From Actinomycetes bacterium (GTDB lineage Bacteria > Actinomycetota > Coriobacteriia > Coriobacteriales > Eggerthellaceae), in assembly GCA_023394615.1 (NCBI GenBank), contig JAEXAI010000022.1, positions 24,175 to 88,174 on the forward strand: a stretch of DNA of 64,000 nucleotides, written 5' to 3'. The position numbers and the translations under genes were made by a program. Every line of letters starts with the position of its first letter. Position 1 is the stretch's first letter. Below, piece by piece: positions 1 through 64,000 of the stretch. The notes beneath the pieces were generated by a model. It worked only from the letters and a program-made list of their open reading frames with translations. It did not search any database and was not told the origin of the DNA.

Positions 1-98
1 CAGTGAAGATGATGATGCCTGTGGGCACGTTGATACTGCCTTCAATGCTGATATTGGTGCTGGGTCCTGTGCTGTTGGAGTTGGCAGAAGGCTTTTAG
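1..98 (+). CDS. 3' end of an upstream membrane protein gene (possibly a TadC/GspF-like pilus platform protein; 5' end outside the window)
   Basis: Frame 3 is open from the window edge to TAG at 96-98. The translated tail ...GTLILPSMLILVLGPVLLELAEGF is hydrophobic. It lies directly upstream of an Flp pilin gene, and the identity rests on that context only. Confidence 0.3.
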   Translation, partial: VKMMMPVGTLILPSMLILVLGPVLLELAEGF

Positions 99-117
99 TG
101 AAACGATACGAAGGAGG

Positions 118-342
118 ATGAACATGATGGGAAACTCGATGGGTGACAAGATATTAGGCTGCTGGGTGCGTCTGCGGTGCGCGGCATCGACAAAATTACG
201 TCAAACGAAGGGGCAGGGTACGACCGAATACGCGATTCTGGTTGGGGTTCTAGTAGTAATCGCTATATTGGCCATCACGATTTTTCGACCGAAACTACAG
301 GAGCTTTGGAATGCGATTGCTGAAGGCATCAACGGTCTGTAA
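118..342 (+). CDS. flp: Flp-family type IVb (Tad) prepilin
   Basis: 74-aa ORF. A leader is followed by KG/QGTTEYAILVGVLVVIAILAI, which is the Flp G/XXXXEY processing motif plus a hydrophobic helix. The true start may be an internal Met (124, 127 or 139). Confidence 0.75.
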   Translation: MNMMGNSMGDKILGCWVRLRCAASTKLRQTKGQGTTEYAILVGVLVVIAILAITIFRPKLQELWNAIAEGINGL

Positions 343-379
343 GCTGCGACGATGTGGTTGCACATGCGTGTGCGACCAC

Positions 380-574
380 ATGCGTGATCGCACGGGGCAA
401 TCCAGCGCGGAATTCGCCATCATCTTAGCGGCGTTTATCTGCGTCGCTATTGCCCTCGGTGCTCTGTGGCGCGTTCTGGATCAGGGTTTGTTCATCGAGC
501 ATGCTTTGATGAGCGCATCACATCATCTGTCGAGTGTGGATGTGGGAGCGTGGGGCGATGTGCTGGCATATTGA
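380..574 (+). CDS. Second Flp/pseudopilin-like small protein
   Basis: The Met at 380, in frame with ORF 311..574, gives MRDRTG/QSSAEFAIILAAFICVAIALGAL. This is the same G/Q-x3-E-(F/Y) plus hydrophobic helix pattern as the adjacent pilin. Confidence 0.5.
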   Translation: MRDRTGQSSAEFAIILAAFICVAIALGALWRVLDQGLFIEHALMSASHHLSSVDVGAWGDVLAY

Positions 575-1088
575 AAATCGTTTGCGTGCAAAGGGTTTAT
601 CGCGTGCGGGTCAGGCCAGTGTGGAAGCGGCATTTCTGATTCCCGTCCTGTTCGTTTCGATGCTGCTGTTAATACAGCCGGGCATTATTTTGTATGACCG
701 GGTGGTCATGGAGGGCGCAGCCGCAGAAGGATGCCGATTGCTCGCAACGCAGACGGAGTCAGCGGGATTCACCCAGGATCGCTGCTCTGCCTTGATAAAG
801 CGCAGGCTGGGCGCTATCCCGCCGCAAGATCTTTTCCACATGCACCAAGACGGCTGCTCGTGGGAGATAGAGCTTGATGGCGACGAGCGGTCGGCAGAGG
901 TAGGCGTGACCATCCGCAACAAGGTGAAACTGCTACCTCTATTCGATGGAGCGGGGACGCTGTTGGGATTGGCTGATGGGCAGGGATGTTTGAGTATAGA
1001 AGTGGTGAGGCGGGCGCAGACTCAGCCCGAATGGGTGCAGAAGGGAAAAGGCATAGACCCGCAAGCTTGGACGGGTGCACGCGATTAG
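558..1088 (+). CDS. TadE/TadF-like pseudopilin (TadE-like domain protein)
   Basis: The N-terminus ...RAG/QASVEAAFLIPVLFVSMLLLIQP matches the TadE-like N-terminal motif. The start is ambiguous (534 GTG, 540 or 558) and overlaps the end of the previous ORF. Confidence 0.65.
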   Translation: MCWHIENRLRAKGLSRAGQASVEAAFLIPVLFVSMLLLIQPGIILYDRVVMEGAAAEGCRLLATQTESAGFTQDRCSALIKRRLGAIPPQDLFHMHQDGCSWEIELDGDERSAEVGVTIRNKVKLLPLFDGAGTLLGLADGQGCLSIEVVRRAQTQPEWVQKGKGIDPQAWTGARD

Positions 1089-1108
1089 CGAAGGGGGGGG
1101 AGGAAACT

Positions 1109-3334
1109 GTGAGGGGAATAGGAAAGCATGTCGGTAATGCGCCGAATCATAAGATGAAGCGTTCGCAAAACGGCCGCAGTGCCAATGGCGCATCGAGAAA
1201 AGTACGGGCGTTTCACGAAGACGATGGCGGGTTCTCGACGCTTGGAATGGTAATCGCACTTTTGCTTACCTTGTCATTGGTCTTCACGACGGCCCGCATC
1301 TACCGTATTGAGTCGATGGCTGCCGATGTGCAGAATGTGGCCGATGCTGCGGTATTGGCCGCGGAAGGAGAAGTGGCCTCTTTCTACATCATCTCGCAGA
1401 CGTGCGATGCTATCGTATTGTCCCTTTCCTTGACGGGCCTCGTGGCAGCCGGGCTGGGAACTGTGGCTTTGTGCGTTCCGGGCGCAGCGGCATTTTCGGC
1501 AAAACTGCTGGAAGCGGCTTCAAAAGTCCTTGAATCCAGAGACAGATTTGCCAAGAGTGCAAAATCGGGTTTGGAACATGTGCAAGAGTTGTTGCCCTAC
1601 CTGGCGGCAGTGCAGGCGGCATCCGTGGCAAAGGGCAACGGTGACGGACGCCGTGATTATTGCGGCTTCGCCATATTGCTGCCCGCTGAAGGGGAGCCGG
1701 TGTCGGTAGGTGCGCTAGATGGTGCCCAAGACGCTTTGGACAAGATTGATGAAAAACGCGAGGGCATACAGGAGGCGGCTCGCGAAGCCGAAGATGCTGC
1801 TCGTGAGGCTGATGCCTGCAAACTGCGCGCCTTCATGGCTGATTGCGGCAATGCGCCGGGATATTGCATGTACGAACGCGCCGGGACGTTGTCACAATTG
1901 GACGCAACGCGCAATCCGCTGTATCGCAACGTGGAAAGCTGGTCGTTCAGTGTCGCTTTAGCACGCGCGCAGGCATACTATCCCGAGCGGCTCGCAAACG
2001 AGGAGCCCTTAGGACCATCTGTTGAAGAGCAAGTGAATTCAGCCCTGCGCAAGCGTTTCTACGAATATGCAGTGCAGGCTGTTTCCAAAGGGTACGTCCA
2101 TGATGATCCGACTGGTTCATTCGAGGCGAATTTCCCTTTGTTGCCACGCAATACCGAACAGATGAAGCTGACTTCCTTGTATACCCAAAACGTCTACCCC
2201 GTAAGTACGGCGGCTCATGGAGCCTTGTGTATGCACGCTTGGGACGGGTGCCCTGCGCTGGCATCACAAACCTACGTAGGTATGGGGTCAATCGAGCAGA
2301 TGGACTCTGGTTTCATGCAATGTGAAATCTGCAAGTTCAATCCCTCCAGTATGGGCAACGTTGCCGCAGCTTCGACGTCAATTGAGAACGGTTTCGAATA
2401 CCATTACCTCATCGTGGCAAATGAGGCGAAAGCGTATCAGGCCGAGCGCGAGCGATATGCTCCCGCTGCTCAGGCTGTGAAGATGCCGGTTGAGGAAATC
2501 ATTTCCAGCTTGGGAGACCTGCTGAAAAGCGCCGCAGGCGCGCGAATCACCGCATATCCTCCTGGGCGATATGGGGCGGTTGCGGTGGTTGCAGATGTGA
2601 AAGGCGTGCCCGCCGATGAGCTTTCTCCCTCGTCTTTCGTGAGCAGCGACGCCAGCTTGGGGGCGAGTGCGGCCGTATCTGGGGCAACGTTGGCTGACGA
2701 TAATCCTTCCGAATCGGAAAACATCATCTCATCGTTTTTGGATAGGGTCTCCGACGATGCTTCTGGCTTCGGCGTGGAAGGCATACAGATAGTGCTTGAC
2801 TTGTGGTCAGGGCTCCTGTTTTCCTATGCGAAGGGGCAAGAATCGCTGGAGCAGGGAATAGAGAACGCAATCGATCGCATTCCTCTTGCTTCGTCAAGCG
2901 GTTTGGGAAAATGGGCAGCTGGCGCATTTTCCGATGCGGTATCAGCAGTAGGGTTGCAGCCTGCGAAATTGGCTGCGCCGAAGCCTGTTCTTGTCAATAC
3001 CGCGCATCCTCTGTCGCATGATTCCGGTCCGTATTCCGAAAAACTGTTACAAGTGAAAAAGAGCTATGCAAATCTGCCCGGATCAGGCACGGGCGACCCT
3101 CTTTCGGTGGCCGTTGACGCGCTTGAAGCAACTGCAATTGATGCGGTTGAGTCGTTAGGCGACAGGGCCGTGGTTGTGGAGGTGTCGATACTGGGGGCCG
3201 ATGGACCGACCATACCAATCAGCATCACCCTTCCACCTGCGGTAACAGAATACGCAAGCGGTATTGTCAAATCGATTGCCGAAGAGTTGCGCAGTCTTGT
3301 GGCTACAATTTCGGGGGTGCGCATATGGCAGTGA
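1109..3334 (+). CDS. Large membrane-anchored pilus-associated protein (TadG-like N-terminus, ~740 aa)
   Basis: GTG at 1109 is preceded by a GGGGAGGAA Shine-Dalgarno sequence. A single N-terminal TM (LGMVIALLLTLSLVFTTARIY) is followed by about 680 aa with no other TM. The gene is embedded between TadE-like genes. The longest ORF (from 986) would overlap the previous gene by about 100 bp. Confidence 0.55.
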   Translation: MRGIGKHVGNAPNHKMKRSQNGRSANGASRKVRAFHEDDGGFSTLGMVIALLLTLSLVFTTARIYRIESMAADVQNVADAAVLAAEGEVASFYIISQTCDAIVLSLSLTGLVAAGLGTVALCVPGAAAFSAKLLEAASKVLESRDRFAKSAKSGLEHVQELLPYLAAVQAASVAKGNGDGRRDYCGFAILLPAEGEPVSVGALDGAQDALDKIDEKREGIQEAAREAEDAAREADACKLRAFMADCGNAPGYCMYERAGTLSQLDATRNPLYRNVESWSFSVALARAQAYYPERLANEEPLGPSVEEQVNSALRKRFYEYAVQAVSKGYVHDDPTGSFEANFPLLPRNTEQMKLTSLYTQNVYPVSTAAHGALCMHAWDGCPALASQTYVGMGSIEQMDSGFMQCEICKFNPSSMGNVAAASTSIENGFEYHYLIVANEAKAYQAERERYAPAAQAVKMPVEEIISSLGDLLKSAAGARITAYPPGRYGAVAVVADVKGVPADELSPSSFVSSDASLGASAAVSGATLADDNPSESENIISSFLDRVSDDASGFGVEGIQIVLDLWSGLLFSYAKGQESLEQGIENAIDRIPLASSSGLGKWAAGAFSDAVSAVGLQPAKLAAPKPVLVNTAHPLSHDSGPYSEKLLQVKKSYANLPGSGTGDPLSVAVDALEATAIDAVESLGDRAVVVEVSILGADGPTIPISITLPPAVTEYASGIVKSIAEELRSLVATISGVRIWQ

Positions 3335-3819
3335 CGCTGAAATGCGCTGATGCAATCGGCTCATGCCGACACAATTATCGGTGCAGTCTTTTGGATGACG
3401 GGGGAAAGCGCGGTCAGATGACGGTCGAGATGGTCATCGCGCTCCCTGTGATGCTCGTTGTGGCTATTATTGCGGTTAACGCGTTGTTGTTCTTTTCAGA
3501 GTGCGCGGCATTTGACCGTCTTGCCAAAGACGCAGTGCGCATACATGCTACGGCTCCAGGTTATGGTGAGGAAACGAGCAGGTGCCTTGCGAACATTCAA
3601 GCTGATTTGGGAGAATCATTCGATAAGGAATACCTCCACGTGTCGGTGTCTGCGCAAGGTCGAGAGCTTGGACATGTATGCTTCATTGCCGCGCTTGATT
3701 TCACACCGACGTTGTTCGGGCGCTCGTTTTCCGGGTCGGTGTTTGGGGTGTCTATGCCAACGCTGCATCACGAAACGTCCCTGACGATAAGTCCTTACAG
3801 GCCGGGGGTAATCGTGTGA
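3325..3819 (+). CDS. TadE/TadF-like pseudopilin
   Basis: The leader ends RG/QMTVEMVIALPVMLVVAIIAVNALLFF, the same G/Q-x3-E motif plus a TM helix. The ATG at 3325 overlaps the previous stop (3332-3334). Confidence 0.6.
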   Translation: MAVTLKCADAIGSCRHNYRCSLLDDGGKRGQMTVEMVIALPVMLVVAIIAVNALLFFSECAAFDRLAKDAVRIHATAPGYGEETSRCLANIQADLGESFDKEYLHVSVSAQGRELGHVCFIAALDFTPTLFGRSFSGSVFGVSMPTLHHETSLTISPYRPGVIV

Positions 3820-4379
3820 GTGCGAAAAAGAAAGTTTCCCAAAGGCGACGTTGCTGCCGTTCGATAGCGATTATCGCTGTTTCCGCTTGCGTGTTTAGCG
3901 CGATAGGCACAGGTGTACAGGCGTTTTCATCTGCGTCTGCTGCAGAATTCGCCAGTGCGGCAGCAGGCGCATATGGAGGTGATAGCGCGAGCGCGCTTGA
4001 AGAGGCTCGCCTGTTTGGCTTGTTCGGCGCCGCGACAGGTGCGACGGCTAATGCCGGTATCCAACGTGACGCTTTCGCGAAACTGCCCGAAGGATTCGAA
4101 CAGGAATGTTTCAGCGTCTCAGACTGCAGCGACGTGCGCGCTGCCGAAAACGGCCGCATCGTCGGATTGTTGCAAGATGGGGATGCTCGGGACGCGGCTT
4201 CGCATGTCGATGAGGCGATGGAGCATGCTGGATGGATGAGGGTAGGTGGAGAGGTGGAATCGCTGGTTGTTGCATATAGCAAATCGAGCGGGAGCCTTCG
4301 ATGGGTGAATATCACGTTTACGCCCGTGGATGATGCGACCTCCATAGTCCTCGTTTTCGATGAAAGGGGAAAAGGCTGA
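3816..4379 (+). CDS. Hypothetical exported protein of the Tad operon
   Basis: The GTG start overlaps the previous stop (GTGA). A basic N-terminus is followed by the hydrophobic segment IAIIAVSACVFSAIGTGVQAFS, which looks like a signal peptide. No family was recognised. Confidence 0.5.
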   Translation: MSAKKKVSQRRRCCRSIAIIAVSACVFSAIGTGVQAFSSASAAEFASAAAGAYGGDSASALEEARLFGLFGAATGATANAGIQRDAFAKLPEGFEQECFSVSDCSDVRAAENGRIVGLLQDGDARDAASHVDEAMEHAGWMRVGGEVESLVVAYSKSSGSLRWVNITFTPVDDATSIVLVFDERGKG

Positions 4380-4687
4380 TGGGGCGATTGTTGATTGCGT
4401 CGACTCGAAAGGACCGTCTGCGGGGACTAATCGGACGGGATCTTGATGATGGCATGTTGCTGCTGCTGCCATGCAACGATATCCATACATTTGGCATGGA
4501 GTATGCCATCGACGTGGCTTTTCTGGACAGGCGGGGCCGTGTAGTCGAATCGCGGCGCGATGTTTTGCCAAAGCGACGAATGCACTGCCGCGGCGCATAT
4601 GCGACCATTGAGCGATTCTCGCAGCCGATGGGTCCATGGCTTCAAGAAGGCGATTATCTGCATGTTTTCGAATACGAGGAGGACTGA
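4379..4687 (+). CDS. DUF192 (COG1430) domain protein
   Basis: The ATG shares one base with the preceding TGA. The core GMLLLLPCNDIHTFGMEYAIDVAFLDRRGRVV resembles DUF192 family proteins. Confidence 0.55.
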   Translation: MGRLLIASTRKDRLRGLIGRDLDDGMLLLLPCNDIHTFGMEYAIDVAFLDRRGRVVESRRDVLPKRRMHCRGAYATIERFSQPMGPWLQEGDYLHVFEYEED

Positions 4688-4688
4688 A

Positions 4689-5216
4689 ATGAAGACTTGT
4701 CCGGTGTGTCAAGCGCTCTGCTTTGATGATATGGCCGTTTGCTTCGGCTGTATGCACCGCTTTGAGGATGGGGAAGGGGGACAGCCCGGAGCGTCAGCGC
4801 AACCGCGTGCCGTGCAACCGCGTGCCGTGCAGCCCGGAGCGTCAGCGCAACCGCAGGCCGTGCAGCCGCATGCCGTGCAACCGCGTGCCGTGCAGCCGCA
4901 TGTGGATTCCCGAAACGTTCCTCCTGTAGATATGCAGCCTACTGTTCCGAGTCAGCCTGATGGGTTTGCGGTGCAAGAGGCTGAAGATGCGCATGCGTTC
5001 GCTCGGCACACAGCAGATGAACGTCCGCGCGGGCGTCATGAAAAGGGTGTCGGAAGCGAAAAGCGCAGGTTGCAAGCTGCTATGGGCTATCCGCTAACGG
5101 GGGCATCGGCCCTTCCGGCTGAGCTCGTTTTAGATGGGATGCGTTTTCAGTTGGTGGTGAGCCTTCAGCCGATTGAAGATGATGCGTGCGAAGGGGCACC
5201 CCTCAGGTCCGAATAG
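4689..5216 (+). CDS. Small zinc-ribbon protein with pentapeptide (PxAVQ) repeats
   Basis: The ATG at 4689 lies 1 nt after the DUF192 stop. The N-terminal CPVC...CFGC arrangement is zinc-ribbon-like. It is followed by the repeats QPRAVQPRAVQPGASAQPQAVQPHAVQPRAVQPH. The annotated ORF 4560..5216 has an implausible overlapping N-terminal extension. Confidence 0.55.
   Translation: MKTCPVCQALCFDDMAVCFGCMHRFEDGEGGQPGASAQPRAVQPRAVQPGASAQPQAVQPHAVQPRAVQPHVDSRNVPPVDMQPTVPSQPDGFAVQEAEDAHAFARHTADERPRGRHEKGVGSEKRRLQAAMGYPLTGASALPAELVLDGMRFQLVVSLQPIEDDACEGAPLRSE
4782..4902 (+). repeat. In-frame tandem repeat (15-bp unit CARCCGCRTGCCGTG about 6 times, interleaved with an 18-bp unit cagcccggagcgtcagcg twice)
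   Basis: Read directly from the sequence at 4782-4902. It encodes the PxAVQ pentapeptide repeats. Confidence 0.85.
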
Positions 5217-5234
5217 GTTTACAGCAGTGGCGGG

Positions 5235-5579
5235 TTACTGTGAAATGACGGCCCTATATGCTTTTATGCTCGCTTTCTGCATTTCCGCTGTCAGAGCATC
5301 GTAGGCATCAAGCAGTTTCAAGCAATCTTCGGTCAGCGTGCTACCGTGAGCGCCGTCGCGCACCAAAAGCTGTATCCCCAGTGCTTTTTCGGTATCCTTT
5401 ATGATGCGCCATGCTTTACTATAGGCCATGCCCATGGCCTTTGCGGCGGCATTCAAAGATCCGGTCTCGCGAACGCCCTTGCACAACGCATATATGCCGG
5501 GGCCGAACATGGCATTGTCGCTCGACGCATTGTTTCCGATGGTGATCTTCACACTCGGTGTCAAATCTTGCAAACCCAT
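5235..5579 (-). CDS. ModE N-terminal-like winged-helix transcriptional regulator
   Basis: GSLNAAAKAMGMAYSKAWRIIKDTEKALGIQLLVRDGAHGSTLTEDC resembles the ModE/LysR-type N-terminal HTH (ModE: GSISQGAKDAGISYKSAW...). At 114 aa it has no molybdate-binding Mop domains. Confidence 0.6.
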   Translation of the reverse strand: MGLQDLTPSVKITIGNNASSDNAMFGPGIYALCKGVRETGSLNAAAKAMGMAYSKAWRIIKDTEKALGIQLLVRDGAHGSTLTEDCLKLLDAYDALTAEMQKASIKAYRAVISQ

Positions 5580-5627
5580 AGCGCGACCTAGCCTTTCCGG
5601 CTTCCCTGTGTTCCCTCTAGTACGGTA

Positions 5628-7184
5628 TTATACCGTTTCGCTCGACTTCAGGAAATCAATTGTTGCAGACTCAACCGATGTCGTGCTCTTGTCTATTATC
5701 TGGCTGAAGCGAACGGGTGCAGAATCCAGCGAAGCAAGGCCTGCAGGGATGAAGCTTTGCCCGGTCTCTTTAGCAATCAAGTCGTTGAGCTGGCAGCCTG
5801 TCAGCTCATTGACATCTGCGGGAAGTGCGCAATTTGCCTCGATGTCATGTAGCGCGCGATAGACGTTAGAGCCGAACTTCGCCCAATGGGCAGTGCTGGC
5901 GATGAGTACCGGGTTTTCGCCGCGCAGGCGCTCAGCCGCACGGTATGCAACGGCGGTATGGGGATCGAGCAGGTAGTCGTGTTTGCTGAACACCTTTTTG
6001 ATGGTGGAGAGGCATTCCTGGTTGTCTACTGAGTCGCCCGAGAAGTCCTCGCGCATGCGGGCAAAGGTTTGCTCGTCTACGCGGAAGCGCTTCTGCGATT
6101 TCAGGTCGTCCATCCAGCCAGCAATGGCTTGTGCGTTGCGCCCCGTGAGCTCGAAGAGCTGACGCTCGAGATTCGATGACACGAGAATGTCCATGGAAGG
6201 GCTAGGGGTCAGCACGAATTCGCGGTCGGATATGTCGTAGGTTCCCGTGTTGATAAAATCAGTCAGCACGCGGTTGGTGTTGCTGGCGCACAGCAAACGC
6301 TCGATGGGAGTGCCCATCTGCTTGGCGTACCAAGCGGCCAATATATTGCCGAAATTGCCCGTGGGCACGCATACGTCTATTGGTTGCCCGGCTTCCACTT
6401 TACCGCTTGCCGCCAATTGTGCATAGCTGGAGATGTAGTAAACCACTTGGGGCAGCAGTCGTCCCCAGTTGATGGAGTTCGCGCTCGAAAGCGCCACGCC
6501 CTCTTCGCGCAGGAGTTTTTCGTTGAATGCCACGTCGCCGAACACGCTTTTCGCGGCTGACTGGCAGTCATCGAAATTACCGCGCACGGCCCAGACCATC
6601 ACGTTGTCACCGGACTGTGTGGCCATCTGCTTGCGCTGGATGTCGCTGACACCGCCGTCGGGATACATGACTGCGATGCTGACGCCGGGTTTGTTCTTGA
6701 AACCTTCCAGTGCTGCTTTACCCGTGTCGCCTGACGTGGCCACGAGGATAAGGAAACGGTGATCGATGAGGCCGCCATCGCGTAGTTTCTGGGCGCTCGC
6801 GCTGAAGAACAAAGGAAGGCATTGCAGCGCCATATCTTTGAAAGCGCTGGTTGGGCCATGCCAAAGCTCGAGTATATGGGTATCGGCATCAAGTGAGGTA
6901 ATGGGGCATATGTCGGTGTCGTCGAAGTTGTTTCCGTAGGCTGAGGCCATCAAATCATCAATCTGCTCATCGGGCAAATCGACACCGAACGCTTTGTAGA
7001 CGGTGGCGGCTCGTTGCGCATAAGGCACACCTGCCAAATCAATTATCTGCTGCAGGCTCATATGTGGGATACTTTGAGGAACGTAGAGTCCGCCGCCTTC
7101 GGCAAGGCCGTTCACGACCGCCTGAGTGAAGGGGACCGCAACGCCTGTGCGCCCGCGCGTGTCCGTGTAAAGATTCGCCGACAT
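5628..7184 (-). CDS. thrC: Threonine synthase (long form)
   Basis: 518 aa. It carries the PLP-lysine motif LWHGPTSAFKDMALQ, the SGDTGKAA loop and an overall ThrC-like organisation. Confidence 0.9.
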   Translation of the reverse strand: MSANLYTDTRGRTGVAVPFTQAVVNGLAEGGGLYVPQSIPHMSLQQIIDLAGVPYAQRAATVYKAFGVDLPDEQIDDLMASAYGNNFDDTDICPITSLDADTHILELWHGPTSAFKDMALQCLPLFFSASAQKLRDGGLIDHRFLILVATSGDTGKAALEGFKNKPGVSIAVMYPDGGVSDIQRKQMATQSGDNVMVWAVRGNFDDCQSAAKSVFGDVAFNEKLLREEGVALSSANSINWGRLLPQVVYYISSYAQLAASGKVEAGQPIDVCVPTGNFGNILAAWYAKQMGTPIERLLCASNTNRVLTDFINTGTYDISDREFVLTPSPSMDILVSSNLERQLFELTGRNAQAIAGWMDDLKSQKRFRVDEQTFARMREDFSGDSVDNQECLSTIKKVFSKHDYLLDPHTAVAYRAAERLRGENPVLIASTAHWAKFGSNVYRALHDIEANCALPADVNELTGCQLNDLIAKETGQSFIPAGLASLDSAPVRFSQIIDKSTTSVESATIDFLKSSETV

Positions 7185-7521
7185 ATATCGCTCTTTCTCG
7201 TTTTGGCCACCGTGATGGCACGGAAGCCGTGAAGGTCAATGCGCCCAGTATACTATGACCGGATAAAGCGCGGGCTGTTTCCCAAGGCGGTTTCATGCAA
7301 TGCGCAATTGTGCGCTTCACCGATGTCTGTGCTGGGCGAGTTGTCGAATCCCTCTCTTGTGCGCTTTCTCGTGCGGTTTTCGAAAACCCGAATTTGGGCG
7401 TTGCGCCGATGGCCGTCATGCACTAAAGTATCTCACGAGAGATAACCATGGTAAACTTTCCGCGCATGCGGGTTGCAATTTCGCACGATTCGGCTTTGTT
7501 GGTCGGGCGGCTTGTCCGTAC

Positions 7522-7770
7522 ATGCGCGAAGGGCTCGTTCGAGAGGAACGACGCGTGCTGCTAAGCAAAACGAAAGCGGGTGGCGAATATGTCATCACCG
7601 CCTGTCATGCCAAAGGGCCCACACGGGCTCGGCTGGATAGCTTGGGGCTGGTGGTAGGCGAGCAGATAAACGTGCTTTCCTCCAGCTGGGCTGGTCAAAT
7701 ACTGGAAATCAAAGGATCGCGTCTGGCATTGTGCAAGTCGGTTTCCGATTCCATGGAGGTGGCCGACTAG
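7522..7770 (+). CDS. feoA: FeoA-domain protein
   Basis: The C-terminal 80 aa of ORF 7300..7770 (LSKTKAGGEYVITACHAKGPTRARLDSLGLVVGEQINVL) is FeoA/SH3-like. The stop abuts the feoB ATG. The start at 7522 is a best guess. Confidence 0.75.
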   Translation: MREGLVREERRVLLSKTKAGGEYVITACHAKGPTRARLDSLGLVVGEQINVLSSSWAGQILEIKGSRLALCKSVSDSMEVAD

Positions 7771-9843
7771 ATGTCAGACGACAAAAAGACCTATGCGCTT
7801 ATCGGAAACCCCAATTGCGGGAAGACCACCCTGTTCAACGAATTAACCGGCACATCTCAGCACGTGGGGAACTGGCCGGGTGTGACCGTGGAGAAAAAGG
7901 AAGGCGTGCTGCGAGATGAGTATGGCGAGGCGGGCATCGTCGATTTGCCAGGTATCTATTCGCTGAACAGCTATTCCATCGAAGAGAGGGTTTCGCGCGC
8001 ATTCATAATCGACGAGCGTCCCGATGTGGTGATCGACATCGTGGAAGCCACAAACATCGAGCGCAATCTTTTCCTTACGTGCCAAATCGCCGAACTGGGC
8101 GTGCCTTTGGTCGTGGCTGTGAACATGATGGACGAGGCGGAAAAAGCGGGCGACTCCATTGACTGTGAGGCGCTTTCCAATTTGCTGGGCCTGCCGGTCA
8201 TGCCTATAACCGCAGTTACCGGCGAAGGAGTTATCGAGCTTATGCATACCGTGGGCATGCATAAACTGATGGAAAAGGTGGAATACGAATCGGAATCGCC
8301 GTTTCACGAGGGCGAAGACGAGCATGGCCATGGTTTCCAAGATGTGGAAGATCCGTTGGAGCATCGTTTGGATCACCATACCGACACCGAAGGTCGCACA
8401 AATGCGCTCATCGCGAAATACAAGTACCACAACCACTATAAAGGCCCTATGACCTTTCAGCCTTCCAAAGACCATCCGCTCACTGACGATCAAGTAACCG
8501 AGAACGCGAATCGTCGTTATGCTTTCATCAAGCAGGTTATGAGCCAAAGTGTGAAAAGAGGTCGTCCGGCAGGGCAGGTAAACGGCTCCGATCGTGCCGA
8601 CAAGGTGCTTACGAACCGCTTTTTCGGCATCCCGATTTTCCTGCTCATTATGTTCTTCATGTTCCATTGCACGTTCTCGAATGATTTTCTGGGTCTCAAC
8701 GCGCTGTTCGGAATGGAAGCCGTCCCTAGCCCTGGCATTTGGCTGCAAGGGCTAGCCCAAGCGCTCGTCGATGTCATCACGCAGGGGCTCATACCTCTGT
8801 TCACGCCGGGCACGTGGATGTATGGGCTGGTCATCGATGGTATTTGCGGCGGCGTGGGAGCTGTGCTGTCGTTTTTGCCACAGATTTGCGTGCTGTTCTT
8901 TTTCCTGACGCTACTCGAAGACATGGGATATATGGCTCGCGCCGCGTTCATCATGGACCGTGCGCTGCGCCCGTTCGGATTGTCTGGTAAAAGCTTCGTG
9001 CCGATGCTCATGGGATTTGGTTGCAACGTGCCCGCGATGATGGCGTGTCGCACCATGGAAAGCGAAGAGGACCGCAAGATCACGCTGTTTTTGGTGCCGT
9101 TTATGAGTTGCGGTGCGCGTGCCCCCATTTATCTGGTGTTCGCATCGGCCTTTTTCGCCGATAACGCCGATGTGATGGTGCTGTGCCTCTACATGTTTGG
9201 CATCATAATTGCCGTGTTGACAGGTTGGCTGCTGAAAAAATTCGTGTTCAAGGGGCAGACGACGCCGCTCATCATCGAGCTGCCACGCTATCGTGCGCCG
9301 CATTTCAAGTCGTTGGGAATCGCATTGTGGGGCACCATCAAAGATTATCTGCAGCGTGCCGGTACAATCATCTTCGTGATGTCGGTGGTCGTCTGGTTCT
9401 TTAGCAACTTCGGTTTCAACGCCACCGGTTTCGGCATGACCGATATCGAAAGTTCGCTGCTCTCGGTAGCTGGTGCCGCTATTGCGCCGTTATTCTCGCC
9501 GCTGGGCTTCGGTTTCTGGGCAGCTGCGGTATCCTTGATTACAGGGTTCGTGGCGAAGGAATCCGTTATCGGCACGTTGGGCGTGCTGGCGGGGCAGACA
9601 AGCGATGCGGGGTCAGGCGTGTTGAACGCCGCTGCGCTTTCGGCTTTGGGATTCACACCGGCCTCCGGATTCTCGTTCATGGTATTTTCGCTGCTGTATC
9701 TGCCGTGCTTTGCTACGGTGGCTACGCTCAAGCGCGAGAGCAATTCATGGAAATGGACGTTCGCTCAGATGGGGTATTCGTTCGCCGTTGCCTGGATATG
9801 CTCGGCTGTTGCCTACCAGTTTGCTTTAGTGCTGGGCGTGTAG
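7771..9843 (+). CDS. feoB: Ferrous iron transporter FeoB
   Basis: The G-domain P-loop GNPNCGKTTLFNELTG is followed by a polytopic membrane domain. 690 aa. Confidence 0.95.
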   Translation: MSDDKKTYALIGNPNCGKTTLFNELTGTSQHVGNWPGVTVEKKEGVLRDEYGEAGIVDLPGIYSLNSYSIEERVSRAFIIDERPDVVIDIVEATNIERNLFLTCQIAELGVPLVVAVNMMDEAEKAGDSIDCEALSNLLGLPVMPITAVTGEGVIELMHTVGMHKLMEKVEYESESPFHEGEDEHGHGFQDVEDPLEHRLDHHTDTEGRTNALIAKYKYHNHYKGPMTFQPSKDHPLTDDQVTENANRRYAFIKQVMSQSVKRGRPAGQVNGSDRADKVLTNRFFGIPIFLLIMFFMFHCTFSNDFLGLNALFGMEAVPSPGIWLQGLAQALVDVITQGLIPLFTPGTWMYGLVIDGICGGVGAVLSFLPQICVLFFFLTLLEDMGYMARAAFIMDRALRPFGLSGKSFVPMLMGFGCNVPAMMACRTMESEEDRKITLFLVPFMSCGARAPIYLVFASAFFADNADVMVLCLYMFGIIIAVLTGWLLKKFVFKGQTTPLIIELPRYRAPHFKSLGIALWGTIKDYLQRAGTIIFVMSVVVWFFSNFGFNATGFGMTDIESSLLSVAGAAIAPLFSPLGFGFWAAAVSLITGFVAKESVIGTLGVLAGQTSDAGSGVLNAAALSALGFTPASGFSFMVFSLLYLPCFATVATLKRESNSWKWTFAQMGYSFAVAWICSAVAYQFALVLGV

Positions 9844-9963
9844 CAGCTTGCACGACCAGTGATGGACGGAGACGCGCTACGCCCATTCGCGATGTGTATT
9901 TTCATCATCAAGCGCGGCTTTATGGGGAAATAACTAAAAGGCTTGCGAACAGGAGGACATCCG

Positions 9964-10374
9964 ATGGAGCAGACGAACAAAGTGACAGAATCGCACGAGG
10001 ATTATCTCGAGGCCATCGTGATGCTGGGCGGTACGGACAAAAAGTCCGTCAGGTCGGTAGACGTAGCGACGAAGCTTGGTGTTTCCAAGGCTTCGGTGAA
10101 CAAAGCGGTGAGCGTGTTGAAAGCCGATGGGATGCTGGTGCAGCCTTATTACGGTGATATAACCCTTACCGAGCGCGGTTACGACTATGGTTTGAGAGTC
10201 TCCGAGCGCCACGCGTTGCTTTCGGCTTTCCTGAATCAGGCCATTGGCCTCTCAGCCGAAAACGCCGATGCGGAAGCGTGCCTTTTAGAACACGACATCA
10301 GCGATGAGTCATTCGAAAAGTGGATTGCATATATCAAAGGCCTAGGCATCACCGCAGCAACTGAGCATATATGA
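9964..10374 (+). CDS. DtxR/MntR-family metal-dependent transcriptional repressor
   Basis: SHEDYLEAIVMLGG...SVRSVDVATKLGVSKASVNKAVSVLKADGML matches the DtxR-family HTH and N-terminal motif. It lies immediately downstream of feoAB. Confidence 0.8.
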   Translation: MEQTNKVTESHEDYLEAIVMLGGTDKKSVRSVDVATKLGVSKASVNKAVSVLKADGMLVQPYYGDITLTERGYDYGLRVSERHALLSAFLNQAIGLSAENADAEACLLEHDISDESFEKWIAYIKGLGITAATEHI

Positions 10375-10432
10375 TAGAATACGAACAAACGTTTGCGCCA
10401 GGCGCGATGATAATCTCGATGTGAAGGAATGC

Positions 10433-10942
10433 ATGAACGAACGGCGAACCATATTGGGCATTGATCCTGGACTGGCGCATACCGGCTGGGGCATTGTGCG
10501 TCAAGAAGGTCCCCGGTTGGCATGCGTGGCCTACGGCTGCACTGCCACACTGCCCGAAGAGCAGTTGGCATTTCGTCTGAAGAAAATAAAAGACCAGGTA
10601 AGCGCTGTAATCAATCGATTCGAACCGGTGTGCGTCGGTATAGAGACCGTGTGGTTCGGAGTGAATTCCACCAGCGCTTTCGCAACTGGTCAGGCGCGCG
10701 GAGCGGCGCTGGTCGCATGCGCCGACGGCGGGTTGGAAGTGGGGGAATTCACTCCCCGCGAGATAAAGCTGGCAGTGGTGGGTACTGGCACGGCCGACAA
10801 ACATCAGGTGCAATACATGGTCAAGCAGCTCTTGGGGCTAGACGATTTGCCCCAACCCGACCATGCGGCAGATGCGCTGGCGGCGGCTATTTGCTACACC
10901 ACGCATGTCGGTGTGCTTTCGGAAAAGGAAGGCGTGCGATGA
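10433..10942 (+). CDS. ruvC: Crossover junction endodeoxyribonuclease RuvC
   Basis: ILGIDPGLAHTGWGIV is the catalytic N-terminus. A GAAGGA Shine-Dalgarno sequence precedes the ATG at 10433. Confidence 0.9.
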   Translation: MNERRTILGIDPGLAHTGWGIVRQEGPRLACVAYGCTATLPEEQLAFRLKKIKDQVSAVINRFEPVCVGIETVWFGVNSTSAFATGQARGAALVACADGGLEVGEFTPREIKLAVVGTGTADKHQVQYMVKQLLGLDDLPQPDHAADALAAAICYTTHVGVLSEKEGVR

Positions 10943-11520
10943 TTGCTTTTCTAGAAGGATCGCTCGCAGTGAAAACGGCCACCTCGATTGTTTTGAACGT
11001 CGGCGGGGTCGGTTTTACCATGGGCATGTCGGGGAATTCCTTGGCGAAGATGCCCGAATTGGGCGAAACGGTTCTCGTGCATACGCATATGCAGGTGCGT
11101 GAAGATGCCATCACGCTGTTCGGTTTTGCAACAAGTGAGGAAAAAGAGCTGTTCGAGCGTCTGATAAACGTGTCGGGTGTGGGCCCGAAGGTAGCGTTAG
11201 CCGCGCTGTCGTCATTTACGCCGTCCGTTTTAGCGAGCGCAATCACGGCGGGGGATGTGGCCCAAGTGTCGCGAATCCCGGGCGTAGGTAAAAAGACAGC
11301 ACAGCGCATAGTGTTGGAGCTGCAGGGCAAACTGGATGTGGAATCCCAGCTCGCTGTGGCAGAAGGCAGTGTTGATGGCGCGACTGTGCGAAGTGTCGTC
11401 GAGGACTTGTTGTCGATGGGATTCACATCTGCAGAAGCTGACATAGCGTTGAGGGGTGCGCCTGCGGGTGAGAGCGAAGCCAAGATGCTGCAGTATGCCC
11501 TGAAACGGTTGGGGGCTTAA
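10939..11520 (+). CDS. ruvA: Holliday junction branch migration complex subunit RuvA
   Basis: MIAFLEGSLAVKTATSIVLNVGGVGF is a typical RuvA N-terminus. The ATG at 10939 overlaps the ruvC stop (ATGA). Confidence 0.9.
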   Translation: MIAFLEGSLAVKTATSIVLNVGGVGFTMGMSGNSLAKMPELGETVLVHTHMQVREDAITLFGFATSEEKELFERLINVSGVGPKVALAALSSFTPSVLASAITAGDVAQVSRIPGVGKKTAQRIVLELQGKLDVESQLAVAEGSVDGATVRSVVEDLLSMGFTSAEADIALRGAPAGESEAKMLQYALKRLGA

Positions 11521-12672
11521 ATGCCTGATGATATTCGTATAGAGGGCCTGATGTTCGATGCTTCTCTTCCGAGTGAGGATGCCTCTTCATCGGCGCATGG
11601 GGACAATGGGCCAACATCCGAGCATCCCGCACCCGTTGCGGCGAGCGAGGTTGACGGGGCGCGTGGGCGCATGGCGACGGTGGAGTTGACCGAAGACGAC
11701 CTTGCGCTCGATCGCACGTTGCGTCCTCAGATGCTGGATGACTACTTAGGGCAAACGAAGATCAAAGACAGTTTGCGTATCCTTATAAAAGCCGCGCAGG
11801 GCCGCAAGGATGTGGTGGATCATATCTTGTTTTCAGGTCCTCCGGGCTTGGGCAAGACCACGCTGGCAACGGTGGTCGCCAACGAAATGGGCTCCAACAT
11901 CAAAACGACGAGTGGCCCCGCTATAGAGCGCACCGGCGATTTAGCCGCAATACTCACCAACTTAGAAGAAGGCGATGTGCTGTTTATCGACGAGATTCAT
12001 CGTCTGAACCGCATGGTCGAAGAGGTGCTCTACCCTGCTTTGGAAGACTATGCGCTTGATATTGTGGTAGGCAAAGGCCCTGCGGCGCGTTCCATCAGGC
12101 TCGATTTGCCGCGTTTTACCCTCATTGGCGCAACCACGCGCACGGGTTTACTGACGGGACCTCTGCGCGATCGCTTCGGCATATCGTTTCGTTTGAACTA
12201 TTATTCAGCAGAAGAACTGGCCGACATTGTGTGCAGGTCGGCTTCCATCCTAGATGTTTCCATCGATCGAGCAGGCGCTCTGGAAATAGCGCGCCGCAGC
12301 AGGGGCACGCCACGATTGGCGAACCGTTTGCTCAAACGAGTGCGCGATTGGTCGCAGGTGAAAAGCAACGGTGCGATAGACGAAGATTGTGCAGCTCTTG
12401 CCCTCGAGTTTTTCGAAGTGGACCCCTTGGGGCTCGATGCTGTGGATAATCGGGTGCTGCAGCTTTTGTGCAAACAGTTTAGTGGACGGCCGGTCGGATT
12501 GAGCACATTGGCGTCCGCATTGAGCGAAGACCAAGACACGCTGAAAGATGTGTATGAACCATATCTGATGCAGCAAGGGTTGCTTGTGCGTACGCCGAAG
12601 GGCCGTCAACCCACCGAGCGTGCCTTCGAGCATTTGGGAATACCCTTGCCGAAAGGCTTCGAGCTGCGCTGA
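11521..12672 (+). CDS. ruvB: Holliday junction DNA helicase RuvB (with about 60-aa N-terminal extension)
   Basis: It carries Walker [12 protein letters not shown] and Walker [10 protein letters not shown], and starts directly after the ruvA TAA. Confidence 0.95.
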
Positions 12673-12739
12673 TATGGGAGACACTCCAGGATACTGTATC
12701 CTTGAAAGCGCTCGTTTAAACAGTTGAGGAAGGATCGAC

Positions 12740-13171
12740 ATGTTCGAAAGCGATTATCTGATGCGAATGATCCAGCAGCTTATAGAGGCAATCGTGCGCA
12801 GCATGGAAGCGGCCAACGGCACGCGAGAAGATCCTGCGGCAGCCGCTGATTTGCTGGAAGCGGCCATCGGTGCGGCGGTGGACATGGACAGTTCCGTGTT
12901 TTTGTCTTTGGCTCCAGAATCCATCGCTGACATATTGAGCGTGTCCGGCACCGATGAGCATGTGGCCGAGTACGTGGGCCGCTCGCTCTTTTTGGAGTCA
13001 GACTATCTGCTTCGCTCGGGAAACGACGAACTTGCACGCATTCGCGAGGATCAGGCGCGCGCTTTGGGTAGCGCGTATGGTTTCTCTTTGGACGAGGGCA
13101 TGGATCCCGAAGATGCCATGAAGGCATATCTGGCTACACAGGATGACCACTCTGAAAATCAGAGTAACTGA
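12740..13171 (+). CDS. Hypothetical acidic helical protein
   Basis: 143-aa ORF downstream of ruvB. It looks like plausible coding sequence, but no family was recognised. Confidence 0.45.
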   Translation: MFESDYLMRMIQQLIEAIVRSMEAANGTREDPAAAADLLEAAIGAAVDMDSSVFLSLAPESIADILSVSGTDEHVAEYVGRSLFLESDYLLRSGNDELARIREDQARALGSAYGFSLDEGMDPEDAMKAYLATQDDHSENQSN

Positions 13172-13377
13172 GATGTATTTTGTGCTGATTCCATCGAGCA
13201 ACGGCTTAAATGGGAGCGCAGAACGAGAATTTTTTGCCAGAAGAAAGAAACATCTCCCCAAGAACGCCTCGATAGTGTAGAGTGACAGACTATAAGCCTG
13301 TATGGGCAGTCTCGGAATGCACGCCATGCATTTCGGGGGCGGTTGAATCCCTTTGGGGATAGAAGAAAAGAGGAAAC

Positions 13378-13605
13378 ATGGCGGAAGGTACTGTGAAGTG
13401 GTTCGGCGGCAAGAAGGCCGATGGTAAAACTAGGGGATACGGTTTTATCACTCAAGACAACGGCGAAGATCTCTTTGTTTACTACAAGGAAATCGAAAAG
13501 GACAAAGAGGGCTTCAAGACTCTCGAAGAGGGTCAGCGCGTCTCCTTCGACGTCGAGCCCGGCCAAGATGGCAAACTTCAGGCCGTCAACGTCGTGAAGC
13601 TGTAG
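13378..13605 (+). CDS. Cold-shock domain protein (CspA family, with an insertion before RNP1)
   Basis: [21 protein letters not shown]...DLFVYY carries RNP1- and RNP2-like motifs. An AAGAGGAAAC Shine-Dalgarno sequence is present, and a strong terminator follows. Confidence 0.85.
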
Positions 13606-13634
13606 ATTCAAACGAGAATCCACAAGCATCAAAA

Positions 13635-13666
13635 GGGAACCCGCGGTAGTGCGGGTTCCCTTTTTT
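13635..13666 (+). terminator. Rho-independent terminator (between convergent genes)
   Basis: gggaacccgc-ggtagt-gcgggttccc forms a perfect 10-bp stem and is followed by tttttt. Confidence 0.85.
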
Positions 13667-13713
13667 AATGATGAGAACGAGTCGGCGAGGTGCCGGGTGC
13701 TGCGCGAAGTGCT

Positions 13714-14973
13714 TTACAGAAAAGCCGAAAGAGGCAGAATCACATTGCCCGCAATTGCCAGTACCAGTGCCACATAGAACATAGCGCGGCCGAAGAAACG
13801 CGAGAATGCTTCATCTTTTCGCCCGTATTCGCTGCGTATATTGTTAATCTGGATGATGTAAATCGCTACCATCACGATAGTCATGATGCCCCAGATGTTC
13901 ACGAATTCAAGCAGGCCTAAATCCAGCGCATCGGGCAGTAATGCCGCGCCGACCATGATATTGGATACCGTGCCGAACAGGGCGCCGGGAATCATTCCCA
14001 ATGGGTCGACTCGATGGTGGCCGCAAATATAGAGCATAATCAGCACCCAGAGCGTCGTGCCATACATGGCGATGAAACACTTAACATAGAGCCCGATACC
14101 GGCGCGCCCGACGGTTATGGCGGTCATATATTCTGAGTCGGTGGTGGGGTAGATAAGCGTTGGATCCGATTCCGTGCTGGGGTAAGTATAGGCGGTGTTT
14201 GCGAACTGGATATCCTTGACCTCATAGCCTGCCAAATTGGCACTTTCATTCACGCCGCTGTTTTCGGTGTCGCCTACCAAGAGCACTTCTGTCGCGTCAT
14301 ATTCCGATTCCACGAATATGCGCAGCTGATGTGACTCTAGGGGGAAACGCGACGTGTAGAATACTTTGTTCAGCGTGACGTCGATACGCGTTAGCTGGTA
14401 GTGGGTGTCTCCGACGTTTGATTCGGTCAGAATCTCACGTTTGTTGATGTAGCCCTTGTATATGTGAAAGTTGTTCGCCATGTCCAAATCAGGGTTGCCA
14501 TCCCAGCGAAACCACACCAGCATAGTGACGCGGTAGCTGGAATCCTTGATGGATAGGTTGTTGATGTAGTTCACGTACGTGCCCACCGTCACGTTCGTTG
14601 AATCGTGCGCTGCCGCTTTGTCTTCGGCGATAGTACGTTCTTGCGTGTAGTACTCGGTATTGTTTTCGTACCAGGTGTCCTTTTCGGCACTGCTGTCTGA
14701 AATGAGAGAGGCCACCATGCAGGTAAGCAAAGTGATGCCTATGACAAGAGATGCGATGACCCAAGTGAGGAACATCTTGCGTTTGCGGGGGTCGAGTCCC
14801 TTGATGTCACGGATGGTGTAGCGCTCGAAATGCTTTGTCTGTTTGGCGGTTTGTTTCGTAGCGTTGGCTTTGAGAACGGTTGTTTCGGAAGTGTCTTTTT
14901 CGGTTTCCTGCGGTTCCGGAAACGGTTGCACGCCGCTTGTCTCGTGGATGATGTTGTCGTTGTCTTTGTCCAT
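13714..14973 (-). CDS. Membrane protein resembling a prokaryotic pentameric ligand-gated ion channel (pLGIC/Cys-loop superfamily)
   Basis: VGTYVNYINNLSIKDSSYRVTMLVWFRWDGNPDL resembles the pLGIC beta1-beta2 / W-x-D region. RFPLESHQLRIFVES resembles the FPFD-x-Q loop. Four C-terminal TM helices are present, including the M2-like LGMIPGALFGTVSNIMVGAALLP. An N-terminal cytoplasmic tail plus a TM takes the place of a cleavable signal. The call rests on motif reading only. Confidence 0.45.
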   Translation of the reverse strand: MDKDNDNIIHETSGVQPFPEPQETEKDTSETTVLKANATKQTAKQTKHFERYTIRDIKGLDPRKRKMFLTWVIASLVIGITLLTCMVASLISDSSAEKDTWYENNTEYYTQERTIAEDKAAAHDSTNVTVGTYVNYINNLSIKDSSYRVTMLVWFRWDGNPDLDMANNFHIYKGYINKREILTESNVGDTHYQLTRIDVTLNKVFYTSRFPLESHQLRIFVESEYDATEVLLVGDTENSGVNESANLAGYEVKDIQFANTAYTYPSTESDPTLIYPTTDSEYMTAITVGRAGIGLYVKCFIAMYGTTLWVLIMLYICGHHRVDPLGMIPGALFGTVSNIMVGAALLPDALDLGLLEFVNIWGIMTIVMVAIYIIQINNIRSEYGRKDEAFSRFFGRAMFYVALVLAIAGNVILPLSAFL

Positions 14974-15087
14974 TGCGCCACTTTCCGTGAATACCCTATC
15001 GAAGCTATTCTAATCATAAAAAAGACAACGATACACCAAACTGCTTTCGAGAGGCAAGACTGCTTTGCGGCGAGCTCGTTTTTAAGT

Positions 15088-16161
15088 CTAATGGATGAGC
15101 ATGGCATCGCCAAACGACAACATCCGGTACTCATTGTCGATGGCGTGTTTGTAGGCCGCCATGATGAAATCACGGCTGCTGAAAGCCGATACCAGCATCA
15201 TCAGCGTGGAGCGGGGTACATGGAAGTTCGTTATCATAGCGTCGATCACATGGAATTTGCTTCCCGGCAGCAGGAACAGCGACGTAGTGGCATTGTCGCG
15301 GGCCACCAACTTGTTTTGCTCTGCGTCCCAAGCGCTCTCGAGGCTGCGTACGCTGGTTGTACCTACGGCAATCACTCGGTTGCCCCGTGCATGGGCCGCA
15401 TCGCATGCGTCCACCACGTGCTGCTCCACGGTATAGGTTTCGGTGTGCATGGCGTGTTCGGCCGGGTCCTCTTCGTCCACCACGCGAAACGTGTCGATGC
15501 CCACCTGCAGCTCAACGGTTTCAAATAATGCGCCCTTTTCGCGAATGCGCTCGATAAGCTGCGGGGTGAAATGCAGCCCAGCTGTAGGGGCTGCCGCCGA
15601 TTTCTCGCGCGTGGAATACACGGTCTGGTAAAGCTCTTCGTTTCCAGTGTAGTGCTTGATGTAGGGTGGCAGGGGGGTGTGTCCCACGGCGTGCAGCGCT
15701 TCGCCCAAAGACGGCCAAGCTGTGCTCAGACGTGCGATACGCTCGCCTTTGCCTTCCACAAAATCAACTATCTCAGCTTGCATGGCTACGTCGCCCGCAC
15801 CGTTGCGAAACTCGATGACTGCTCCGGGCTTCAACCGTTTGCCTGGACGCACGAGCACTTCCCAGATGGCAGATGAGTTCGTTTTCGGCTCATACTCTGG
15901 AATTTCGCGCAGCAGGAATACTTCGGCCATACCACCCGTTTCGCGTTTCGCGCCTAGAAGTCTGGCTGGCATCACGCGGGTCTCGTTGGCCACCAGTACG
16001 TCTCCTGCATCGATGTAGTCATATACGTCACGGAAAATCCGGTCTTCAAGGGCGCCGCTCGTGCGATCCATCACCAGCATACGGCACTCGTCACGTATGG
16101 CTGCCGGTTCCTGCGCAATGCGCTCCTGTGGCAGGTCGTAGTCGAAATCGCTCGTTCTCAT
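15088..16161 (-). CDS. queA: S-adenosylmethionine:tRNA ribosyltransferase-isomerase
   Basis: The N-terminus MRTSDFDYDLPQERIAQEP and overall QueA-like sequence support the call. 357 aa. Confidence 0.9.
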   Translation of the reverse strand: MRTSDFDYDLPQERIAQEPAAIRDECRMLVMDRTSGALEDRIFRDVYDYIDAGDVLVANETRVMPARLLGAKRETGGMAEVFLLREIPEYEPKTNSSAIWEVLVRPGKRLKPGAVIEFRNGAGDVAMQAEIVDFVEGKGERIARLSTAWPSLGEALHAVGHTPLPPYIKHYTGNEELYQTVYSTREKSAAAPTAGLHFTPQLIERIREKGALFETVELQVGIDTFRVVDEEDPAEHAMHTETYTVEQHVVDACDAAHARGNRVIAVGTTSVRSLESAWDAEQNKLVARDNATTSLFLLPGSKFHVIDAMITNFHVPRSTLMMLVSAFSSRDFIMAAYKHAIDNEYRMLSFGDAMLIH

Positions 16162-16928
16162 TGTGAGTCGTTCTCCTTTTGGGTGCTGCGTTGTGCCCTG
16201 CGATAAGCATCGCGTGCTGCACGTTTCTCATGTTGCTTTCGGTCGTATTCGGCTCGCGACGCTGTCGCTTTAGCTCGTGCGGCCGCTTGTGCCGCTCGGG
16301 CGGGAGCGAGAGTTTTGTCTCGCTCTGCTTTTTCGGCTGCCCGCTGCTGTTTGCGCTGCTCGCGTTCGGCGGCAGCTTCGGCATCGGAATAGGCGCAGCC
16401 GCAGTAATTCTGTCGGTACATGCCCAGTTCACGGCTGCGGCGGGTCGCCTGTTTGTAGTATGGTCTGAAATCTTGGAATACGGGCATCAGTCCGTAGGGT
16501 TGGCATGCAGCAGCCAATTCTTCCTCGATAATCTCCGAGAACTGATAAGGGCTTACCGCAAGCGTGGTCGAAAGACCCTCGAAGTCGTGGGCTGCGGCAT
16601 ATGCGGCCGCCTCCTGTAGGCGCATGCGGTAGCACAGGCGGCATCGCTTGGCATGGTGTGTATCGGCTGTCGATGCAGTGGTTTTCCCGTCAGCAAGCGC
16701 AGGTGCCACGGCAGCTTTCCACGCGGGGATGTCGTAGATCCCTTCGATGACGGGAATGTTTTCAACACGGGCCCATTCCACTAGGGCTTGTAAGCGTTTG
16801 TCATATTCGGCGCGTGGGTGGATGTTCGAATTCATGAAAGCTATCGTCAGATCGTGACCAGCTGCATGAAGCAGCCGCACAGGTTCCAGCGAGCACGGCC
16901 CGCAGCAGGCGTGAAGTAATATTTTCAT
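16158..16928 (-). CDS. queH: Epoxyqueuosine reductase QueH (DUF208) with a basic Ala/Arg/Lys-rich C-terminal tail
   Basis: MKILLHACCGPCS is the QueH hallmark. The stop overlaps the queA start (ATGA). The Met at 16928 is preferred over the longer ORF start at 16952. Confidence 0.85.
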   Translation of the reverse strand: MKILLHACCGPCSLEPVRLLHAAGHDLTIAFMNSNIHPRAEYDKRLQALVEWARVENIPVIEGIYDIPAWKAAVAPALADGKTTASTADTHHAKRCRLCYRMRLQEAAAYAAAHDFEGLSTTLAVSPYQFSEIIEEELAAACQPYGLMPVFQDFRPYYKQATRRSRELGMYRQNYCGCAYSDAEAAAEREQRKQQRAAEKAERDKTLAPARAAQAAARAKATASRAEYDRKQHEKRAARDAYRRAQRSTQKENDSQ

Positions 16929-17006
16929 GGCTAACGAGCAGGCTCCTTTCAATGTGTCCTATACTATCACGGTAAAAACCTCGCACTGTTCTCTCAAAGG
17001 AAAACC

Positions 17007-18913
<1,907 letters not shown>

Positions 18914-19057
18914 TGCAATCAACCGGTATGCCCGCCCCTTGGTTGGGTGATTCGCAGTGTTCGCGCGTTTGCACAGCGGTGAAGCAGCTATTTGTGGCAT
19001 AATACGCAAGTTGGAATGATTCAAGGCGCCAAAGGCGTCGGTTGGAAGGTAAGTTTG

Positions 19058-22000
19058 ATGACGGAATCAAAAACGAAGAAGCGTAAAAAGGCAAGCGGCA
19101 ACGACCGCCGCAATATTTGGCTGCTCGTGGTGACCACGCTTTTGGTCATAGGGTCGGTCATCATGTTCACGCCTCCCAACGAAAAGATAAACCAGGGTCT
19201 CGACATCCAAGGCGGGCTGTCGGTGGTGCTTACCGCCAACTCCACCACCGGCGATGCCGTCACATCCGATGACCTGGATACCTCCCGCAGCATCATCGAG
19301 AGTCGCGTGAACGCGCTGGGCGCCTCTGAGGCTACCGTGCAGAAGCAGGGCGACAACCAGATCTTGGTGCAGATACCGGGCCTGTCCAACACCCAAGACG
19401 CGCTGAACACCATCGGCAGGACCGGCAAACTCGAGTTCGCGCGCCTTGACTCCTTCACCGATTCTACGGTGCAGACCAAGATAAGCAACGGCCAGCTCAC
19501 CACCAACTCCACCTTCACCGACAACTACGGCAACTCCCTGCCATCAGGCGAGTCGCAGCCGCTGACCGTGGAGGAGGGCACCTACACCCCCATCGTCACA
19601 GGCTCAAACATCACCAAGGTGACGGTTGACAAAGAGGGCGGATCCGGCATCTACTACGCGGTCAACATCGAGCTCGACGATGCGGGCACCAAGGCCTTCT
19701 CCGAGGCCAGCCGCGATTTGGTGGCTGACAACGGCAAGATCGTCATCATACTGGATGGCGAGGTGAACTCCGCGCCCGCCGTGCAGTCGGCCATCGACAA
19801 CGGCAAGGTGCAGATCACCGGCAACTACACCCAAGACGAGGCCAACGCGCTCAAAACCGTTTTGGAGAGCGGGTCGCTGCCCGTGAGCTTTACCTACGCA
19901 CAGTCGCAGACGGTCGGACCCACCCTTGGCCAAGACGCGCTGGTCTCGGGTATCATCGTGGCCGGCATAGGGCTGCTGCTGGTAATGCTCTACCTGCTGC
20001 TGTTCTACCATGGCTTGGGACTGCTCACCGCAGGTGCCATGGGCGTGTTCTCTGTGCTCTACCTGGGGCTTTTGGCGACGCTTTCGCACTTCGGGCTGTT
20101 CAGCCTGTCGCTTTCCGGCGTGGCAGGCATCGTGCTTACCATCGGCATGGCGGCAGACTCATCCATCTTGACCCTTGAGCGTTTCCGAGAAGAGATACGC
20201 TTCGGGCGCTCGGTGCGGGCGGCATCGGTCACCGGCGTGCGCCACGGCATACAGACATCCATCGACGCCGACCTGGTCACGCTGGTCTCGGCCTTGACCC
20301 TGTTCTTTTTGGCCACGAGCTCGGTCAAGGGCTTCGGGCTGACGCTGGCGCTGGGCATCATGTGCGACATCGTGATGATGCTCTTGTTCAAGGCGCCCAT
20401 CATCCGCCTGCTCGCACCGCACTCCATTGCCAAGAACCCCAAGTTCTGGGGTATCGCAGACTGTGAGCGCGCTGCCGTTACGTTTGGTGAGCTGGCGGCT
20501 GCAGAGGGCGAGAGCGTGGAGACCGCGGCCTCGGCCGAGGCCATCAGCCCCGCCGACAACGCCGCCTATGCGACCCGCAAAGGGGGAGATGTGGGGGCGG
20601 CCGCAGCGGCCGCAGCGTCTAAGGTGCGCGGGCGCTTCCTGAAACACGACATCAATTTCCTGGGATATCGCAAGGTGTTTCTGTCCCTGGCTGCATGCAT
20701 GGTCGCGCTCTGCCTTGTGTGCGTGGGCGTGCGCGGGCTCAACTTCGGCATCGAGTTCATCGGCGGCACGAGCGTGACGTTTAACTCGACGGGCGAGGTC
20801 ACTACCGACCAGATGCGCGAGGCCTTCGCCGGCCTCGATCAGCCCAACGCCGTCATACAGACCACCGAGGCGGGCGGCGAGCCCGGCTTCATCGTGCGCA
20901 CCACCGACACCGACGCGGCATCTGCCGCAGGCACCGCCACATCTGTGGCCGAAGAGCTGGGCCTGTCCACGGACAGCTTCCAGGTGTCCACCATCGGCCC
21001 TGACTGGGGCGCCTCCATCATTCAGTCCATGTTCATAGCGCTTCTCGTGTCGTTTCTGCTGATCATTGCCTATATCGCGCTGCGCTTCGAATACAAGATG
21101 GGCGTGACGGCCATCATAGCGCTGTTGCACGACATCGTGTTGGTGATAGGAGTCTATGCGCTGGTGGGCCGTGAGATGAACCCCAACACCATCGCCGCGC
21201 TGCTCACGATTCTGGGCTACTCGCTCTACGACACCGTGGTCGTGTTCCACCGCATCGACGACAACATGCAGCACTCCGAGCTGAAGTGCACGTTTATGAC
21301 CATGGCGAACCACTCCATCAACCAGGTGCTGCTGCGCTCGATCAACACTACGCTCACCTCCATCATCCCGGTCATCGCCATGCTGCTGTTCGGCAGCGAG
21401 ACCCTGAAGGACTTCGCGTTCGCCATGACGATAGGCCTCCTGTCCGGCGCGTACTCCTCGATCGCCATCGCCTGCCCGCTCTACGCCATCTGGAAGACGC
21501 GCGAGCCCAAAAACGCCAAGCTGGTGAAGAAGTACGGTGCCCAGGTGGGTCGCTTCGAGTTCGCCCACGGCGCGCTGTCGGGCAACATGCGAGTGGCTCC
21601 CGCTGCCGCAGGTGCAGTGAGCGCCACCGCCCCAATCGCGGATATGAAGGCATCGGCATCGAAAGCCCAAGGAAAAGCGAAGGCCATGGACGAGTCAGCA
21701 TCAGGTGCCGGTGAAGCGGCATCAACTGAGGCAACCAGCGCAGCCACGAGCACTCGGTCGCAGCATAAAGGAAATGCGAGCCAGCATCAGGGCGGCAATT
21801 CGAATGCCCCTGTAAGCGGTGCGCAGGCTGCGAAAGCCGCGCGCGCCAAGCAGCGCAAAGCCGCCGCGAAGAAGAAGGCTGCAGCGCAGAACGCGGAAGC
21901 GAAGGATAAAAAATCCGACCAAAATCCGGGATTCTCGTTTGTCCAGCCACCCGAAAAGAGTGGGACTTCGGGTAAAGAGAGCGCGAAAAAGCAATCGCCT

Positions 22001-22081
22001 GCGAAAAAGCAGGAGGCTTCGGATAAAGGTCAAGCACCTTCGAAAGACGATGGTAATTCCTCCGAGAGCAAGGAGCGGTAA
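19058..22081 (+). CDS. secDF: Fused protein-export membrane protein SecDF with a long low-complexity C-terminal tail
   Basis: The SecD motif LDIQGGLSVVL and the SecF motif GIEFIGGTSV occur in one ORF with 12 predicted TMs. The last ~200 aa are rich in Ala/Lys/Ser/Gln. The ATG at 19058 (MTESKTKKRKK) is preferred. Confidence 0.9.
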   Translation: MTESKTKKRKKASGNDRRNIWLLVVTTLLVIGSVIMFTPPNEKINQGLDIQGGLSVVLTANSTTGDAVTSDDLDTSRSIIESRVNALGASEATVQKQGDNQILVQIPGLSNTQDALNTIGRTGKLEFARLDSFTDSTVQTKISNGQLTTNSTFTDNYGNSLPSGESQPLTVEEGTYTPIVTGSNITKVTVDKEGGSGIYYAVNIELDDAGTKAFSEASRDLVADNGKIVIILDGEVNSAPAVQSAIDNGKVQITGNYTQDEANALKTVLESGSLPVSFTYAQSQTVGPTLGQDALVSGIIVAGIGLLLVMLYLLLFYHGLGLLTAGAMGVFSVLYLGLLATLSHFGLFSLSLSGVAGIVLTIGMAADSSILTLERFREEIRFGRSVRAASVTGVRHGIQTSIDADLVTLVSALTLFFLATSSVKGFGLTLALGIMCDIVMMLLFKAPIIRLLAPHSIAKNPKFWGIADCERAAVTFGELAAAEGESVETAASAEAISPADNAAYATRKGGDVGAAAAAAASKVRGRFLKHDINFLGYRKVFLSLAACMVALCLVCVGVRGLNFGIEFIGGTSVTFNSTGEVTTDQMREAFAGLDQPNAVIQTTEAGGEPGFIVRTTDTDAASAAGTATSVAEELGLSTDSFQVSTIGPDWGASIIQSMFIALLVSFLLIIAYIALRFEYKMGVTAIIALLHDIVLVIGVYALVGREMNPNTIAALLTILGYSLYDTVVVFHRIDDNMQHSELKCTFMTMANHSINQVLLRSINTTLTSIIPVIAMLLFGSETLKDFAFAMTIGLLSGAYSSIAIACPLYAIWKTREPKNAKLVKKYGAQVGRFEFAHGALSGNMRVAPAAAGAVSATAPIADMKASASKAQGKAKAMDESASGAGEAASTEATSAATSTRSQHKGNASQHQGGNSNAPVSGAQAAKAARAKQRKAAAKKKAAAQNAEAKDKKSDQNPGFSFVQPPEKSGTSGKESAKKQSPAKKQEASDKGQAPSKDDGNSSESKER

Positions 22082-22402
22082 ATGAAGCAGGGAAGCGCCC
22101 CGAATTTTTGCCCGCCCGTCGAAGAGGGTATATCGTTCACTTTCGAAGATGAAAAAGGCGATTTGCTGAACTTGGAATTTCTAGGACTCGTTTTGTTGAA
22201 CGAGGCTCGGTACGGCTTCTTCGTTCCGACGGCCGAAGATGACGCTGGCGAATACGCCGGGGAAGTCATCGTGTTGGAAGTGACCGGGCTGGACGAAGAT
22301 GGCCAGCCCGACGGGTTCGAACTCGTGGATGACGCTGCGGTTGCGCAAGAAGCCTATAGAGCTTTCCAAGAAGCGACGAAAGACCTCTACGACTTCGCTT
22401 AA
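22082..22402 (+). CDS. DUF1292-like small acidic protein
   Basis: The ATG immediately follows the secDF TAA. The sequence pattern ...FEDEKGDLLNLEFLGLVLLNEARYGFFVP...VIVLEV...DGFELVDD resembles the DUF1292 family. Confidence 0.55.
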   Translation: MKQGSAPNFCPPVEEGISFTFEDEKGDLLNLEFLGLVLLNEARYGFFVPTAEDDAGEYAGEVIVLEVTGLDEDGQPDGFELVDDAAVAQEAYRAFQEATKDLYDFA

Positions 22403-22408
22403 GTCGCT

Positions 22409-22831
22409 CTACGACTCAAGGTCGATAGGAAAAGAACCGCCGTCGATATCAGCAAGCGTTGCTTTTGCGTTCGTTATCGTGAAGAACGTCAAACGGGGAT
22501 CATCCGGCCCAAGGTAGGTTTCCCCTAGCCCTGTCATGTGATCATAGCCGGCTTGCCTCGTTTCGGCAGAAACGAGCGTGTCAAGCTGGGCCGTGCCTTC
22601 CACGACTATCCATCCGCTTCCTGGTTTCCAACCGGAGAGTTCAAACAGGGGGTTTTCCTGCAATTGCTCGTAAATGTCTTTGTTCGTGGCCGTGCAAAAA
22701 CAGATGCGGTCGTTGTCGAGCGCACAGAAGCTAAATGGGCGCACGCGCGGTTGCGCAGGATTGTCAATGTCGGTGGTGGCGAGAAACCAGCACGGGATGC
22801 CGCTCAGGTACTCGACGACTTCTTGTTTCAT
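22409..22831 (-). CDS. Pyridoxamine 5'-phosphate oxidase-family (FMN-binding split barrel) protein
   Basis: 140 aa. The pattern WFLATTD...PRVRPFSF...ICFCT..K..Y.QL..NP is typical of PNPOx-like general stress proteins. Confidence 0.55.
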   Translation of the reverse strand: MKQEVVEYLSGIPCWFLATTDIDNPAQPRVRPFSFCALDNDRICFCTATNKDIYEQLQENPLFELSGWKPGSGWIVVEGTAQLDTLVSAETRQAGYDHMTGLGETYLGPDDPRLTFFTITNAKATLADIDGGSFPIDLES

Positions 22832-22911
22832 GTGGAACTCCTTTTGTCTAGGGTTTTGTCAGTATACTCAAATCAGAAAAACGGGATTGGCAGGGTCAGC
22901 ACGAGTTGGCT

Positions 22912-23715
22912 TTAAAACAGGAGGTTTGCGGCGACTATCGCACAGAGAAGCACACAACAGGCAATCACTGCATAGGAATCGACACGAGCGAACTTCAACG
23001 GGTTCAGCCGTGTGCGACCGACGCTTCCGTGATAGCAGCGCGCGTCCATGCCCGAAGACAAGGTCTCAGCATGACGAAACGCGCTAGTGAACAGGGGAAC
23101 CATCAAGCTTGTGAGCGATTGTAAGCCGCCGTGAAACGGATTCTTGGAAAACGAGGCACCTCGTGCGAGTTGAGCCGATCGGATGGTTCTGGATTCTTCG
23201 ACGAATTGAGGCAAAAAACGCAAGGCGATGCCCATAATCATCGCGAACTCATGAGCGGGAAATCCAATCTTGCGCAGCGGCCCTAAAAGCACTTCAAACG
23301 CATCGGTCAAATCAAGCATGGTAGTAGTCAGCGTCAGTAGACTCGCTCCGAAAAGCAGCAGGAAGAGCCGGGCGCTCAGGAAAAGCGCAGAATCAATGCC
23401 TTTTTGGCTTATCTGCAGCCAGCCCCAGTTCACGTAAACGGTTCCGCCTTGCACGAAAAAAGTGTTCAGCAGCGCGGTAATCACCACTATGAACAGCAAT
23501 ACCGAAATGGATTTTAGCGCTTGGCGCGGTGGAATGCTGGCTGCTGCAAACGCTGCTATCACAAAGAGCGCGCATGCGGCCAAGCCCGCATAGTTAGCAG
23601 AGCAGAATACCAGCACCATGAACGCCAAACTGGCGATAAGCTTCGTGCGCGGGTCCATGGCATGCACGGGGCTCGAAGCAGCCCAGTATTGACCGAAAAC
23701 CGCTGTGTTCGGCAT
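22912..23715 (-). CDS. ecfT: ECF transporter transmembrane component EcfT
   Basis: It is a CbiQ/EcfT-like polytopic protein (HAMDPRTKL...; ...ARGASF...), positioned after two EcfA ATPases. Confidence 0.85.
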   Translation of the reverse strand: MPNTAVFGQYWAASSPVHAMDPRTKLIASLAFMVLVFCSANYAGLAACALFVIAAFAAASIPPRQALKSISVLLFIVVITALLNTFFVQGGTVYVNWGWLQISQKGIDSALFLSARLFLLLFGASLLTLTTTMLDLTDAFEVLLGPLRKIGFPAHEFAMIMGIALRFLPQFVEESRTIRSAQLARGASFSKNPFHGGLQSLTSLMVPLFTSAFRHAETLSSGMDARCYHGSVGRTRLNPLKFARVDSYAVIACCVLLCAIVAANLLF

Positions 23716-23718
23716 AAG

Positions 23719-24645
23719 CTACGCCTGCCTCTCGCGGTATGCCCTCGCCAGCACATCTGCCAGCGTGTCAATCGTGTAGACCTCGCTCGGTTCAGGCACG
23801 TTGATGCCTGCTGCACGCAGCGTATTTGCCAGATGCTGTGGCTGGGGCACGCCTAGGCCAATGGATTTCAGCGCTTCGGCATCGCGGAATACTTCAGCAG
23901 GAGTGTCCAACTCGAAAACACGACCGGTATTCAAAGCAAGGATACGGTCGGAAAAGCGAGCCAAGTCGTCCATGTTGTGCGAGACCATCACCACGGTCAG
24001 CCCGTCGGTTGCGCGCAAGTGCTCAATCAGCTCCAGAAAGCTCTCCCGAGATTCGGGGTCCAAACCCGCTACTGGCTCATCCAAAATCAGCGTGCTCGGA
24101 TGCATAGCCAATACGCCCGCAAACGCCACCCGTCGCTGCTGGCCGCCGGAAAGCTCGAAAGGACTCGCTTCACTCACTCGGTCGAAATCTAGGCCCACCT
24201 CTGCCAAGGCTTCGTGAACGCGCGCGTCCACCTCATCTGCACCGAGGCCTTTGTTGCGCGGGCCGAAAGCCACATCTTCGTATACGGTGGCAGCGAACAG
24301 TTGGTGTTCGGGGTATTGGAATACCAAGCCGACGTTGCTGCGGGCAATCGAGGCGGATTTGTTGTCGGCTATGTTGGTTCCGTTTACGAGCACCTGCCCA
24401 CGTGTGGGGTGTAAAAGGCCGTTCATATGCTGGATAAGCGTGCTCTTCCCGCTGCCGGTGTGGCCTGCAAGCCCAAGGAACTCGCCGTCTTGCAACGTGA
24501 AGCTCACATCCTGCAATGCCCAGAAGGCATCGGGTTTGTTGCCCCAATCGGCTGCTTCGGAGGCTGCGTCACTCGAAGATTTGCGACGTTTCCTTTTTTG
24601 CGGAGCTGCGTCGTAGGTATAGAACACATGTTGAAACTCGATCAT
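23719..24645 (-). CDS. ecfA2: ECF transporter ATPase EcfA2
   Basis: It carries Walker A GHTGSGKSTL, the ABC signature LSGGQQRRV and Walker B LILDEP. The ATG at 24645 overlaps the ecfA1 stop (ATGA). Confidence 0.9.
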   Translation of the reverse strand: MIEFQHVFYTYDAAPQKRKRRKSSSDAASEAADWGNKPDAFWALQDVSFTLQDGEFLGLAGHTGSGKSTLIQHMNGLLHPTRGQVLVNGTNIADNKSASIARSNVGLVFQYPEHQLFAATVYEDVAFGPRNKGLGADEVDARVHEALAEVGLDFDRVSEASPFELSGGQQRRVAFAGVLAMHPSTLILDEPVAGLDPESRESFLELIEHLRATDGLTVVMVSHNMDDLARFSDRILALNTGRVFELDTPAEVFRDAEALKSIGLGVPQPQHLANTLRAAGINVPEPSEVYTIDTLADVLARAYRERQA

Positions 24646-25472
24646 TGCGCGTCTCCTTCGAACATGCATGTCAGCGAAGCGGCTAGGTCGTCTTCGCCTA
24701 CATGCATACCGACATGAACGCCTCGTTCCTCGAGCGCGCGGCTCATCTTCACGGCGAAGGGCAGGTCCAACGCAAGCGATTCCAGCAAGTTTGCTTGCGT
24801 GAGCACCTCTTCCGGTGTGCCTTGCACAGCTATCGTTCCGGCATCCATCACCACTACGCGGTCGGCCAGCGCGGCTTCTTCCATGAAGTGGGTAATCATG
24901 ACGATGGTCAGTCCTGCTTCATGCAGCTCGCGGCATACGCGCAACAGTCCTTTACGTCCGCGAGGGTCCAGCATAGCGCTTGCTTCGTCCAAGATGAGTA
25001 TCTGCGGGCGCATGGCCAAAACACCAGCGATAGCCACGCGTTGTTTCTGGCCTCCGGAAAGCGCGGTCGTTTCTTTGCGCTCAAAGCCCTGCAGGCCGAC
25101 TTGTTCCAATGCCTCGGTCACGCGCTCGCGCAACTGATCGGCTGGCAGGCCCAAGTTTTCGGGTCCGAACGCCACATCGTTTTCAATCAGGCTGGCTACC
25201 AGTTGGTCGTCGGGGTTTTGGAATACCATGCCGGCGTTGCTGCGGATAAAATACATGCTCGATTCGTCCGATGTGCTGTGATCTAGCACGTTTACCGTGC
25301 CGCGATCGGGCACCAATAAGGCGTTCATGTGCTTGGCAAGCGTGCTTTTGCCGCTGCCGTTGCCGCCTAAAATGCATACGAATTCGCCGGCCTTGATTTC
25401 CAGATCAATGCCGCACAAAACAAAGCTGTCGCCATCGTAGGTGAATTCCACGTTTTCAAAATCGATGATCAT
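24642..25472 (-). CDS. ecfA1: ECF transporter ATPase EcfA1
   Basis: It carries Walker A GGNGSGKSTL, the signature LSGGQKQRV and Walker B LILDEA. Confidence 0.9.
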   Translation of the reverse strand: MIIDFENVEFTYDGDSFVLCGIDLEIKAGEFVCILGGNGSGKSTLAKHMNALLVPDRGTVNVLDHSTSDESSMYFIRSNAGMVFQNPDDQLVASLIENDVAFGPENLGLPADQLRERVTEALEQVGLQGFERKETTALSGGQKQRVAIAGVLAMRPQILILDEASAMLDPRGRKGLLRVCRELHEAGLTIVMITHFMEEAALADRVVVMDAGTIAVQGTPEEVLTQANLLESLALDLPFAVKMSRALEERGVHVGMHVGEDDLAASLTCMFEGDAQ

Positions 25473-25539
25473 AGATATCTTCTTTCAAGGGCTTACTCGC
25501 GTGATGCGTGCGGCGAATCGCGTATGCTGTCAAAATCGT

Positions 25540-26148
25540 TTAGCGGCCCACAACCTGCTTTTTCTTCGGCGTAATCAAGTTCGAGATGCTCTTGTATATC
25601 ACGATGGTCAGCACGGAGTTGATGATGGCTTTGATGATGTTGAAGGGCAGCAGTACAGGCACCACCAATGCGACCACGGCCTCAAAAGGCATGCCGAAGT
25701 AGAACGGGTCGATGGCTAGATTGCTCACGATGGCCACCACGATAGCCGCAACAACAGCAATGATCAGACCGATGATGGCTCCCTTAAACGAATGCTGCTT
25801 GCGATAGATAGCAGCGGAGGGCAAGACCATGGCTATGACGATAAAGATGTTCATCAGCGCGCCTACCCAGTCGCCTAGCATCATGCCGTGGATTAAGGCG
25901 CTTACAGCACCCACCACGATACCGGCGGTAGGTCCGAATGCGAACCCGACCACCATGGCGGGCATGCAGGACGCATCGTATTTCAACCACGAAATACCGG
26001 GAATCAGAGGAAACTCGATGAAGGACAACAGCACGCTGATGGCGCACAAAAGCGCCATGGTCACCAGCTGCCGGGTATCCCATTTGTTGGTGTTCGTAAA
26101 GTTCAGCGACTGGTCGGTCGCCGATGGTGTGCTTGCGTTTTCTGTCAT
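25540..26148 (-). CDS. ribU: ECF S-component, probable riboflavin transporter RibU
   Basis: It is a six-TM small membrane protein (LVTMALLCAISVLLSFIEFPL...) directly downstream of an FMN riboswitch and upstream of ecfA1A2T. The ATG at 26148 is preferred over 26235. Confidence 0.75.
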   Translation of the reverse strand: MTENASTPSATDQSLNFTNTNKWDTRQLVTMALLCAISVLLSFIEFPLIPGISWLKYDASCMPAMVVGFAFGPTAGIVVGAVSALIHGMMLGDWVGALMNIFIVIAMVLPSAAIYRKQHSFKGAIIGLIIAVVAAIVVAIVSNLAIDPFYFGMPFEAVVALVVPVLLPFNIIKAIINSVLTIVIYKSISNLITPKKKQVVGR

Positions 26149-26289
26149 TTTAAACCCTTTCTTTTGCCAAGGCATTTTGTGCGGATTCGCTTTCTGCCTT
26201 GAAAAAGAAAACGACCCGTATGAATCAATCTCCACACAGGCCTTAAGGGTTGTCGCATATACGCAGGCTATTGCCTTGCGCGGCGCGAA

Positions 26290-26440
26290 AACTCTGCCTC
26301 TTCCATCCGGACTATAACCGTTGGTCTCGGGCTCCCACCGAAGTCAGCCTGCAGTACCGAAGCACATGCAGGGTCGCGGACTCGTAGTCAATTGGCTACA
26401 TCACCGCCAGTGAGGATTTTCACCTCGCCCTGAAACAGAT
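26290..26440 (-). promoter_or_regulatory. FMN riboswitch (RFN element)
   Basis: The minus strand reads CAGGGCGAGGTGAAAATCCTCACTGGCGGTGATGTAGCC...AGTCCGCGACCC...GGTGGGAGCCCGAGACCAACGGTTATAGTCCGGATGGAAGAGGCAG. This matches the conserved RFN core segments (AGGG..GGTGAAATTCC..CCGGCGGT, AGCCCGCGA, GCCGACGGTTAAAGTCCGGATGG.AGA). Confidence 0.85.
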
Positions 26441-26547
26441 TCATGATGCGTATTTTAGAGCCGTGTGCTCACAAGCGCAAGTGCGTTCTGCGCCTAGATG
26501 GTCAAAACCTATGGATTACCCGCAGAAGGATAGATGCGAAGGCTGGC

Positions 26548-26592
26548 AGTGCGGTATAGGGCAGCGCGGTATAGACATCAGTGCGGTATAGA
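26548..26592. repeat. Three direct copies of the 14-bp unit CAGYGCGGTATAGR
   Basis: The copies are cagtgcggtatagg / cagcgcggtataga / (3-bp spacer) / cagtgcggtataga, read directly. A GTAGG x3 run follows at 26609-26627. Confidence 0.8.
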
Positions 26593-26865
26593 TATGAATG
26601 ACAACCGCGTAGGGTGTAGGTGTAGGACGGCTGTGCAGTATGGACGTGAGAGACGCGCGCAACTTACCCTATTCGGCATGCACCACGCCATTTATAAAAA
26701 TTGTAACCATTTCGAAAACAACTTCATGCATAATGACTGCAACACACATTAGGGAAAGTTCTTGAGTCGCAAGTTCCACGCCGCAATTTCTTATCGAATT
26801 TCATGCAGCATTGACGGGCCTTTCGATTCGGGCTCTTTTCCGCACGACGAGGAAAGGGAGGCTCT

Positions 26866-28293
26866 ATGGATTTCGTAACCGTTTTGAACGCCATAGATTC
26901 ACTGGTATGGGGCCCGGCGATGATCGCCCTGCTTTTGGGTACTCACATATTCATGACGATACGCACGCGCTGCATCCAGAGAAAGATCGGATTGGGAATC
27001 AAGCTGTCAGTTACCAAAGATCCTGATGCTGAGGGTGATATCAGTCAGTTCGGTGCATTGGCAACCGCTCTTTCAGCTACCATCGGTACGGGCAACATCG
27101 TCGGTGTGGCAACGGCTGTTTTGGCCGGCGGTCCAGGTGCTGTGCTGTGGATGTGGTTCACCGGTGTGTTTGGCATTGCGACGAAATACGCTGAAACTTT
27201 CGCAGCTGTGAAGTACCGCGTGAAAGACCACAACGGCGACATGCTGGGCGGCGCCATGTATGCCTGGCGCAGGGCTTTTAACAAAGACGGTAAGACCCCG
27301 TGGTGGGCAATGCTTGGATCCGGTGCATTCGCCCTGTTTGCGGCCATTGCGGCATTTGGCATTGGCTCGGCCGTGCAAAGCTCAGCGCTTACCGGCATCA
27401 TCGTGGCAAACGTGCCGGGAATCCCTGAATGGGCTATCGGTGCTACGGTTGTTTTCCTGGTTTCCATCGTTATATTTGGCGGAGTCAAATCCATCAGCCG
27501 TGTATGCGAGAAATTGGTACCCCTCATGGCCGTGTTCTACGCTTTGGGTTGCATTGTCATTTTGTTCATAAACAGTGCCTACGTACTACCTGCCATCGCT
27601 TTGATCTTCGAATGCGCATTCACTCCGAAAGCCGCCTTTGGCGGTGCTGTGGGAAGTGGCATCATGCTGGCTTTGCAGTTCGGCTGTGCTCGTGGTTTGT
27701 TCTCCAATGAGTCAGGCATGGGCTCAGCGCCTATTGTGGCATCAGCCGCAACAACGCGTAATCCGGCTCGCCAGGCACTTGTTTCCATGACGGGAACGTT
27801 TTGGGACACCGTTATCATCTGCGCTCTTACCGGTATTGTGTTGGTGTCGACCATGATTGCCAATCCGGATATTGCCGAGAGCATTCTGGTTGATCCGACA
27901 GCGTTCAGCGGCGCGATGCTTACCAGCGCGGCTTTTGCCAAGATTCCGGTTATCGGTACGCCCATTTTAGTTATCGGCATGGTCATGTTCTCTTATTCCA
28001 CCATTCTGGGTTGGTCGTATTACGGCAACCGCTGTGTGGCCTATCTGTTCGGTAAAAGAGGAATCAAACCCTACCAGGTCATTTACGTGTCGGTAGCTTT
28101 CCTGGGCGCTATCGGCATCGGGAGCGCGGTGTGGACCATGTCAGATATCACCAATGCTTTGATGGTTATCCCCAATGTGATCATGGTGTTGATGCTCTCG
28201 GGCGTTATCGCGCGGGAGACCAAGCATTACGTGTGGGATGGAAATCTCGACGAGGTGGACGACACACCCATCCCCCAACTCGATTCGAAATAG
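26866..28293 (+). CDS. Alanine/glycine:cation symporter (AGCS family)
   Basis: GDISQFGALATALSATIGTGNIVGVATA is the AGCS signature region. It is a 475-aa polytopic protein with a GGAAAGGGAGG Shine-Dalgarno sequence. Confidence 0.9.
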   Translation: MDFVTVLNAIDSLVWGPAMIALLLGTHIFMTIRTRCIQRKIGLGIKLSVTKDPDAEGDISQFGALATALSATIGTGNIVGVATAVLAGGPGAVLWMWFTGVFGIATKYAETFAAVKYRVKDHNGDMLGGAMYAWRRAFNKDGKTPWWAMLGSGAFALFAAIAAFGIGSAVQSSALTGIIVANVPGIPEWAIGATVVFLVSIVIFGGVKSISRVCEKLVPLMAVFYALGCIVILFINSAYVLPAIALIFECAFTPKAAFGGAVGSGIMLALQFGCARGLFSNESGMGSAPIVASAATTRNPARQALVSMTGTFWDTVIICALTGIVLVSTMIANPDIAESILVDPTAFSGAMLTSAAFAKIPVIGTPILVIGMVMFSYSTILGWSYYGNRCVAYLFGKRGIKPYQVIYVSVAFLGAIGIGSAVWTMSDITNALMVIPNVIMVLMLSGVIARETKHYVWDGNLDEVDDTPIPQLDSK

Positions 28294-28350
28294 CACGTGA
28301 CAGTAGGTAGTTCGTCACGTATTTCTGCGGAAGTCGAATGATTGCATGAA

Positions 28351-28384
28351 GGGGTCGCCTGCAGATGGCGGCCCCTTTGTTTTG
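28351..28384 (+). terminator. Rho-independent terminator
   Basis: ggggtcgcc-tgcagat-ggcggcccc forms a 9-bp stem with one G-U pair and is followed by tttgtttt. Confidence 0.75.
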
Positions 28385-28421
28385 CCAATCGGCTGCGATG
28401 ATGCGATTATTCCGAGGCCGA

Positions 28422-28585
28422 ATTACTTCGCAATACGCCTTTTGCGTTCAAAAACGGCGATTATTCCGAATCTGAACGCCTCTCTGTTTTGGCTGTTTGC
28501 ATGACCCCAGTTCAAGAGCGTATCCATAATCGGCTCTTTTTCTAAGTGGCGGTCGAAAGACGCAAAAGGCGCATTGCGAAGTAAT
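28422..28585. repeat. MITE-like element: 26-bp inverted repeats flanking about 110 bp
   Basis: The left arm attacttcgcaatacgccttttgcgt (28422-28447) matches the reverse complement of the right arm 28560-28585 (attacttcgcaatgcgccttttgcgt) with 1 mismatch. A direct repeat gcgattattccga also occurs at 28403 and 28457. Confidence 0.45.
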
Positions 28586-28626
28586 CGGAGGCGCAAAAAC
28601 TCGAGTCGGGTCCACCAAGGGTCCAA

Positions 28627-28743
28627 AACATTTCAAACGGCCCGGTCCATTGAATATCGTTTAACGGGCGCGCGCAAATCGAGCGAAAGCGCGACAAAGC
28701 TCACGTCCTATTGTTGCCAAAGCACACATCCCATTGTCAGGTT
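28627..28743. repeat. Interspersed intergenic repeat, copy A (core GCGCGCGCAAATCGAGCGAAA flanked by CAAACGNCCCGTCC-like motifs)
   Basis: It aligns by eye over about 90 bp with 33672-33755. Both share gcgcgcgcaaatcgagcgaaa, ...cgtccta.tgt...caggtt and ...caaacg.c.c.gtcc. Confidence 0.6.
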
Positions 28744-28760
28744 CAACTTGTCTTGCCTGT

Positions 28761-29357
28761 TCACTCTTTTTCTAAAAGCCGTTTGATTGCGGTTCCGCTT
28801 GACTTTACGTATTCAACGACGAGGTCGGTTACTTCGTCGATGCTCACGTCTCCATAGTCTCCCGTGAGCCAGGCTCGGTACACGCTAAAGACCCCACCAG
28901 CCAAATAGTCGATGGGCACGAAAAGGGACAAATCCTTGTTGGAGCGTTTAGGCACGGGAATAAGATCGCGTACCCAATAGAGAACCTGATGCTGGATTTC
29001 TCCGAGGTATTTGTCTGCGCCATTGGCTTGTATCAGGGTGGCGTAGAGTTTACGGTTGAGTTCTATCTGTTTGCAGGCGTTTTCCAAAACGGGTCGTGGA
29101 TTTTCGAGAAACCTGCCGTCTGATGCTTGCGTGATAACTTCGTGTATCTTAGTGGTGGTCTCTTCGATAAGCTCTTGCGCAACTGCATCGAGGTCGGCGT
29201 AGTGCGCATAAAATGTTGAACGGTTCAGGTCTGCCCGTTCCGCGACATCTTTTACGGTGACTTTTTCCAACCCGCGTTCTACCAAAAGCTCAGAGAAGGC
29301 CTCTCGAATAAGGCGCTTGGAGCGTAATGAGCTGCGATATATTGCCTTTGATCCCAT
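28761..29357 (-). CDS. TetR/AcrR-family transcriptional regulator
   Basis: The N-terminal HTH is IREAFSELLVERGLEKVTVKDVAERADLNRSTFYAHYADL. It is divergent from the MMPL gene. Confidence 0.85.
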   Translation of the reverse strand: MGSKAIYRSSLRSKRLIREAFSELLVERGLEKVTVKDVAERADLNRSTFYAHYADLDAVAQELIEETTTKIHEVITQASDGRFLENPRPVLENACKQIELNRKLYATLIQANGADKYLGEIQHQVLYWVRDLIPVPKRSNKDLSLFVPIDYLAGGVFSVYRAWLTGDYGDVSIDEVTDLVVEYVKSSGTAIKRLLEKE

Positions 29358-29604
29358 AATCGTCCCTTTCTGAAAACACTTCAGTATTTTTGCGTCGGCA
29401 TGCAGAAAAGCCGACCAAATATCCTACACATTAGCCACTCAACAATTTGGTATCTCCGTGCAAAATCCAACACATAGTATAAATGTATCTATATTCCGAC
29501 AAACTATCTCAATATTAATTGTTGTAATGCATTTTACCTTGTATTTTAATCAACGCAGTAAATATAAACATGTGTTGGAAATTATACAAGAGGTGACTTG
29601 ACAA

Positions 29605-31701
29605 GTGGAACATCTGTTTCGGGCGTGCTTGAAGCACCGTAAGGCGGTAATCGTCGTGTTCATCATCGCGGCGTTTATCGCGGGCGTGTGCATACCCAGC
29701 GTGAAGGTGAACGGTGACTTCTCAAGCTACCTGCCATCCGATACGTCTTCTACGAAAAGCCTCAATAAAATGGAAGAGGTTTACGGCTCCGATTTGACGA
29801 ATGTGCGCGTGTTCGTGGAGGGTATCTCGCTTGCTGATGCGCAATCCTATGTCGATGAACTTTCAAAGATGGATGGCGTTGTGAGCACCTCGTGGCTTGG
29901 CGATTATGTCGATGTGAACAAGCCGCTGGAAATGCAGAGTGATTCAACGGTGTCGGAATGGCACGACGGCACTGGCTATCTTTTCCAAGTTGCAATGACA
30001 GAGCCGTATGAGCAGGCAAGTTTCGATACTATGCGCGCGGATGCGGAAAGCTACGACGGCGTTACCAAGGTTTCAATTGACGGCAATGCGGCGGCCCAAG
30101 CAGCCACTTTAGCCGTGGTGAGCACCGACATGGTCAAGATAATGCTTACGGTTGTGCTCGCCGTGCTTCTTGTTATATTGCTGACGACCACGAGCTTCAT
30201 TCATCCCATCATCATGTTGATTACCATCGGCATCGCCGTGGTCATCAACATGGGGACGAACCTCATTCAAGGTGAGATATCCGAGGTCACACAACTTGTG
30301 GCTGCCGTGCTGCAGCTGGCCGTTTCCATGGACTACGCTATCGTCTTGCTTGCCAACGTAAGCAAGACGCAGCGTGCTGTAGACGACCCCTTCGAGGCGA
30401 TGGTATTGGCGATGACGAAATCGTTTCCCGTGGTGCTTTCGTCTGCGGCGGTCACTTTCTTCGGATTCCTGTCCCTTGTCTTCATGAAATTCCTTATCGG
30501 CCAAGATATGGGCATTGCTCTCGCCAAAGGCATCGTTGCCAGTTTTTTGTGCGTAACCTTTCTTATGCCCTGCCTGCTCTACGTGTGGCGGCGCGGTATT
30601 GCGCGCTTCACGCACAAATCGATAATCCCCTCATTCAACAAGTTTGCCAATGTGTGCCGCAAAGCCGCTGTGCCGGCGGCGATTATCGTATGCCTTATCG
30701 CGGTTCCCGCCTACCTTGCCCAGCAGCGCGGCGAGTTTACCTATGGCGCGTCGAGCACCATCGCAAAAGGCTCGCAGTATGATTTGGAGCATACCTACAT
30801 TGATGATGTGTTCGGAGAAAGCCAGTCATGGGTCATCATGGTTCCAGAAGGTCAATGGGCCAGCGAACAAGCCCTCGTCGACGATTTGCAGAGCTTGCCC
30901 ACTACTCGATCGGTGCTTTCATGGTCCACAGTCGCGTCACCTGAATTGCCGTACCAGATGGCCAGTGAGTCGACATCCTCTCAGCTTATCAACGGTGGCT
31001 ACAGTCGTATCGTTCTAAGCTCGGATGTTGCAGAAGAGGGTGATCAGACATTCGCATTGGTCGAACAAGTCCGCGAATTGTGCCAACAATACTATGGTGA
31101 TTCGACCTACCTGTGCGGAACAAGCGTGTCATGTTATGACATCATGGATGTGGCCTCGTCAGATTCGCTGCGATCAAAGCTCATCTCCGCAATCGCTATC
31201 GGGCTTGTGTTGCTGGTGATGTTCCGCAGCTTGTCCATCCCTTTGATATTGCTGCTCACCATCGAGCTTGCCATCTGGATAAACCTTTCCTTCCCCTATC
31301 TGCTCGGACAGGTAAACAGCTATACAGGCTATCTGGTAATCGATGCGGTGCAGTTGGGCGCTGCGGTGGACTATTCGATTATCTACACGCACGAATACCT
31401 CAGGGAGAGAAGATCCCTGCCCGCCGAACGTGCCGCGCACGAATCAATCAAGAATGCGGGCGTGCCGATTGTGATGTCTTCGACAATTTTGATTCTTGCC
31501 ACGCTCGGAATCTATCTTGTGGCCAGCGTGCCCGTCATCACGCAGCTGGGAATGCTTATTTTCCGCGGCACGATTATCTCGGTCATCATGATCTTCTTGT
31601 TCATGCCATCTTTGTTTGTGGCGGGCGACTGGATTGTCAAGCATACAACACTCAACCTTCATTTCCTCGAACCTAAAAAGGAGAATGACAATGCAAAATG
31701 A
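29605..31701 (+). CDS. MMPL/RND-superfamily membrane transporter
   Basis: 698 aa with a GTG start. It has two blocks of about 5-6 TMs, each preceded by a soluble loop, which is the MMPL-type topology. It is paired with a TetR regulator. Confidence 0.8.
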   Translation: MEHLFRACLKHRKAVIVVFIIAAFIAGVCIPSVKVNGDFSSYLPSDTSSTKSLNKMEEVYGSDLTNVRVFVEGISLADAQSYVDELSKMDGVVSTSWLGDYVDVNKPLEMQSDSTVSEWHDGTGYLFQVAMTEPYEQASFDTMRADAESYDGVTKVSIDGNAAAQAATLAVVSTDMVKIMLTVVLAVLLVILLTTTSFIHPIIMLITIGIAVVINMGTNLIQGEISEVTQLVAAVLQLAVSMDYAIVLLANVSKTQRAVDDPFEAMVLAMTKSFPVVLSSAAVTFFGFLSLVFMKFLIGQDMGIALAKGIVASFLCVTFLMPCLLYVWRRGIARFTHKSIIPSFNKFANVCRKAAVPAAIIVCLIAVPAYLAQQRGEFTYGASSTIAKGSQYDLEHTYIDDVFGESQSWVIMVPEGQWASEQALVDDLQSLPTTRSVLSWSTVASPELPYQMASESTSSQLINGGYSRIVLSSDVAEEGDQTFALVEQVRELCQQYYGDSTYLCGTSVSCYDIMDVASSDSLRSKLISAIAIGLVLLVMFRSLSIPLILLLTIELAIWINLSFPYLLGQVNSYTGYLVIDAVQLGAAVDYSIIYTHEYLRERRSLPAERAAHESIKNAGVPIVMSSTILILATLGIYLVASVPVITQLGMLIFRGTIISVIMIFLFMPSLFVAGDWIVKHTTLNLHFLEPKKENDNAK

Positions 31702-33607
31702 AAGCACCGATATGGAAAAACAGGGATGCGAAACCAGCCCAAGAGGCCGTCGCGTCAAACTAGCGACCCTCGCCCTTTCGTTGGCGGTGGTGATGGGAGC
31801 GGCATCTTTTGCGTACGCGAACGGCACCGACGGCGGCAGTAGTGCGCAAGACTCCGCAAAACAGACGGATTCGGTTTCGCAAGAAGCTCAGAATGTGAAG
31901 AAAGACGAGGTCATCTATACGAAACTCGATGCTTCGGGCAACAAGACGGGAGTGTATGCAGTCAACGAATTCCAGACGGACGAAGCGACGCGCATCGTTG
32001 ACGCAGGCAATTACAGCAATGTGCAGAATCTCTCGACCAGCGAGACGATTAAGCAGAACGGCAAATCCATTGAAATGACCACGCTCGCAGGGAAACCCAC
32101 ATACTACGAGGGGTATATGGATGCGAGCACGCAGCTTCCCTGGAATATCAAGATCACGTACTACTTGAATGGTGAAAAAGTCGATCCAAACAATTTGTAC
32201 AATGCGAACGGCGATTTGGAAATAGTGCTCGATATCGATCCGGCAAGCGATGTTTCCGGGGTGAGCGATTTCGCGAACAGTTTCGTTATGCAGGCGCAGG
32301 GAACGTTTTCAAACAGCAGCTTTAAAATAGAAGAGGCAACGGATGCGACCATCGTCAAAGAAGGCTCATCCACAACGCTTACGTACCTGATTCTTCCAGG
32401 GGGCAGCGGCAGCTATCACATAAAGGGCAAGGCAAGCGATTTCGAGTATTCTGGCTGGCAGATTGCCGGCATGTCGCTGTCTATGTCAATCGATCTTTCA
32501 AAGGCCGACACATCAGAGCTTTCGAATGCCGCAGGCGAGCTTGAGAGCGCCACAACCAGTTTAGCTGATGGATCGGCCAGCCTCGCAGATGGCATTTCAA
32601 GCATCACATCTGGTGCAGCCAGCGGTGCTTCCGGAGCCGCACAGCTTGATTCGGGCGCGCAGAGTTTGCAGTCCGGCACAGCTGCGTTCGCTTCGGGAAT
32701 TTCCAAGATCAAAAGCGGATCGGATACCCTCGATTCTGGTGTGACGGAACTGTCGGGTGGTCTCTCGACGCTCGATTCGAAAAGCGCGGCTCTTACCGGC
32801 GGTTGGAACTCAATCTACGGTGGCATCGGCACGCTTTCGCAAAGCATTGCGAGCGCACAGGCAGATACTTCAACGTCGTCTGAGTCCTACCAGCAGGCTT
32901 TGACGGCATATTCGCAAGCGAAACAGGCAGTGAGCGACGAGCTTGCGAAACCATCACCTGATGCCACGGCGCTTCAAACCGATATAGAGAACTTGAGCAA
33001 TGCATCGGCTACGCTCGGTTCGCTTCAGGGCGCAAACGGTACGCTTTCGTCTATAGCTCCCGGCGTTGATTCGCTTGATTCAGGTGCCGCCGAATTCGAT
33101 GGCGGTCTTACTTCCTACACGTCAGGTGTAAGCGCCCTGTCCAGTGGCTCGACCAAACTTGTTTCAGGGGCCGACTCGCTGAGCCAAGGGCTGGCAGCTG
33201 CCGATGAATCTGCGGGCACGTTGGCCTCGGGTGCGAAAAGCCTGGCGTCGGGCACGTCTTCGCTCTCAAGTGGCTTAACCGAGCTGGCAAGCGGCTCACA
33301 GACGGCTTGGGAGGGCGCTGATGCTTTGAGCAGCGGCTCTTCAGAGTTGGCGAAGTCGGTCAGCGGATTGGACAAGCAGATTCTCGACAGCGTTCAGGCG
33401 ACAATCGACGAGAAACTGGGTAAAGGATTTCAGGTGCATTCTTTTGTCGATTCCAGCAACACGAACGTCAAGTCGGTGGAATTCGTCTACGTGAGTGGCG
33501 GCGTGGAAAAGCCGAGCAACGACGAGAAAGCCGCTGAGGAACAGGACAGCGGCGATGACGGAACCATAATCGATCGCATCGTCGCGCTCTTCACGGGCAC
33601 GAAGTAA
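31691..33607 (+). CDS. Exported protein with X-X-X-Leu-X-X-Gly heptad repeats (YhgE/Pip-like central region)
   Basis: It has the signal-like segment LATLALSLAVVMGAASFAYA. Long runs such as LADGSASLADGISSITSGAASGASGAAQLDSGAQSLQSGTAAFASGISKIKSG are present. The start (31685 or 31691) overlaps the MMPL stop. Confidence 0.7.
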   Translation: MQNESTDMEKQGCETSPRGRRVKLATLALSLAVVMGAASFAYANGTDGGSSAQDSAKQTDSVSQEAQNVKKDEVIYTKLDASGNKTGVYAVNEFQTDEATRIVDAGNYSNVQNLSTSETIKQNGKSIEMTTLAGKPTYYEGYMDASTQLPWNIKITYYLNGEKVDPNNLYNANGDLEIVLDIDPASDVSGVSDFANSFVMQAQGTFSNSSFKIEEATDATIVKEGSSTTLTYLILPGGSGSYHIKGKASDFEYSGWQIAGMSLSMSIDLSKADTSELSNAAGELESATTSLADGSASLADGISSITSGAASGASGAAQLDSGAQSLQSGTAAFASGISKIKSGSDTLDSGVTELSGGLSTLDSKSAALTGGWNSIYGGIGTLSQSIASAQADTSTSSESYQQALTAYSQAKQAVSDELAKPSPDATALQTDIENLSNASATLGSLQGANGTLSSIAPGVDSLDSGAAEFDGGLTSYTSGVSALSSGSTKLVSGADSLSQGLAAADESAGTLASGAKSLASGTSSLSSGLTELASGSQTAWEGADALSSGSSELAKSVSGLDKQILDSVQATIDEKLGKGFQVHSFVDSSNTNVKSVEFVYVSGGVEKPSNDEKAAEEQDSGDDGTIIDRIVALFTGTK

Positions 33608-33671
33608 CGAGCCTAGAAAGTGCGTTGGGAATACTTTCTTTCGGCGCATTATCGGTGATTTATTTCGAAGG

Positions 33672-33755
33672 AACATGCCAAACGACACAGTCCTTTCATG
33701 GTGCGCGCGCAAATCGAGCGAAAACGTGTCAAACGACCCGTCCTACTGTCAGGTT
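33672..33755. repeat. Interspersed intergenic repeat, copy B
   Basis: aacatgccaaacgacacagtcc...gtgcgcgcgcaaatcgagcgaaaacgtgtcaaacgacccgtcctactgtcaggtt is homologous to 28627-28743. Its 3' part matches the reverse complement of the 31-bp unit at 50281-50342. Confidence 0.6.
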
Positions 33756-33927
33756 TTTCGCACTCACGAAGAAATCGTGTTGATGCTTGCGCCTTTTTTC
33801 CCTCGTGGTACAATACCGAAGTTTCTATATCACACATGCGTGCCGGACTTGCGTCCGCCAGTGGCCACCGAAAAAGGCTGCGGACCGGGGATGAACGTGC
33901 GCAGAGGACTAACGAATGGAGAAAAGC

Positions 33928-34725
33928 ATGACCAAGGTCAGCATCCAGACCCTGCTTGACGCAGGCGCCCATTTCGGGCATCAGACACGCCGTTGGAACC
34001 CCAAGATGAAGCCGTATATCTTCGGCAGCCGCGGTGACATCTACATCATCGACTTGAAGAAAACCCTGTTGGGATTGGACCAGGCGTACACATTCGTGTC
34101 GAGCCTAGCTGCAAACGGCGGCACCATCTTGTTTGTGGGCACCAAAAAGCAGGCCCAGGAAAGCATCGCCGAAGCTGCCAATAGCTGCGGAATGCCCTAT
34201 GTGAACGCTCGTTGGCTGGGCGGCATGCTCACCAACTTCGTGACTATCCGCTCTCGCGTGACCCGCATGGAAGAGCTGGAAGCTATGGACACCGACGGCC
34301 GCATGGCTCAGCTGCCCAAAAAAGAGCAGATTCTGCTGCATAAGGAACTCACCAAACTGCAGACCAACCTGAACGGCATTCGCAATATGAAGAAGGCCCC
34401 CGACGCTATCTTCGTCATTGACACCACCCGCGAGGTTATTTCCATCCGTGAGGCGCAGCGCCTGCACATTCCCGTTGTGGGAACACTGGACACCAACTGC
34501 GACCCCGATGACGTGGATTACGGCATTCCCGCAAACGACGACGCCATTCGCTCGGTGAAAATGCTCACCGACTTCATCGCATCCGCCGTTATCGCCGGAA
34601 CGGGTGCACCTATCACGGCTTCCGAGATGGCCGCTGACGCCGCTTCTGCCCCAGCTGCTCCTGTGGCTGCCGCTCCTGAGGCTGTAGCAGCTCCTGCCGA
34701 GGCCGCAGCCCCTGCTGCCGAATAG
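33928..34725 (+). CDS. rpsB: 30S ribosomal protein S2 (with Ala/Pro-rich C-terminal tail)
   Basis: [19 protein letters not shown] is the S2 signature. The ATG at 33928 follows a GGAG Shine-Dalgarno sequence. Confidence 0.95.
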
Positions 34726-34797
34726 CACAAAACCTTCGATGCCGCCCGTATGCGCGAGCGGCATCGTTTCACCCCGCTGACAACGAAAGGAACAACC

Positions 34798-35661
34798 ATG
34801 GCTCAAGTTACCGCTGCAATGGTTAAAGAACTCCGCGAAATGACCGGCGCCGGCATGATGGAATGCAAGAAGGCCCTGGTCGAGGCCGAAGGCGTCCTCG
34901 ACGCTGCGGTCGATGTGCTGCGTACCGCCGGTTTGGCGAAAGCTGCCAAGAAAGCTGGTCGTGCTACCAACGAAGGCACCATCATGGCGCTCGTTTCCGA
35001 CGACTGCACCAAAGGCGCCCTAGTCGAGCTCGATTGCGAGACCGACTTCGTGGCCATGAACGAGAAATTTACCGCCTATGCCACCAAGTTCGCCCAGGTG
35101 GTTATCGACGAGAATCCTGCCGACATCGATGCCCTGAACGCTTGCGCGCTTGACGGCAGCACCGTGGGCGAGACCCTTACCGAGGCTATCCACATTATCG
35201 GCGAGAACATCCAGCTGCCGCGTTTCGGCCGCATGGAAGGTGATGCCGTTTCCAGCTACATCCACGGTGCCGGTAAAATCGGCGTGTTGGTGCAGTTCAA
35301 GGTAGGCAAGTCCGAGACCGCCACGAACGCCGACTTCCAGCGCTATGGCCGCGATGTGGCCATGCAGGTTGCCGCCGCCGCTCCTGTTGCTGCTCGTCGC
35401 GATTCTGTCGACCCGGCTACTATCGAGCACGAGATGGGTATCTACAAGGCCCAGGCTGCCGAATCAGGCAAGCCCGAAGCCATTCAGGAAAAGATTGCTC
35501 TGGGTCGCATGGATAAGTTCTACAAGGAAAACTGCCTGACCGAGCAGGAGTACGTGAAGAACCCCGACCAGACCGTCGCGCAGTACACCGACGAAGTGGC
35601 CAAGAAGCTGGGCGACACCATCGAAATCGTCGACTTCATGCGTCTCGCATTGGGTGAATAA
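34798..35661 (+). CDS. tsf: Translation elongation factor Ts
   Basis: MAQVTAAMVKELREMTGAGMMECKKAL is the EF-Ts N-terminal UBA-like motif. Confidence 0.95.
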   Translation: MAQVTAAMVKELREMTGAGMMECKKALVEAEGVLDAAVDVLRTAGLAKAAKKAGRATNEGTIMALVSDDCTKGALVELDCETDFVAMNEKFTAYATKFAQVVIDENPADIDALNACALDGSTVGETLTEAIHIIGENIQLPRFGRMEGDAVSSYIHGAGKIGVLVQFKVGKSETATNADFQRYGRDVAMQVAAAAPVAARRDSVDPATIEHEMGIYKAQAAESGKPEAIQEKIALGRMDKFYKENCLTEQEYVKNPDQTVAQYTDEVAKKLGDTIEIVDFMRLALGE

Positions 35662-35726
35662 CCCTGTAGGATTGCAACAGCGCAACCTTGCGCGCTGCGA
35701 TTGGGTCAAACGTTCATAGAATAATT

Positions 35727-35751
35727 GGGGAGCCTTCGGGCGCCCCTTTTT
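35727..35751 (+). terminator. Rho-independent terminator
   Basis: ggggagcc-ttcg-ggcgcccc forms an 8-bp stem with one mismatch and a UUCG loop, followed by ttttt. Confidence 0.75.
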
Positions 35752-35966
35752 ATTCTGTGCCCTTCTGGATTCTGTGTGAGACTGTGCGGTGGTGGGCTGT
35801 TCTGCTTATAATCTGATGTGGAAAATTAATCCGTGCGGCATACTGGCTGTGCGTGTGTTGGGAATTTGGCGAGAGAGGGCCACGGGCGGCGATTGAATCG
35901 TGAATCCGTCGGCTGAAAGCCTGCAACGCTCCTGTGGGCGAATGCGAATCGAAAGAAGCGTGACTC

Positions 35967-37262
35967 ATGTCGGAAGAAGTAATCATCGCTCGCGAAAGCG
36001 AGAATATTGCCGGTACCGTGAAGGCGTCAGGTGCGAAAAACTCCGCATTAAAACTGATGGCAGCTGCTATTTTGGGGCAGGGAAAATCAACCATCGCAAA
36101 TGCACCCCGCATATCCGACATCAACATCATGGCTGAGGTTCTGCGTCGACTCGGCGCACAGGTCAGTCGCGAAGAGCACGTGATCACTATTGACACGGCA
36201 AACGTTGACAAATACGAAACGCCCTATGAGCTGGTGTCGAAAATGCGTGCCAGTATATCTGTGCTCGGTCCGCTTGTTGGTCGTTTTGGTCGTGCGCATG
36301 TTGCCATGCCTGGCGGTTGTCAGATTGGCGCTCGAAAGATCGACATGCACTTGGTAGGCCTTGAGCAGCTCGGTGTGCAGTTCGATGTGGAGCATGGTTA
36401 CCTCATCGCCACGACGCCGAAAGGTCTGCACGGCGGAAACGTCATGCTCGATTTCCCCAGCGTGGGCGCAACCGAGAACACCATGATGGCTGCTGCAGTG
36501 GCCGATGGCGAAACATTTATCGACAATGCTGCGCGCGAACCGGAAATCGAAGATTTGGCGAACATGCTCAACGCCATGGGCGCCCATGTATCCGGTGCGG
36601 GCACCTCGTCTATCACCATAGAAGGCGTGCCGCTTGATGCTATGCACCCCTGCAACCACACTACTGTAGGCGATCGCATCGAGGCTGGCACGTTTCTGGT
36701 AGGGGGCGCGCTTTTGGGAGGACCAGTTACCGTGACGGGCATCGATCCGTCGTATCTGCGTATGGCGTTGGTAAAGCTGCGTGCGATGGGGTGCACCGTG
36801 GAAAGCGGCGCCGACTACATTACCGTCAGTCGTCAGGCGCCTTTGCAACCAGTTGATATTCAGACGTTGCCCCATCCTGGATTCCCGACCGACTTGCAAG
36901 CGCAATTCATGCTTTTGGCGTCTTTGGCCAAAGGTAATTCCATGATTACGGAAAACGTTTTCGAGAACCGCTTCATGTTTGCCGCTGAATTGGTGCGTAT
37001 GGGGGCGGATATCGCTATAGACGACCATCATGCGCTTGTGCACGGGGTCGATGCATTGCAGGGCGCACCGGTGGAATCCACCGATCTGCGTGCTGGCGCC
37101 GCACTGGTTTTGGCCGGGTTGGTAGCCGAAGGCGAAACCTGCGTGCGTCGTATCGCGCATATCGATCGCGGATACGAAGACTACGTAGGCAAACTGCAAT
37201 CGCTGGGGGCCAATGTTGAGCGTAGCGTTATCGACAGCTCTTCTGCTGTAGAGCCTCTGTAG
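35967..37262 (+). CDS. murA: UDP-N-acetylglucosamine 1-carboxyvinyltransferase
   Basis: It carries GAKNSALKLMAAA and the active-site Cys context PGGCQIGARKID. 431 aa. Confidence 0.95.
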   Translation: MSEEVIIARESENIAGTVKASGAKNSALKLMAAAILGQGKSTIANAPRISDINIMAEVLRRLGAQVSREEHVITIDTANVDKYETPYELVSKMRASISVLGPLVGRFGRAHVAMPGGCQIGARKIDMHLVGLEQLGVQFDVEHGYLIATTPKGLHGGNVMLDFPSVGATENTMMAAAVADGETFIDNAAREPEIEDLANMLNAMGAHVSGAGTSSITIEGVPLDAMHPCNHTTVGDRIEAGTFLVGGALLGGPVTVTGIDPSYLRMALVKLRAMGCTVESGADYITVSRQAPLQPVDIQTLPHPGFPTDLQAQFMLLASLAKGNSMITENVFENRFMFAAELVRMGADIAIDDHHALVHGVDALQGAPVESTDLRAGAALVLAGLVAEGETCVRRIAHIDRGYEDYVGKLQSLGANVERSVIDSSSAVEPL

Positions 37263-37280
37263 TTAATCTGGGGCAGGGCG

Positions 37281-38750
37281 ATGAGCAACAAGGAGCAACG
37301 CGAATACCGCAAGCGATCTCAAGACATGCGACAGGCGGTTATCGGCACGCATGTGGCGGCCAATTCGAAGCGCGCATCGCGCACGAAGGTCGACTTTTCG
37401 AATCACCGTGGTGCGAACCGAGCGAACCGAGGCACCATTAATCATGTGACGCCGCGCACGTCGAGTTATGAAAGCTCGTCTGCGCATTCGCGTCGTATGC
37501 GACATTCTGGGTTCGCCATGCAGGCAGCGAAACGCTCGCGCACACGAGGCATCATTGTTGCCATCATCATCGCGCTCGCGGTCTGTGCGGTCGCTGCTGG
37601 GGTCACGTGGTTCGTGTTCACGTCATCCATCACAAACAAGGTCTCCCTCAACGATTCGTCGGCAACGGCGGCTCTGACGGCGGTCTCATCGGAAAGCGAT
37701 CCGTACTACGTGCTGGTGGCCGGCGAGTATTCCGATGCGAAGCAAACTTACGACGGGCCGAACCTGCTCGTGCTGATGCGCGTGGACCCAAGCACTCATG
37801 TGGTGGAGATGCTCTCGATTCCCGCAAGTATCGAAACGACGCTCTCCGACAACAAAACACATACCATATCGCAAGCGCAAACGGTTGGCGGAGATGCCGA
37901 GCTCATCAAGACTGTCTCATCGCTGACTGGCGTTTCGATTTCTCATTACCTGAAAACCGATGCGACGAAATTCAAAGCTCTGGTAGATGAATTGGGCGGC
38001 GTTACCGTGGACGTGAAACAGGAAGTGGACGACCCTGATGCCGGATCTGTGTATATACCTACGGGTACGCAGACGCTCGATGGGGAATCAGCGCTGGTGC
38101 TCTGCCGCGCTGATAATTACCTGAATTCTGTAACCACGCGCTCGACGGCTCAAACAGATGTCTTATGTGCGCTGCTCGACAAATTGCTGGAGCACTCCGG
38201 CATGGATTTGGCGACCACGCTTGATTCCGTGTCGAACTATTTCAAAACGGACATGAGCTTCGATCAGCTGACTTCGCTCGCAAAAGCGTTCGGCAGCGTG
38301 GACGAAGCGACGGTATATCAGACCAGTGTGCCCGGCAGCTTGTCCGTGGAAACCGATGGTACGTATTTCAGCGTGTCGAAAACGTCATTTGCTAATGTGA
38401 TGAGCGCCATTGAGGCTGGTGACGATCCGAATGCGAAGGGCGTAGCAGCTGCTATCGACCCGTCACAGGTTAGCGTGACGGTGAAAAACGGTGCAGGTGT
38501 GACTGGCGGGGCCTCGCAGGTAGGCAGTGCGCTCAGCGATTACGGATTCAAGGTGGAGTCTACAGGCAATACCGATAGCTACGTCTACAGCGAGACGCTT
38601 GTGGTCTACAACGACGCGGACAAAGAAGCGTCAGCTGAGACGGTTGTAGGCCTGCTCGGGGCGGGACGCACCGTGAGTGCAGGAATCTATTACACCTTTG
38701 ACACCGATCTGATGGTGATTATAGGAAAAGATTGGAAGCCTCTGTCGTAG
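37281..38750 (+). CDS. LCP (LytR-CpsA-Psr) family cell-wall glycopolymer ligase with a LytR_C domain
   Basis: An N-terminal TM is followed by the LCP core (YYVLVAG...NLLVLMRVDPSTHVVEMLSIP) and a C-terminal LytR_C-like segment (VSVTVKNGAGVTGGASQVGSALSDYGFKV). Confidence 0.85.
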   Translation: MSNKEQREYRKRSQDMRQAVIGTHVAANSKRASRTKVDFSNHRGANRANRGTINHVTPRTSSYESSSAHSRRMRHSGFAMQAAKRSRTRGIIVAIIIALAVCAVAAGVTWFVFTSSITNKVSLNDSSATAALTAVSSESDPYYVLVAGEYSDAKQTYDGPNLLVLMRVDPSTHVVEMLSIPASIETTLSDNKTHTISQAQTVGGDAELIKTVSSLTGVSISHYLKTDATKFKALVDELGGVTVDVKQEVDDPDAGSVYIPTGTQTLDGESALVLCRADNYLNSVTTRSTAQTDVLCALLDKLLEHSGMDLATTLDSVSNYFKTDMSFDQLTSLAKAFGSVDEATVYQTSVPGSLSVETDGTYFSVSKTSFANVMSAIEAGDDPNAKGVAAAIDPSQVSVTVKNGAGVTGGASQVGSALSDYGFKVESTGNTDSYVYSETLVVYNDADKEASAETVVGLLGAGRTVSAGIYYTFDTDLMVIIGKDWKPLS

Positions 38751-39075
38751 AACCGGTTTCACCGGCACACGTGCCGGATGGTCCATCGGTCATATGACGC
38801 GCAGCCATGCGGGGCTCTACTCGCTCATTTGGGTCATCGGATATCTTTGGACCATGCGTGATGAAGAACTCGCAGATCAAGCAGGTTTCCTTGATGCAAG
38901 CAGATCGGTCAATCGTTGGGTTCAAGAGGGCATCTATAGGGTCGACCACTTTGCGGGTCGGACGCGAGCAGTCTGCGAAATGGCAGTCTGCAGGGCAGGG
39001 GGATCCGGGGATGTTATGAGGGCAGCGCGACTGCATTTCCTCATCGCAGCCGCGCATTTCCCAACACTTCGTCAT
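38719..39075 (-). CDS. Cysteine-rich small protein with an N-terminal CWE motif (two-CW-domain-like)
   Basis: MTKCWEMRGCDEEMQSRCPHNIPGSPCPADCHFADC...CIKETCLICEFF contains 11 Cys in the first ~70 aa. It starts 13 nt after the nfu stop. Its 3' end overlaps the convergent LCP gene by 32 bp. The family assignment is tentative. Confidence 0.4.
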   Translation of the reverse strand: MTKCWEMRGCDEEMQSRCPHNIPGSPCPADCHFADCSRPTRKVVDPIDALLNPTIDRSACIKETCLICEFFITHGPKISDDPNERVEPRMAARHMTDGPSGTCAGETGSTTEASNLFL

Positions 39076-39088
39076 AATATCGGCGAGC

Positions 39089-39316
39089 CTATGCCGGAAC
39101 TACTTTGACAACGCCCGGAACGCGATCCTTTAAAATGCGCTCGACGCCATTGGCCAAAGTCATCTGAGACATCGGGCAGCCTTTGCAGGATCCGGTCAAC
39201 TCAACACTCACAACACCGTCGTCGGTCACGTCGACCAGCACCACGTCACCGCCGTCTGCCTGCAGGCTGGGACGGATAAGCTCGAGCACTGCGGCTACAT
39301 CTTCTCTTTTAACCAT
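39089..39316 (-). CDS. NifU C-terminal domain (Nfu-type) Fe-S cluster carrier
   Basis: IRPSLQADGGDVVLVDV...VSVELTGSCKGCPMSQMTL is the Nfu CxxC signature. Confidence 0.8.
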   Translation of the reverse strand: MVKREDVAAVLELIRPSLQADGGDVVLVDVTDDGVVSVELTGSCKGCPMSQMTLANGVERILKDRVPGVVKVVPA

Positions 39317-39481
39317 GATTTTCTCCTTCGTCGTGGTTTACCGCGACATTCTACCACAGGGCAGGGGCGTCCTGCGTGCTGTGATTCTATTTCGTAAAGA
39401 GGAACAGATTGACGGCGCGTTTCTGCTACAATGCAGCTGTGAAGGCATAGCAGCGATGGCTGAGCAAGGGGGATAAAATCA

Positions 39482-39706
39482 ATGATGATGCGTTGTGCGA
39501 AGTGCGGATGCACGGATTTCGACTTGATGCGCTACGAATCCCTTATGGTGCTTAGTACCACTCGTGCGCTTTTCTCTTTGCGCTGCCCGCATTGCGGCGC
39601 GCGCGTTACCAGCGTATGTGCCATCCCGGCTGAATTGCGCGAGACCATCGACAGCGTCGCCCGCGAAATGGATGCGGGCATGGGGCGCGTGCCCCCTGGC
39701 CGCTAG
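39482..39706 (+). CDS. Small zinc-ribbon-like hypothetical protein
   Basis: 74 aa with CAKCGC ... CPHCG pairs, immediately upstream of lgt. No family was recognised. Confidence 0.4.
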   Translation: MMMRCAKCGCTDFDLMRYESLMVLSTTRALFSLRCPHCGARVTSVCAIPAELRETIDSVAREMDAGMGRVPPGR

Positions 39707-39725
39707 CATGTCGAAGAGTGCTTGA

Positions 39726-40613
39726 ATGCTCAATCAAATCTATCAATTGCTCGATCCCATAGCCTTTTCCGTCGGACCTTTTTCGGTGCGATGGTACGGG
39801 ATTGCCTATGTGCTCGGCTTTTTTTTCGCAGGCCTGATCATATGGAGATTGGCAAAACGTTGGAAAGTGCGCATAAACACCGACGCGCTGTTCACCATAT
39901 TGCTGTGCATCATTTTAGGCGTAATCGTGGGCGCTCGGCTGGGCTATGTGATTTTTTACGGCACCGGCGAATACCTCGCCCATCCATTGGAAATTTTCAT
40001 GATATCGAATGGCGGAATGAGTTTTCACGGCGGTTTGGTCGGTGCGCTTTTGGCGGGTATCGTTGCGGCTAAGCTGTGCGACATACCGTATCTGACCTTG
40101 GCTGACATGGGTTGCATTGCGGCACCGATCGGTCTTTTTTTCGGTAGATGCGCGAATTTCATCAACGGCGAGCTGTGGGGCGCGCCCACCGATTTGCCTT
40201 GGGGCGTCGTATTCGGCGGTGCGGCCGGCAGTATGCCGAGGCATCCCTCACAGCTCTACGAAGCGCTGCTGGAAGGCGTCCTGATATTCATCGTGTTGTT
40301 CGCCCTGTCCAGGAAGCTCCCTCCGCGTCCGCGTGGCACGTTTTTGGGACTATTTCTGATCATGTACGGAGTGTGCCGTTTTCTCATCGAGTTCGTGCGC
40401 GAGCCCGATGCTCAGCTAGGTTATCTGTGGGGCGGGTGGCTCACTATGGGCCAAGTGCTTTCCGTGCCATTGATACTGGTAGGGGTGTGCGTGCTTGTGT
40501 ATGCCGTGCGCCGGAATCTGCCTCAATGCGGGTTGCAAAATGATATAGAAGATGTATCATTATGCGCGGAACAAACGGAGTCGTCGGAAAAAGAAGACGA
40601 TTCAGCGAAGTAA
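39726..40613 (+). CDS. lgt: Prolipoprotein diacylglyceryl transferase
   Basis: It carries the VRWYGIAYVLGF start motif, GGMSFHGG, GR..NFINGEL.G and HPSQLYEALLEG. Confidence 0.9.
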   Translation: MLNQIYQLLDPIAFSVGPFSVRWYGIAYVLGFFFAGLIIWRLAKRWKVRINTDALFTILLCIILGVIVGARLGYVIFYGTGEYLAHPLEIFMISNGGMSFHGGLVGALLAGIVAAKLCDIPYLTLADMGCIAAPIGLFFGRCANFINGELWGAPTDLPWGVVFGGAAGSMPRHPSQLYEALLEGVLIFIVLFALSRKLPPRPRGTFLGLFLIMYGVCRFLIEFVREPDAQLGYLWGGWLTMGQVLSVPLILVGVCVLVYAVRRNLPQCGLQNDIEDVSLCAEQTESSEKEDDSAK

Positions 40614-40647
40614 CAAGCGAACCGGAAATCGAAAACAGGAGGAAACA

Positions 40648-41028
40648 ATGGCTTTGAAATTCTTTAAATGCATGCATTGCGGAAATGTAGCGGTGAAGGT
40701 TCTGGATTCGAAAGTGCCTTTGATGTGCTGCGGCGAGAAAATGGTCGAGCTCACATCCAACACCGAAGATGCTGCGCAGGAAAAGCATGTACCCGTGGCT
40801 ACCGTTGACGGGGCTGCTGTGAGTGTTGTCGTAGGAAGCGTCGAGCATCCCATGACCGCCGATCACTACATCGCTTTCATTTGCCTAGAAACCCAGAAGG
40901 GTTATCAGATTGCTCCTTTGACCGCCACCGACGCTCCGAAGGCCGCATTTACCGTGGCTGACGGCGATAAAGCCGTTGCGGTATACGAGTATTGCAACAA
41001 GCACGGTCTGTGGAAGGCCGAGCTGTAA
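40648..41028 (+). CDS. dfx: Desulfoferrodoxin (2Fe superoxide reductase)
   Basis: An N-terminal desulforedoxin motif FKCMHCGN...MCCGEKM is followed by an SOR domain (EKHVPV...). An AGGAGGAAAC Shine-Dalgarno sequence precedes the ATG at 40648. Confidence 0.85.
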   Translation: MALKFFKCMHCGNVAVKVLDSKVPLMCCGEKMVELTSNTEDAAQEKHVPVATVDGAAVSVVVGSVEHPMTADHYIAFICLETQKGYQIAPLTATDAPKAAFTVADGDKAVAVYEYCNKHGLWKAEL

Positions 41029-41053
41029 ACCTTTTCTGCAGTATTGTCGATAC

Positions 41054-41087
41054 GGCCGGTCGCCTTGCATGGGCGACCGGCCTTTGT
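41054..41087 (+). terminator. Rho-independent terminator
   Basis: ggccggtcgcc-ttgcatg-ggcgaccggcc forms a perfect 11-bp stem and is followed by tttgt. Confidence 0.7.
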
Positions 41088-41101
41088 ACTATGATGGCAT
41101 C

Positions 41102-42325
41102 ATGAACAACACCCATCCTCGCATAGCCGTTATCGGGGCAGGCCCCTCTGGGCTGGCAGCTGCTATCTGTGCGGCTCGCGCAGGTGCGCGTGTTTCCCTT
41201 TTCGAAGTGCGTGAGCGCGTAGGCGACACCATCAAGGTCACGGGCGATGGGCGCTGCAATATCGCCAATGCCCATACGCAAGCATCTGTCTATCGCAACG
41301 GCGATTTCGTGCAGCGCGCTTTCGATGCATGCCCTCCTTCGCTTTCTCTGGGTTTTCTGGAATCATGCGGCCTGCTTTTGCGCACTGAAGCGCAAGGAAG
41401 AATGTATCCTTTGGCCAACAAGGCAACGTCGGTTATCGATGCGTTGCGCCTGGCTGCTGCGCGCGCGGGCGTTGAGGCGATTACGGGCGTTGGGGCTGCT
41501 GCTGTGCGGCCGAGAACTGATGGGCATGGTGGATGGACTGCGCAGATGCGCGATGGCTCATCGACCTCATTCGATGCGGTTATCGTATGCTGCGGAGGGA
41601 ATGCGCCAGAGGGGCTTTTGCCCCTCGATGTTGCCTCTATTCCCTGTACTCCTGTGCTTGGGCCGCTTGCAACCGACACCGCTGCCATCCATGGGCTCGA
41701 TAAGATTCGTGTGAAATGCGCGCTCGAATGCAACGGGCAACGTCAAGTGGGTGAAGTGACGTTTCGCACCTACGGCATTTCCGGTATCGCCGCGTTCGAT
41801 ATGTCGCGCATTGTTCAGCCAGGCGACGCCCTCTTCGTGGATTTTCTGCCCGACGTTGCTCGGAGCGCTTCGCTTGTTTATCTGCAATTTCGCCTTGAGC
41901 GATTGGAACCGTGCTCTTGGGGGCAGTTTTGCTGTGGCATGTTGCTCCCTTTGGTGTCGCGCGCGGTGCTGGCCAGTGCCGGTTTGCGCCCTGACGATGC
42001 TGCAAAAAGCGAGGCGCTGCCCGCGCTCGACAATGCACTGCGCGCATTTTTGCTGGTTGTTTCCGGCATTGGTGATAAACGACTGTGCCAAGTGCAACGA
42101 GGCGGCGTGGACGTGCGCGGTGTGGATGCGCTCACGTTGCAGCTTGCGAATCATCCTGGGTTGTTTGTCTGCGGCGAGGCGCTAGACGTGGACGGTCCGT
42201 GCGGTGGATACAACCTGCATTGGGCGTGGACAAGCGGCATTTTGGCCGGTTGTGCCTCTGCGGGCATTGACGTTGATGGACCGTGCAATGTGCGCAGTAT
42301 AGCTTCAGGGGAGTGCCGGGCGTGA
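41102..42325 (+). CDS. HI0933/BaiN-family NAD(P)/FAD-dependent oxidoreductase
   Basis: It carries the dinucleotide fold IAVIGAGPSGLAAAICAARAG and the family motif VTGDGRCNIAN. The long ORF from 40976 overlaps dfx and its terminator, so the ATG at 41102 was chosen. Confidence 0.8.
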   Translation: MNNTHPRIAVIGAGPSGLAAAICAARAGARVSLFEVRERVGDTIKVTGDGRCNIANAHTQASVYRNGDFVQRAFDACPPSLSLGFLESCGLLLRTEAQGRMYPLANKATSVIDALRLAAARAGVEAITGVGAAAVRPRTDGHGGWTAQMRDGSSTSFDAVIVCCGGNAPEGLLPLDVASIPCTPVLGPLATDTAAIHGLDKIRVKCALECNGQRQVGEVTFRTYGISGIAAFDMSRIVQPGDALFVDFLPDVARSASLVYLQFRLERLEPCSWGQFCCGMLLPLVSRAVLASAGLRPDDAAKSEALPALDNALRAFLLVVSGIGDKRLCQVQRGGVDVRGVDALTLQLANHPGLFVCGEALDVDGPCGGYNLHWAWTSGILAGCASAGIDVDGPCNVRSIASGECRA

Positions 42326-44031
42326 TAAAAGCATCGAACATAGCATGCTCTTTGGATGATGGTGCCCAACTCGTCGGAGGTATCGACTACGAATCGGGCA
42401 CGATTGTGCACCTTGCGGCGCGGGCTTTGGGAATGCGTGTGCATGCAGTGAAAAGCGTGCGTCTGTTGCGTCGCAGTGTGGATGCGCGCAAGCGTTCGGA
42501 TGTGCATTTCGTACTGACGCTGGCCGTGAGTCTGCGCGATACTACTCGCGAAACGAAGCTTATCGACGGCGGTAAAGCTTCAAGATTTACAGAATACGAG
42601 CCTTTGCGCATAGATCCGGTGCCGGTTGGCTCACTTTCGCCTATCGTGTTGGGGGCAGGTCCTGCGGGTCTGTTCGCGGCGCTGTATCTGGCTCGCGCCG
42701 GTGCGCGGCCAATTCTCATAGAGCGCGGTCAGGCGGTGGAAGAGCGTCAGCGAACGGTTCACACGTTTGATGACGGTGGTGAGCTGGACACCGATTCGAA
42801 CATACAGTTTGGTGAAGGCGGCGCGGGAGCGTTTTCCGATGGGAAGCTCACAACAAACGTGAAGCATCCAATGGCTCGTCACGTGGCCAAGTGGTTTGTG
42901 GAAGCGGGTGCTCCCGAGCAAATACTATGGGATGCGAAACCCCATATCGGCAGTGACCTTTTGCCGGGCGTGGTAGCGAACATGCGCAAACAGATAATAG
43001 ATTGTGGCGGGCACGTGCGATTTGGTGCGAGGCTTTCGGGGCTGCATATGGATAAAGGCGCCTTGTGCGCTGTCGATGTGCTCGATCGCGAAACAGGTGA
43101 GGTCGAGCGCATTTCGGCGCAGCGGCTCATCATTGCCTGTGGTCATTCGGCACGCGATACCTATCAGATGCTTTTCGATCAGGGTTTTCAGATGCAGCAG
43201 AAGCCGTTTTCCATAGGCGTGCGCATCGAGCATCGCCAGCAGGTCATCGACTCTGCCCAATGGGGTGATTTCGCGGGTCATTCGGCGCTGGGGTCTGCTG
43301 ACTACAAGATGGTCGTGCATTTGAATGATCGACGCAGCGCCTATACGTTTTGCATGTGCCCCGGCGGAAGCGTGGTCTGCGCGGCCAGCGAGCAAGGCGG
43401 TGTGGTAACCAACGGCATGAGCAACTTCGCGCGCGACGGCATCAACGCCAACGCTGCGCTGCTGGTAAACGTCGAGCCAGCGGATTTTGGGTCGAGCGAC
43501 CCGCTGGCGGGTGTGCGCCTGCAGCGCTCCATTGAGCAGCGGGCGTATCATGTGGCAATCGATGCAGGCGCAACGCCTTATCAGGCACCGGCGCAGAAGG
43601 TGGGTGATTTTATGACGGGACGCTCGGGCGGGCCGTCATCTACGGTTGTTCCCACCTATGCTCGAGGCGTGGTTTGGTGCGACTTGCGCAGCGTTTTCCC
43701 GCCATTTATATGCGAAAGCTTGGCGGCCGCTTTGCCCCGTTTTGACGCGAAACTGCACGGATTCGCATCGCCCGATGCTGTGATGACGGCACCGGAAACC
43801 CGGTCCTCGTCACCTGTGCGTATCGTGCGGAATGCGTCGTTGCAAGCCGAAATCAATGCAGATGTGCAGGCGCAGGCGCAAACGCGGGCGATTTCGGGAA
43901 CGGGTGTTTATCCCTGTGGCGAGGGAGCAGGATACGCAGGTGGTATCGTGTCGGCCGCGTCGGATGGTCTTCGCGTGGCGGCTGCTGTAGCCGCCTCCTT
44001 GCGTGGCGAAGAAGAAAAGAGCATACGATGA
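42322..44031 (+). CDS. FAD-dependent protein (COG2509 family)
   Basis: It carries IVLGAGPAGLFAALYLARAG and FGEGGAGAFSDGKLTT, characteristic of COG2509 flavoproteins. The GTG at 42322 overlaps the previous stop. Confidence 0.75.
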   Translation: MIKASNIACSLDDGAQLVGGIDYESGTIVHLAARALGMRVHAVKSVRLLRRSVDARKRSDVHFVLTLAVSLRDTTRETKLIDGGKASRFTEYEPLRIDPVPVGSLSPIVLGAGPAGLFAALYLARAGARPILIERGQAVEERQRTVHTFDDGGELDTDSNIQFGEGGAGAFSDGKLTTNVKHPMARHVAKWFVEAGAPEQILWDAKPHIGSDLLPGVVANMRKQIIDCGGHVRFGARLSGLHMDKGALCAVDVLDRETGEVERISAQRLIIACGHSARDTYQMLFDQGFQMQQKPFSIGVRIEHRQQVIDSAQWGDFAGHSALGSADYKMVVHLNDRRSAYTFCMCPGGSVVCAASEQGGVVTNGMSNFARDGINANAALLVNVEPADFGSSDPLAGVRLQRSIEQRAYHVAIDAGATPYQAPAQKVGDFMTGRSGGPSSTVVPTYARGVVWCDLRSVFPPFICESLAAALPRFDAKLHGFASPDAVMTAPETRSSSPVRIVRNASLQAEINADVQAQAQTRAISGTGVYPCGEGAGYAGGIVSAASDGLRVAAAVAASLRGEEEKSIR

Positions 44032-44624
44032 AATCTACTATGGATGCAGCTATTAGCGAGCTTTCGGCAGGGCGCGCTGTTGTGTTCCCTACCGACACGG
44101 TGTATGGATTGGGCATCTCAATCAAGGCCGCAGATGGTCCTGGCGTTATTTACGACATAAAAGAGCGTTCTCTGCGTAAACCCATTGCATGGTTGGTGAG
44201 CGGTAAAAACGACCTGCAAAAATACGGCAAGGTAGTACCTGAATCTGTGATTGCGCTGGCGCAGCACTTTTGGCCTGGCCCTCTGACGATTATCGTGAGG
44301 GCGAGCGATGAGGTCCCTGTCGCATTTCGCTCGGCGCAAGACACGATAGGGTTGCGGATGCCCGATGATGAAACGGCACTGCAACTCGTGCGGCGTGCCG
44401 GATGTCCTCTGGCCACATCATCGGCGAACATCGCAGGTGATCGTTCTCCGAAAACCGCAGACGAACTCTCCGAGGATCTTTTGGCGAAGGTGCAGGTGGT
44501 ACTACGTGATAATGAGCCCCGAAGCGGCGTGTCATCCACGGTGGTGGACTGCTCGACGGGCCATCCTGAGGTATTGCGCGAAGGAGCCATCAAGCTTGCC
44601 GACATCCAGGCGCTTATGCGGTAA
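44028..44624 (+). CDS. tsaC: L-threonylcarbamoyladenylate synthase (TsaC/YwlC type)
   Basis: It carries the AGRAVVFPTDTVYGLG motif and ...TSSANIAG. 198 aa. Confidence 0.85.
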   Translation: MKSTMDAAISELSAGRAVVFPTDTVYGLGISIKAADGPGVIYDIKERSLRKPIAWLVSGKNDLQKYGKVVPESVIALAQHFWPGPLTIIVRASDEVPVAFRSAQDTIGLRMPDDETALQLVRRAGCPLATSSANIAGDRSPKTADELSEDLLAKVQVVLRDNEPRSGVSSTVVDCSTGHPEVLREGAIKLADIQALMR

Positions 44625-44663
44625 AGCTGGTCTATACTGGCTAAAGGCGATCAAGGAGGTCTT

Positions 44664-45698
44664 ATGAGCGACATCGATGCGTTGAAGCAAGCGGCGACAT
44701 GCGAAACCATCCATTACGACTCGGCCGATGGGAAAACCAGCATACATGCGCTCGTGTGGATGCCCGGCACTGTATCGGGCGCTCCGGCACTGGCAGGTGA
44801 TGATGCAGCAGATAACAACGCTGCAGGTCAACCGACGGTGTGTGGCATCGTGCAGATAGTTCACGGTATGGTAGAGCATATCGAGCGATACGATGATTTT
44901 GCTCGCTTTCTGTGCGCCCATGGATTCGCTGTGTGCGCAAACGACCACATCGGACACGGTGGCAGCGTCGAATCAGATGATCAGCTGGGCGTTTTACCGA
45001 AAAATGGCGGCGATATCATGGTGCGCGACGTGCATGCCTTGCGCACCATCATGGGGCAGCGGCTTGGAGACGACGTGCCCTATTTGATGTTCGGACATTC
45101 TATGGGCAGCTTTATCCTGCGCGCCTATTTGCCTCGTTTTGGCGAAGGCTTGGCAGCGGCGGTGGTGTGCGGCACAGGTCAGCAGCCTGTTGCGGTGTCG
45201 AAGATGGGCAATTTGGTCGCGCGCTTCCTCTGTGCCACTCACGGCGAGGCATACCGCAGCTCGTTTATGCATGGGTTGGCCGACGGCGCCTACTCGAAGA
45301 AAGTGGAGAATCCGCGTACCGACTTAGATTGGATAAACACCGACCCTGCCAAGGTGGACGAATATATCGCCGACCCGGCTTGCGGGGGCGTGTTCTCGGC
45401 TGGGGGCTACGTGTCGCTAACCGACCTGACGGCCACTGTGGCTTCAAAGGAATGCGCGGCAGGCGTGCCTGACGGGCTGCCTGTCTTGTTTATTTCTGGT
45501 GCGCTGGACCCTGTGGGTGACAACGGTGAGGGACCCAAGGCTGCGGCTTGCGCTATGCAGCAGAATTCGAAGGCGAACGTTTCGCTGAAGATATACGATG
45601 GCATGCGCCATGAAGTGCTCAATGAACCAGGTCATGCACAGGTCTATGATGATGTGCTGGAATTCTTCGAACAGGCAATCGGCAAAGGCGGTCGATGA
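44664..45698 (+). CDS. Alpha/beta hydrolase (lysophospholipase / monoacylglycerol lipase-like)
   Basis: It carries the nucleophile elbow GHSMGSF and an HG oxyanion motif (VHGMVEH). The stop overlaps the glpK start. Confidence 0.7.
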   Translation: MSDIDALKQAATCETIHYDSADGKTSIHALVWMPGTVSGAPALAGDDAADNNAAGQPTVCGIVQIVHGMVEHIERYDDFARFLCAHGFAVCANDHIGHGGSVESDDQLGVLPKNGGDIMVRDVHALRTIMGQRLGDDVPYLMFGHSMGSFILRAYLPRFGEGLAAAVVCGTGQQPVAVSKMGNLVARFLCATHGEAYRSSFMHGLADGAYSKKVENPRTDLDWINTDPAKVDEYIADPACGGVFSAGGYVSLTDLTATVASKECAAGVPDGLPVLFISGALDPVGDNGEGPKAAACAMQQNSKANVSLKIYDGMRHEVLNEPGHAQVYDDVLEFFEQAIGKGGR

Positions 45699-47194
45699 TG
45701 GATAAATTCGTCATAGCGCTCGACCAGGGAACCACTTCATCGCGCGCGGTGCTTTTCGACCGCATGGGCAAGGTGTGCGGCGTCTCTCAGCAGGAGTTTC
45801 CGCAGCATTTTCCCCAATCGGGATGGGTGGAGCATAATCCGAAGGACATCCTGTCTTCGCAGTTTTCCGTGTTGGTGGATCTGATGGTGTCGAATTCGCT
45901 TTCGCCTAGCGACATCGCGGCGCTTGGCATTACGAACCAGCGTGAAACCACGGTGGTGTGGGACAAGCGCACGGGTGAGCCGGTCTGCAACGCTATCGTG
46001 TGGCAGTGTCGTCGCACTGCCCCCATCATCGAAGAGTTATGTTCGTCTGAACAGGTGAAAAAGGATATCACGGCGAAAACAGGCTTGATTCCCGATGCCT
46101 ATTTTTCGGCTAGCAAGATAAAGTGGATACTTGACAACGTAAAGGGTGCACGCCAGCGCGCAGAGGCAGGCGGACTGCTTTTCGGCACAATCGACACGTG
46201 GCTTATCTGGAATCTCACCGGTGGTGAGGTGCATGCCACCGACCCCACCAATGCCAGCAGGACGATGCTGTTCGACATCCATAAAAGATGCTGGGACTCG
46301 CAGCTGTGCGATTTGTTCGGCATACCTATAAGCATGCTGCCTGAGGTGCGTCCTTCATCGGGTGATTTCGGTACGGCTAGCGCCGATGTGCTAGGTGGCA
46401 ACATTCCTATTTGCGGCGTGGCGGGCGATCAACAATCAGCTCTGTTCGGACAATGCTGTACGAAACCGGGACAGGCGAAAAATACCTATGGTACCGGTTG
46501 CTTTCTGCTGATGCACACGGGCACTGATGCTGTGGCCTCGAGAAACAATCTGATTACCACTATTGCGGCTTCTGCTCCAGGAGTGACGGATACTGAATAT
46601 GCGCTGGAGGGCAGCGTATTTATGGCCGGCGCGCTCATGCAATGGTTGCGCGATGGCTTGGGCTTGATAGATGATGTGGGGGCCACGTCTGACATGGCGC
46701 GCAGCGTTCCCGACACCGAAGGCGTCTACATTGTGCCGGCGTTCACCGGCCTAGGTGCCCCTTACTGGGATCCCGATGCGCGTGGTGCCATATACGGACT
46801 GACGCGCGGCACCACCAAAGCCCACATCGTACGCGCATGCTTGGAGGCGCTTGCTTTCCAAGTACACGATCTGGTGCGGGGCATGCAAGACGATTCGGGC
46901 ATTGTGTTGGAGTCGCTGGCCGTTGACGGCGGAGCCAGCAAAAACGACTTTTTGATGCAGTTCCAAAGCGATTTGCTCCGCTGTGAGCTGGTGCGGCCAG
47001 CTCTTGTGGAGACCACGGCGGCGGGAGCGGCATACCTAGCTGGGCTTTCCAGTGGTTACTGGCAGGATTTGAGCCAGATTGAGAGCATGCGGGTAATCGA
47101 TGCGCGCTATCGCCCCGACATGGACGACTTGCGCCATGCGGCTTTGATGGCGGGATGGAAGCGCTGCGTTGAATTAACACGGACGAAAGGATAG
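45695..47194 (+). CDS. glpK: Glycerol kinase
   Basis: It carries ALDQGTTSSRAVLFD, ITNQRETTVVWD and GDQQSALFGQ. Confidence 0.95.
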   Translation: MMDKFVIALDQGTTSSRAVLFDRMGKVCGVSQQEFPQHFPQSGWVEHNPKDILSSQFSVLVDLMVSNSLSPSDIAALGITNQRETTVVWDKRTGEPVCNAIVWQCRRTAPIIEELCSSEQVKKDITAKTGLIPDAYFSASKIKWILDNVKGARQRAEAGGLLFGTIDTWLIWNLTGGEVHATDPTNASRTMLFDIHKRCWDSQLCDLFGIPISMLPEVRPSSGDFGTASADVLGGNIPICGVAGDQQSALFGQCCTKPGQAKNTYGTGCFLLMHTGTDAVASRNNLITTIAASAPGVTDTEYALEGSVFMAGALMQWLRDGLGLIDDVGATSDMARSVPDTEGVYIVPAFTGLGAPYWDPDARGAIYGLTRGTTKAHIVRACLEALAFQVHDLVRGMQDDSGIVLESLAVDGGASKNDFLMQFQSDLLRCELVRPALVETTAAGAAYLAGLSSGYWQDLSQIESMRVIDARYRPDMDDLRHAALMAGWKRCVELTRTKG

Positions 47195-47196
47195 GG

Positions 47197-47640
47197 ATGA
47201 AGATCTCAATCGGAAGCGATCATGCGGGTTTCGAACAGAAGCAGCAATTGGCTGCGTATCTGAAAGGGAAGGGCCACACAATTATCGATCGCGGCCCCGA
47301 AAACGAGGATAGGGTGGACTACCCCGATTTTGCGGTGCCTGTGGCCCATGATGTTGCCGAAGGGCGAGCCGAGCGCGGTGTGCTCATCTGCGGCACGGGC
47401 ATAGGCATGGCGCTGGCGGCCGACAAAGTGCCGGGCGTGCGTGCGGCGAACGTGGTCACCCCTCAGTTCGGGGCGTTGTGCCGCGAGCACAACGACTGCA
47501 ACATCATCACGCTTTCCGGGCGCTTCGTGGAAGAGCCGGTAAACGAGCAGATTTTGGACGAGTTCCTGTCCACCGACTTTGGCGGTGGGCGCCATGAGCC
47601 TAGAGTTGCAAAGATAATGGACATAGATAAGGAATGCTAA
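47197..47640 (+). CDS. rpiB: Ribose-5-phosphate isomerase B
   Basis: It carries MKISIGSDHAGFEQK and CGTGIGM motifs. Confidence 0.9.
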   Translation: MKISIGSDHAGFEQKQQLAAYLKGKGHTIIDRGPENEDRVDYPDFAVPVAHDVAEGRAERGVLICGTGIGMALAADKVPGVRAANVVTPQFGALCREHNDCNIITLSGRFVEEPVNEQILDEFLSTDFGGGRHEPRVAKIMDIDKEC

Positions 47641-47732
47641 ACCATGTACCCTGTGTTGTGCTAGAGTAGGCAGAATCGTATCAGTCCCGTGTGAAACGTA
47701 TGCGGGACGCTATCAAGAAAGGACGATGGAGT

Positions 47733-48983
47733 ATGTTGGATTTCCTTTCCAAAACCGACCCGGAAATCGCCGATGCCATTGAGCAGGAACTGCACCGCCA
47801 GCGCACAAGCGTTGAGCTGATCGCTTCGGAGAACTTCACTTCACCGTCGGTCATGGAGGCTGTTGGAAGCGTGCTGACGAATAAGTACGCCGAGGGCTAT
47901 CCTTCCAAACGCTATTACGGTGGTTGCGAGAAGGTCGATATCGTTGAGAACTTGGCTCGTGAGCGTGCCAAAAAACTCTACGATTGCAAGTTCGCCAACG
48001 TGCAGCCCCATTCCGGCGCGAACGCTAACTTCGGCGCCTATGCTGCAGTGTTGAAGCCAGGTGACAAGGTCATCGGTATGCGTCTTGACCAAGGTGGACA
48101 CCTGACTCACGGATCCCCGGTGAACTTCTCCGGACGCTTCTATGAGTTTAGCGCCTATGGCCTAGATCCCGAAACCGAGCGCATCGATTATGACGCACTT
48201 GAGCGCATGGCCAAAGAGATTCAGCCTGCCCTGATCGTAGGCGGCGCATCGGCTTATCCGCGTGTTATCGACTTCGAGCGCATGGGTGCTATCGCGCATA
48301 GCGTGGGTGCACTGTTCATGGTGGACATGGCCCATATCGCTGGTCTCGTGGCTACTGGAGCGCATCCCAGTCCTGTGCCTTACGCTGATATCGTGACGTC
48401 TACCAGCCATAAGACCCTGCGTGGGCCGCGTGGCGGATTTATTCTTACCAATGATGAGGCTATCGCCAAAAAAATCGACAGCTCCGTGTTCCCCGGCTCG
48501 CAAGGCGGCCCGCTCATGCACGTGATTGCTGGCAAGGCTGTTGCCTTCGGTGAAGCGCTGAAGCCCGAATACAAGACCTACATCGACCACGTCGTCGAGA
48601 ACGCTGCCGAACTGGGCCGCGGCATGGTTGACGGTGGACTGCGCCTGGTGTCCGGCGGCACCGACAACCATCTATGCTTGGTCGATTTGACCGCGTCGGA
48701 CATCACGGGCAAAGAGGCCGAGACTCTGCTGGAAAGCGTGGGGCTCACCGTGAACAAGAACACCATCCCCAACGAACAGCGCTCGCCGTTTGTGACCAGC
48801 GGCATCCGTGTGGGTTCTGCTGCGGCAACCACACGCGGCTTTACCGCCGAGGATTTCTACGAGGTGGGCAAGTGCGCTGCCGAGGTTGTGTTCAATTCGA
48901 AAGATACGGAAAAGTTGGCGCAGGTGAAGGGACGCATCGATGTGATGCTCGCCGCCCATCCGCTTTATCCGGAATACAAGTAA
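47733..48983 (+). CDS. glyA: Serine hydroxymethyltransferase
   Basis: It carries [10 protein letters not shown] and the PLP-lysine context [14 protein letters not shown]. The ATG at 47733 is preferred over the GTG at 47691. Confidence 0.95.
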
Positions 48984-48995
48984 TCTTTGAATGCG

Positions 48996-49028
48996 GGCCC
49001 CGCCGGTTATCGTGCGGGGCCTTTTGTT
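48996..49028 (+). terminator. Rho-independent terminator
   Basis: ggccccgc-cggttatcgt-gcggggcc forms an 8-bp stem and is followed by ttttgtt. Confidence 0.75.
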
Positions 49029-49095
49029 ATCGGGGTAAAGGTTGAGCGGGTGCCGCATGAAATGAGGCGCTCGCCCTTGAATGGAGGAGCACGCA

Positions 49096-49737
49096 ATGCC
49101 GAGCCAATACGATCGCGTCGTTGTGGTCGATCATCCGATGGTGCAGCACAAGCTGTCCATCTTGCGCGACAAAAATACATCCACCAATCAATTTCGCTTG
49201 CTGGTGAAAGAGCTTGCTCTATACGAGGGCTATGAGGCCACGCGCAACATGGAGCTAGAGCCTGTTGAGGTGGAAACGCCGATATGCAAAACCACCTGCC
49301 AACAACTGAAGGGTCCCAAAATGGCAGTCGTTCCCATTCTCCGTGCCGGTTTGGGCATGGTGGATGGCATGATGGAACTCGTGCCTACGGCATGTGTGGG
49401 ACACTTGGGAATGTATCGCGATCCACAGACCCATAAGCCGATAGAGTATTATGCCAAGATGCCCGAAGACATCGCCAAGAGGCAAGTGCTGGTAGTGGAC
49501 CCTATGCTCGCCACGGGCGGCTCGGCCATGGATGCTATTGCCTATCTTCGCCGTCAAGGTGTTAAGAATCTGAGGTTGATGGTGCTGGTAGCATCTCCGA
49601 CGGGGATAGAGGCAGTTCTTGCATCTGACCCCGATGTGGTCATTTATACCTGTGCGATTGACCAAGGTCTCAACGACGATGCTTATATCATTCCCGGCTT
49701 GGGAGATGCGGGCGATAGGATTTTCGGAACAAAGTAG
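49096..49737 (+). CDS. upp: Uracil phosphoribosyltransferase
   Basis: It carries [14 protein letters not shown] and the PRPP loop [11 protein letters not shown]. Confidence 0.95.
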
Positions 49738-49822
49738 AAAAGAGCGCACTCGGGATTGACAACCTGTTGGACCCGATGTAGTGCACGCTGCCTGTACGCA
49801 GCGATGAACGAGAGGGTGTTCG

Positions 49823-50281
49823 ATGGAACTGGGCGTGGATCGTCCCTCATGGGACGAGTACTTCATGACACTGGCAGAAGAAGTGGCCACGCGCACCACA
49901 TGCTTGCGGCGCGCTGTTGGTGCTGTGGTGGTGAAAGACCGCCGTATATTAGCCACCGGCTACAACGGTGTTCCGTCTGGACTGCGCCATTGCAGCGAGA
50001 CCGGATGTCTGCGACAAGAGCTGGGTGTGCCCTCAGGTCAGCGCCACGAGATTTGCCGCGGCCTGCATGCTGAACAGAACGCTATTATCCAAGCGGCGCG
50101 CTACGGCATAAACATCGCCGGCGCGAGCATTTATATAACGACGCAGCCATGCGTGGTATGCGCGAAGATGCTCATCAACGCTGGTATCGTGGAGGTAATC
50201 TATCAGAACCCGTATCCCGATGAGCTCGCCCAAGAACTGCTCTCCGAATCCGGCATGAAGATGCGTATCTACGTTTCATAA
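49823..50281 (+). CDS. Deoxycytidylate (dCMP) deaminase, ComEB-like
   Basis: It carries the zinc motifs HAEQNAI and [14 protein letters not shown]. Confidence 0.9.
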
Positions 50282-50342
50282 AACGTGTCAGCAGGACGGG
50301 TCGTTTGACATAAACGTGTCAGCAGGACGGGTCGTTTGACAT
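50281..50342. repeat. Perfect tandem duplication of the 31-bp unit aaacgtgtcagcaggacgggtcgtttgacat
   Basis: Two identical copies are at 50281-50311 and 50312-50342. The unit is the reverse complement of gtcaaacgacccgtcctactgtcagg at 33727-33752 (about 27/31 identical by eye). Confidence 0.85.
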
Positions 50343-50419
50343 ATGCGTGAGCGCTCATGTATCTCAGAAGTAGGTGCATGGGTCTCGACGTCGTGGCATA
50401 GAGGGCGGCGATTCACGTT

Positions 50420-50570
50420 TTGTCAATCAGACCCACTATGTGCGATTTGAGGACGAGCCATTTTCTGACAACTTTTCGCCACCTGCGCAAACGCAGAGCA
50501 TCGTCTTCAGGCATTGCAGAAAAGCCAGTTTTTGCCAGCGATAATCGCACATAGCGGGTCTGATTGACAA
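50420..50570. repeat. MITE-like element or long hairpin: 28-bp inverted repeats separated by 95 bp
   Basis: ttgtcaatcagacccactatgtgcgatt (50420-50447) matches the reverse complement of 50543-50570 (ttgtcaatcagacccgctatgtgcgatt) with 1 mismatch. Confidence 0.5.
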
Positions 50571-50638
50571 TTCCTGTTTTGCGCAGGTTGAATAAGATAG
50601 CTGGGGAGGAACGACTGCGGTCGAGGCGGGGGCGCGTA

Positions 50639-52525
50639 CTAAAGATAGTCCAGCATCTCGCTCGGTTCGATGATGCTTGTGCGTACACCATCTCGTAGGA
50701 TGATACGCGCCACATGCAGGTTCAAACGCTCGGCGGTTTCCAGCCCGCAGCTGGTGAATCCAGAAAATATGATTTGTTTGCGCGCGCTTGCTAAGCACGA
50801 GCGCATTGCCTGACGGTTCGCGGCATCTTCGCGCTTGCGCTTTTCTCCCACGAGCACTCCAGTGTCGCAATGCTCGCGCGAAGGAATGAAACCATTCACG
50901 AAACCGCCGAATATCACCAGGTCGGCCTCGCATCCGAGCAGGTCTTGGGGAGAAGACATCAAAACGTTTGGTCCGCCAGCAGATGATGTTGCGCGGTCGC
51001 GATTGGCAGGGTAGTGCGCATTGTTGTCGAGGTCCTGCGCCTCAGCTAGGCGATGGCTCTCTGCAGCCTCGCAGTGACGTTGCACGTTGGCTGCGGCAGA
51101 CAAACCCCGTATGTATGCATCTTTCAACGGTGCTAGAAGCACATCTGCTGCATCTGCTCCATCGAGTGAACCTCTAGATAGCCGCTTCAACGCTTCGGCG
51201 AGTTGCAGGTCTTGGGAAAGGGCCCTATCGCGCAGCTGCGCAATCGATGCGCTTGCGCCTAGGGCATCACCAAAGGCGCACCATGTGCGCCATGCTGCGG
51301 AATCATCCTCGTTGGCTGCGATGCGCGAAACGATTCTCTGCGCAATCGGGGAAGACAAATCGACAGTACTGTAATCCAGACGGCTGTGCTTTTTGCCAAG
51401 GAACGTAACCGGTATGTCGCAGGTTCCAAGGGCGCGTGCCACATTCGATCGCCAGACAGCGTTCATTCCCACTATCAGGATGTCGTTGACATCAGATTCG
51501 CCGTCTTTGATTTGTGTCACTGTTTCGCAAATCCAGCGGCATTCTTCAACTAAATCAGATGCCATATGGACTTGAATCGACTCGCTTTTATCGTCGGTAG
51601 CGGCAGTAAGGTCGGTGTTTGCTGCATTTTCGTCTTGGACTGGGGTAGTGAAACCCGCGCTCTCGGCGCTTTCGTCCGCCAGCAAGTTTTCAATAACGGA
51701 AACGATATGCGCAGGTCTGTGGCAGCAATCAAGATGCTGCGTCTGCGCGTGCGGATTCGCCGCGAAGAAATCGTCTAGTCCCTCCCGATAGGGATACTGG
51801 TCCTCGGCTGTGGCTGAAGAAGATTCATCGGCGGCAATGGCGATTGATTTATCAGCCAGCAGATTCGCTATTGCTTGTGATGCGCGTCCAATCAACAGAT
51901 AGTCATCGACGATAACATGCGCTCGAGCATGCCGCTGCCGCAGCTGGGTGTCGTTTTCCAGAGCGCGTGAAGCGAGATTATGCAGTTGTTCTGCGACGAT
52001 GCTTCCCGTAAAACACAGATTCTTGCGTAACAGCTCTATGCAAGCCTCTTCCTCCGTCGTTTTGATCCAATCGGGATCATCATCGGCTCTGTCGTTGAAT
52101 CCCCGATAGATGAAGGCCAGAAGCTCGCGAAGGCGCCGCCGCTTTATGCCTAAAGGCTTCATGTCCTCGAAGAGCAAGTCGCTTTCAAGGGAATCAAGCA
52201 GATGCGGTTTGCGGCCATCATGGGCATACGTAGCGGGGTCGGACATAATCTCCCACGCAACTTCGCGCGCTGTCATCACTTGAATCAGATTGGTTCGCGA
52301 AACTGTTTCGTTGCCCTTGCCGGATTCCTCCAAGTTGCGAGCGATCATGTTTTGCATATGCTCTGCCATGGCCGGGGACGCGCATAGTACCAAGACCTGT
52401 TCGTCCTTTTGTGCCAAAAGGCAAGGTCGGCGGGCCAAAGCAGTTGATTTGCCTGTTGCCGGCCCTCCTGTGAAGCAGATTGCATTCGGCGTTGTTGGGA
52501 TGATGTCGGTCATAGTGCGGTTCAC
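50639..52525 (-). CDS. Divergent UvrD/PcrA-like superfamily-1 helicase-like P-loop protein with degenerate motifs
   Basis: It carries Walker A FTGGPATGKST. HVIVDDYLL stands where DEYQD is expected, and IAIAADESS where VGDxxQSIY is expected. The C-terminal ADLVIFGGFVNGFIPS and RQAMRSCLASARKQIIFSGF resemble helicase motifs V and VI. The start is ambiguous (GTG 52525 or ATG 52513). Confidence 0.55.
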   Translation of the reverse strand: MNRTMTDIIPTTPNAICFTGGPATGKSTALARRPCLLAQKDEQVLVLCASPAMAEHMQNMIARNLEESGKGNETVSRTNLIQVMTAREVAWEIMSDPATYAHDGRKPHLLDSLESDLLFEDMKPLGIKRRRLRELLAFIYRGFNDRADDDPDWIKTTEEEACIELLRKNLCFTGSIVAEQLHNLASRALENDTQLRQRHARAHVIVDDYLLIGRASQAIANLLADKSIAIAADESSSATAEDQYPYREGLDDFFAANPHAQTQHLDCCHRPAHIVSVIENLLADESAESAGFTTPVQDENAANTDLTAATDDKSESIQVHMASDLVEECRWICETVTQIKDGESDVNDILIVGMNAVWRSNVARALGTCDIPVTFLGKKHSRLDYSTVDLSSPIAQRIVSRIAANEDDSAAWRTWCAFGDALGASASIAQLRDRALSQDLQLAEALKRLSRGSLDGADAADVLLAPLKDAYIRGLSAAANVQRHCEAAESHRLAEAQDLDNNAHYPANRDRATSSAGGPNVLMSSPQDLLGCEADLVIFGGFVNGFIPSREHCDTGVLVGEKRKREDAANRQAMRSCLASARKQIIFSGFTSCGLETAERLNLHVARIILRDGVRTSIIEPSEMLDYL

Positions 52526-52577
52526 CAGCTTCAGTTGGTCGGTTTAATCTTGCAGCTACGCGTGTCCAATCCAAACG

Positions 52578-52621
52578 GTTTCATGCACTCTAGAACCACA
52601 TGGTTGGAGAGTGCATGAAAC
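52578..52621. repeat. Long palindromic hairpin or operator candidate
   Basis: gtttcatgcactct-ag-aacca-ca-tggtt-gg-agagtgcatgaaac has 14-bp perfect outer arms plus a 5-bp inner stem. It lies about 55 nt upstream of the helicase-like gene start. Confidence 0.6.
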
Positions 52622-52648
52622 TTGGAGAGGTGAATCGGTTGCGCATCT

Positions 52649-52708
52649 GAGGATGCCCTGCGACCCCTGGGACAAACAAAGGGGGAATTGGGGCTCGAGG
52701 GCATCCTC
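52649..52708. repeat. Inverted repeat (11-bp arms gaggatgccct / agggcatcctc)
   Basis: Read directly. The 38-nt loop contains a nested cccct/agggg pairing. Confidence 0.5.
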
Positions 52709-52780
52709 TCTTCGAAGCGCTCGGCAACGTATCGATGCGATACTCCATGTGACATCGAGCGCGTCGAGGAGAGGATCTCT

Positions 52781-52823
52781 GGAGGGCAAACTGCACACGT
52801 GTGATGTCTGCAGTTTACCCTCC
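52781..52823 (-). terminator. Candidate intrinsic (U-tract-less) terminator hairpin after the NapH-like gene
   Basis: ggagggcaaactgca-13 nt-tgcagtttaccctcc has 15-bp arms with 1 mismatch and begins 7 nt downstream of the stop at 52830. There is no U-run, so its function is uncertain. Confidence 0.4.
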
Positions 52824-52829
52824 GCATTT

Positions 52830-53879
52830 CTACTGGTCTGACTCTGCGTGCGGTATCGAATCCGTACTGTTCGACGACGCCTGCACTTCTGCGCTTGTGC
52901 TCACGTTTGCGGATTCCATGTTGGGTTTGCCCGATGCGCTGGAATCCTTTGACTTCGCCAGAAACGGCATCGTGATTGCATCGCCTGGGCACGATTCCAC
53001 GCATTTGCGGCATTTGGTGCATTCGCTCCAAGAGGCGCCGAGGTCGGGGTGGCGCGGATTGATTGCGACTTCGCACACCTGATTGCAACGTCCGCAGGAA
53101 ACGCCGCGTGAAGTTTCCAAGCATGCGTTGTCATCGATGGTGGGACGAAACGTTTTGTTTGCTTTGCCAATCAGGCTCATCAGAGATGAAAGCGGACAGA
53201 TGTGCGAGCACCATTTGCGGAAGAACACGACCTCTATCAGCAACAATGCGGGAATTGCCACAACAGACCACGTCACATCGCCGCTGCCGAACAACAATAT
53301 CAGCACGAACACGAAGGCGAACGACAATCCGATTGGGCAGATAAGGCAGAATACCGGAAAACCGAAGATGGCAGCGGAGAGCAAAGCTCCGCCCAGCACG
53401 ATATGGCGTGAATCAGCAGGCCTCTCCGCATGGCAGGTGCGACACGATGATTTAAGTGCCTTGGCTTCAGCCTCACTTAAAGGCTCAGTGATTTTCGCGG
53501 TGCCCGCCTCTTCCTTGGTTGCAGCAGCTGGCTGCGAATCAGAGGCTTCCGCGTCAATACCATCCGTGCCCTTTTTGTCATCTTGCCGTTTTAGCAAGCC
53601 GCGCAGTTTGCTCCATACGGGCACAGGGCAGATCCACCCGCAGAACGCACGGCCAAGGATAACGATAGCCACAACGCCTACGGCCAGCGATATCAGCGCG
53701 CGTGGAACCATGGTTTTGCTGGCTAGCATCGTTCCGAGTGCGCCTAGTGGGCACAGAATAGATATGTCTTCCCAGCCTATGGCTGAAAGCGTGCCGATTT
53801 CGGCGTGTGCGGCGAATCCGATACCGGCGATAAGCAGTATCGCCAAAGGAATCAGGACTCGAAGCTTGTTGGTTTTCAT
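52830..53879 (-). CDS. NapH-like membrane-bound polyferredoxin (quinol dehydrogenase membrane subunit type)
   Basis: It has four TMs with two CxxxCP motifs (GRAFCGWICP, FRKWCSHICP) and a C-terminal 2x[4Fe-4S] domain (CGRCNQVCEV..., CTKCRKCVESCP). The ATG at 53879 follows an AGGAGG Shine-Dalgarno sequence. The longer ORF to 54005 overlaps the upstream gene. Confidence 0.75.
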   Translation of the reverse strand: MKTNKLRVLIPLAILLIAGIGFAAHAEIGTLSAIGWEDISILCPLGALGTMLASKTMVPRALISLAVGVVAIVILGRAFCGWICPVPVWSKLRGLLKRQDDKKGTDGIDAEASDSQPAAATKEEAGTAKITEPLSEAEAKALKSSCRTCHAERPADSRHIVLGGALLSAAIFGFPVFCLICPIGLSFAFVFVLILLFGSGDVTWSVVAIPALLLIEVVFFRKWCSHICPLSSLMSLIGKANKTFRPTIDDNACLETSRGVSCGRCNQVCEVAINPRHPDLGASWSECTKCRKCVESCPGDAITMPFLAKSKDSSASGKPNMESANVSTSAEVQASSNSTDSIPHAESDQ

Positions 53880-53893
53880 CGATACACCGCCTC

Positions 53894-54532
53894 CTAGGCT
53901 TCTTCTTCGGGAATGACGATGATGGCACGAGTGGTTGCACCGACGGCGATAGATCCTTCTTGTAGGGATACGCAGGCATTCTGGCAAGCACCGCATCCCG
54001 TACATGCGCTGGATATCACGTAGGGATGCTTGTTCTCATCCATCTCGATGGCCTTGTAGGGGCAAGCATCGAAGCAGAATTTGCATCCATTCGCTTTGCT
54101 CCAAGCCAAACACCAATTCTGATTGATGACAGCTTTGCCTACAACGGTGTTTTCAGCGGTTGCTCCAAGGGGGAGTTGCAAGGCTTCAGTGGGACAGAAT
54201 TTCACGCAGCGAGGAACGCCGTTGTTGGCTTCCGTGCAAAAATCGCACCAACCGACATCGTAATCAACGGTAGGTGTTCGCACGCCCAGTACGCCGTTTT
54301 CCAAATGGGCGGGCGCAAGCGCGCCATTTGGACACGCTTCGATGCATCTTTCGCATCGGATGCAAGCTGAGACCAGATGCTCTTCGTCTTGCCCGCCCGG
54401 CGGCCTGACCCGCGCCTGGGCAGGGACCACTTTCAATCCCCCCATGGCAAGCAGCGCTGCGGCACCGCCTGCGCCCATCGCGAATGTGCGTCGCGACATG
54501 CCGGCGATCGACCCCTTCCTCTTCTCTTCCAT
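53894..54532 (-). CDS. NapG-like Tat-exported 4x[4Fe-4S] ferredoxin
   Basis: The twin-arginine signal is MSRRTFAMGAGGAAALLAMG. Four Cys clusters are present (CIRCERCIEACP, CDFCTE...CVKFCP, CKFCFDACP, CTGCGACQNAC). Confidence 0.8.
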   Translation of the reverse strand: MEEKRKGSIAGMSRRTFAMGAGGAAALLAMGGLKVVPAQARVRPPGGQDEEHLVSACIRCERCIEACPNGALAPAHLENGVLGVRTPTVDYDVGWCDFCTEANNGVPRCVKFCPTEALQLPLGATAENTVVGKAVINQNWCLAWSKANGCKFCFDACPYKAIEMDENKHPYVISSACTGCGACQNACVSLQEGSIAVGATTRAIIVIPEEEA

Positions 54533-54554
54533 GCTATCTCCCTTGTTCGTCTAT

Positions 54555-55295
54555 TTATTCGGAAAGCATATTGTCCAGAAGCTCTTTGTCGTTACTCAAA
54601 AGCCCGTCAGTCAAATATGCCAGCCCTCGATAGAAATCAGTGCGCGCGAATTTCTTCATTTCAACGGTCATCATGGGGACCCAACCCATCAGATGATCGT
54701 CGAGGAAGTTCTGCTGACTGCGTACGAGCGCAACAGCCTCATCCTCATCGCCTGCATCCAATGCAGAGGCGCTGCGATTCGCCAAGATCTGCATGTATTC
54801 CAGCTCAAGCGCGATATGGTCCTCGCCCTCTTTCCAGCTTTCCTGTTTTTCTAGGCCAGCAGCGCGGTACAGGGCCAGCACTTCATCGCGTGCGCCCTGC
54901 ATCAGCAGGCGTTTCTCGCTGGTGTACACGCTCTCGAATGGGTAGGCTGCCGCATGGCCGTTGTATCCATGTCCGAAAAAGACGCGCATGTAGTCGGCGG
55001 CCAGTTCGATGGGCGTATTCTCCCAGATTCCGCAGAGATACGTGGCGATGAGCCGATAGCCCTCGTCCACATCTTCGTTTCCGCTTGATACGCGATAGTG
55101 CATGGCATGCAGCTCTTCCAGCAACGCCATATCTATCTCTTCGCGATAGAGGCGCGAGAGGAAGCCGTAGTTCGCGGCACGTTGTTTGAAAACTTCCACC
55201 AATTCCAAATCGGTTGTCGTCTTGTCGGCTATGCTTGCAGCTTCCTTGGACGCAGCAGCCGTTGTTTTTTCTTCCACGCAGGCGTTCGAAGTCAT
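54555..55295 (-). CDS. TorD/DmsD-family redox enzyme maturation chaperone
   Basis: RAANYGFLSRLY..., YPFESVYTSEKRLLMQ, EDHIALELEYMQIL, FLDDHLMGWVP and FYRGLAYLTDGLL match the conserved blocks of the Nitrate_red_del/TorD family. The ATG at 55295 follows an AAAGGAGAA Shine-Dalgarno sequence. Confidence 0.85.
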   Translation of the reverse strand: MTSNACVEEKTTAAASKEAASIADKTTTDLELVEVFKQRAANYGFLSRLYREEIDMALLEELHAMHYRVSSGNEDVDEGYRLIATYLCGIWENTPIELAADYMRVFFGHGYNGHAAAYPFESVYTSEKRLLMQGARDEVLALYRAAGLEKQESWKEGEDHIALELEYMQILANRSASALDAGDEDEAVALVRSQQNFLDDHLMGWVPMMTVEMKKFARTDFYRGLAYLTDGLLSNDKELLDNMLSE

Positions 55296-55308
55296 TTGCT
55301 TCTCCTTT

Positions 55309-56232
55309 CTACCAGTTGATGCCGTCAGTCTCGGTGGGCATAGCCCGCAGAGGCACGGCATCGGCTGGGGGTTCGTAGTCGTCGATTACGTCGCTGAGCA
55401 GCTCCAAAGCCCGCTCGCCCATATCGGTTATCGTCCACGCTTGCGCATTCCATACCAAGGCGTCGCAGCGCTCTAGAGCCTCCACGAAATGCTGCACGTA
55501 AAAGCGACGCGGGGTGCTGATCAGGGGGTTTCCGTCCACCTGCACGCTTAATTCGTCCATTTCGACGCCGTCGGTGGCCTTTGCGGTTGTAAGCACGCGT
55601 TTATAAATGGGCAAAAGGTCGGTTTCGCTTTCAAAAAGCTCTTGGAGACGCTCGTCAGGGTTGTCTTCTACTGCTGCGTTTGCGCCTGCTTCTGTTGCCA
55701 GCCAGTGCACCTTTTCAGGCGTCGTGGGTACGTAGTATTCTTCGCCGTCCTCAATTACGATGTCGGGCTTCGATGCGTGCAGCGCATAGGGCTCGCCATC
55801 TGCAGTCACGCGGTTGATGGCTCCGGCGATTTCCAACATGGTGCATAGGTTCGACGGCGTGTACACCGAGAACTTTTTCTGCTGCAAGTTTTCCGTGACT
55901 TTGTGTACGTCATCCATGGAAAGGGGCTCATGTGCGGCGTTGATAATGCCCAAAAGCACGGTGCGCTGGGGGCGCATCTGGGAAAACAGCTCGCGCGTAC
56001 GCTCGATTGCCGGGCGTTTCGCATACTCCGCGCTGTCCTGTTTCACGGCATTCTCGATAACGGGAACCTTGTCTGGGTCGGGCGCTAAAAATTCGGTGCG
56101 TCCTTCGGTATTGGTCAGGAATAGTTCCGACTGGTCTGGTTCTGACTGCGGCATCGCCATCGCGTTGCCTGTCGGGTCCATGGAGAGATCGAATGAGAAG
56201 TCGAATCCTCCCAATGATGTTCTATCGGCCAT
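55309..56232 (-). CDS. Hypothetical protein (two winged-helix-like segments; no recognised family)
   Basis: 307-aa ORF with an AGAGGA Shine-Dalgarno sequence. Its gaps to the flanking operon genes are 19 bp (to the upstream gene) and 13 bp (to the downstream gene). Coding is inferred from its length and operon context. Confidence 0.5.
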   Translation of the reverse strand: MADRTSLGGFDFSFDLSMDPTGNAMAMPQSEPDQSELFLTNTEGRTEFLAPDPDKVPVIENAVKQDSAEYAKRPAIERTRELFSQMRPQRTVLLGIINAAHEPLSMDDVHKVTENLQQKKFSVYTPSNLCTMLEIAGAINRVTADGEPYALHASKPDIVIEDGEEYYVPTTPEKVHWLATEAGANAAVEDNPDERLQELFESETDLLPIYKRVLTTAKATDGVEMDELSVQVDGNPLISTPRRFYVQHFVEALERCDALVWNAQAWTITDMGERALELLSDVIDDYEPPADAVPLRAMPTETDGINW

Positions 56233-56251
56233 TGTGTCCTCTTTTCGGTCG

Positions 56252-57175
56252 TTAGTTCAGGTTGTACTCGCGCAGCAGAGTCTGTCCGCCCACAGTGGAT
56301 GGTCGCAGCCCTTGCGATTCGCCAAGGAAAACCGTTGGGGTTGTCATGGCCAATCGCTCACCGCGCCGCATCTTGTAACGTGCGATGCGGATATGCGCAT
56401 TTTTAGCAGTATCTGCATTGATCTGGGTGAATCCGGAAATGACCGCGCGTATGCGCGCATGTTCTGAAATGCGCTCAAAATTCGCGCGGCAGATATCGAG
56501 AGCGTTTTGGCGGTCTTTGGCCACAGGGGCCTCGAACGCTGCTGGGCCGGGGATGAGCCCGTTCACGCAACCGATTGCAAGTATCCAATCGAAGGTCTCT
56601 TCGATGGAGTCATAGCATAAAATAGGAGTGATATCTCTGTTGGCGGGCAGCGTGGGGCAGCGAAGTTGCTGCCCTATGATTTCTGCCAACGTTGTTGCAT
56701 CCTCGTCGCCGCATATATGCTGTAGCGCACAGGCGAACTCGGACATGTGCCTCAAATCCAAGAGGCGTATGAGCGTGAAGGCTCGAGCTGTGCGGTATGT
56801 ATCGATGAAATGCTGCGCCTCGTGTTGCTCGATGCCCAGTTGGCTGCGCAACATGACGACGCCTTCATCGCCTTTGGCAGCTAAAGCAGCAAGCTTCGTG
56901 CAGGCTGTTTGTGCTTGTTGGTCAAAACGATTTGCAGCGATACAGGCAATGGTGTTTACGTTAGCCTGCATACAAGCTTTCTGCATTTGCCCAGCCCATG
57001 TTCTGTTCGGAGCGACGATGCATATATTCTTTGCCGCTGTGCCATGTTCGAGCAAGCCAGATACCAGTGCGGCCATGCCCAGCAGCTCTTCTGCCGGAGT
57101 CTTCCATTTCACGCACAGCATCTGTGTGCTCGCCTGGGGTTGCACCGTTGCTTGTTCTGTTGCCTGGTCGTTCAT
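56252..57175 (-). CDS. Hypothetical protein paralogous to the C-terminal (helicase 2A-like) half of the 50639-52525 product; no P-loop
   Basis: Blocks are shared with the 628-aa protein: NICIVAPNRTWAGQMQKA / DILIVGMNAVWRSNVARA, FDWILAIGCVNGLIPG / ADLVIFGGFVNGFIPS, and RIRAVISGFTQ / RKQIIFSGFTS. No clear Shine-Dalgarno sequence is present, so the start is uncertain. Confidence 0.5.
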   Translation of the reverse strand: MNDQATEQATVQPQASTQMLCVKWKTPAEELLGMAALVSGLLEHGTAAKNICIVAPNRTWAGQMQKACMQANVNTIACIAANRFDQQAQTACTKLAALAAKGDEGVVMLRSQLGIEQHEAQHFIDTYRTARAFTLIRLLDLRHMSEFACALQHICGDEDATTLAEIIGQQLRCPTLPANRDITPILCYDSIEETFDWILAIGCVNGLIPGPAAFEAPVAKDRQNALDICRANFERISEHARIRAVISGFTQINADTAKNAHIRIARYKMRRGERLAMTTPTVFLGESQGLRPSTVGGQTLLREYNLN

Positions 57176-57191
57176 CGTGTTATGCCAGTAG

Positions 57192-58109
57192 CTACGCGAC
57201 GAAAGTGCGTGTCGTCGAGTCGAAAATGCGCTTCGTGCCGTCGGCGAACGTCACTTCCCACAAGGAATAATCGACATCAAAATCGAAGCGCTCTTCCTCT
57301 TCTTCCTCTTCTGTTGCATCCTGCGCCTCATCGACGGGTGGCAGCGTGCTGGAATCGGTCGGGGCCACGGCGGTATTCTCGTAGCTTTTCGCTTCGGTGT
57401 CTTCTCTCATGCGCCGCTCGCGAGTTTCTTCATCTTCCGAGCCAATGGGCTTCACGCTCGTGTGCTTGCGTTGAGCGACTGATTCGCTTTGCGCGGAATC
57501 CTCCTCGTCGGCAAGCGATTCGGGTGTTGCGTTCGATTCGATTGCCTCAGGATGCTCTTTTACCCACTTTGTCCATGCATCTGCTCGCTGCTCTTCGAAA
57601 CTTGCTGCTGTGGGCATGTCCACGCGTATGGCGTCGGTAAGCGTGCCGTCATTCAAAAGATTACGGGCCACAGTCGCGTTTGCATGTGCGCTCGGGTCAA
57701 CGAGGCAAAGCGCATCTGGGTGGATGCCGATTATGAATTGGCTAGATTGCAGTTCCACATCCATACTGTCGAAAACCAGTTCAGGCAACCCGATGCTGCG
57801 CTGACGATCGTTGAAGACCTTCATATTGTTTCCCACGCGGCGAAACAGATTCGCCAGCCATGGGTCTATGATATCGGTCCATTTCTCGTCGGCGCCTTCG
57901 TCGGCAGACATGAGGAACCGGTAGGCTCCCATGTTTACCAGGCAACGCATGACGTTGCGCGCAGGTTCGTCCGACTGCGCGGCGTGCGTCCTTATCACGG
58001 GCGTGCCGATGTGCGCATAGTTGCGTTTCACTTCCAAGATAGTGTCCTCTTGTGCGCAGCGCTCGTCTAAGTCGAGCACCAGCGTCAGGGAAGGTCGAAG
58101 CATTGTCAT
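57192..58109 (-). CDS. Hypothetical protein (possible PD-(D/E)XK-like motif at the N-terminus; strongly acidic C-terminal region)
   Basis: This is the first gene of the six-gene operon. The ATG at 58109 follows a GGGGGA Shine-Dalgarno sequence (the ORF extends to 58166). LTLVLDLD-x10-EVK is present near the N-terminus, and the C-terminal stretch is ...DEAQDATEEEEEEERFDFDVDY. Confidence 0.5.
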   Translation of the reverse strand: MTMLRPSLTLVLDLDERCAQEDTILEVKRNYAHIGTPVIRTHAAQSDEPARNVMRCLVNMGAYRFLMSADEGADEKWTDIIDPWLANLFRRVGNNMKVFNDRQRSIGLPELVFDSMDVELQSSQFIIGIHPDALCLVDPSAHANATVARNLLNDGTLTDAIRVDMPTAASFEEQRADAWTKWVKEHPEAIESNATPESLADEEDSAQSESVAQRKHTSVKPIGSEDEETRERRMREDTEAKSYENTAVAPTDSSTLPPVDEAQDATEEEEEEERFDFDVDYSLWEVTFADGTKRIFDSTTRTFVA

Positions 58110-58265
58110 AGATCCCCCATTCGTCTTGCTTCTCATCCAACGAGGCGAGTATAGGAAACCTTTCATAAGTCAAATAATAGAGCCTCTATGATTTGGCGTA
58201 TGAATCGGGCAGTATGATAGGTCCTACATCAAGCATCTGGGCAGGTCACGCGCAGATGCTGATAA

Positions 58266-59492
58266 ATGAGCGAAACTATTGGGAAGAAGAAGGTAGCCGC
58301 CATGCCCAGCATTTCTAACATGATCGGACTCATCTCAAAACTTGACGGAGCGTACGTGACGGTGCATCAGGAACGTTGCGTGCTGGTGCGCAACCGCAAC
58401 AGCGATTGTCTGCGTTGCGCCCAAGTATGCACATCAGGATGCATCAGCTACGACAACGAGCAACTGACTATCGATCCGAGCAATTGCATCGGGTGCGGCA
58501 CGTGCGCCAGCAATTGTCCCACATGCGCGCTCGAGGCTCATTTTCCAAATGATGCCGAACTGATGGCACGCTGCACGAAAGCGGCACAAGCAGGAGAGCG
58601 CAAAGTGTGTATCGCATGCGGCAGTCTGCTGGATTGCGTGGGAGATGCATGCGATCCCGATGCCGTCGTGCGTGTGGAATGTCTGGGTCGTGTAGAAGAA
58701 TCCCTCCTGACGGCCCTTGCCTCAAACGGCGTATCCCAGGTGATACTGGTGCATGGCAGCTGTGGCGACTGTGATCATGCGACGGGACGGGAGATGGTTG
58801 AGCGCGTGATTGATACGCAGGAACAGTTGATGGATGCATGGAATTGCTCTATGACAGTGCGTTTAGCTGCGAAATTTCCTGCATATACACACGCTGCAGA
58901 AGACAAGAGGGGCAAACGCAAGCGCAATGATCTACAGCAAAGCGGCAATGAGGCACTTCGCATGGGTGCGACCACAGCCGAGTTTGCCGTATCAAACGCG
59001 CTCGGAAGCAACCAGCAAGATCAAAAGCGTGAACCCGTCGTCATGAAAGTGATGGAAGACGGCACCCTCCCGCATTTTCTGCCCGACCGGCGCGAGCGTT
59101 TGCTGGATGCATTGGCCGGGTTGGGGCAGCCGCAAGATGTGATGATTGATACTCGTTTGTGGGGCCACGTGATCATCGACACCGATACATGCTCATCATG
59201 TCTGATGTGTTCGACCTTCTGCCCGACCGGCGCGCTCAGCAGATTCAAGGAAGCAGATGGCACGTTTGGAGTAGAGCATTATCCGGGTGATTGCGTGAAA
59301 TGCCGTTGTTGCGAGAATATCTGTCCAGAGGGCGCCATCAGTATTTCCGAAGAGGTTTTTGCTGTGGACATGTTGGCCGGTATGGTGGAGCGCTATCCGA
59401 TGGCGCCCGTGGCTGTACAGCGTAGGGCTGCTCATACCATCTGGCATATGGCCGAAGATATGATGCTGACTGACCAGGTGTTTGAACGCTGA
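58266..59492 (+). CDS. Cytoplasmic multi-cluster 4Fe-4S ferredoxin-domain protein (polyferredoxin)
   Basis: No signal peptide is present. The N-terminal clusters are CLRCAQVCTSGC / CIGCGTCASNCP. A central Cys-rich segment reads CIACGSLLDC...CGDCDH. The C-terminal clusters are CSSCLMCSTFCP / CVKCRCCENICP. Confidence 0.75.
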   Translation: MSETIGKKKVAAMPSISNMIGLISKLDGAYVTVHQERCVLVRNRNSDCLRCAQVCTSGCISYDNEQLTIDPSNCIGCGTCASNCPTCALEAHFPNDAELMARCTKAAQAGERKVCIACGSLLDCVGDACDPDAVVRVECLGRVEESLLTALASNGVSQVILVHGSCGDCDHATGREMVERVIDTQEQLMDAWNCSMTVRLAAKFPAYTHAAEDKRGKRKRNDLQQSGNEALRMGATTAEFAVSNALGSNQQDQKREPVVMKVMEDGTLPHFLPDRRERLLDALAGLGQPQDVMIDTRLWGHVIIDTDTCSSCLMCSTFCPTGALSRFKEADGTFGVEHYPGDCVKCRCCENICPEGAISISEEVFAVDMLAGMVERYPMAPVAVQRRAAHTIWHMAEDMMLTDQVFER

Positions 59493-59519
59493 TAGACGCT
59501 CGCAGATCAAGCAGGTGCT

Positions 59520-59595
59520 CCAACCACAAGCGCCCACCCCAAGCGCCCAACCACAAGCGCCCAACCGCAAGCGCCCAACCGCAAGCGCCCAACTC
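59520..59595. repeat. 14-bp tandem repeat CCAACCRCAAGCGC, about 5.5 copies
   Basis: Units lie at 59520, 59534 (a 13-bp variant), 59547, 59561 and 59575, with a partial unit at 59589. An inverted partial copy (ggcgcagttggttgtgttgg) follows at about 59607-59626. The array sits between convergent genes. Confidence 0.85.
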
Positions 59596-59647
59596 TCAAT
59601 GGGTGGGCGCAGTTGGTTGTGTTGGATTCCCGCGCAACAGCTGTGGT

Positions 59648-61408
59648 CTAATCGTCTAATTCGACGCTTTCCACCAAATCGATCAGCTCGCTTTGCGAAT
59701 GCACATCCAATTTGCGGTAGATATGGCGCATGTGGGTGTTGGCCGTGCCTTCTGAAATGAAGAGGTTTTCCTGAATGGCGGTGGAACTGCGTCCTTTCGC
59801 CAACAAGAACAGCACTTCTGTCTCGCGCCGTGAAAGCAGATAGCGGTCAGCGATAACGGCGCACTTGCGTTTGAACCAACCGGTGCGTCGTATGGGCTCT
59901 TGGTCGTTTGCGGCTGCTGGGGGTTGGGCTTGGGCCATCATGGCGGCTTTTGCGTCAGATACGGGTTGCCTGTGGCCAGATGTGCCCATCTCCTTTGATG
60001 CCTGTCGGGCTGCATCTGTTTTTCCTCGTGCTGTACCACCGTCGGCGCTAGAGCGGTTCGCACTATGATTATCGACTGTGCCTGCAGATGGCGAAGGGTT
60101 TGCAGGAGCGGGCTCATCTGACATATCAAGTTCGTCAAGCGTTTCGCTGAGGCCCTTCGCAGATTCTCTGCTCTCGGTTTTTTCCTCCGTGTTTTCCAGC
60201 ACGTCGAGTCGATAGTCTTCGGGGGTCAACGGGGTGGGGGCGATGCTTCCTCGCTTCAGCACGCCGCGCATCTCGTGGTTGGTGGGCAAAAGCGCCACTC
60301 CCAGCGTGCAACATGCGAACATGATTGCGATGAACATGGCGGTGTTGGGGCGCGTGCCTGCAACAGGACCCAGATAAGCGGCACATTGGTAACCGATAAG
60401 CGTGCCTAGCGCCAGCGCGCATCGTCCGAAGCCGAACACGGTGAACGGGCTGATGCGGAAGCGCTCTGATATGTCGGAGTGCATAATCCACATACAGGTC
60501 TCGACGATAAGATACGTGGCAATCAGGCAGAACAGCGATGCCTCGGAGCCTTCGATGCCGGGAATCGCCAAGAATGCCACAAGCAGTGCCGCCACCGGCA
60601 TAAGCGTTCGGAACGCGAAGTTGTTCGCATGATGCTGCGTAATCAGGGCTCCTACCACGGCAAGGAATACAAAGGCGGCTGCTGCCAGTATCATCGGAGA
60701 GAGAGCCTCTAAAAACTCGCTGCCGTCCGGCAGCAGAACCGTGTAAGCGCGCAGCAGACCGATTGGGATGCCGAACACGAAACTGGGTGCGAAGATATGC
60801 AGGGCGAAAGGTGCCGAGCGCACGGGGATGGTAATGGATTTGAATTCCAGCTTGTCAACCAAGTTGGCAGAGCATTTTTTCAAGCAGACCAGCTGTAAAA
60901 ACGGCAAAGTCATGCACACGACGGTACCTGCGGGAGACCAAAACGAGTTCAACAGCATGATGCCGACGAAGAAGAGCGCCCCGAGCGGAATCGACACTGC
61001 AGTGCATATGGTTACCGTGGGCAGGTCGCATACGCTGAAGGACACGCCATAACTCATAAGCAGCACGGCTGCACCAAAGCCTATTAACGCACCCGCAACC
61101 GCGGTGATGACGAATGCTGCCTCGGATGCGCCGCTCACAAGCAGGCTCAGCAGCATCCCGCCAAACGCGCTTGTGGCAGCGATCATGCGATTCCTGCTGC
61201 GTTTTTTCGGCGTGGCGAAAAGCGCGCGCGTCGGCTCGATGAAAAGCGCATAGGGAAGCAGCGTCAAGATGAAGAACACGGTTGAAGACACGAGCAGGGT
61301 ATTGCTCTCAACGCTTACGGCAGGGAAGAACAAATGCGAGCTATTCATTCCCGCGCAGAACAGCCAGGCCCAATACAGGGCGAAGCCGATTATAAGACTG
61401 GCGGACAC
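59648..61408 (-). CDS. LuxR-family transcriptional regulator with a polytopic N-terminal membrane (sensor) domain
   Basis: The C-terminal HTH is LSRRETEVLFLLAKGRSSTAIQENLFISEGTANTHMRHIYRKLDV. The N-terminal ~380 aa are predicted to form about 10 TM helices, followed by a ~130-aa low-complexity linker. Confidence 0.85.
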   Translation of the reverse strand: MSASLIIGFALYWAWLFCAGMNSSHLFFPAVSVESNTLLVSSTVFFILTLLPYALFIEPTRALFATPKKRSRNRMIAATSAFGGMLLSLLVSGASEAAFVITAVAGALIGFGAAVLLMSYGVSFSVCDLPTVTICTAVSIPLGALFFVGIMLLNSFWSPAGTVVCMTLPFLQLVCLKKCSANLVDKLEFKSITIPVRSAPFALHIFAPSFVFGIPIGLLRAYTVLLPDGSEFLEALSPMILAAAAFVFLAVVGALITQHHANNFAFRTLMPVAALLVAFLAIPGIEGSEASLFCLIATYLIVETCMWIMHSDISERFRISPFTVFGFGRCALALGTLIGYQCAAYLGPVAGTRPNTAMFIAIMFACCTLGVALLPTNHEMRGVLKRGSIAPTPLTPEDYRLDVLENTEEKTESRESAKGLSETLDELDMSDEPAPANPSPSAGTVDNHSANRSSADGGTARGKTDAARQASKEMGTSGHRQPVSDAKAAMMAQAQPPAAANDQEPIRRTGWFKRKCAVIADRYLLSRRETEVLFLLAKGRSSTAIQENLFISEGTANTHMRHIYRKLDVHSQSELIDLVESVELDD

Positions 61409-61771
61409 TTTGCCTAGCGCATAGGATTTTTCTTCACGGTACTCGATGGTAATGTATGGCAGTTTCAGCAGTCGGCCCCCCTTGGCTCGTCCAGCGATAG
61501 GAATATATCATATTATGAGGTTTCACGTGCGCAAACAAGCGCGAATCATACGCTGGCTATGAACCCCTATCAGCTCTCATAAGCAAAATAATAAATCTGC
61601 TATGAAGGGTGCGAGGCGCCTCGTTCGTACAATTGCCCCACCGCGTTGGAGTGTCATGAAACCAGGGGGAACGGCTCAATCGGAGTCGGCTGGGACGAAG
61701 GACACATGCCTTATCGACGAGGACGAGACAGGTAGAGAGAACAGAGAGAAGAAGAGAAAGGTGGGGAATCT

Positions 61772-64000
61772 ATGGCACAGCTAACCATGTCGCGTCGCAA
61801 CTTCATGAAGACGATGGCGGTTACTGGGACGGCTGCGGCAATCGGTTCTTCGGCGATAAGTCCCATGCAGGCTCTTGCCGAAACCGATACGCCCAAGGCG
61901 GGAGAAGTGACGCATGTTCGCACGTGCTGTCGAGCTTGTGGCAAAGTGGAATGCGGCGTCTGGGTGACCGTACAGGATGGCAAGGCCATCAAGGTCGAAG
62001 GCGACGAGTCCGCTCCGCAGAGTCGAGGACATTGCTGCGCGAAAAGCCAGTCATCCATGCAAGCGGCGTATCACCCCGATCGTCTGCGCTACCCTGTGAA
62101 GCGCACGAATCCGAAAGGGTCGGATGACCCCGGTTGGGTGCGCATCACGTTGCCCGAGGCTTTCGAGCTGACCGGTCAAGGAATGGGCGAGGTCGTCGAC
62201 AAATACGGCGGGCAGTCCATTTTCGTGATGTGCGGCACGTCGCGCGTATGGTCGCTTGGTCCCTATCAGGGCATGAAGCAGCTGTTCGGCACCCCGAACG
62301 CGCATCTGGCCTATCAGGTCTGCAAGGGTCCGCGCCACTGGGCCGGCATCATGACTGACGAGATGGGCTCTCCCTGGATGGAAGTCGAAGCAGAGCCGAA
62401 AGTGTATCTGCAGTGGGGCACCGCAGTCGAGTATTCCAACTATGACACCACCAACCGCACCATTTCCGACGTTGCGCCGCATGCGAAATACCATATCGAT
62501 GTGGATCCGCGCGTCACGCCGCTGGGTAAGGAAGCCGATATCTGGCTGCCGCTGCGTCCCGGTACTGACGGTGCGATGGCACTGGGTTGGTTCAACTGGA
62601 TTATTGAGAACGAGGCCTACGATGACACGATGGTGCGTCGTTGGTCGAATGCAACGTTTTTGTATTGTGATGAGAAGCCGTGGTATACCGAAGGTTGGCT
62701 GGTCGAGGGCAATGGCGGCGTGGATATGCGCTCCAAGCTCATTACCGAAGCTGACATCAAAGAAGGCGGCAAACACCAGCGCTTCATGGTGTGGGACGAG
62801 AACAACAACCGTCTGACTTATTGGGACGCTGAAGAGGGCAAGTGGGAAGGCGAGACCCATAAGGTTCCCACGACCGGATCATTTATCAAGCACCCGCTGA
62901 CCGGTTTGGTGGGCGACGCTTGGCTGCCCGACGAATCCGTCTGGTGCGACCCAGGCGATGCTACGTTTGACAAGTACTGGGATTCGGGCAACGAGAAGGG
63001 CGCTACCAGCAATCCAGCCGGTCTGCCCAAAAAGCCCGCGTTGTTCCCCGGTGAGGTTCCCGTTACGCTGAAAGATGGCAAATCGTACAAGTGCCGCACC
63101 GTGTGGGATGGTTTTCATGATCTAACCAGCGAATATGACTGGGACAAGGTTGAAGAGATCACCGGCGTTTCCGGCAAAAAGTGCGAAGAGGCCGTGAAAA
63201 TCTGGACCACGCGCATCGACGCGCGCCATGGCAATGGCGGCATCCATTTCCAGCTGGCAACCGACCAGAACGGCAATTCCATCCAGAACTGCCGCGTGCT
63301 GCAGATGCTCAGCTGCGTTACCGGCAACTCCGACGAACCCGCAGGCAACCGCGGGTCCAGCAAGAGCCAGTTCGACGGCAATCCCGGCCGTTCCAACATG
63401 CAGGCCGCAAGCGCCTATGGCGATTCTGCCAAAACGTGGACCGGGCGTGACTACAGCTTGGATGAATTGGCCAAGTACATGCAGGATTTCGTGCAGTACC
63501 TGATCGATGAAAAGTCTCCTTTGGCTGAACGCTACGGCAACAAAGTACCCTCAGACGACGAAGCCATCATTATCGCCAAACGCATGGGTGGCGCCATGAG
63601 GCAGTCTCAGTACTGGCCCAACCCCAAGACCATCTTCACCCGCAATGCAGGCGAGATCGATGCAGACCGCTTCCCGCTGGATCGCTACTGGGCACGTTGG
63701 GTGGACGCAAACGCCACGTGGGACGGCTGCTTGCAAGATCCTAACTGGTCGCTAGCCATGAAAAACGACAACAAGGAAGTCGGCTACAACGTCAAGGAAA
63801 CGCCCTATGCGCTCCATGGCGGCTTGTGTCAGTCGGGCGACCTGATGAACATGGCCAACATCGCACGCGCATGGGATGCCATGACGCAACTTGACTTCTT
63901 TGTGGACATTAATCTGTGGTTCTGCCCCAACAATGGCAATGCCGATGTGATTTTCCCGTGCCAGCACTGGATGGAGCTTGACTCCACCCGCGTGTCTCAA
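61772..64000 (+). CDS. Tat-exported molybdopterin (bis-MGD, DMSO-reductase superfamily) oxidoreductase catalytic subunit, 3' end outside the window
   Basis: The frame is open from the ATG at 61772 to the window end (743 codons) and is not in the ORF track because it has no stop. The twin-arginine signal is MSRRNFMKTMAVTGTAAAIG. The N-terminal Fe-S motif is CCRACGKVECGVWV...GHCCAKS, and DRLRYPVKR and LPLRPGTDGAM blocks are typical of the family. An AAAGGTGGGG Shine-Dalgarno sequence is present. Confidence 0.85.
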   Translation, partial: MAQLTMSRRNFMKTMAVTGTAAAIGSSAISPMQALAETDTPKAGEVTHVRTCCRACGKVECGVWVTVQDGKAIKVEGDESAPQSRGHCCAKSQSSMQAAYHPDRLRYPVKRTNPKGSDDPGWVRITLPEAFELTGQGMGEVVDKYGGQSIFVMCGTSRVWSLGPYQGMKQLFGTPNAHLAYQVCKGPRHWAGIMTDEMGSPWMEVEAEPKVYLQWGTAVEYSNYDTTNRTISDVAPHAKYHIDVDPRVTPLGKEADIWLPLRPGTDGAMALGWFNWIIENEAYDDTMVRRWSNATFLYCDEKPWYTEGWLVEGNGGVDMRSKLITEADIKEGGKHQRFMVWDENNNRLTYWDAEEGKWEGETHKVPTTGSFIKHPLTGLVGDAWLPDESVWCDPGDATFDKYWDSGNEKGATSNPAGLPKKPALFPGEVPVTLKDGKSYKCRTVWDGFHDLTSEYDWDKVEEITGVSGKKCEEAVKIWTTRIDARHGNGGIHFQLATDQNGNSIQNCRVLQMLSCVTGNSDEPAGNRGSSKSQFDGNPGRSNMQAASAYGDSAKTWTGRDYSLDELAKYMQDFVQYLIDEKSPLAERYGNKVPSDDEAIIIAKRMGGAMRQSQYWPNPKTIFTRNAGEIDADRFPLDRYWARWVDANATWDGCLQDPNWSLAMKNDNKEVGYNVKETPYALHGGLCQSGDLMNMANIARAWDAMTQLDFFVDINLWFCPNNGNADVIFPCQHWMELDSTRVSQ

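Follow-up and report, generated by a model that had tools for sequence, protein, structure and literature searches.

A probable molybdoenzyme accessory operon in a dadh-type variant cluster of Eggerthellaceae with two additional components

The analysed window, a stretch of 64,000 nucleotides from an Eggerthellaceae genome, contains six minus-strand open reading frames (ORFs; 58109 to 52830) at 13–22 bp spacing, which, judged from their sequences, very probably constitute the accessory operon for biogenesis and electron supply of a neighbouring Tat-exported molybdoenzyme. Compared with the dadh-type clusters of Eggerthella lenta, of which the locus is a variant, it has two extra, undescribed components, proteins A and B. 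A sequence-only reading of the window had suggested that the family-less proteins of the operon could be maturation partners of exported molybdoenzymes, a role supported by comparative genomics and by the published genetics of the dadh system (PMC11887054). The same reading had considered the system undescribed; this was wrong, because the E. lenta clusters dadh (Elen_0475-0482), hcdh and cadh had already been described with the same accessory set (2025, JACS; PMC11887054), and proteins G and C to F as well as the ferredoxin of the window are homologous to DadhD-I. Its interpretation as a whole thus holds for the maturation role, but not for the claimed novelty or for the alternative of a DNA-directed module.

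Organisation and conservation of the locus

The operon starts with A (57192–58109, 305 aa; the longest ORF starts at 58166), followed by B (56252–57175, 307 aa), C (55309–56232, 307 aa), D (54555–55295, 246 aa), E (53894–54532, 212 aa) and F (52830–53879, 349 aa), with intergenic gaps of 16, 19, 13, 22 and 14 bp. This six-gene structure matches the earlier description exactly, and so do the Shine-Dalgarno sequences reported for five of the six genes. Purine-rich motifs of this kind precede A (GGGGGA), C (AAGAGGA), D (AAAGGAGA), E (AAGGGAGA) and F (TAGGAGG); none was found upstream of the B start, which gene callers elsewhere place 18 codons later, yielding a protein of 289 aa. A consensus scan for internal promoters or terminators in the operon gave nothing above chance. 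Six nucleotides past the stop codon of F, a stem-loop (52781–52823, minus strand) with 15 + 2 paired bases and a folding energy of -34 kcal/mol (z = -5.78) was detected, and none of 200 shuffled sequences folds equally well. It was missed by the consensus terminator scan because it lacks a T-run, and it probably either ends the A–F transcript, as a terminator that has no U tract, or serves as a stabilising element. Gene G (50639–52525, minus strand, 628 aa) starts 304 bp downstream of F, behind this hairpin.

On the other side of the operon, the plus strand encodes a cytoplasmic polyferredoxin with an MvhD/FlpD-like domain (58266–59492; Pfam Fer4 and FlpD), followed on the minus strand by a membrane-bound LuxR-type regulator (59648–61186; GerE domain, 1.8e-16) of the same type as DadR. 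Such a regulator is present in nearly all related loci, in varying position and orientation. The gene for the catalytic subunit (61772–64000, plus strand) runs off the window, which covers the N-terminal 743 of its 1171 residues. It matches the Pfam families TAT_signal, Molybdop_Fe4S4, Molybdopterin and Molydop_binding, and genes for DmsB-like and DmsC-like subunits follow downstream on the parent contig. These features predict a Tat-exported bis-MGD enzyme of the DmsABC type that is related to the catechol dehydroxylases, an assignment based on about 40% identity to Dadh (42.5% in the N-terminal and 36% in the C-terminal half) and on shared context rather than on phylogeny. The activity of this enzyme may be other than catechol dehydroxylation.

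Comparison of gene neighbourhoods shows that the block is conserved, together with its molybdoenzyme, in 31 Eggerthellaceae species in the order [DmsC<-DmsB<-Moly] LuxR [<-Fdx] [A B C TorD NapG NapH G]. The catalytic subunit is 75–89% identical among these species, and the components of the block diverge in step across the genera of this one family. G is the last gene of the block in all window-type loci that are long enough to reach it, and the genes beyond it vary between genera. Nine more distant loci, found via protein A alone, contain the same families in shuffled order around other molybdoenzymes of 989–1288 aa. One of these loci (L062) is an accessory-only cluster, with no enzyme on its 14-kb contig. 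In all loci examined, the gene set is accompanied by a molybdoenzyme or its TorD chaperone. Further chaperone genes occur in or beside such clusters, encoding trigger-factor-like, HSP90-like and FKBP proteins and a MobB-MobA fusion.

The dadh accessory set and its counterparts in the window

In the catechol-dehydroxylase clusters of E. lenta, the accessory set includes the NapG- and NapH-like ferredoxins DadhG and DadhH and the Fe-S ferredoxin DadhI, and dopamine co-induces dadhD-I with dadh (PMC11887054). Plasmid-based deletion of dadhD, E, F, G or H in Gordonibacter urolithinfaciens abolishes dopamine dehydroxylation, and DadhI is dispensable (PMC11887054). The Dadh protein is lost only in the dadR and dadhD deletions, DadhE is not needed for Dadh expression, and a DNA- or mRNA-level role was proposed for DadhD (PMC11887054). 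In AlphaFold3 models, DadhE and DadhF sit on the catalytic subunit, with DadhF contacting the signal peptide, and DadhG/H sit on DadhB/C (PMC11887054).

The dadh contigs were identified by the published primer sequences (PMC11887054) in their expected order, and the dadh locus was scored with profiles built from the families of the window. The G profile retrieves DadhD (E 1e-86) and the C profile the ORF between DadhD and DadhF (E 7e-39), which is DadhE because the primer positions fix that ORF. D corresponds to DadhF (E 1e-90, 56.5% identity), E to DadhG (E 1e-76, 51.7%), F to DadhH (E 8e-87, 39%) and the polyferredoxin to DadhI, the ORF after DadhH (E 6.5e-113, 40%); identities across the accessory proteins range from 25% to 57%. 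Both clusters share the core order UvrD-like, hypothetical, TorD, NapG-like and NapH-like, a Tat-exported bis-MGD enzyme with DmsB- and DmsC-like subunits divergent from the accessory genes, and a LuxR-type regulator between the two gene groups. They differ in that the operon of the window is headed by A, which the examined dadh stretches lack, and in that the half-length B occupies the DadhD position while the full-length G stands at the end. In addition, the ferredoxin gene is divergent in the window but last in the dadh operon, and the enzyme of 1171 aa has diverged considerably from Dadh. By homology, C and D belong to families required after synthesis for an active enzyme, E and F to families required for activity, and G to a family whose deletion removes detectable catalytic-subunit protein.

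The TorD/DmsD-family assignment of D is well founded, since it matches Pfam PF02613 (Nitrate_red_del) at 3e-34, well above threshold. While the cofactor is inserted, D would bind both the apo-enzyme and its twin-arginine signal peptide. The structural model of C (mean pLDDT 80.7) contains two winged-helix domains, in line with the winged-helix impression gained from sequence, and Foldseek ranks PadR/MarR winged-helix proteins highest (E 0.03). Its disordered N-terminus carries a conserved FLPNTEGRTEFLPPDPD motif and its C-terminus a conserved ...TETDG(V/I)NW. Because the C gene lies directly upstream of the TorD gene in every locus, C may be the fixed partner of D.

The NapG- and NapH-like assignments of E and F are likewise upheld. 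E matches the NCBIfam NapG/MauM models at 3e-25, below the equivalog cut-off, and contains the twin-arginine motif SRRTF and four cysteine clusters of the [4Fe-4S] type. F matches NapH/MauN (7e-23) and Fer4_5; it contains the motifs CGWICP and CSHICP and, towards its C-terminus, two of the [4Fe-4S] type. Located at the outer membrane face (E) and in the membrane with cytoplasmic clusters (F), the two proteins would hand electrons, supplied by menaquinol or by the cytoplasmic polyferredoxin, to the DmsB-like subunit. The cluster encodes its own DmsC-like anchor, which leaves the need for E and F unexplained and counts against the accessory reading.

D, E and F could also form a general quinol-dehydrogenase and chaperone unit serving many reductases, with A, B and C unrelated to it and co-transcribed by chance. 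Eggerthellaceae do encode many reductases, the five enzymes of the cadh cluster share one constitutively expressed accessory set (PMC11887054), and the accessory-only cluster would fit such a unit. However, the Cadh set is unable to support Dadh, and accessory sets are therefore enzyme-specific (PMC11887054); moreover, the C-then-TorD pair is invariant, DadhE itself is required, and the operon is tied to one highly conserved enzyme in 31 species. A general unit is very improbable.

The UvrD-like proteins G and B and protein A

As the sequence-only reading had stated, the first three proteins of the operon fall into no family: searches of Pfam, NCBIfam, PADLOC and PHROGs with A, B and C returned nothing significant. 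Its further observation that one of them is a paralogue of half of the gene at 50639–52525 is correct. B aligns with the C-terminal half of G in BLASTP (27% identity over 122 aa, E 5e-7), and profile–profile comparison by hhalign matches residues 22–293 of B with residues 308–613 of G (probability 99%, E 3.6e-18). B covers only this 2A/2B-like half of G and has its own conserved C-terminal tail, RPSTxGGQxLLRxYxLN. It is present in the 31 window-type loci, with its middle region deleted in Adlercreutzia-type loci, and a separate half-length gene was seen neither in the nine divergent loci nor in dadh. B is a truncated paralogue beyond what PMC11887054 covers; its role is inferred from paralogy only, which counts against the accessory reading.

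G is a full-length, degenerate member of the UvrD/PcrA group, and its profile matches UvrD/PcrA structures in the PDB at E 2e-14 across domains 1A–2A. The G of the window retains GxxxxGKS (Walker A) and a Walker-B-like DD[YF] motif, whereas DadhD lacks the Walker A motif (P-loop) altogether, and in one clade of the family GRT replaces GKT. None of the members examined has the motif IV arginine, motif V (HxxKGxE) or motif VI (TRA arginine finger), and the conserved residues lie elsewhere (GxVNGxxP and a C-terminal RxxxxxGxRxxxxxPS). Because motifs IV–VI are lacking and DadhD has no P-loop, G, B and DadhD are probably not helicases. With the catalytic motifs missing, B and G may instead serve as scaffolds that do not translocate or as factors that bind nucleotides.

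That the dadhD deletion removes Dadh protein would also fit a function at the level of DNA or mRNA, and this counts against the accessory reading as formulated here. G and B, perhaps with C and A, would then bind the DNA of the locus or its long mRNA and enable transcription or translation of the catalytic subunit, instead of acting on the protein itself. Such a role draws support from the restriction of the protein loss to dadhD among the accessory genes, the UvrD/PcrA homology of G, its retained nucleotide-binding motifs and the two winged-helix domains of C, a fold common among DNA-binding proteins. However, the Walker A motif is missing from DadhD, the only member for which a phenotype is known, the GRT clade and the loss of motifs IV–VI extend this degeneration, and the residues that are conserved lie outside these motifs. 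DadhE was modelled on the catalytic subunit and is not needed for expression (PMC11887054), and a protein can also disappear when its folding or maturation fails and it is degraded. A nucleic-acid role is thus a possible but rather unlikely explanation.

Protein A has no literature description that could be found and lies outside the set covered by PMC11887054. Its AlphaFold model (mean pLDDT 84.5) shows a compact alpha/beta domain (residues 1–190), a disordered, acidic linker that contains the conserved motif KSYENTAVPPTDS (about 200–280) and a small beta-meander (283–304). Foldseek searches of this model against PDB and BFVD gave no significant match and no recognisable fold. The family comprises 258 representatives at E <= 1e-3 in a profile search, and all nine divergent A contexts lie within molybdoenzyme accessory clusters. 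A scan of the dadh-locus contigs L043, L044, L046, L048, L049, L051 and L058 revealed no A-like ORF, and this lack of a counterpart in the tested dadh cluster counts against the accessory reading. A DadhD-like gene often lies directly downstream of the A gene; because this pair recurs, here as A followed by B, A may act together with the UvrD-like proteins, and it is proposed to be an adaptor for DadhD-like partners. The DxD...H residues of A that hint at a Prim-Pol are not kept across the wider A family.

The sequence-only reading had raised, as its alternative, a DNA-directed module that captured, or was split by, a redox cassette. A, B, C and G would then be a helicase–nuclease repair system, a defence system or the remnant of a mobile element, lying beside or inside an unrelated redox cassette. 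Apart from the UvrD resemblance of G and B, this explanation could invoke two very weak matches of A, one at E 0.039 with Prim-Pol and one at E 0.024 with a Cas4-type PD-(D/E)xK model. The only PADLOC match that is not weak, however, is that of the P-loop segment of G to a NERD+UvrD model (E 6e-5), PHROG matches are not significant, and neither the Foldseek result nor the residue conservation of A agrees with it. The helicase motifs are degenerate, the block is kept across the genera of one family and recurs only with molybdoenzyme, TorD and NapGH genes, and its homologues are genetically required for a molybdoenzyme (PMC11887054). This explanation is scarcely credible, and an accessory operon of the dadh type is the preferred reading.

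Relation to other known systems

Several known systems share single elements with this locus. One is the NapG/NapH pair of the periplasmic nitrate reductase system of E. coli and Wolinella, with its MauM/MauN, NosH and NosR relatives. E resembles NapG in its Tat signal and four [4Fe-4S] motifs, and F resembles NapH in having membrane helices, CX3CP motifs and, on the cytoplasmic side, two [4Fe-4S] motifs. The role presumed for them is likewise to feed electrons to an exported molybdoenzyme. However, E and F score far below the NCBIfam equivalog cut-offs (89 vs 269 bits and 81 vs 213 bits), quinol oxidation by them is only putative, and the locus contains no NapA, NapB or NapC, its partner enzyme having its own DmsB- and DmsC-like subunits.

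The PF02613 match links D to the TorD/DmsD/NarJ redox-enzyme maturation proteins and is consistent with the modelled contact between DadhF and the signal peptide (PMC11887054), but in this lineage the chaperone gene always lies directly behind the tandem winged-helix gene (C/DadhE). To our knowledge, classical TorD/DmsD systems have no such winged-helix partner.

Reductive dehalogenase clusters of the pceABCT type encode PceC, a membrane protein resembling NapH/NosR, and PceT, a trigger-factor-like chaperone of the Tat-exported enzyme. These clusters differ from the window in using a corrinoid instead of a molybdopterin enzyme and in lacking UvrD-like, A-like and C-like proteins. They share the combination of a Tat-exported respiratory enzyme with an Fe-S membrane protein of the NapH type and a folding helper of its own, and a trigger-factor-like gene is present in some loci of the window family.

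G aligns with the superfamily 1A helicases UvrD, PcrA and Rep over the whole core and B with its C-terminal half, but the family has lost the motif IV arginine and motifs V and VI, and Walker A is variable or absent. AddB and RecC are inactivated helicase-like subunits that have kept the fold and lost the catalytic motifs, and G and B likewise keep the fold without them. G and B have no nuclease domain, and their genomic partners are genes for the maturation of redox enzymes instead of DNA repair.

Operon organisation and neighbouring genes

Six minus-strand genes, A (58109 to 57192), B (57175 to 56252), C (56232 to 55309), D (55295 to 54555), E (54532 to 53894) and F (53879 to 52830), are separated by exactly 16, 19, 13, 22 and 14 bp, as a sequence-only reading of this DNA had described. 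A purine-rich ribosome-binding motif is present at five of the six starts, again in line with that reading, the exception being B. The start of A at 58109 is favoured by the alignment of homologues (MTMLRPS... versus MALLRPS...), while B begins either at 57175 or, according to a gene caller, 18 codons later. A consensus scan, which returned fewer sites overall than in shuffled sequence, detected no promoter- or terminator-like sites between the genes A to F, and this includes the C/D junction (55295-55309), where a break in the transcript had been considered. The 3' end of the transcript is likely marked by a stem-loop at 52781-52823, which starts 6 nt past the stop codon of F and contains 15 + 2 paired bases (-34 kcal/mol, z = -5.8); a search of 50000-62000 against Rfam gave zero matches. 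F is followed by a 304-bp spacer (52526-52829) with this strong hairpin at its upstream end, and by G, a 628-aa UvrD-like gene (50639-52525, -). G may have its own promoter in this spacer; no sigma-70-like site was found within 52526-52829.

The assignment of D, E and F to a TorD-, NapG- and NapH-type module stands. D matches PF02613 with 118.3 bits against a cut-off of 22.2 (3e-34), which identifies it as a TorD/DmsD/NarJ chaperone. E has four cluster motifs in addition to an SRRTF twin-arginine motif, and F combines Fer4_5 and CX3CP motifs with two clusters at its C-terminus. E and F share these sequence motifs with the NapGH quinol dehydrogenase, but neither its equivalog-level score nor its nap context: NCBIfam equivalog scores are well under the cut-offs (88.9 versus 269 for NapG in E, 81.4 versus 213 for NapH in F) and no napA, napB or napC gene is present at the locus. 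E and F are NapG/H-like proteins and not NapGH proper.

The neighbouring molybdoenzyme gene (61772-64000, +) runs past the end of the window and continues on the parent contig (L001:946-4461, -). It encodes a Tat-exported protein of 1171 aa with the Pfam domains TAT_signal, Molybdop_Fe4S4, Molybdopterin and Molydop_binding, and is followed on L001, outside the window, by genes for a 220-aa Fer4_11 protein (DmsB family, 1e-40) and a 292-aa DmsC-like protein. Two genes separate the enzyme gene from the operon, one for a membrane LuxR-type regulator (59648-61186) and one for a divergent polyferredoxin with an MvhD/FlpD-like domain (58266-59492).

Conserved gene content and changing gene order

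A scan with an alignment of C against one genome per GTDB species yielded 31 loci, all of Eggerthellaceae type (Adlercreutzia, Enterorhabdus, Slackia, Senegalimassilia, Denitrobacterium, Curtanaerobium and some mislabelled bins). Every long-enough locus shows the order [DmsC ← DmsB ← molybdoenzyme], LuxR at a variable position, [← ferredoxin] and [A B C TorD NapG NapH G]. The sequence-only reading had raised the question of whether the six-gene order is kept near a Tat molybdoenzyme, and it is conserved beside one in every long-enough locus of this window type. Genes past G differ by genus, which identifies G as the edge of the block. Conservation across the 31 species is far higher for the molybdoenzyme (75-89% identity to the window protein) than for A, B, C and G (29-59%): identities are 52-77% for TorD, NapG and NapH, 43-59% for C, 41-53% for A and about 29-43% for B and G.

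Nine divergent members of the A family were examined in their contigs. All nine loci contain the same families, rearranged around other molybdoenzymes of 989-1288 aa, with one locus being accessory-only. The arrangements include [Fdx ← G-like ← TorD ← C-like] / [A → molybdoenzyme → DmsB → DmsC → DUF6273 → NapG → NapH], [NapH ← NapG ← DmsC ← DmsB ← molybdoenzyme] / [A → G-like] and C-like → TorD → A → X → molybdoenzyme → DmsB → FKBP → LuxR. The accessory-only cluster (L062:14-7101, +) reads C-like → TorD → Fdx (polyferredoxin) → G-like → A → G-like, and no molybdoenzyme gene is present anywhere on its 14-kb contig. C directly precedes TorD in every case with both genes in view, and A precedes a UvrD-like gene in four of the nine divergent loci, as it precedes B in the window. 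Steady gene content combined with changing order is strong evidence for a functional unit, and chance adjacency is very unlikely.

Several loci contain further genes. In some Senegalimassilia/Slackia-type loci, an extra trigger-factor-like gene of 428 aa (Trigger_N and Trigger_C) lies between the LuxR and ferredoxin genes (L023:5442-6728, -, with equivalents in L028, L030, L031 and L033); it is reminiscent of PceT, the reductive dehalogenase chaperone. Distant clusters include an HSP90-like gene (L034:12886-14787) and an FKBP_C gene (L036:16139-16579), and GroEL/GroES genes are found nearby in another case, just past the LuxR gene (L060:18205-20171). The presence of general chaperone genes in or beside distant clusters fits a demanding maturation pathway. 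In one window-type locus, a MobB-MobA fusion for molybdopterin guanine dinucleotide synthesis is located just past DmsC (L004:818-2137, -). In two distant clusters, a DUF6273 protein encoded between DmsC and the NapG-like gene (L038:16204-17070 and L039:15611-16492, +) could be a further accessory component. At L040:12001-12948 (+), a plus-strand ORF matches the C family (3.5e-53), indicating that the stored call of a 271-aa minus-strand gene is probably on the wrong strand.

Homology to the dadh accessory genes

In E. lenta, dopamine induces several genes in the neighbourhood of dadh, the dopamine dehydroxylase gene, together (PMC11887054; J Am Chem Soc 2025, 147:7231). They include those for the helicase-domain protein DadhD (Elen_0475), for DadhE, a hypothetical protein encoded immediately upstream of the TorD-like chaperone DadhF, for the NapG-/NapH-like ferredoxins DadhG/DadhH and for a further ferredoxin, DadhI (PMC11887054). 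Active Dadh in Gordonibacter urolithinfaciens requires the whole accessory set, and single deletions of dadhD to dadhH abolish activity, while the Dadh protein itself is lost, among the constructs tested, only upon deletion of dadhD or of the regulator gene dadR (PMC11887054). AlphaFold3 models dock DadhE and DadhF onto the catalytic subunit, and DadhG/H onto DadhB/C (PMC11887054). Similar accessory sets occur in the hcdh and cadh clusters, but the Dadh set cannot be replaced by the Cadh set (PMC11887054). The accessory-only cluster on L062 may, by analogy with the arrangement described for cadh in that study, represent a shared accessory set. A urolithin preprint contains no text on accessory genes.

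Contigs carrying dadh were obtained by scanning metagenomes for the 24-nt start of dadhF, taken from the primer table of PMC11887054, which gave 18 human-gut contigs. Seven primer sequences of the same study occur in the expected order on L048, fixing the identity of each ORF. The profile of the G family matches DadhD (L048:704-2566, +) at E 1e-86, and those of D, E and F match DadhF (E 1e-90; 56.5% identity), DadhG (E 1e-76; 51.7%) and DadhH (E 8e-87; 39%), respectively, while the polyferredoxin family matches DadhI (E 6.5e-113; 40%). The C profile matches DadhE, whose ORF is flanked by those of DadhD and DadhF, along positions 53-281 of the profile (E 7e-39; 31% identity); two features of the window-type C, its N-terminal motif and its C-terminal NW tail, find no match in DadhE. 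No A-like ORF was found on the dadh contigs scanned, including an 11.3-kb contig that extends to dadR and into dadhA/B. In tblastn, the 1171-aa enzyme shares 42.5% (N half) and 36% (C half) identity with the Dadh ORF on L051, with a gap at about residues 555-625. The subunit thus appears to be related to Dadh, Hcdh and Cadh, and its clade placement is provisional.

The proposal of an undescribed system at 52830-58166 consequently fails, since the set is described in PMC11887054 and the profiles of G, C, D, E, F and the ferredoxin match DadhD to DadhI. The alternative suggestion, that the unplaced genes encode maturation partners of exported molybdoenzymes, is supported: homologues are required for active Dadh (PMC11887054), and gene content around molybdoenzymes is constant. 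Through these homologues, the families of C, D, E, F and G are shown to be required for active enzyme, and that of G for detectable enzyme protein.

UvrD-like proteins, protein A and their possible role

Single-sequence searches with G gave only weak matches to UvrD_C and AAA_19, while its family profile matches the UvrD and PcrA structures in the PDB at E 2e-14, spanning the helicase core. The suspected paralogy of B and G is borne out by hhalign, which shows B to be a homologue of G's C-terminal half (probability 99%, E 3.6e-18). B has no part of the N-terminal ATPase half, and it occurs in window-type loci only. In Adlercreutzia-, Curtanaerobium- and Denitrobacterium-type loci (L005, L007, L014, L016, L018), B is about 100 residues shorter (about 190-225 aa), with the middle region deleted and the N-terminal VKW...AVPN segment and the C-terminal half kept.

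G and B depart from the SF1A motifs of UvrD/PcrA helicases, with motif II reading DD[YF], and the motif IV arginine, motif V and motif VI are absent from all UvrD-like members examined. At Walker A, some members have GK[ST] and the Senegalimassilia group has GRT, while DadhD reads VEHDASDD where its relatives have GxxxxGK[TS]; DadhD, the sole member of the UvrD-like family with a phenotype, thus has no Walker A. The missing motifs IV to VI and the variable Walker A suggest that these proteins are not translocating helicases, and judged by their motifs the so-called 'helicases' are probably not helicases. The main rival explanation has G and B acting on nucleic acid, in keeping with the proposal that DadhD acts on DNA or mRNA of its locus (PMC11887054) and with the helicase-core match of G. 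The absence of motifs IV to VI from all members examined and of Walker A from DadhD bears on this proposal, and we regard the rival explanation as fairly unlikely.

A captured DNA-repair or defence module, an option that the sequence-only reading had left alongside maturation, is very unlikely. The P-loop segment of G (residues 21-68) matches the PADLOC model NERD+UvrD at E 6e-5, as is expected of any UvrD-like P-loop, and other PADLOC and PHROG matches of A, B, C and G are weak (e.g., E 0.024 for A). Membership of these four proteins in defence systems or among phage genes was rejected because the matches are weak and the block is syntenic across 31 species and confined to one family.

Searches of Pfam, NCBIfam, PADLOC and PHROGs gave no significant match for A, B or C, so that their description as proteins of no family holds for these databases, and profile searches of PDB sequences with all three gave no match. 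The AlphaFold model of C (mean pLDDT 80.7) has a disordered N-terminal stretch of 65 residues, in which a linear motif is strongly conserved, and then two winged-helix domains, for which Foldseek returned only generic PadR/MarR-type winged-helix regulators (E >= 0.03). In the model of A (mean pLDDT 84.5; about 95 over residues 1-190), a compact alpha/beta domain is joined to a small C-terminal beta-meander by an acidic, disordered linker that carries a conserved KSYENTAVPPTDS motif. The conserved tails read FDFxVDYxxW in A, GGQxLLRxYxLN in B and TETDGVNW in C. Foldseek found no significant match to the model of A in PDB and BFVD, the best being a tautomerase-like isomerase (E 0.015, TM-scores 0.16-0.41 depending on normalisation to query or target length).

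The A family comprises 258 representatives at E <= 1e-3 in a profile search of 1.84 billion representative proteins. Among thirty members whose source records were consulted, two bore an organism name, a Coriobacteriales MAG and an Eggerthellaceae MAG, and E. lenta was not represented. Across 81 diverse members, mostly aromatic and polar residues are kept (P6, D15, R29, Y31, N52, Y65, W77, W84, N100, R149, P166 and Q174, with W284 and G291 in the tail), while D13, R40 and H42 are not. An assignment of A as an archaeo-eukaryotic primase (Prim-Pol) was rejected, as the Pfam match reaches only E 0.039, the DxD...RxH pattern is invariant in close homologues but not conserved in the wider family, and Foldseek lends no support. 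A PD-(D/E)xK nuclease was likewise dismissed, given weak matches, residues unconserved in the wider family and no structural match. The residue pattern and the lack of a conserved DxD...H argue for a binding protein over an enzyme and remove the primase-like idea. A is a recurrent cluster member that is absent from the published parts list.

In the maturation scheme that we favour, D and C would work as one chaperone unit, serving cofactor insertion and Tat targeting, and E and F would supply electrons to the DmsB-like subunit, possibly being fed by the cytoplasmic polyferredoxin or menaquinol. A, paired with B and G, would act as a scaffold, either stabilising the apo-enzyme or promoting its production. 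As a tentative proposal, well short of an even chance, A and the degenerate UvrD-like proteins (B, G and DadhD) may constitute an unrecognised, protein-acting biogenesis factor for Tat-exported bis-MGD enzymes, in which the helicase fold, re-used but without translocation driven by ATP, would serve as scaffold or holdase and stabilise the very large apo-enzyme up to the point where TorD and C have finished inserting the cofactor, with A as adaptor. If true, this would explain the resistance of these enzymes to standard heterologous expression.

Molybdoenzymes of gut Eggerthellaceae convert drugs, neurotransmitters and dietary polyphenols and have been difficult to make in other hosts. The work on dadh showed that what had been lacking for their production were the accessory genes (PMC11887054). 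The widespread A family, whose gene often has a UvrD-like gene directly after it, and the half-length UvrD-like paralogue may likewise be needed for heterologous cluster expression, and the probable non-helicase status of DadhD redirects the question of how it controls the enzyme level. Substrate discovery could target the highly conserved, uncharacterised enzyme-plus-accessory block common to Adlercreutzia, Slackia, Senegalimassilia, Denitrobacterium and related genera. These results do not overturn current understanding and refine an already described system. The window locus shares with the dadh cluster the Tat bis-MGD enzyme, DmsB- and DmsC-like subunits and the helicase-domain, DadhE-, TorD-, NapG/H-like and ferredoxin genes, whereas A and the half-length B are both missing from the published parts list. 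On the basis of homology, the locus is thus best classified as a compositionally variant dadh-type molybdoenzyme cluster with accessory genes, two components of which are undescribed.
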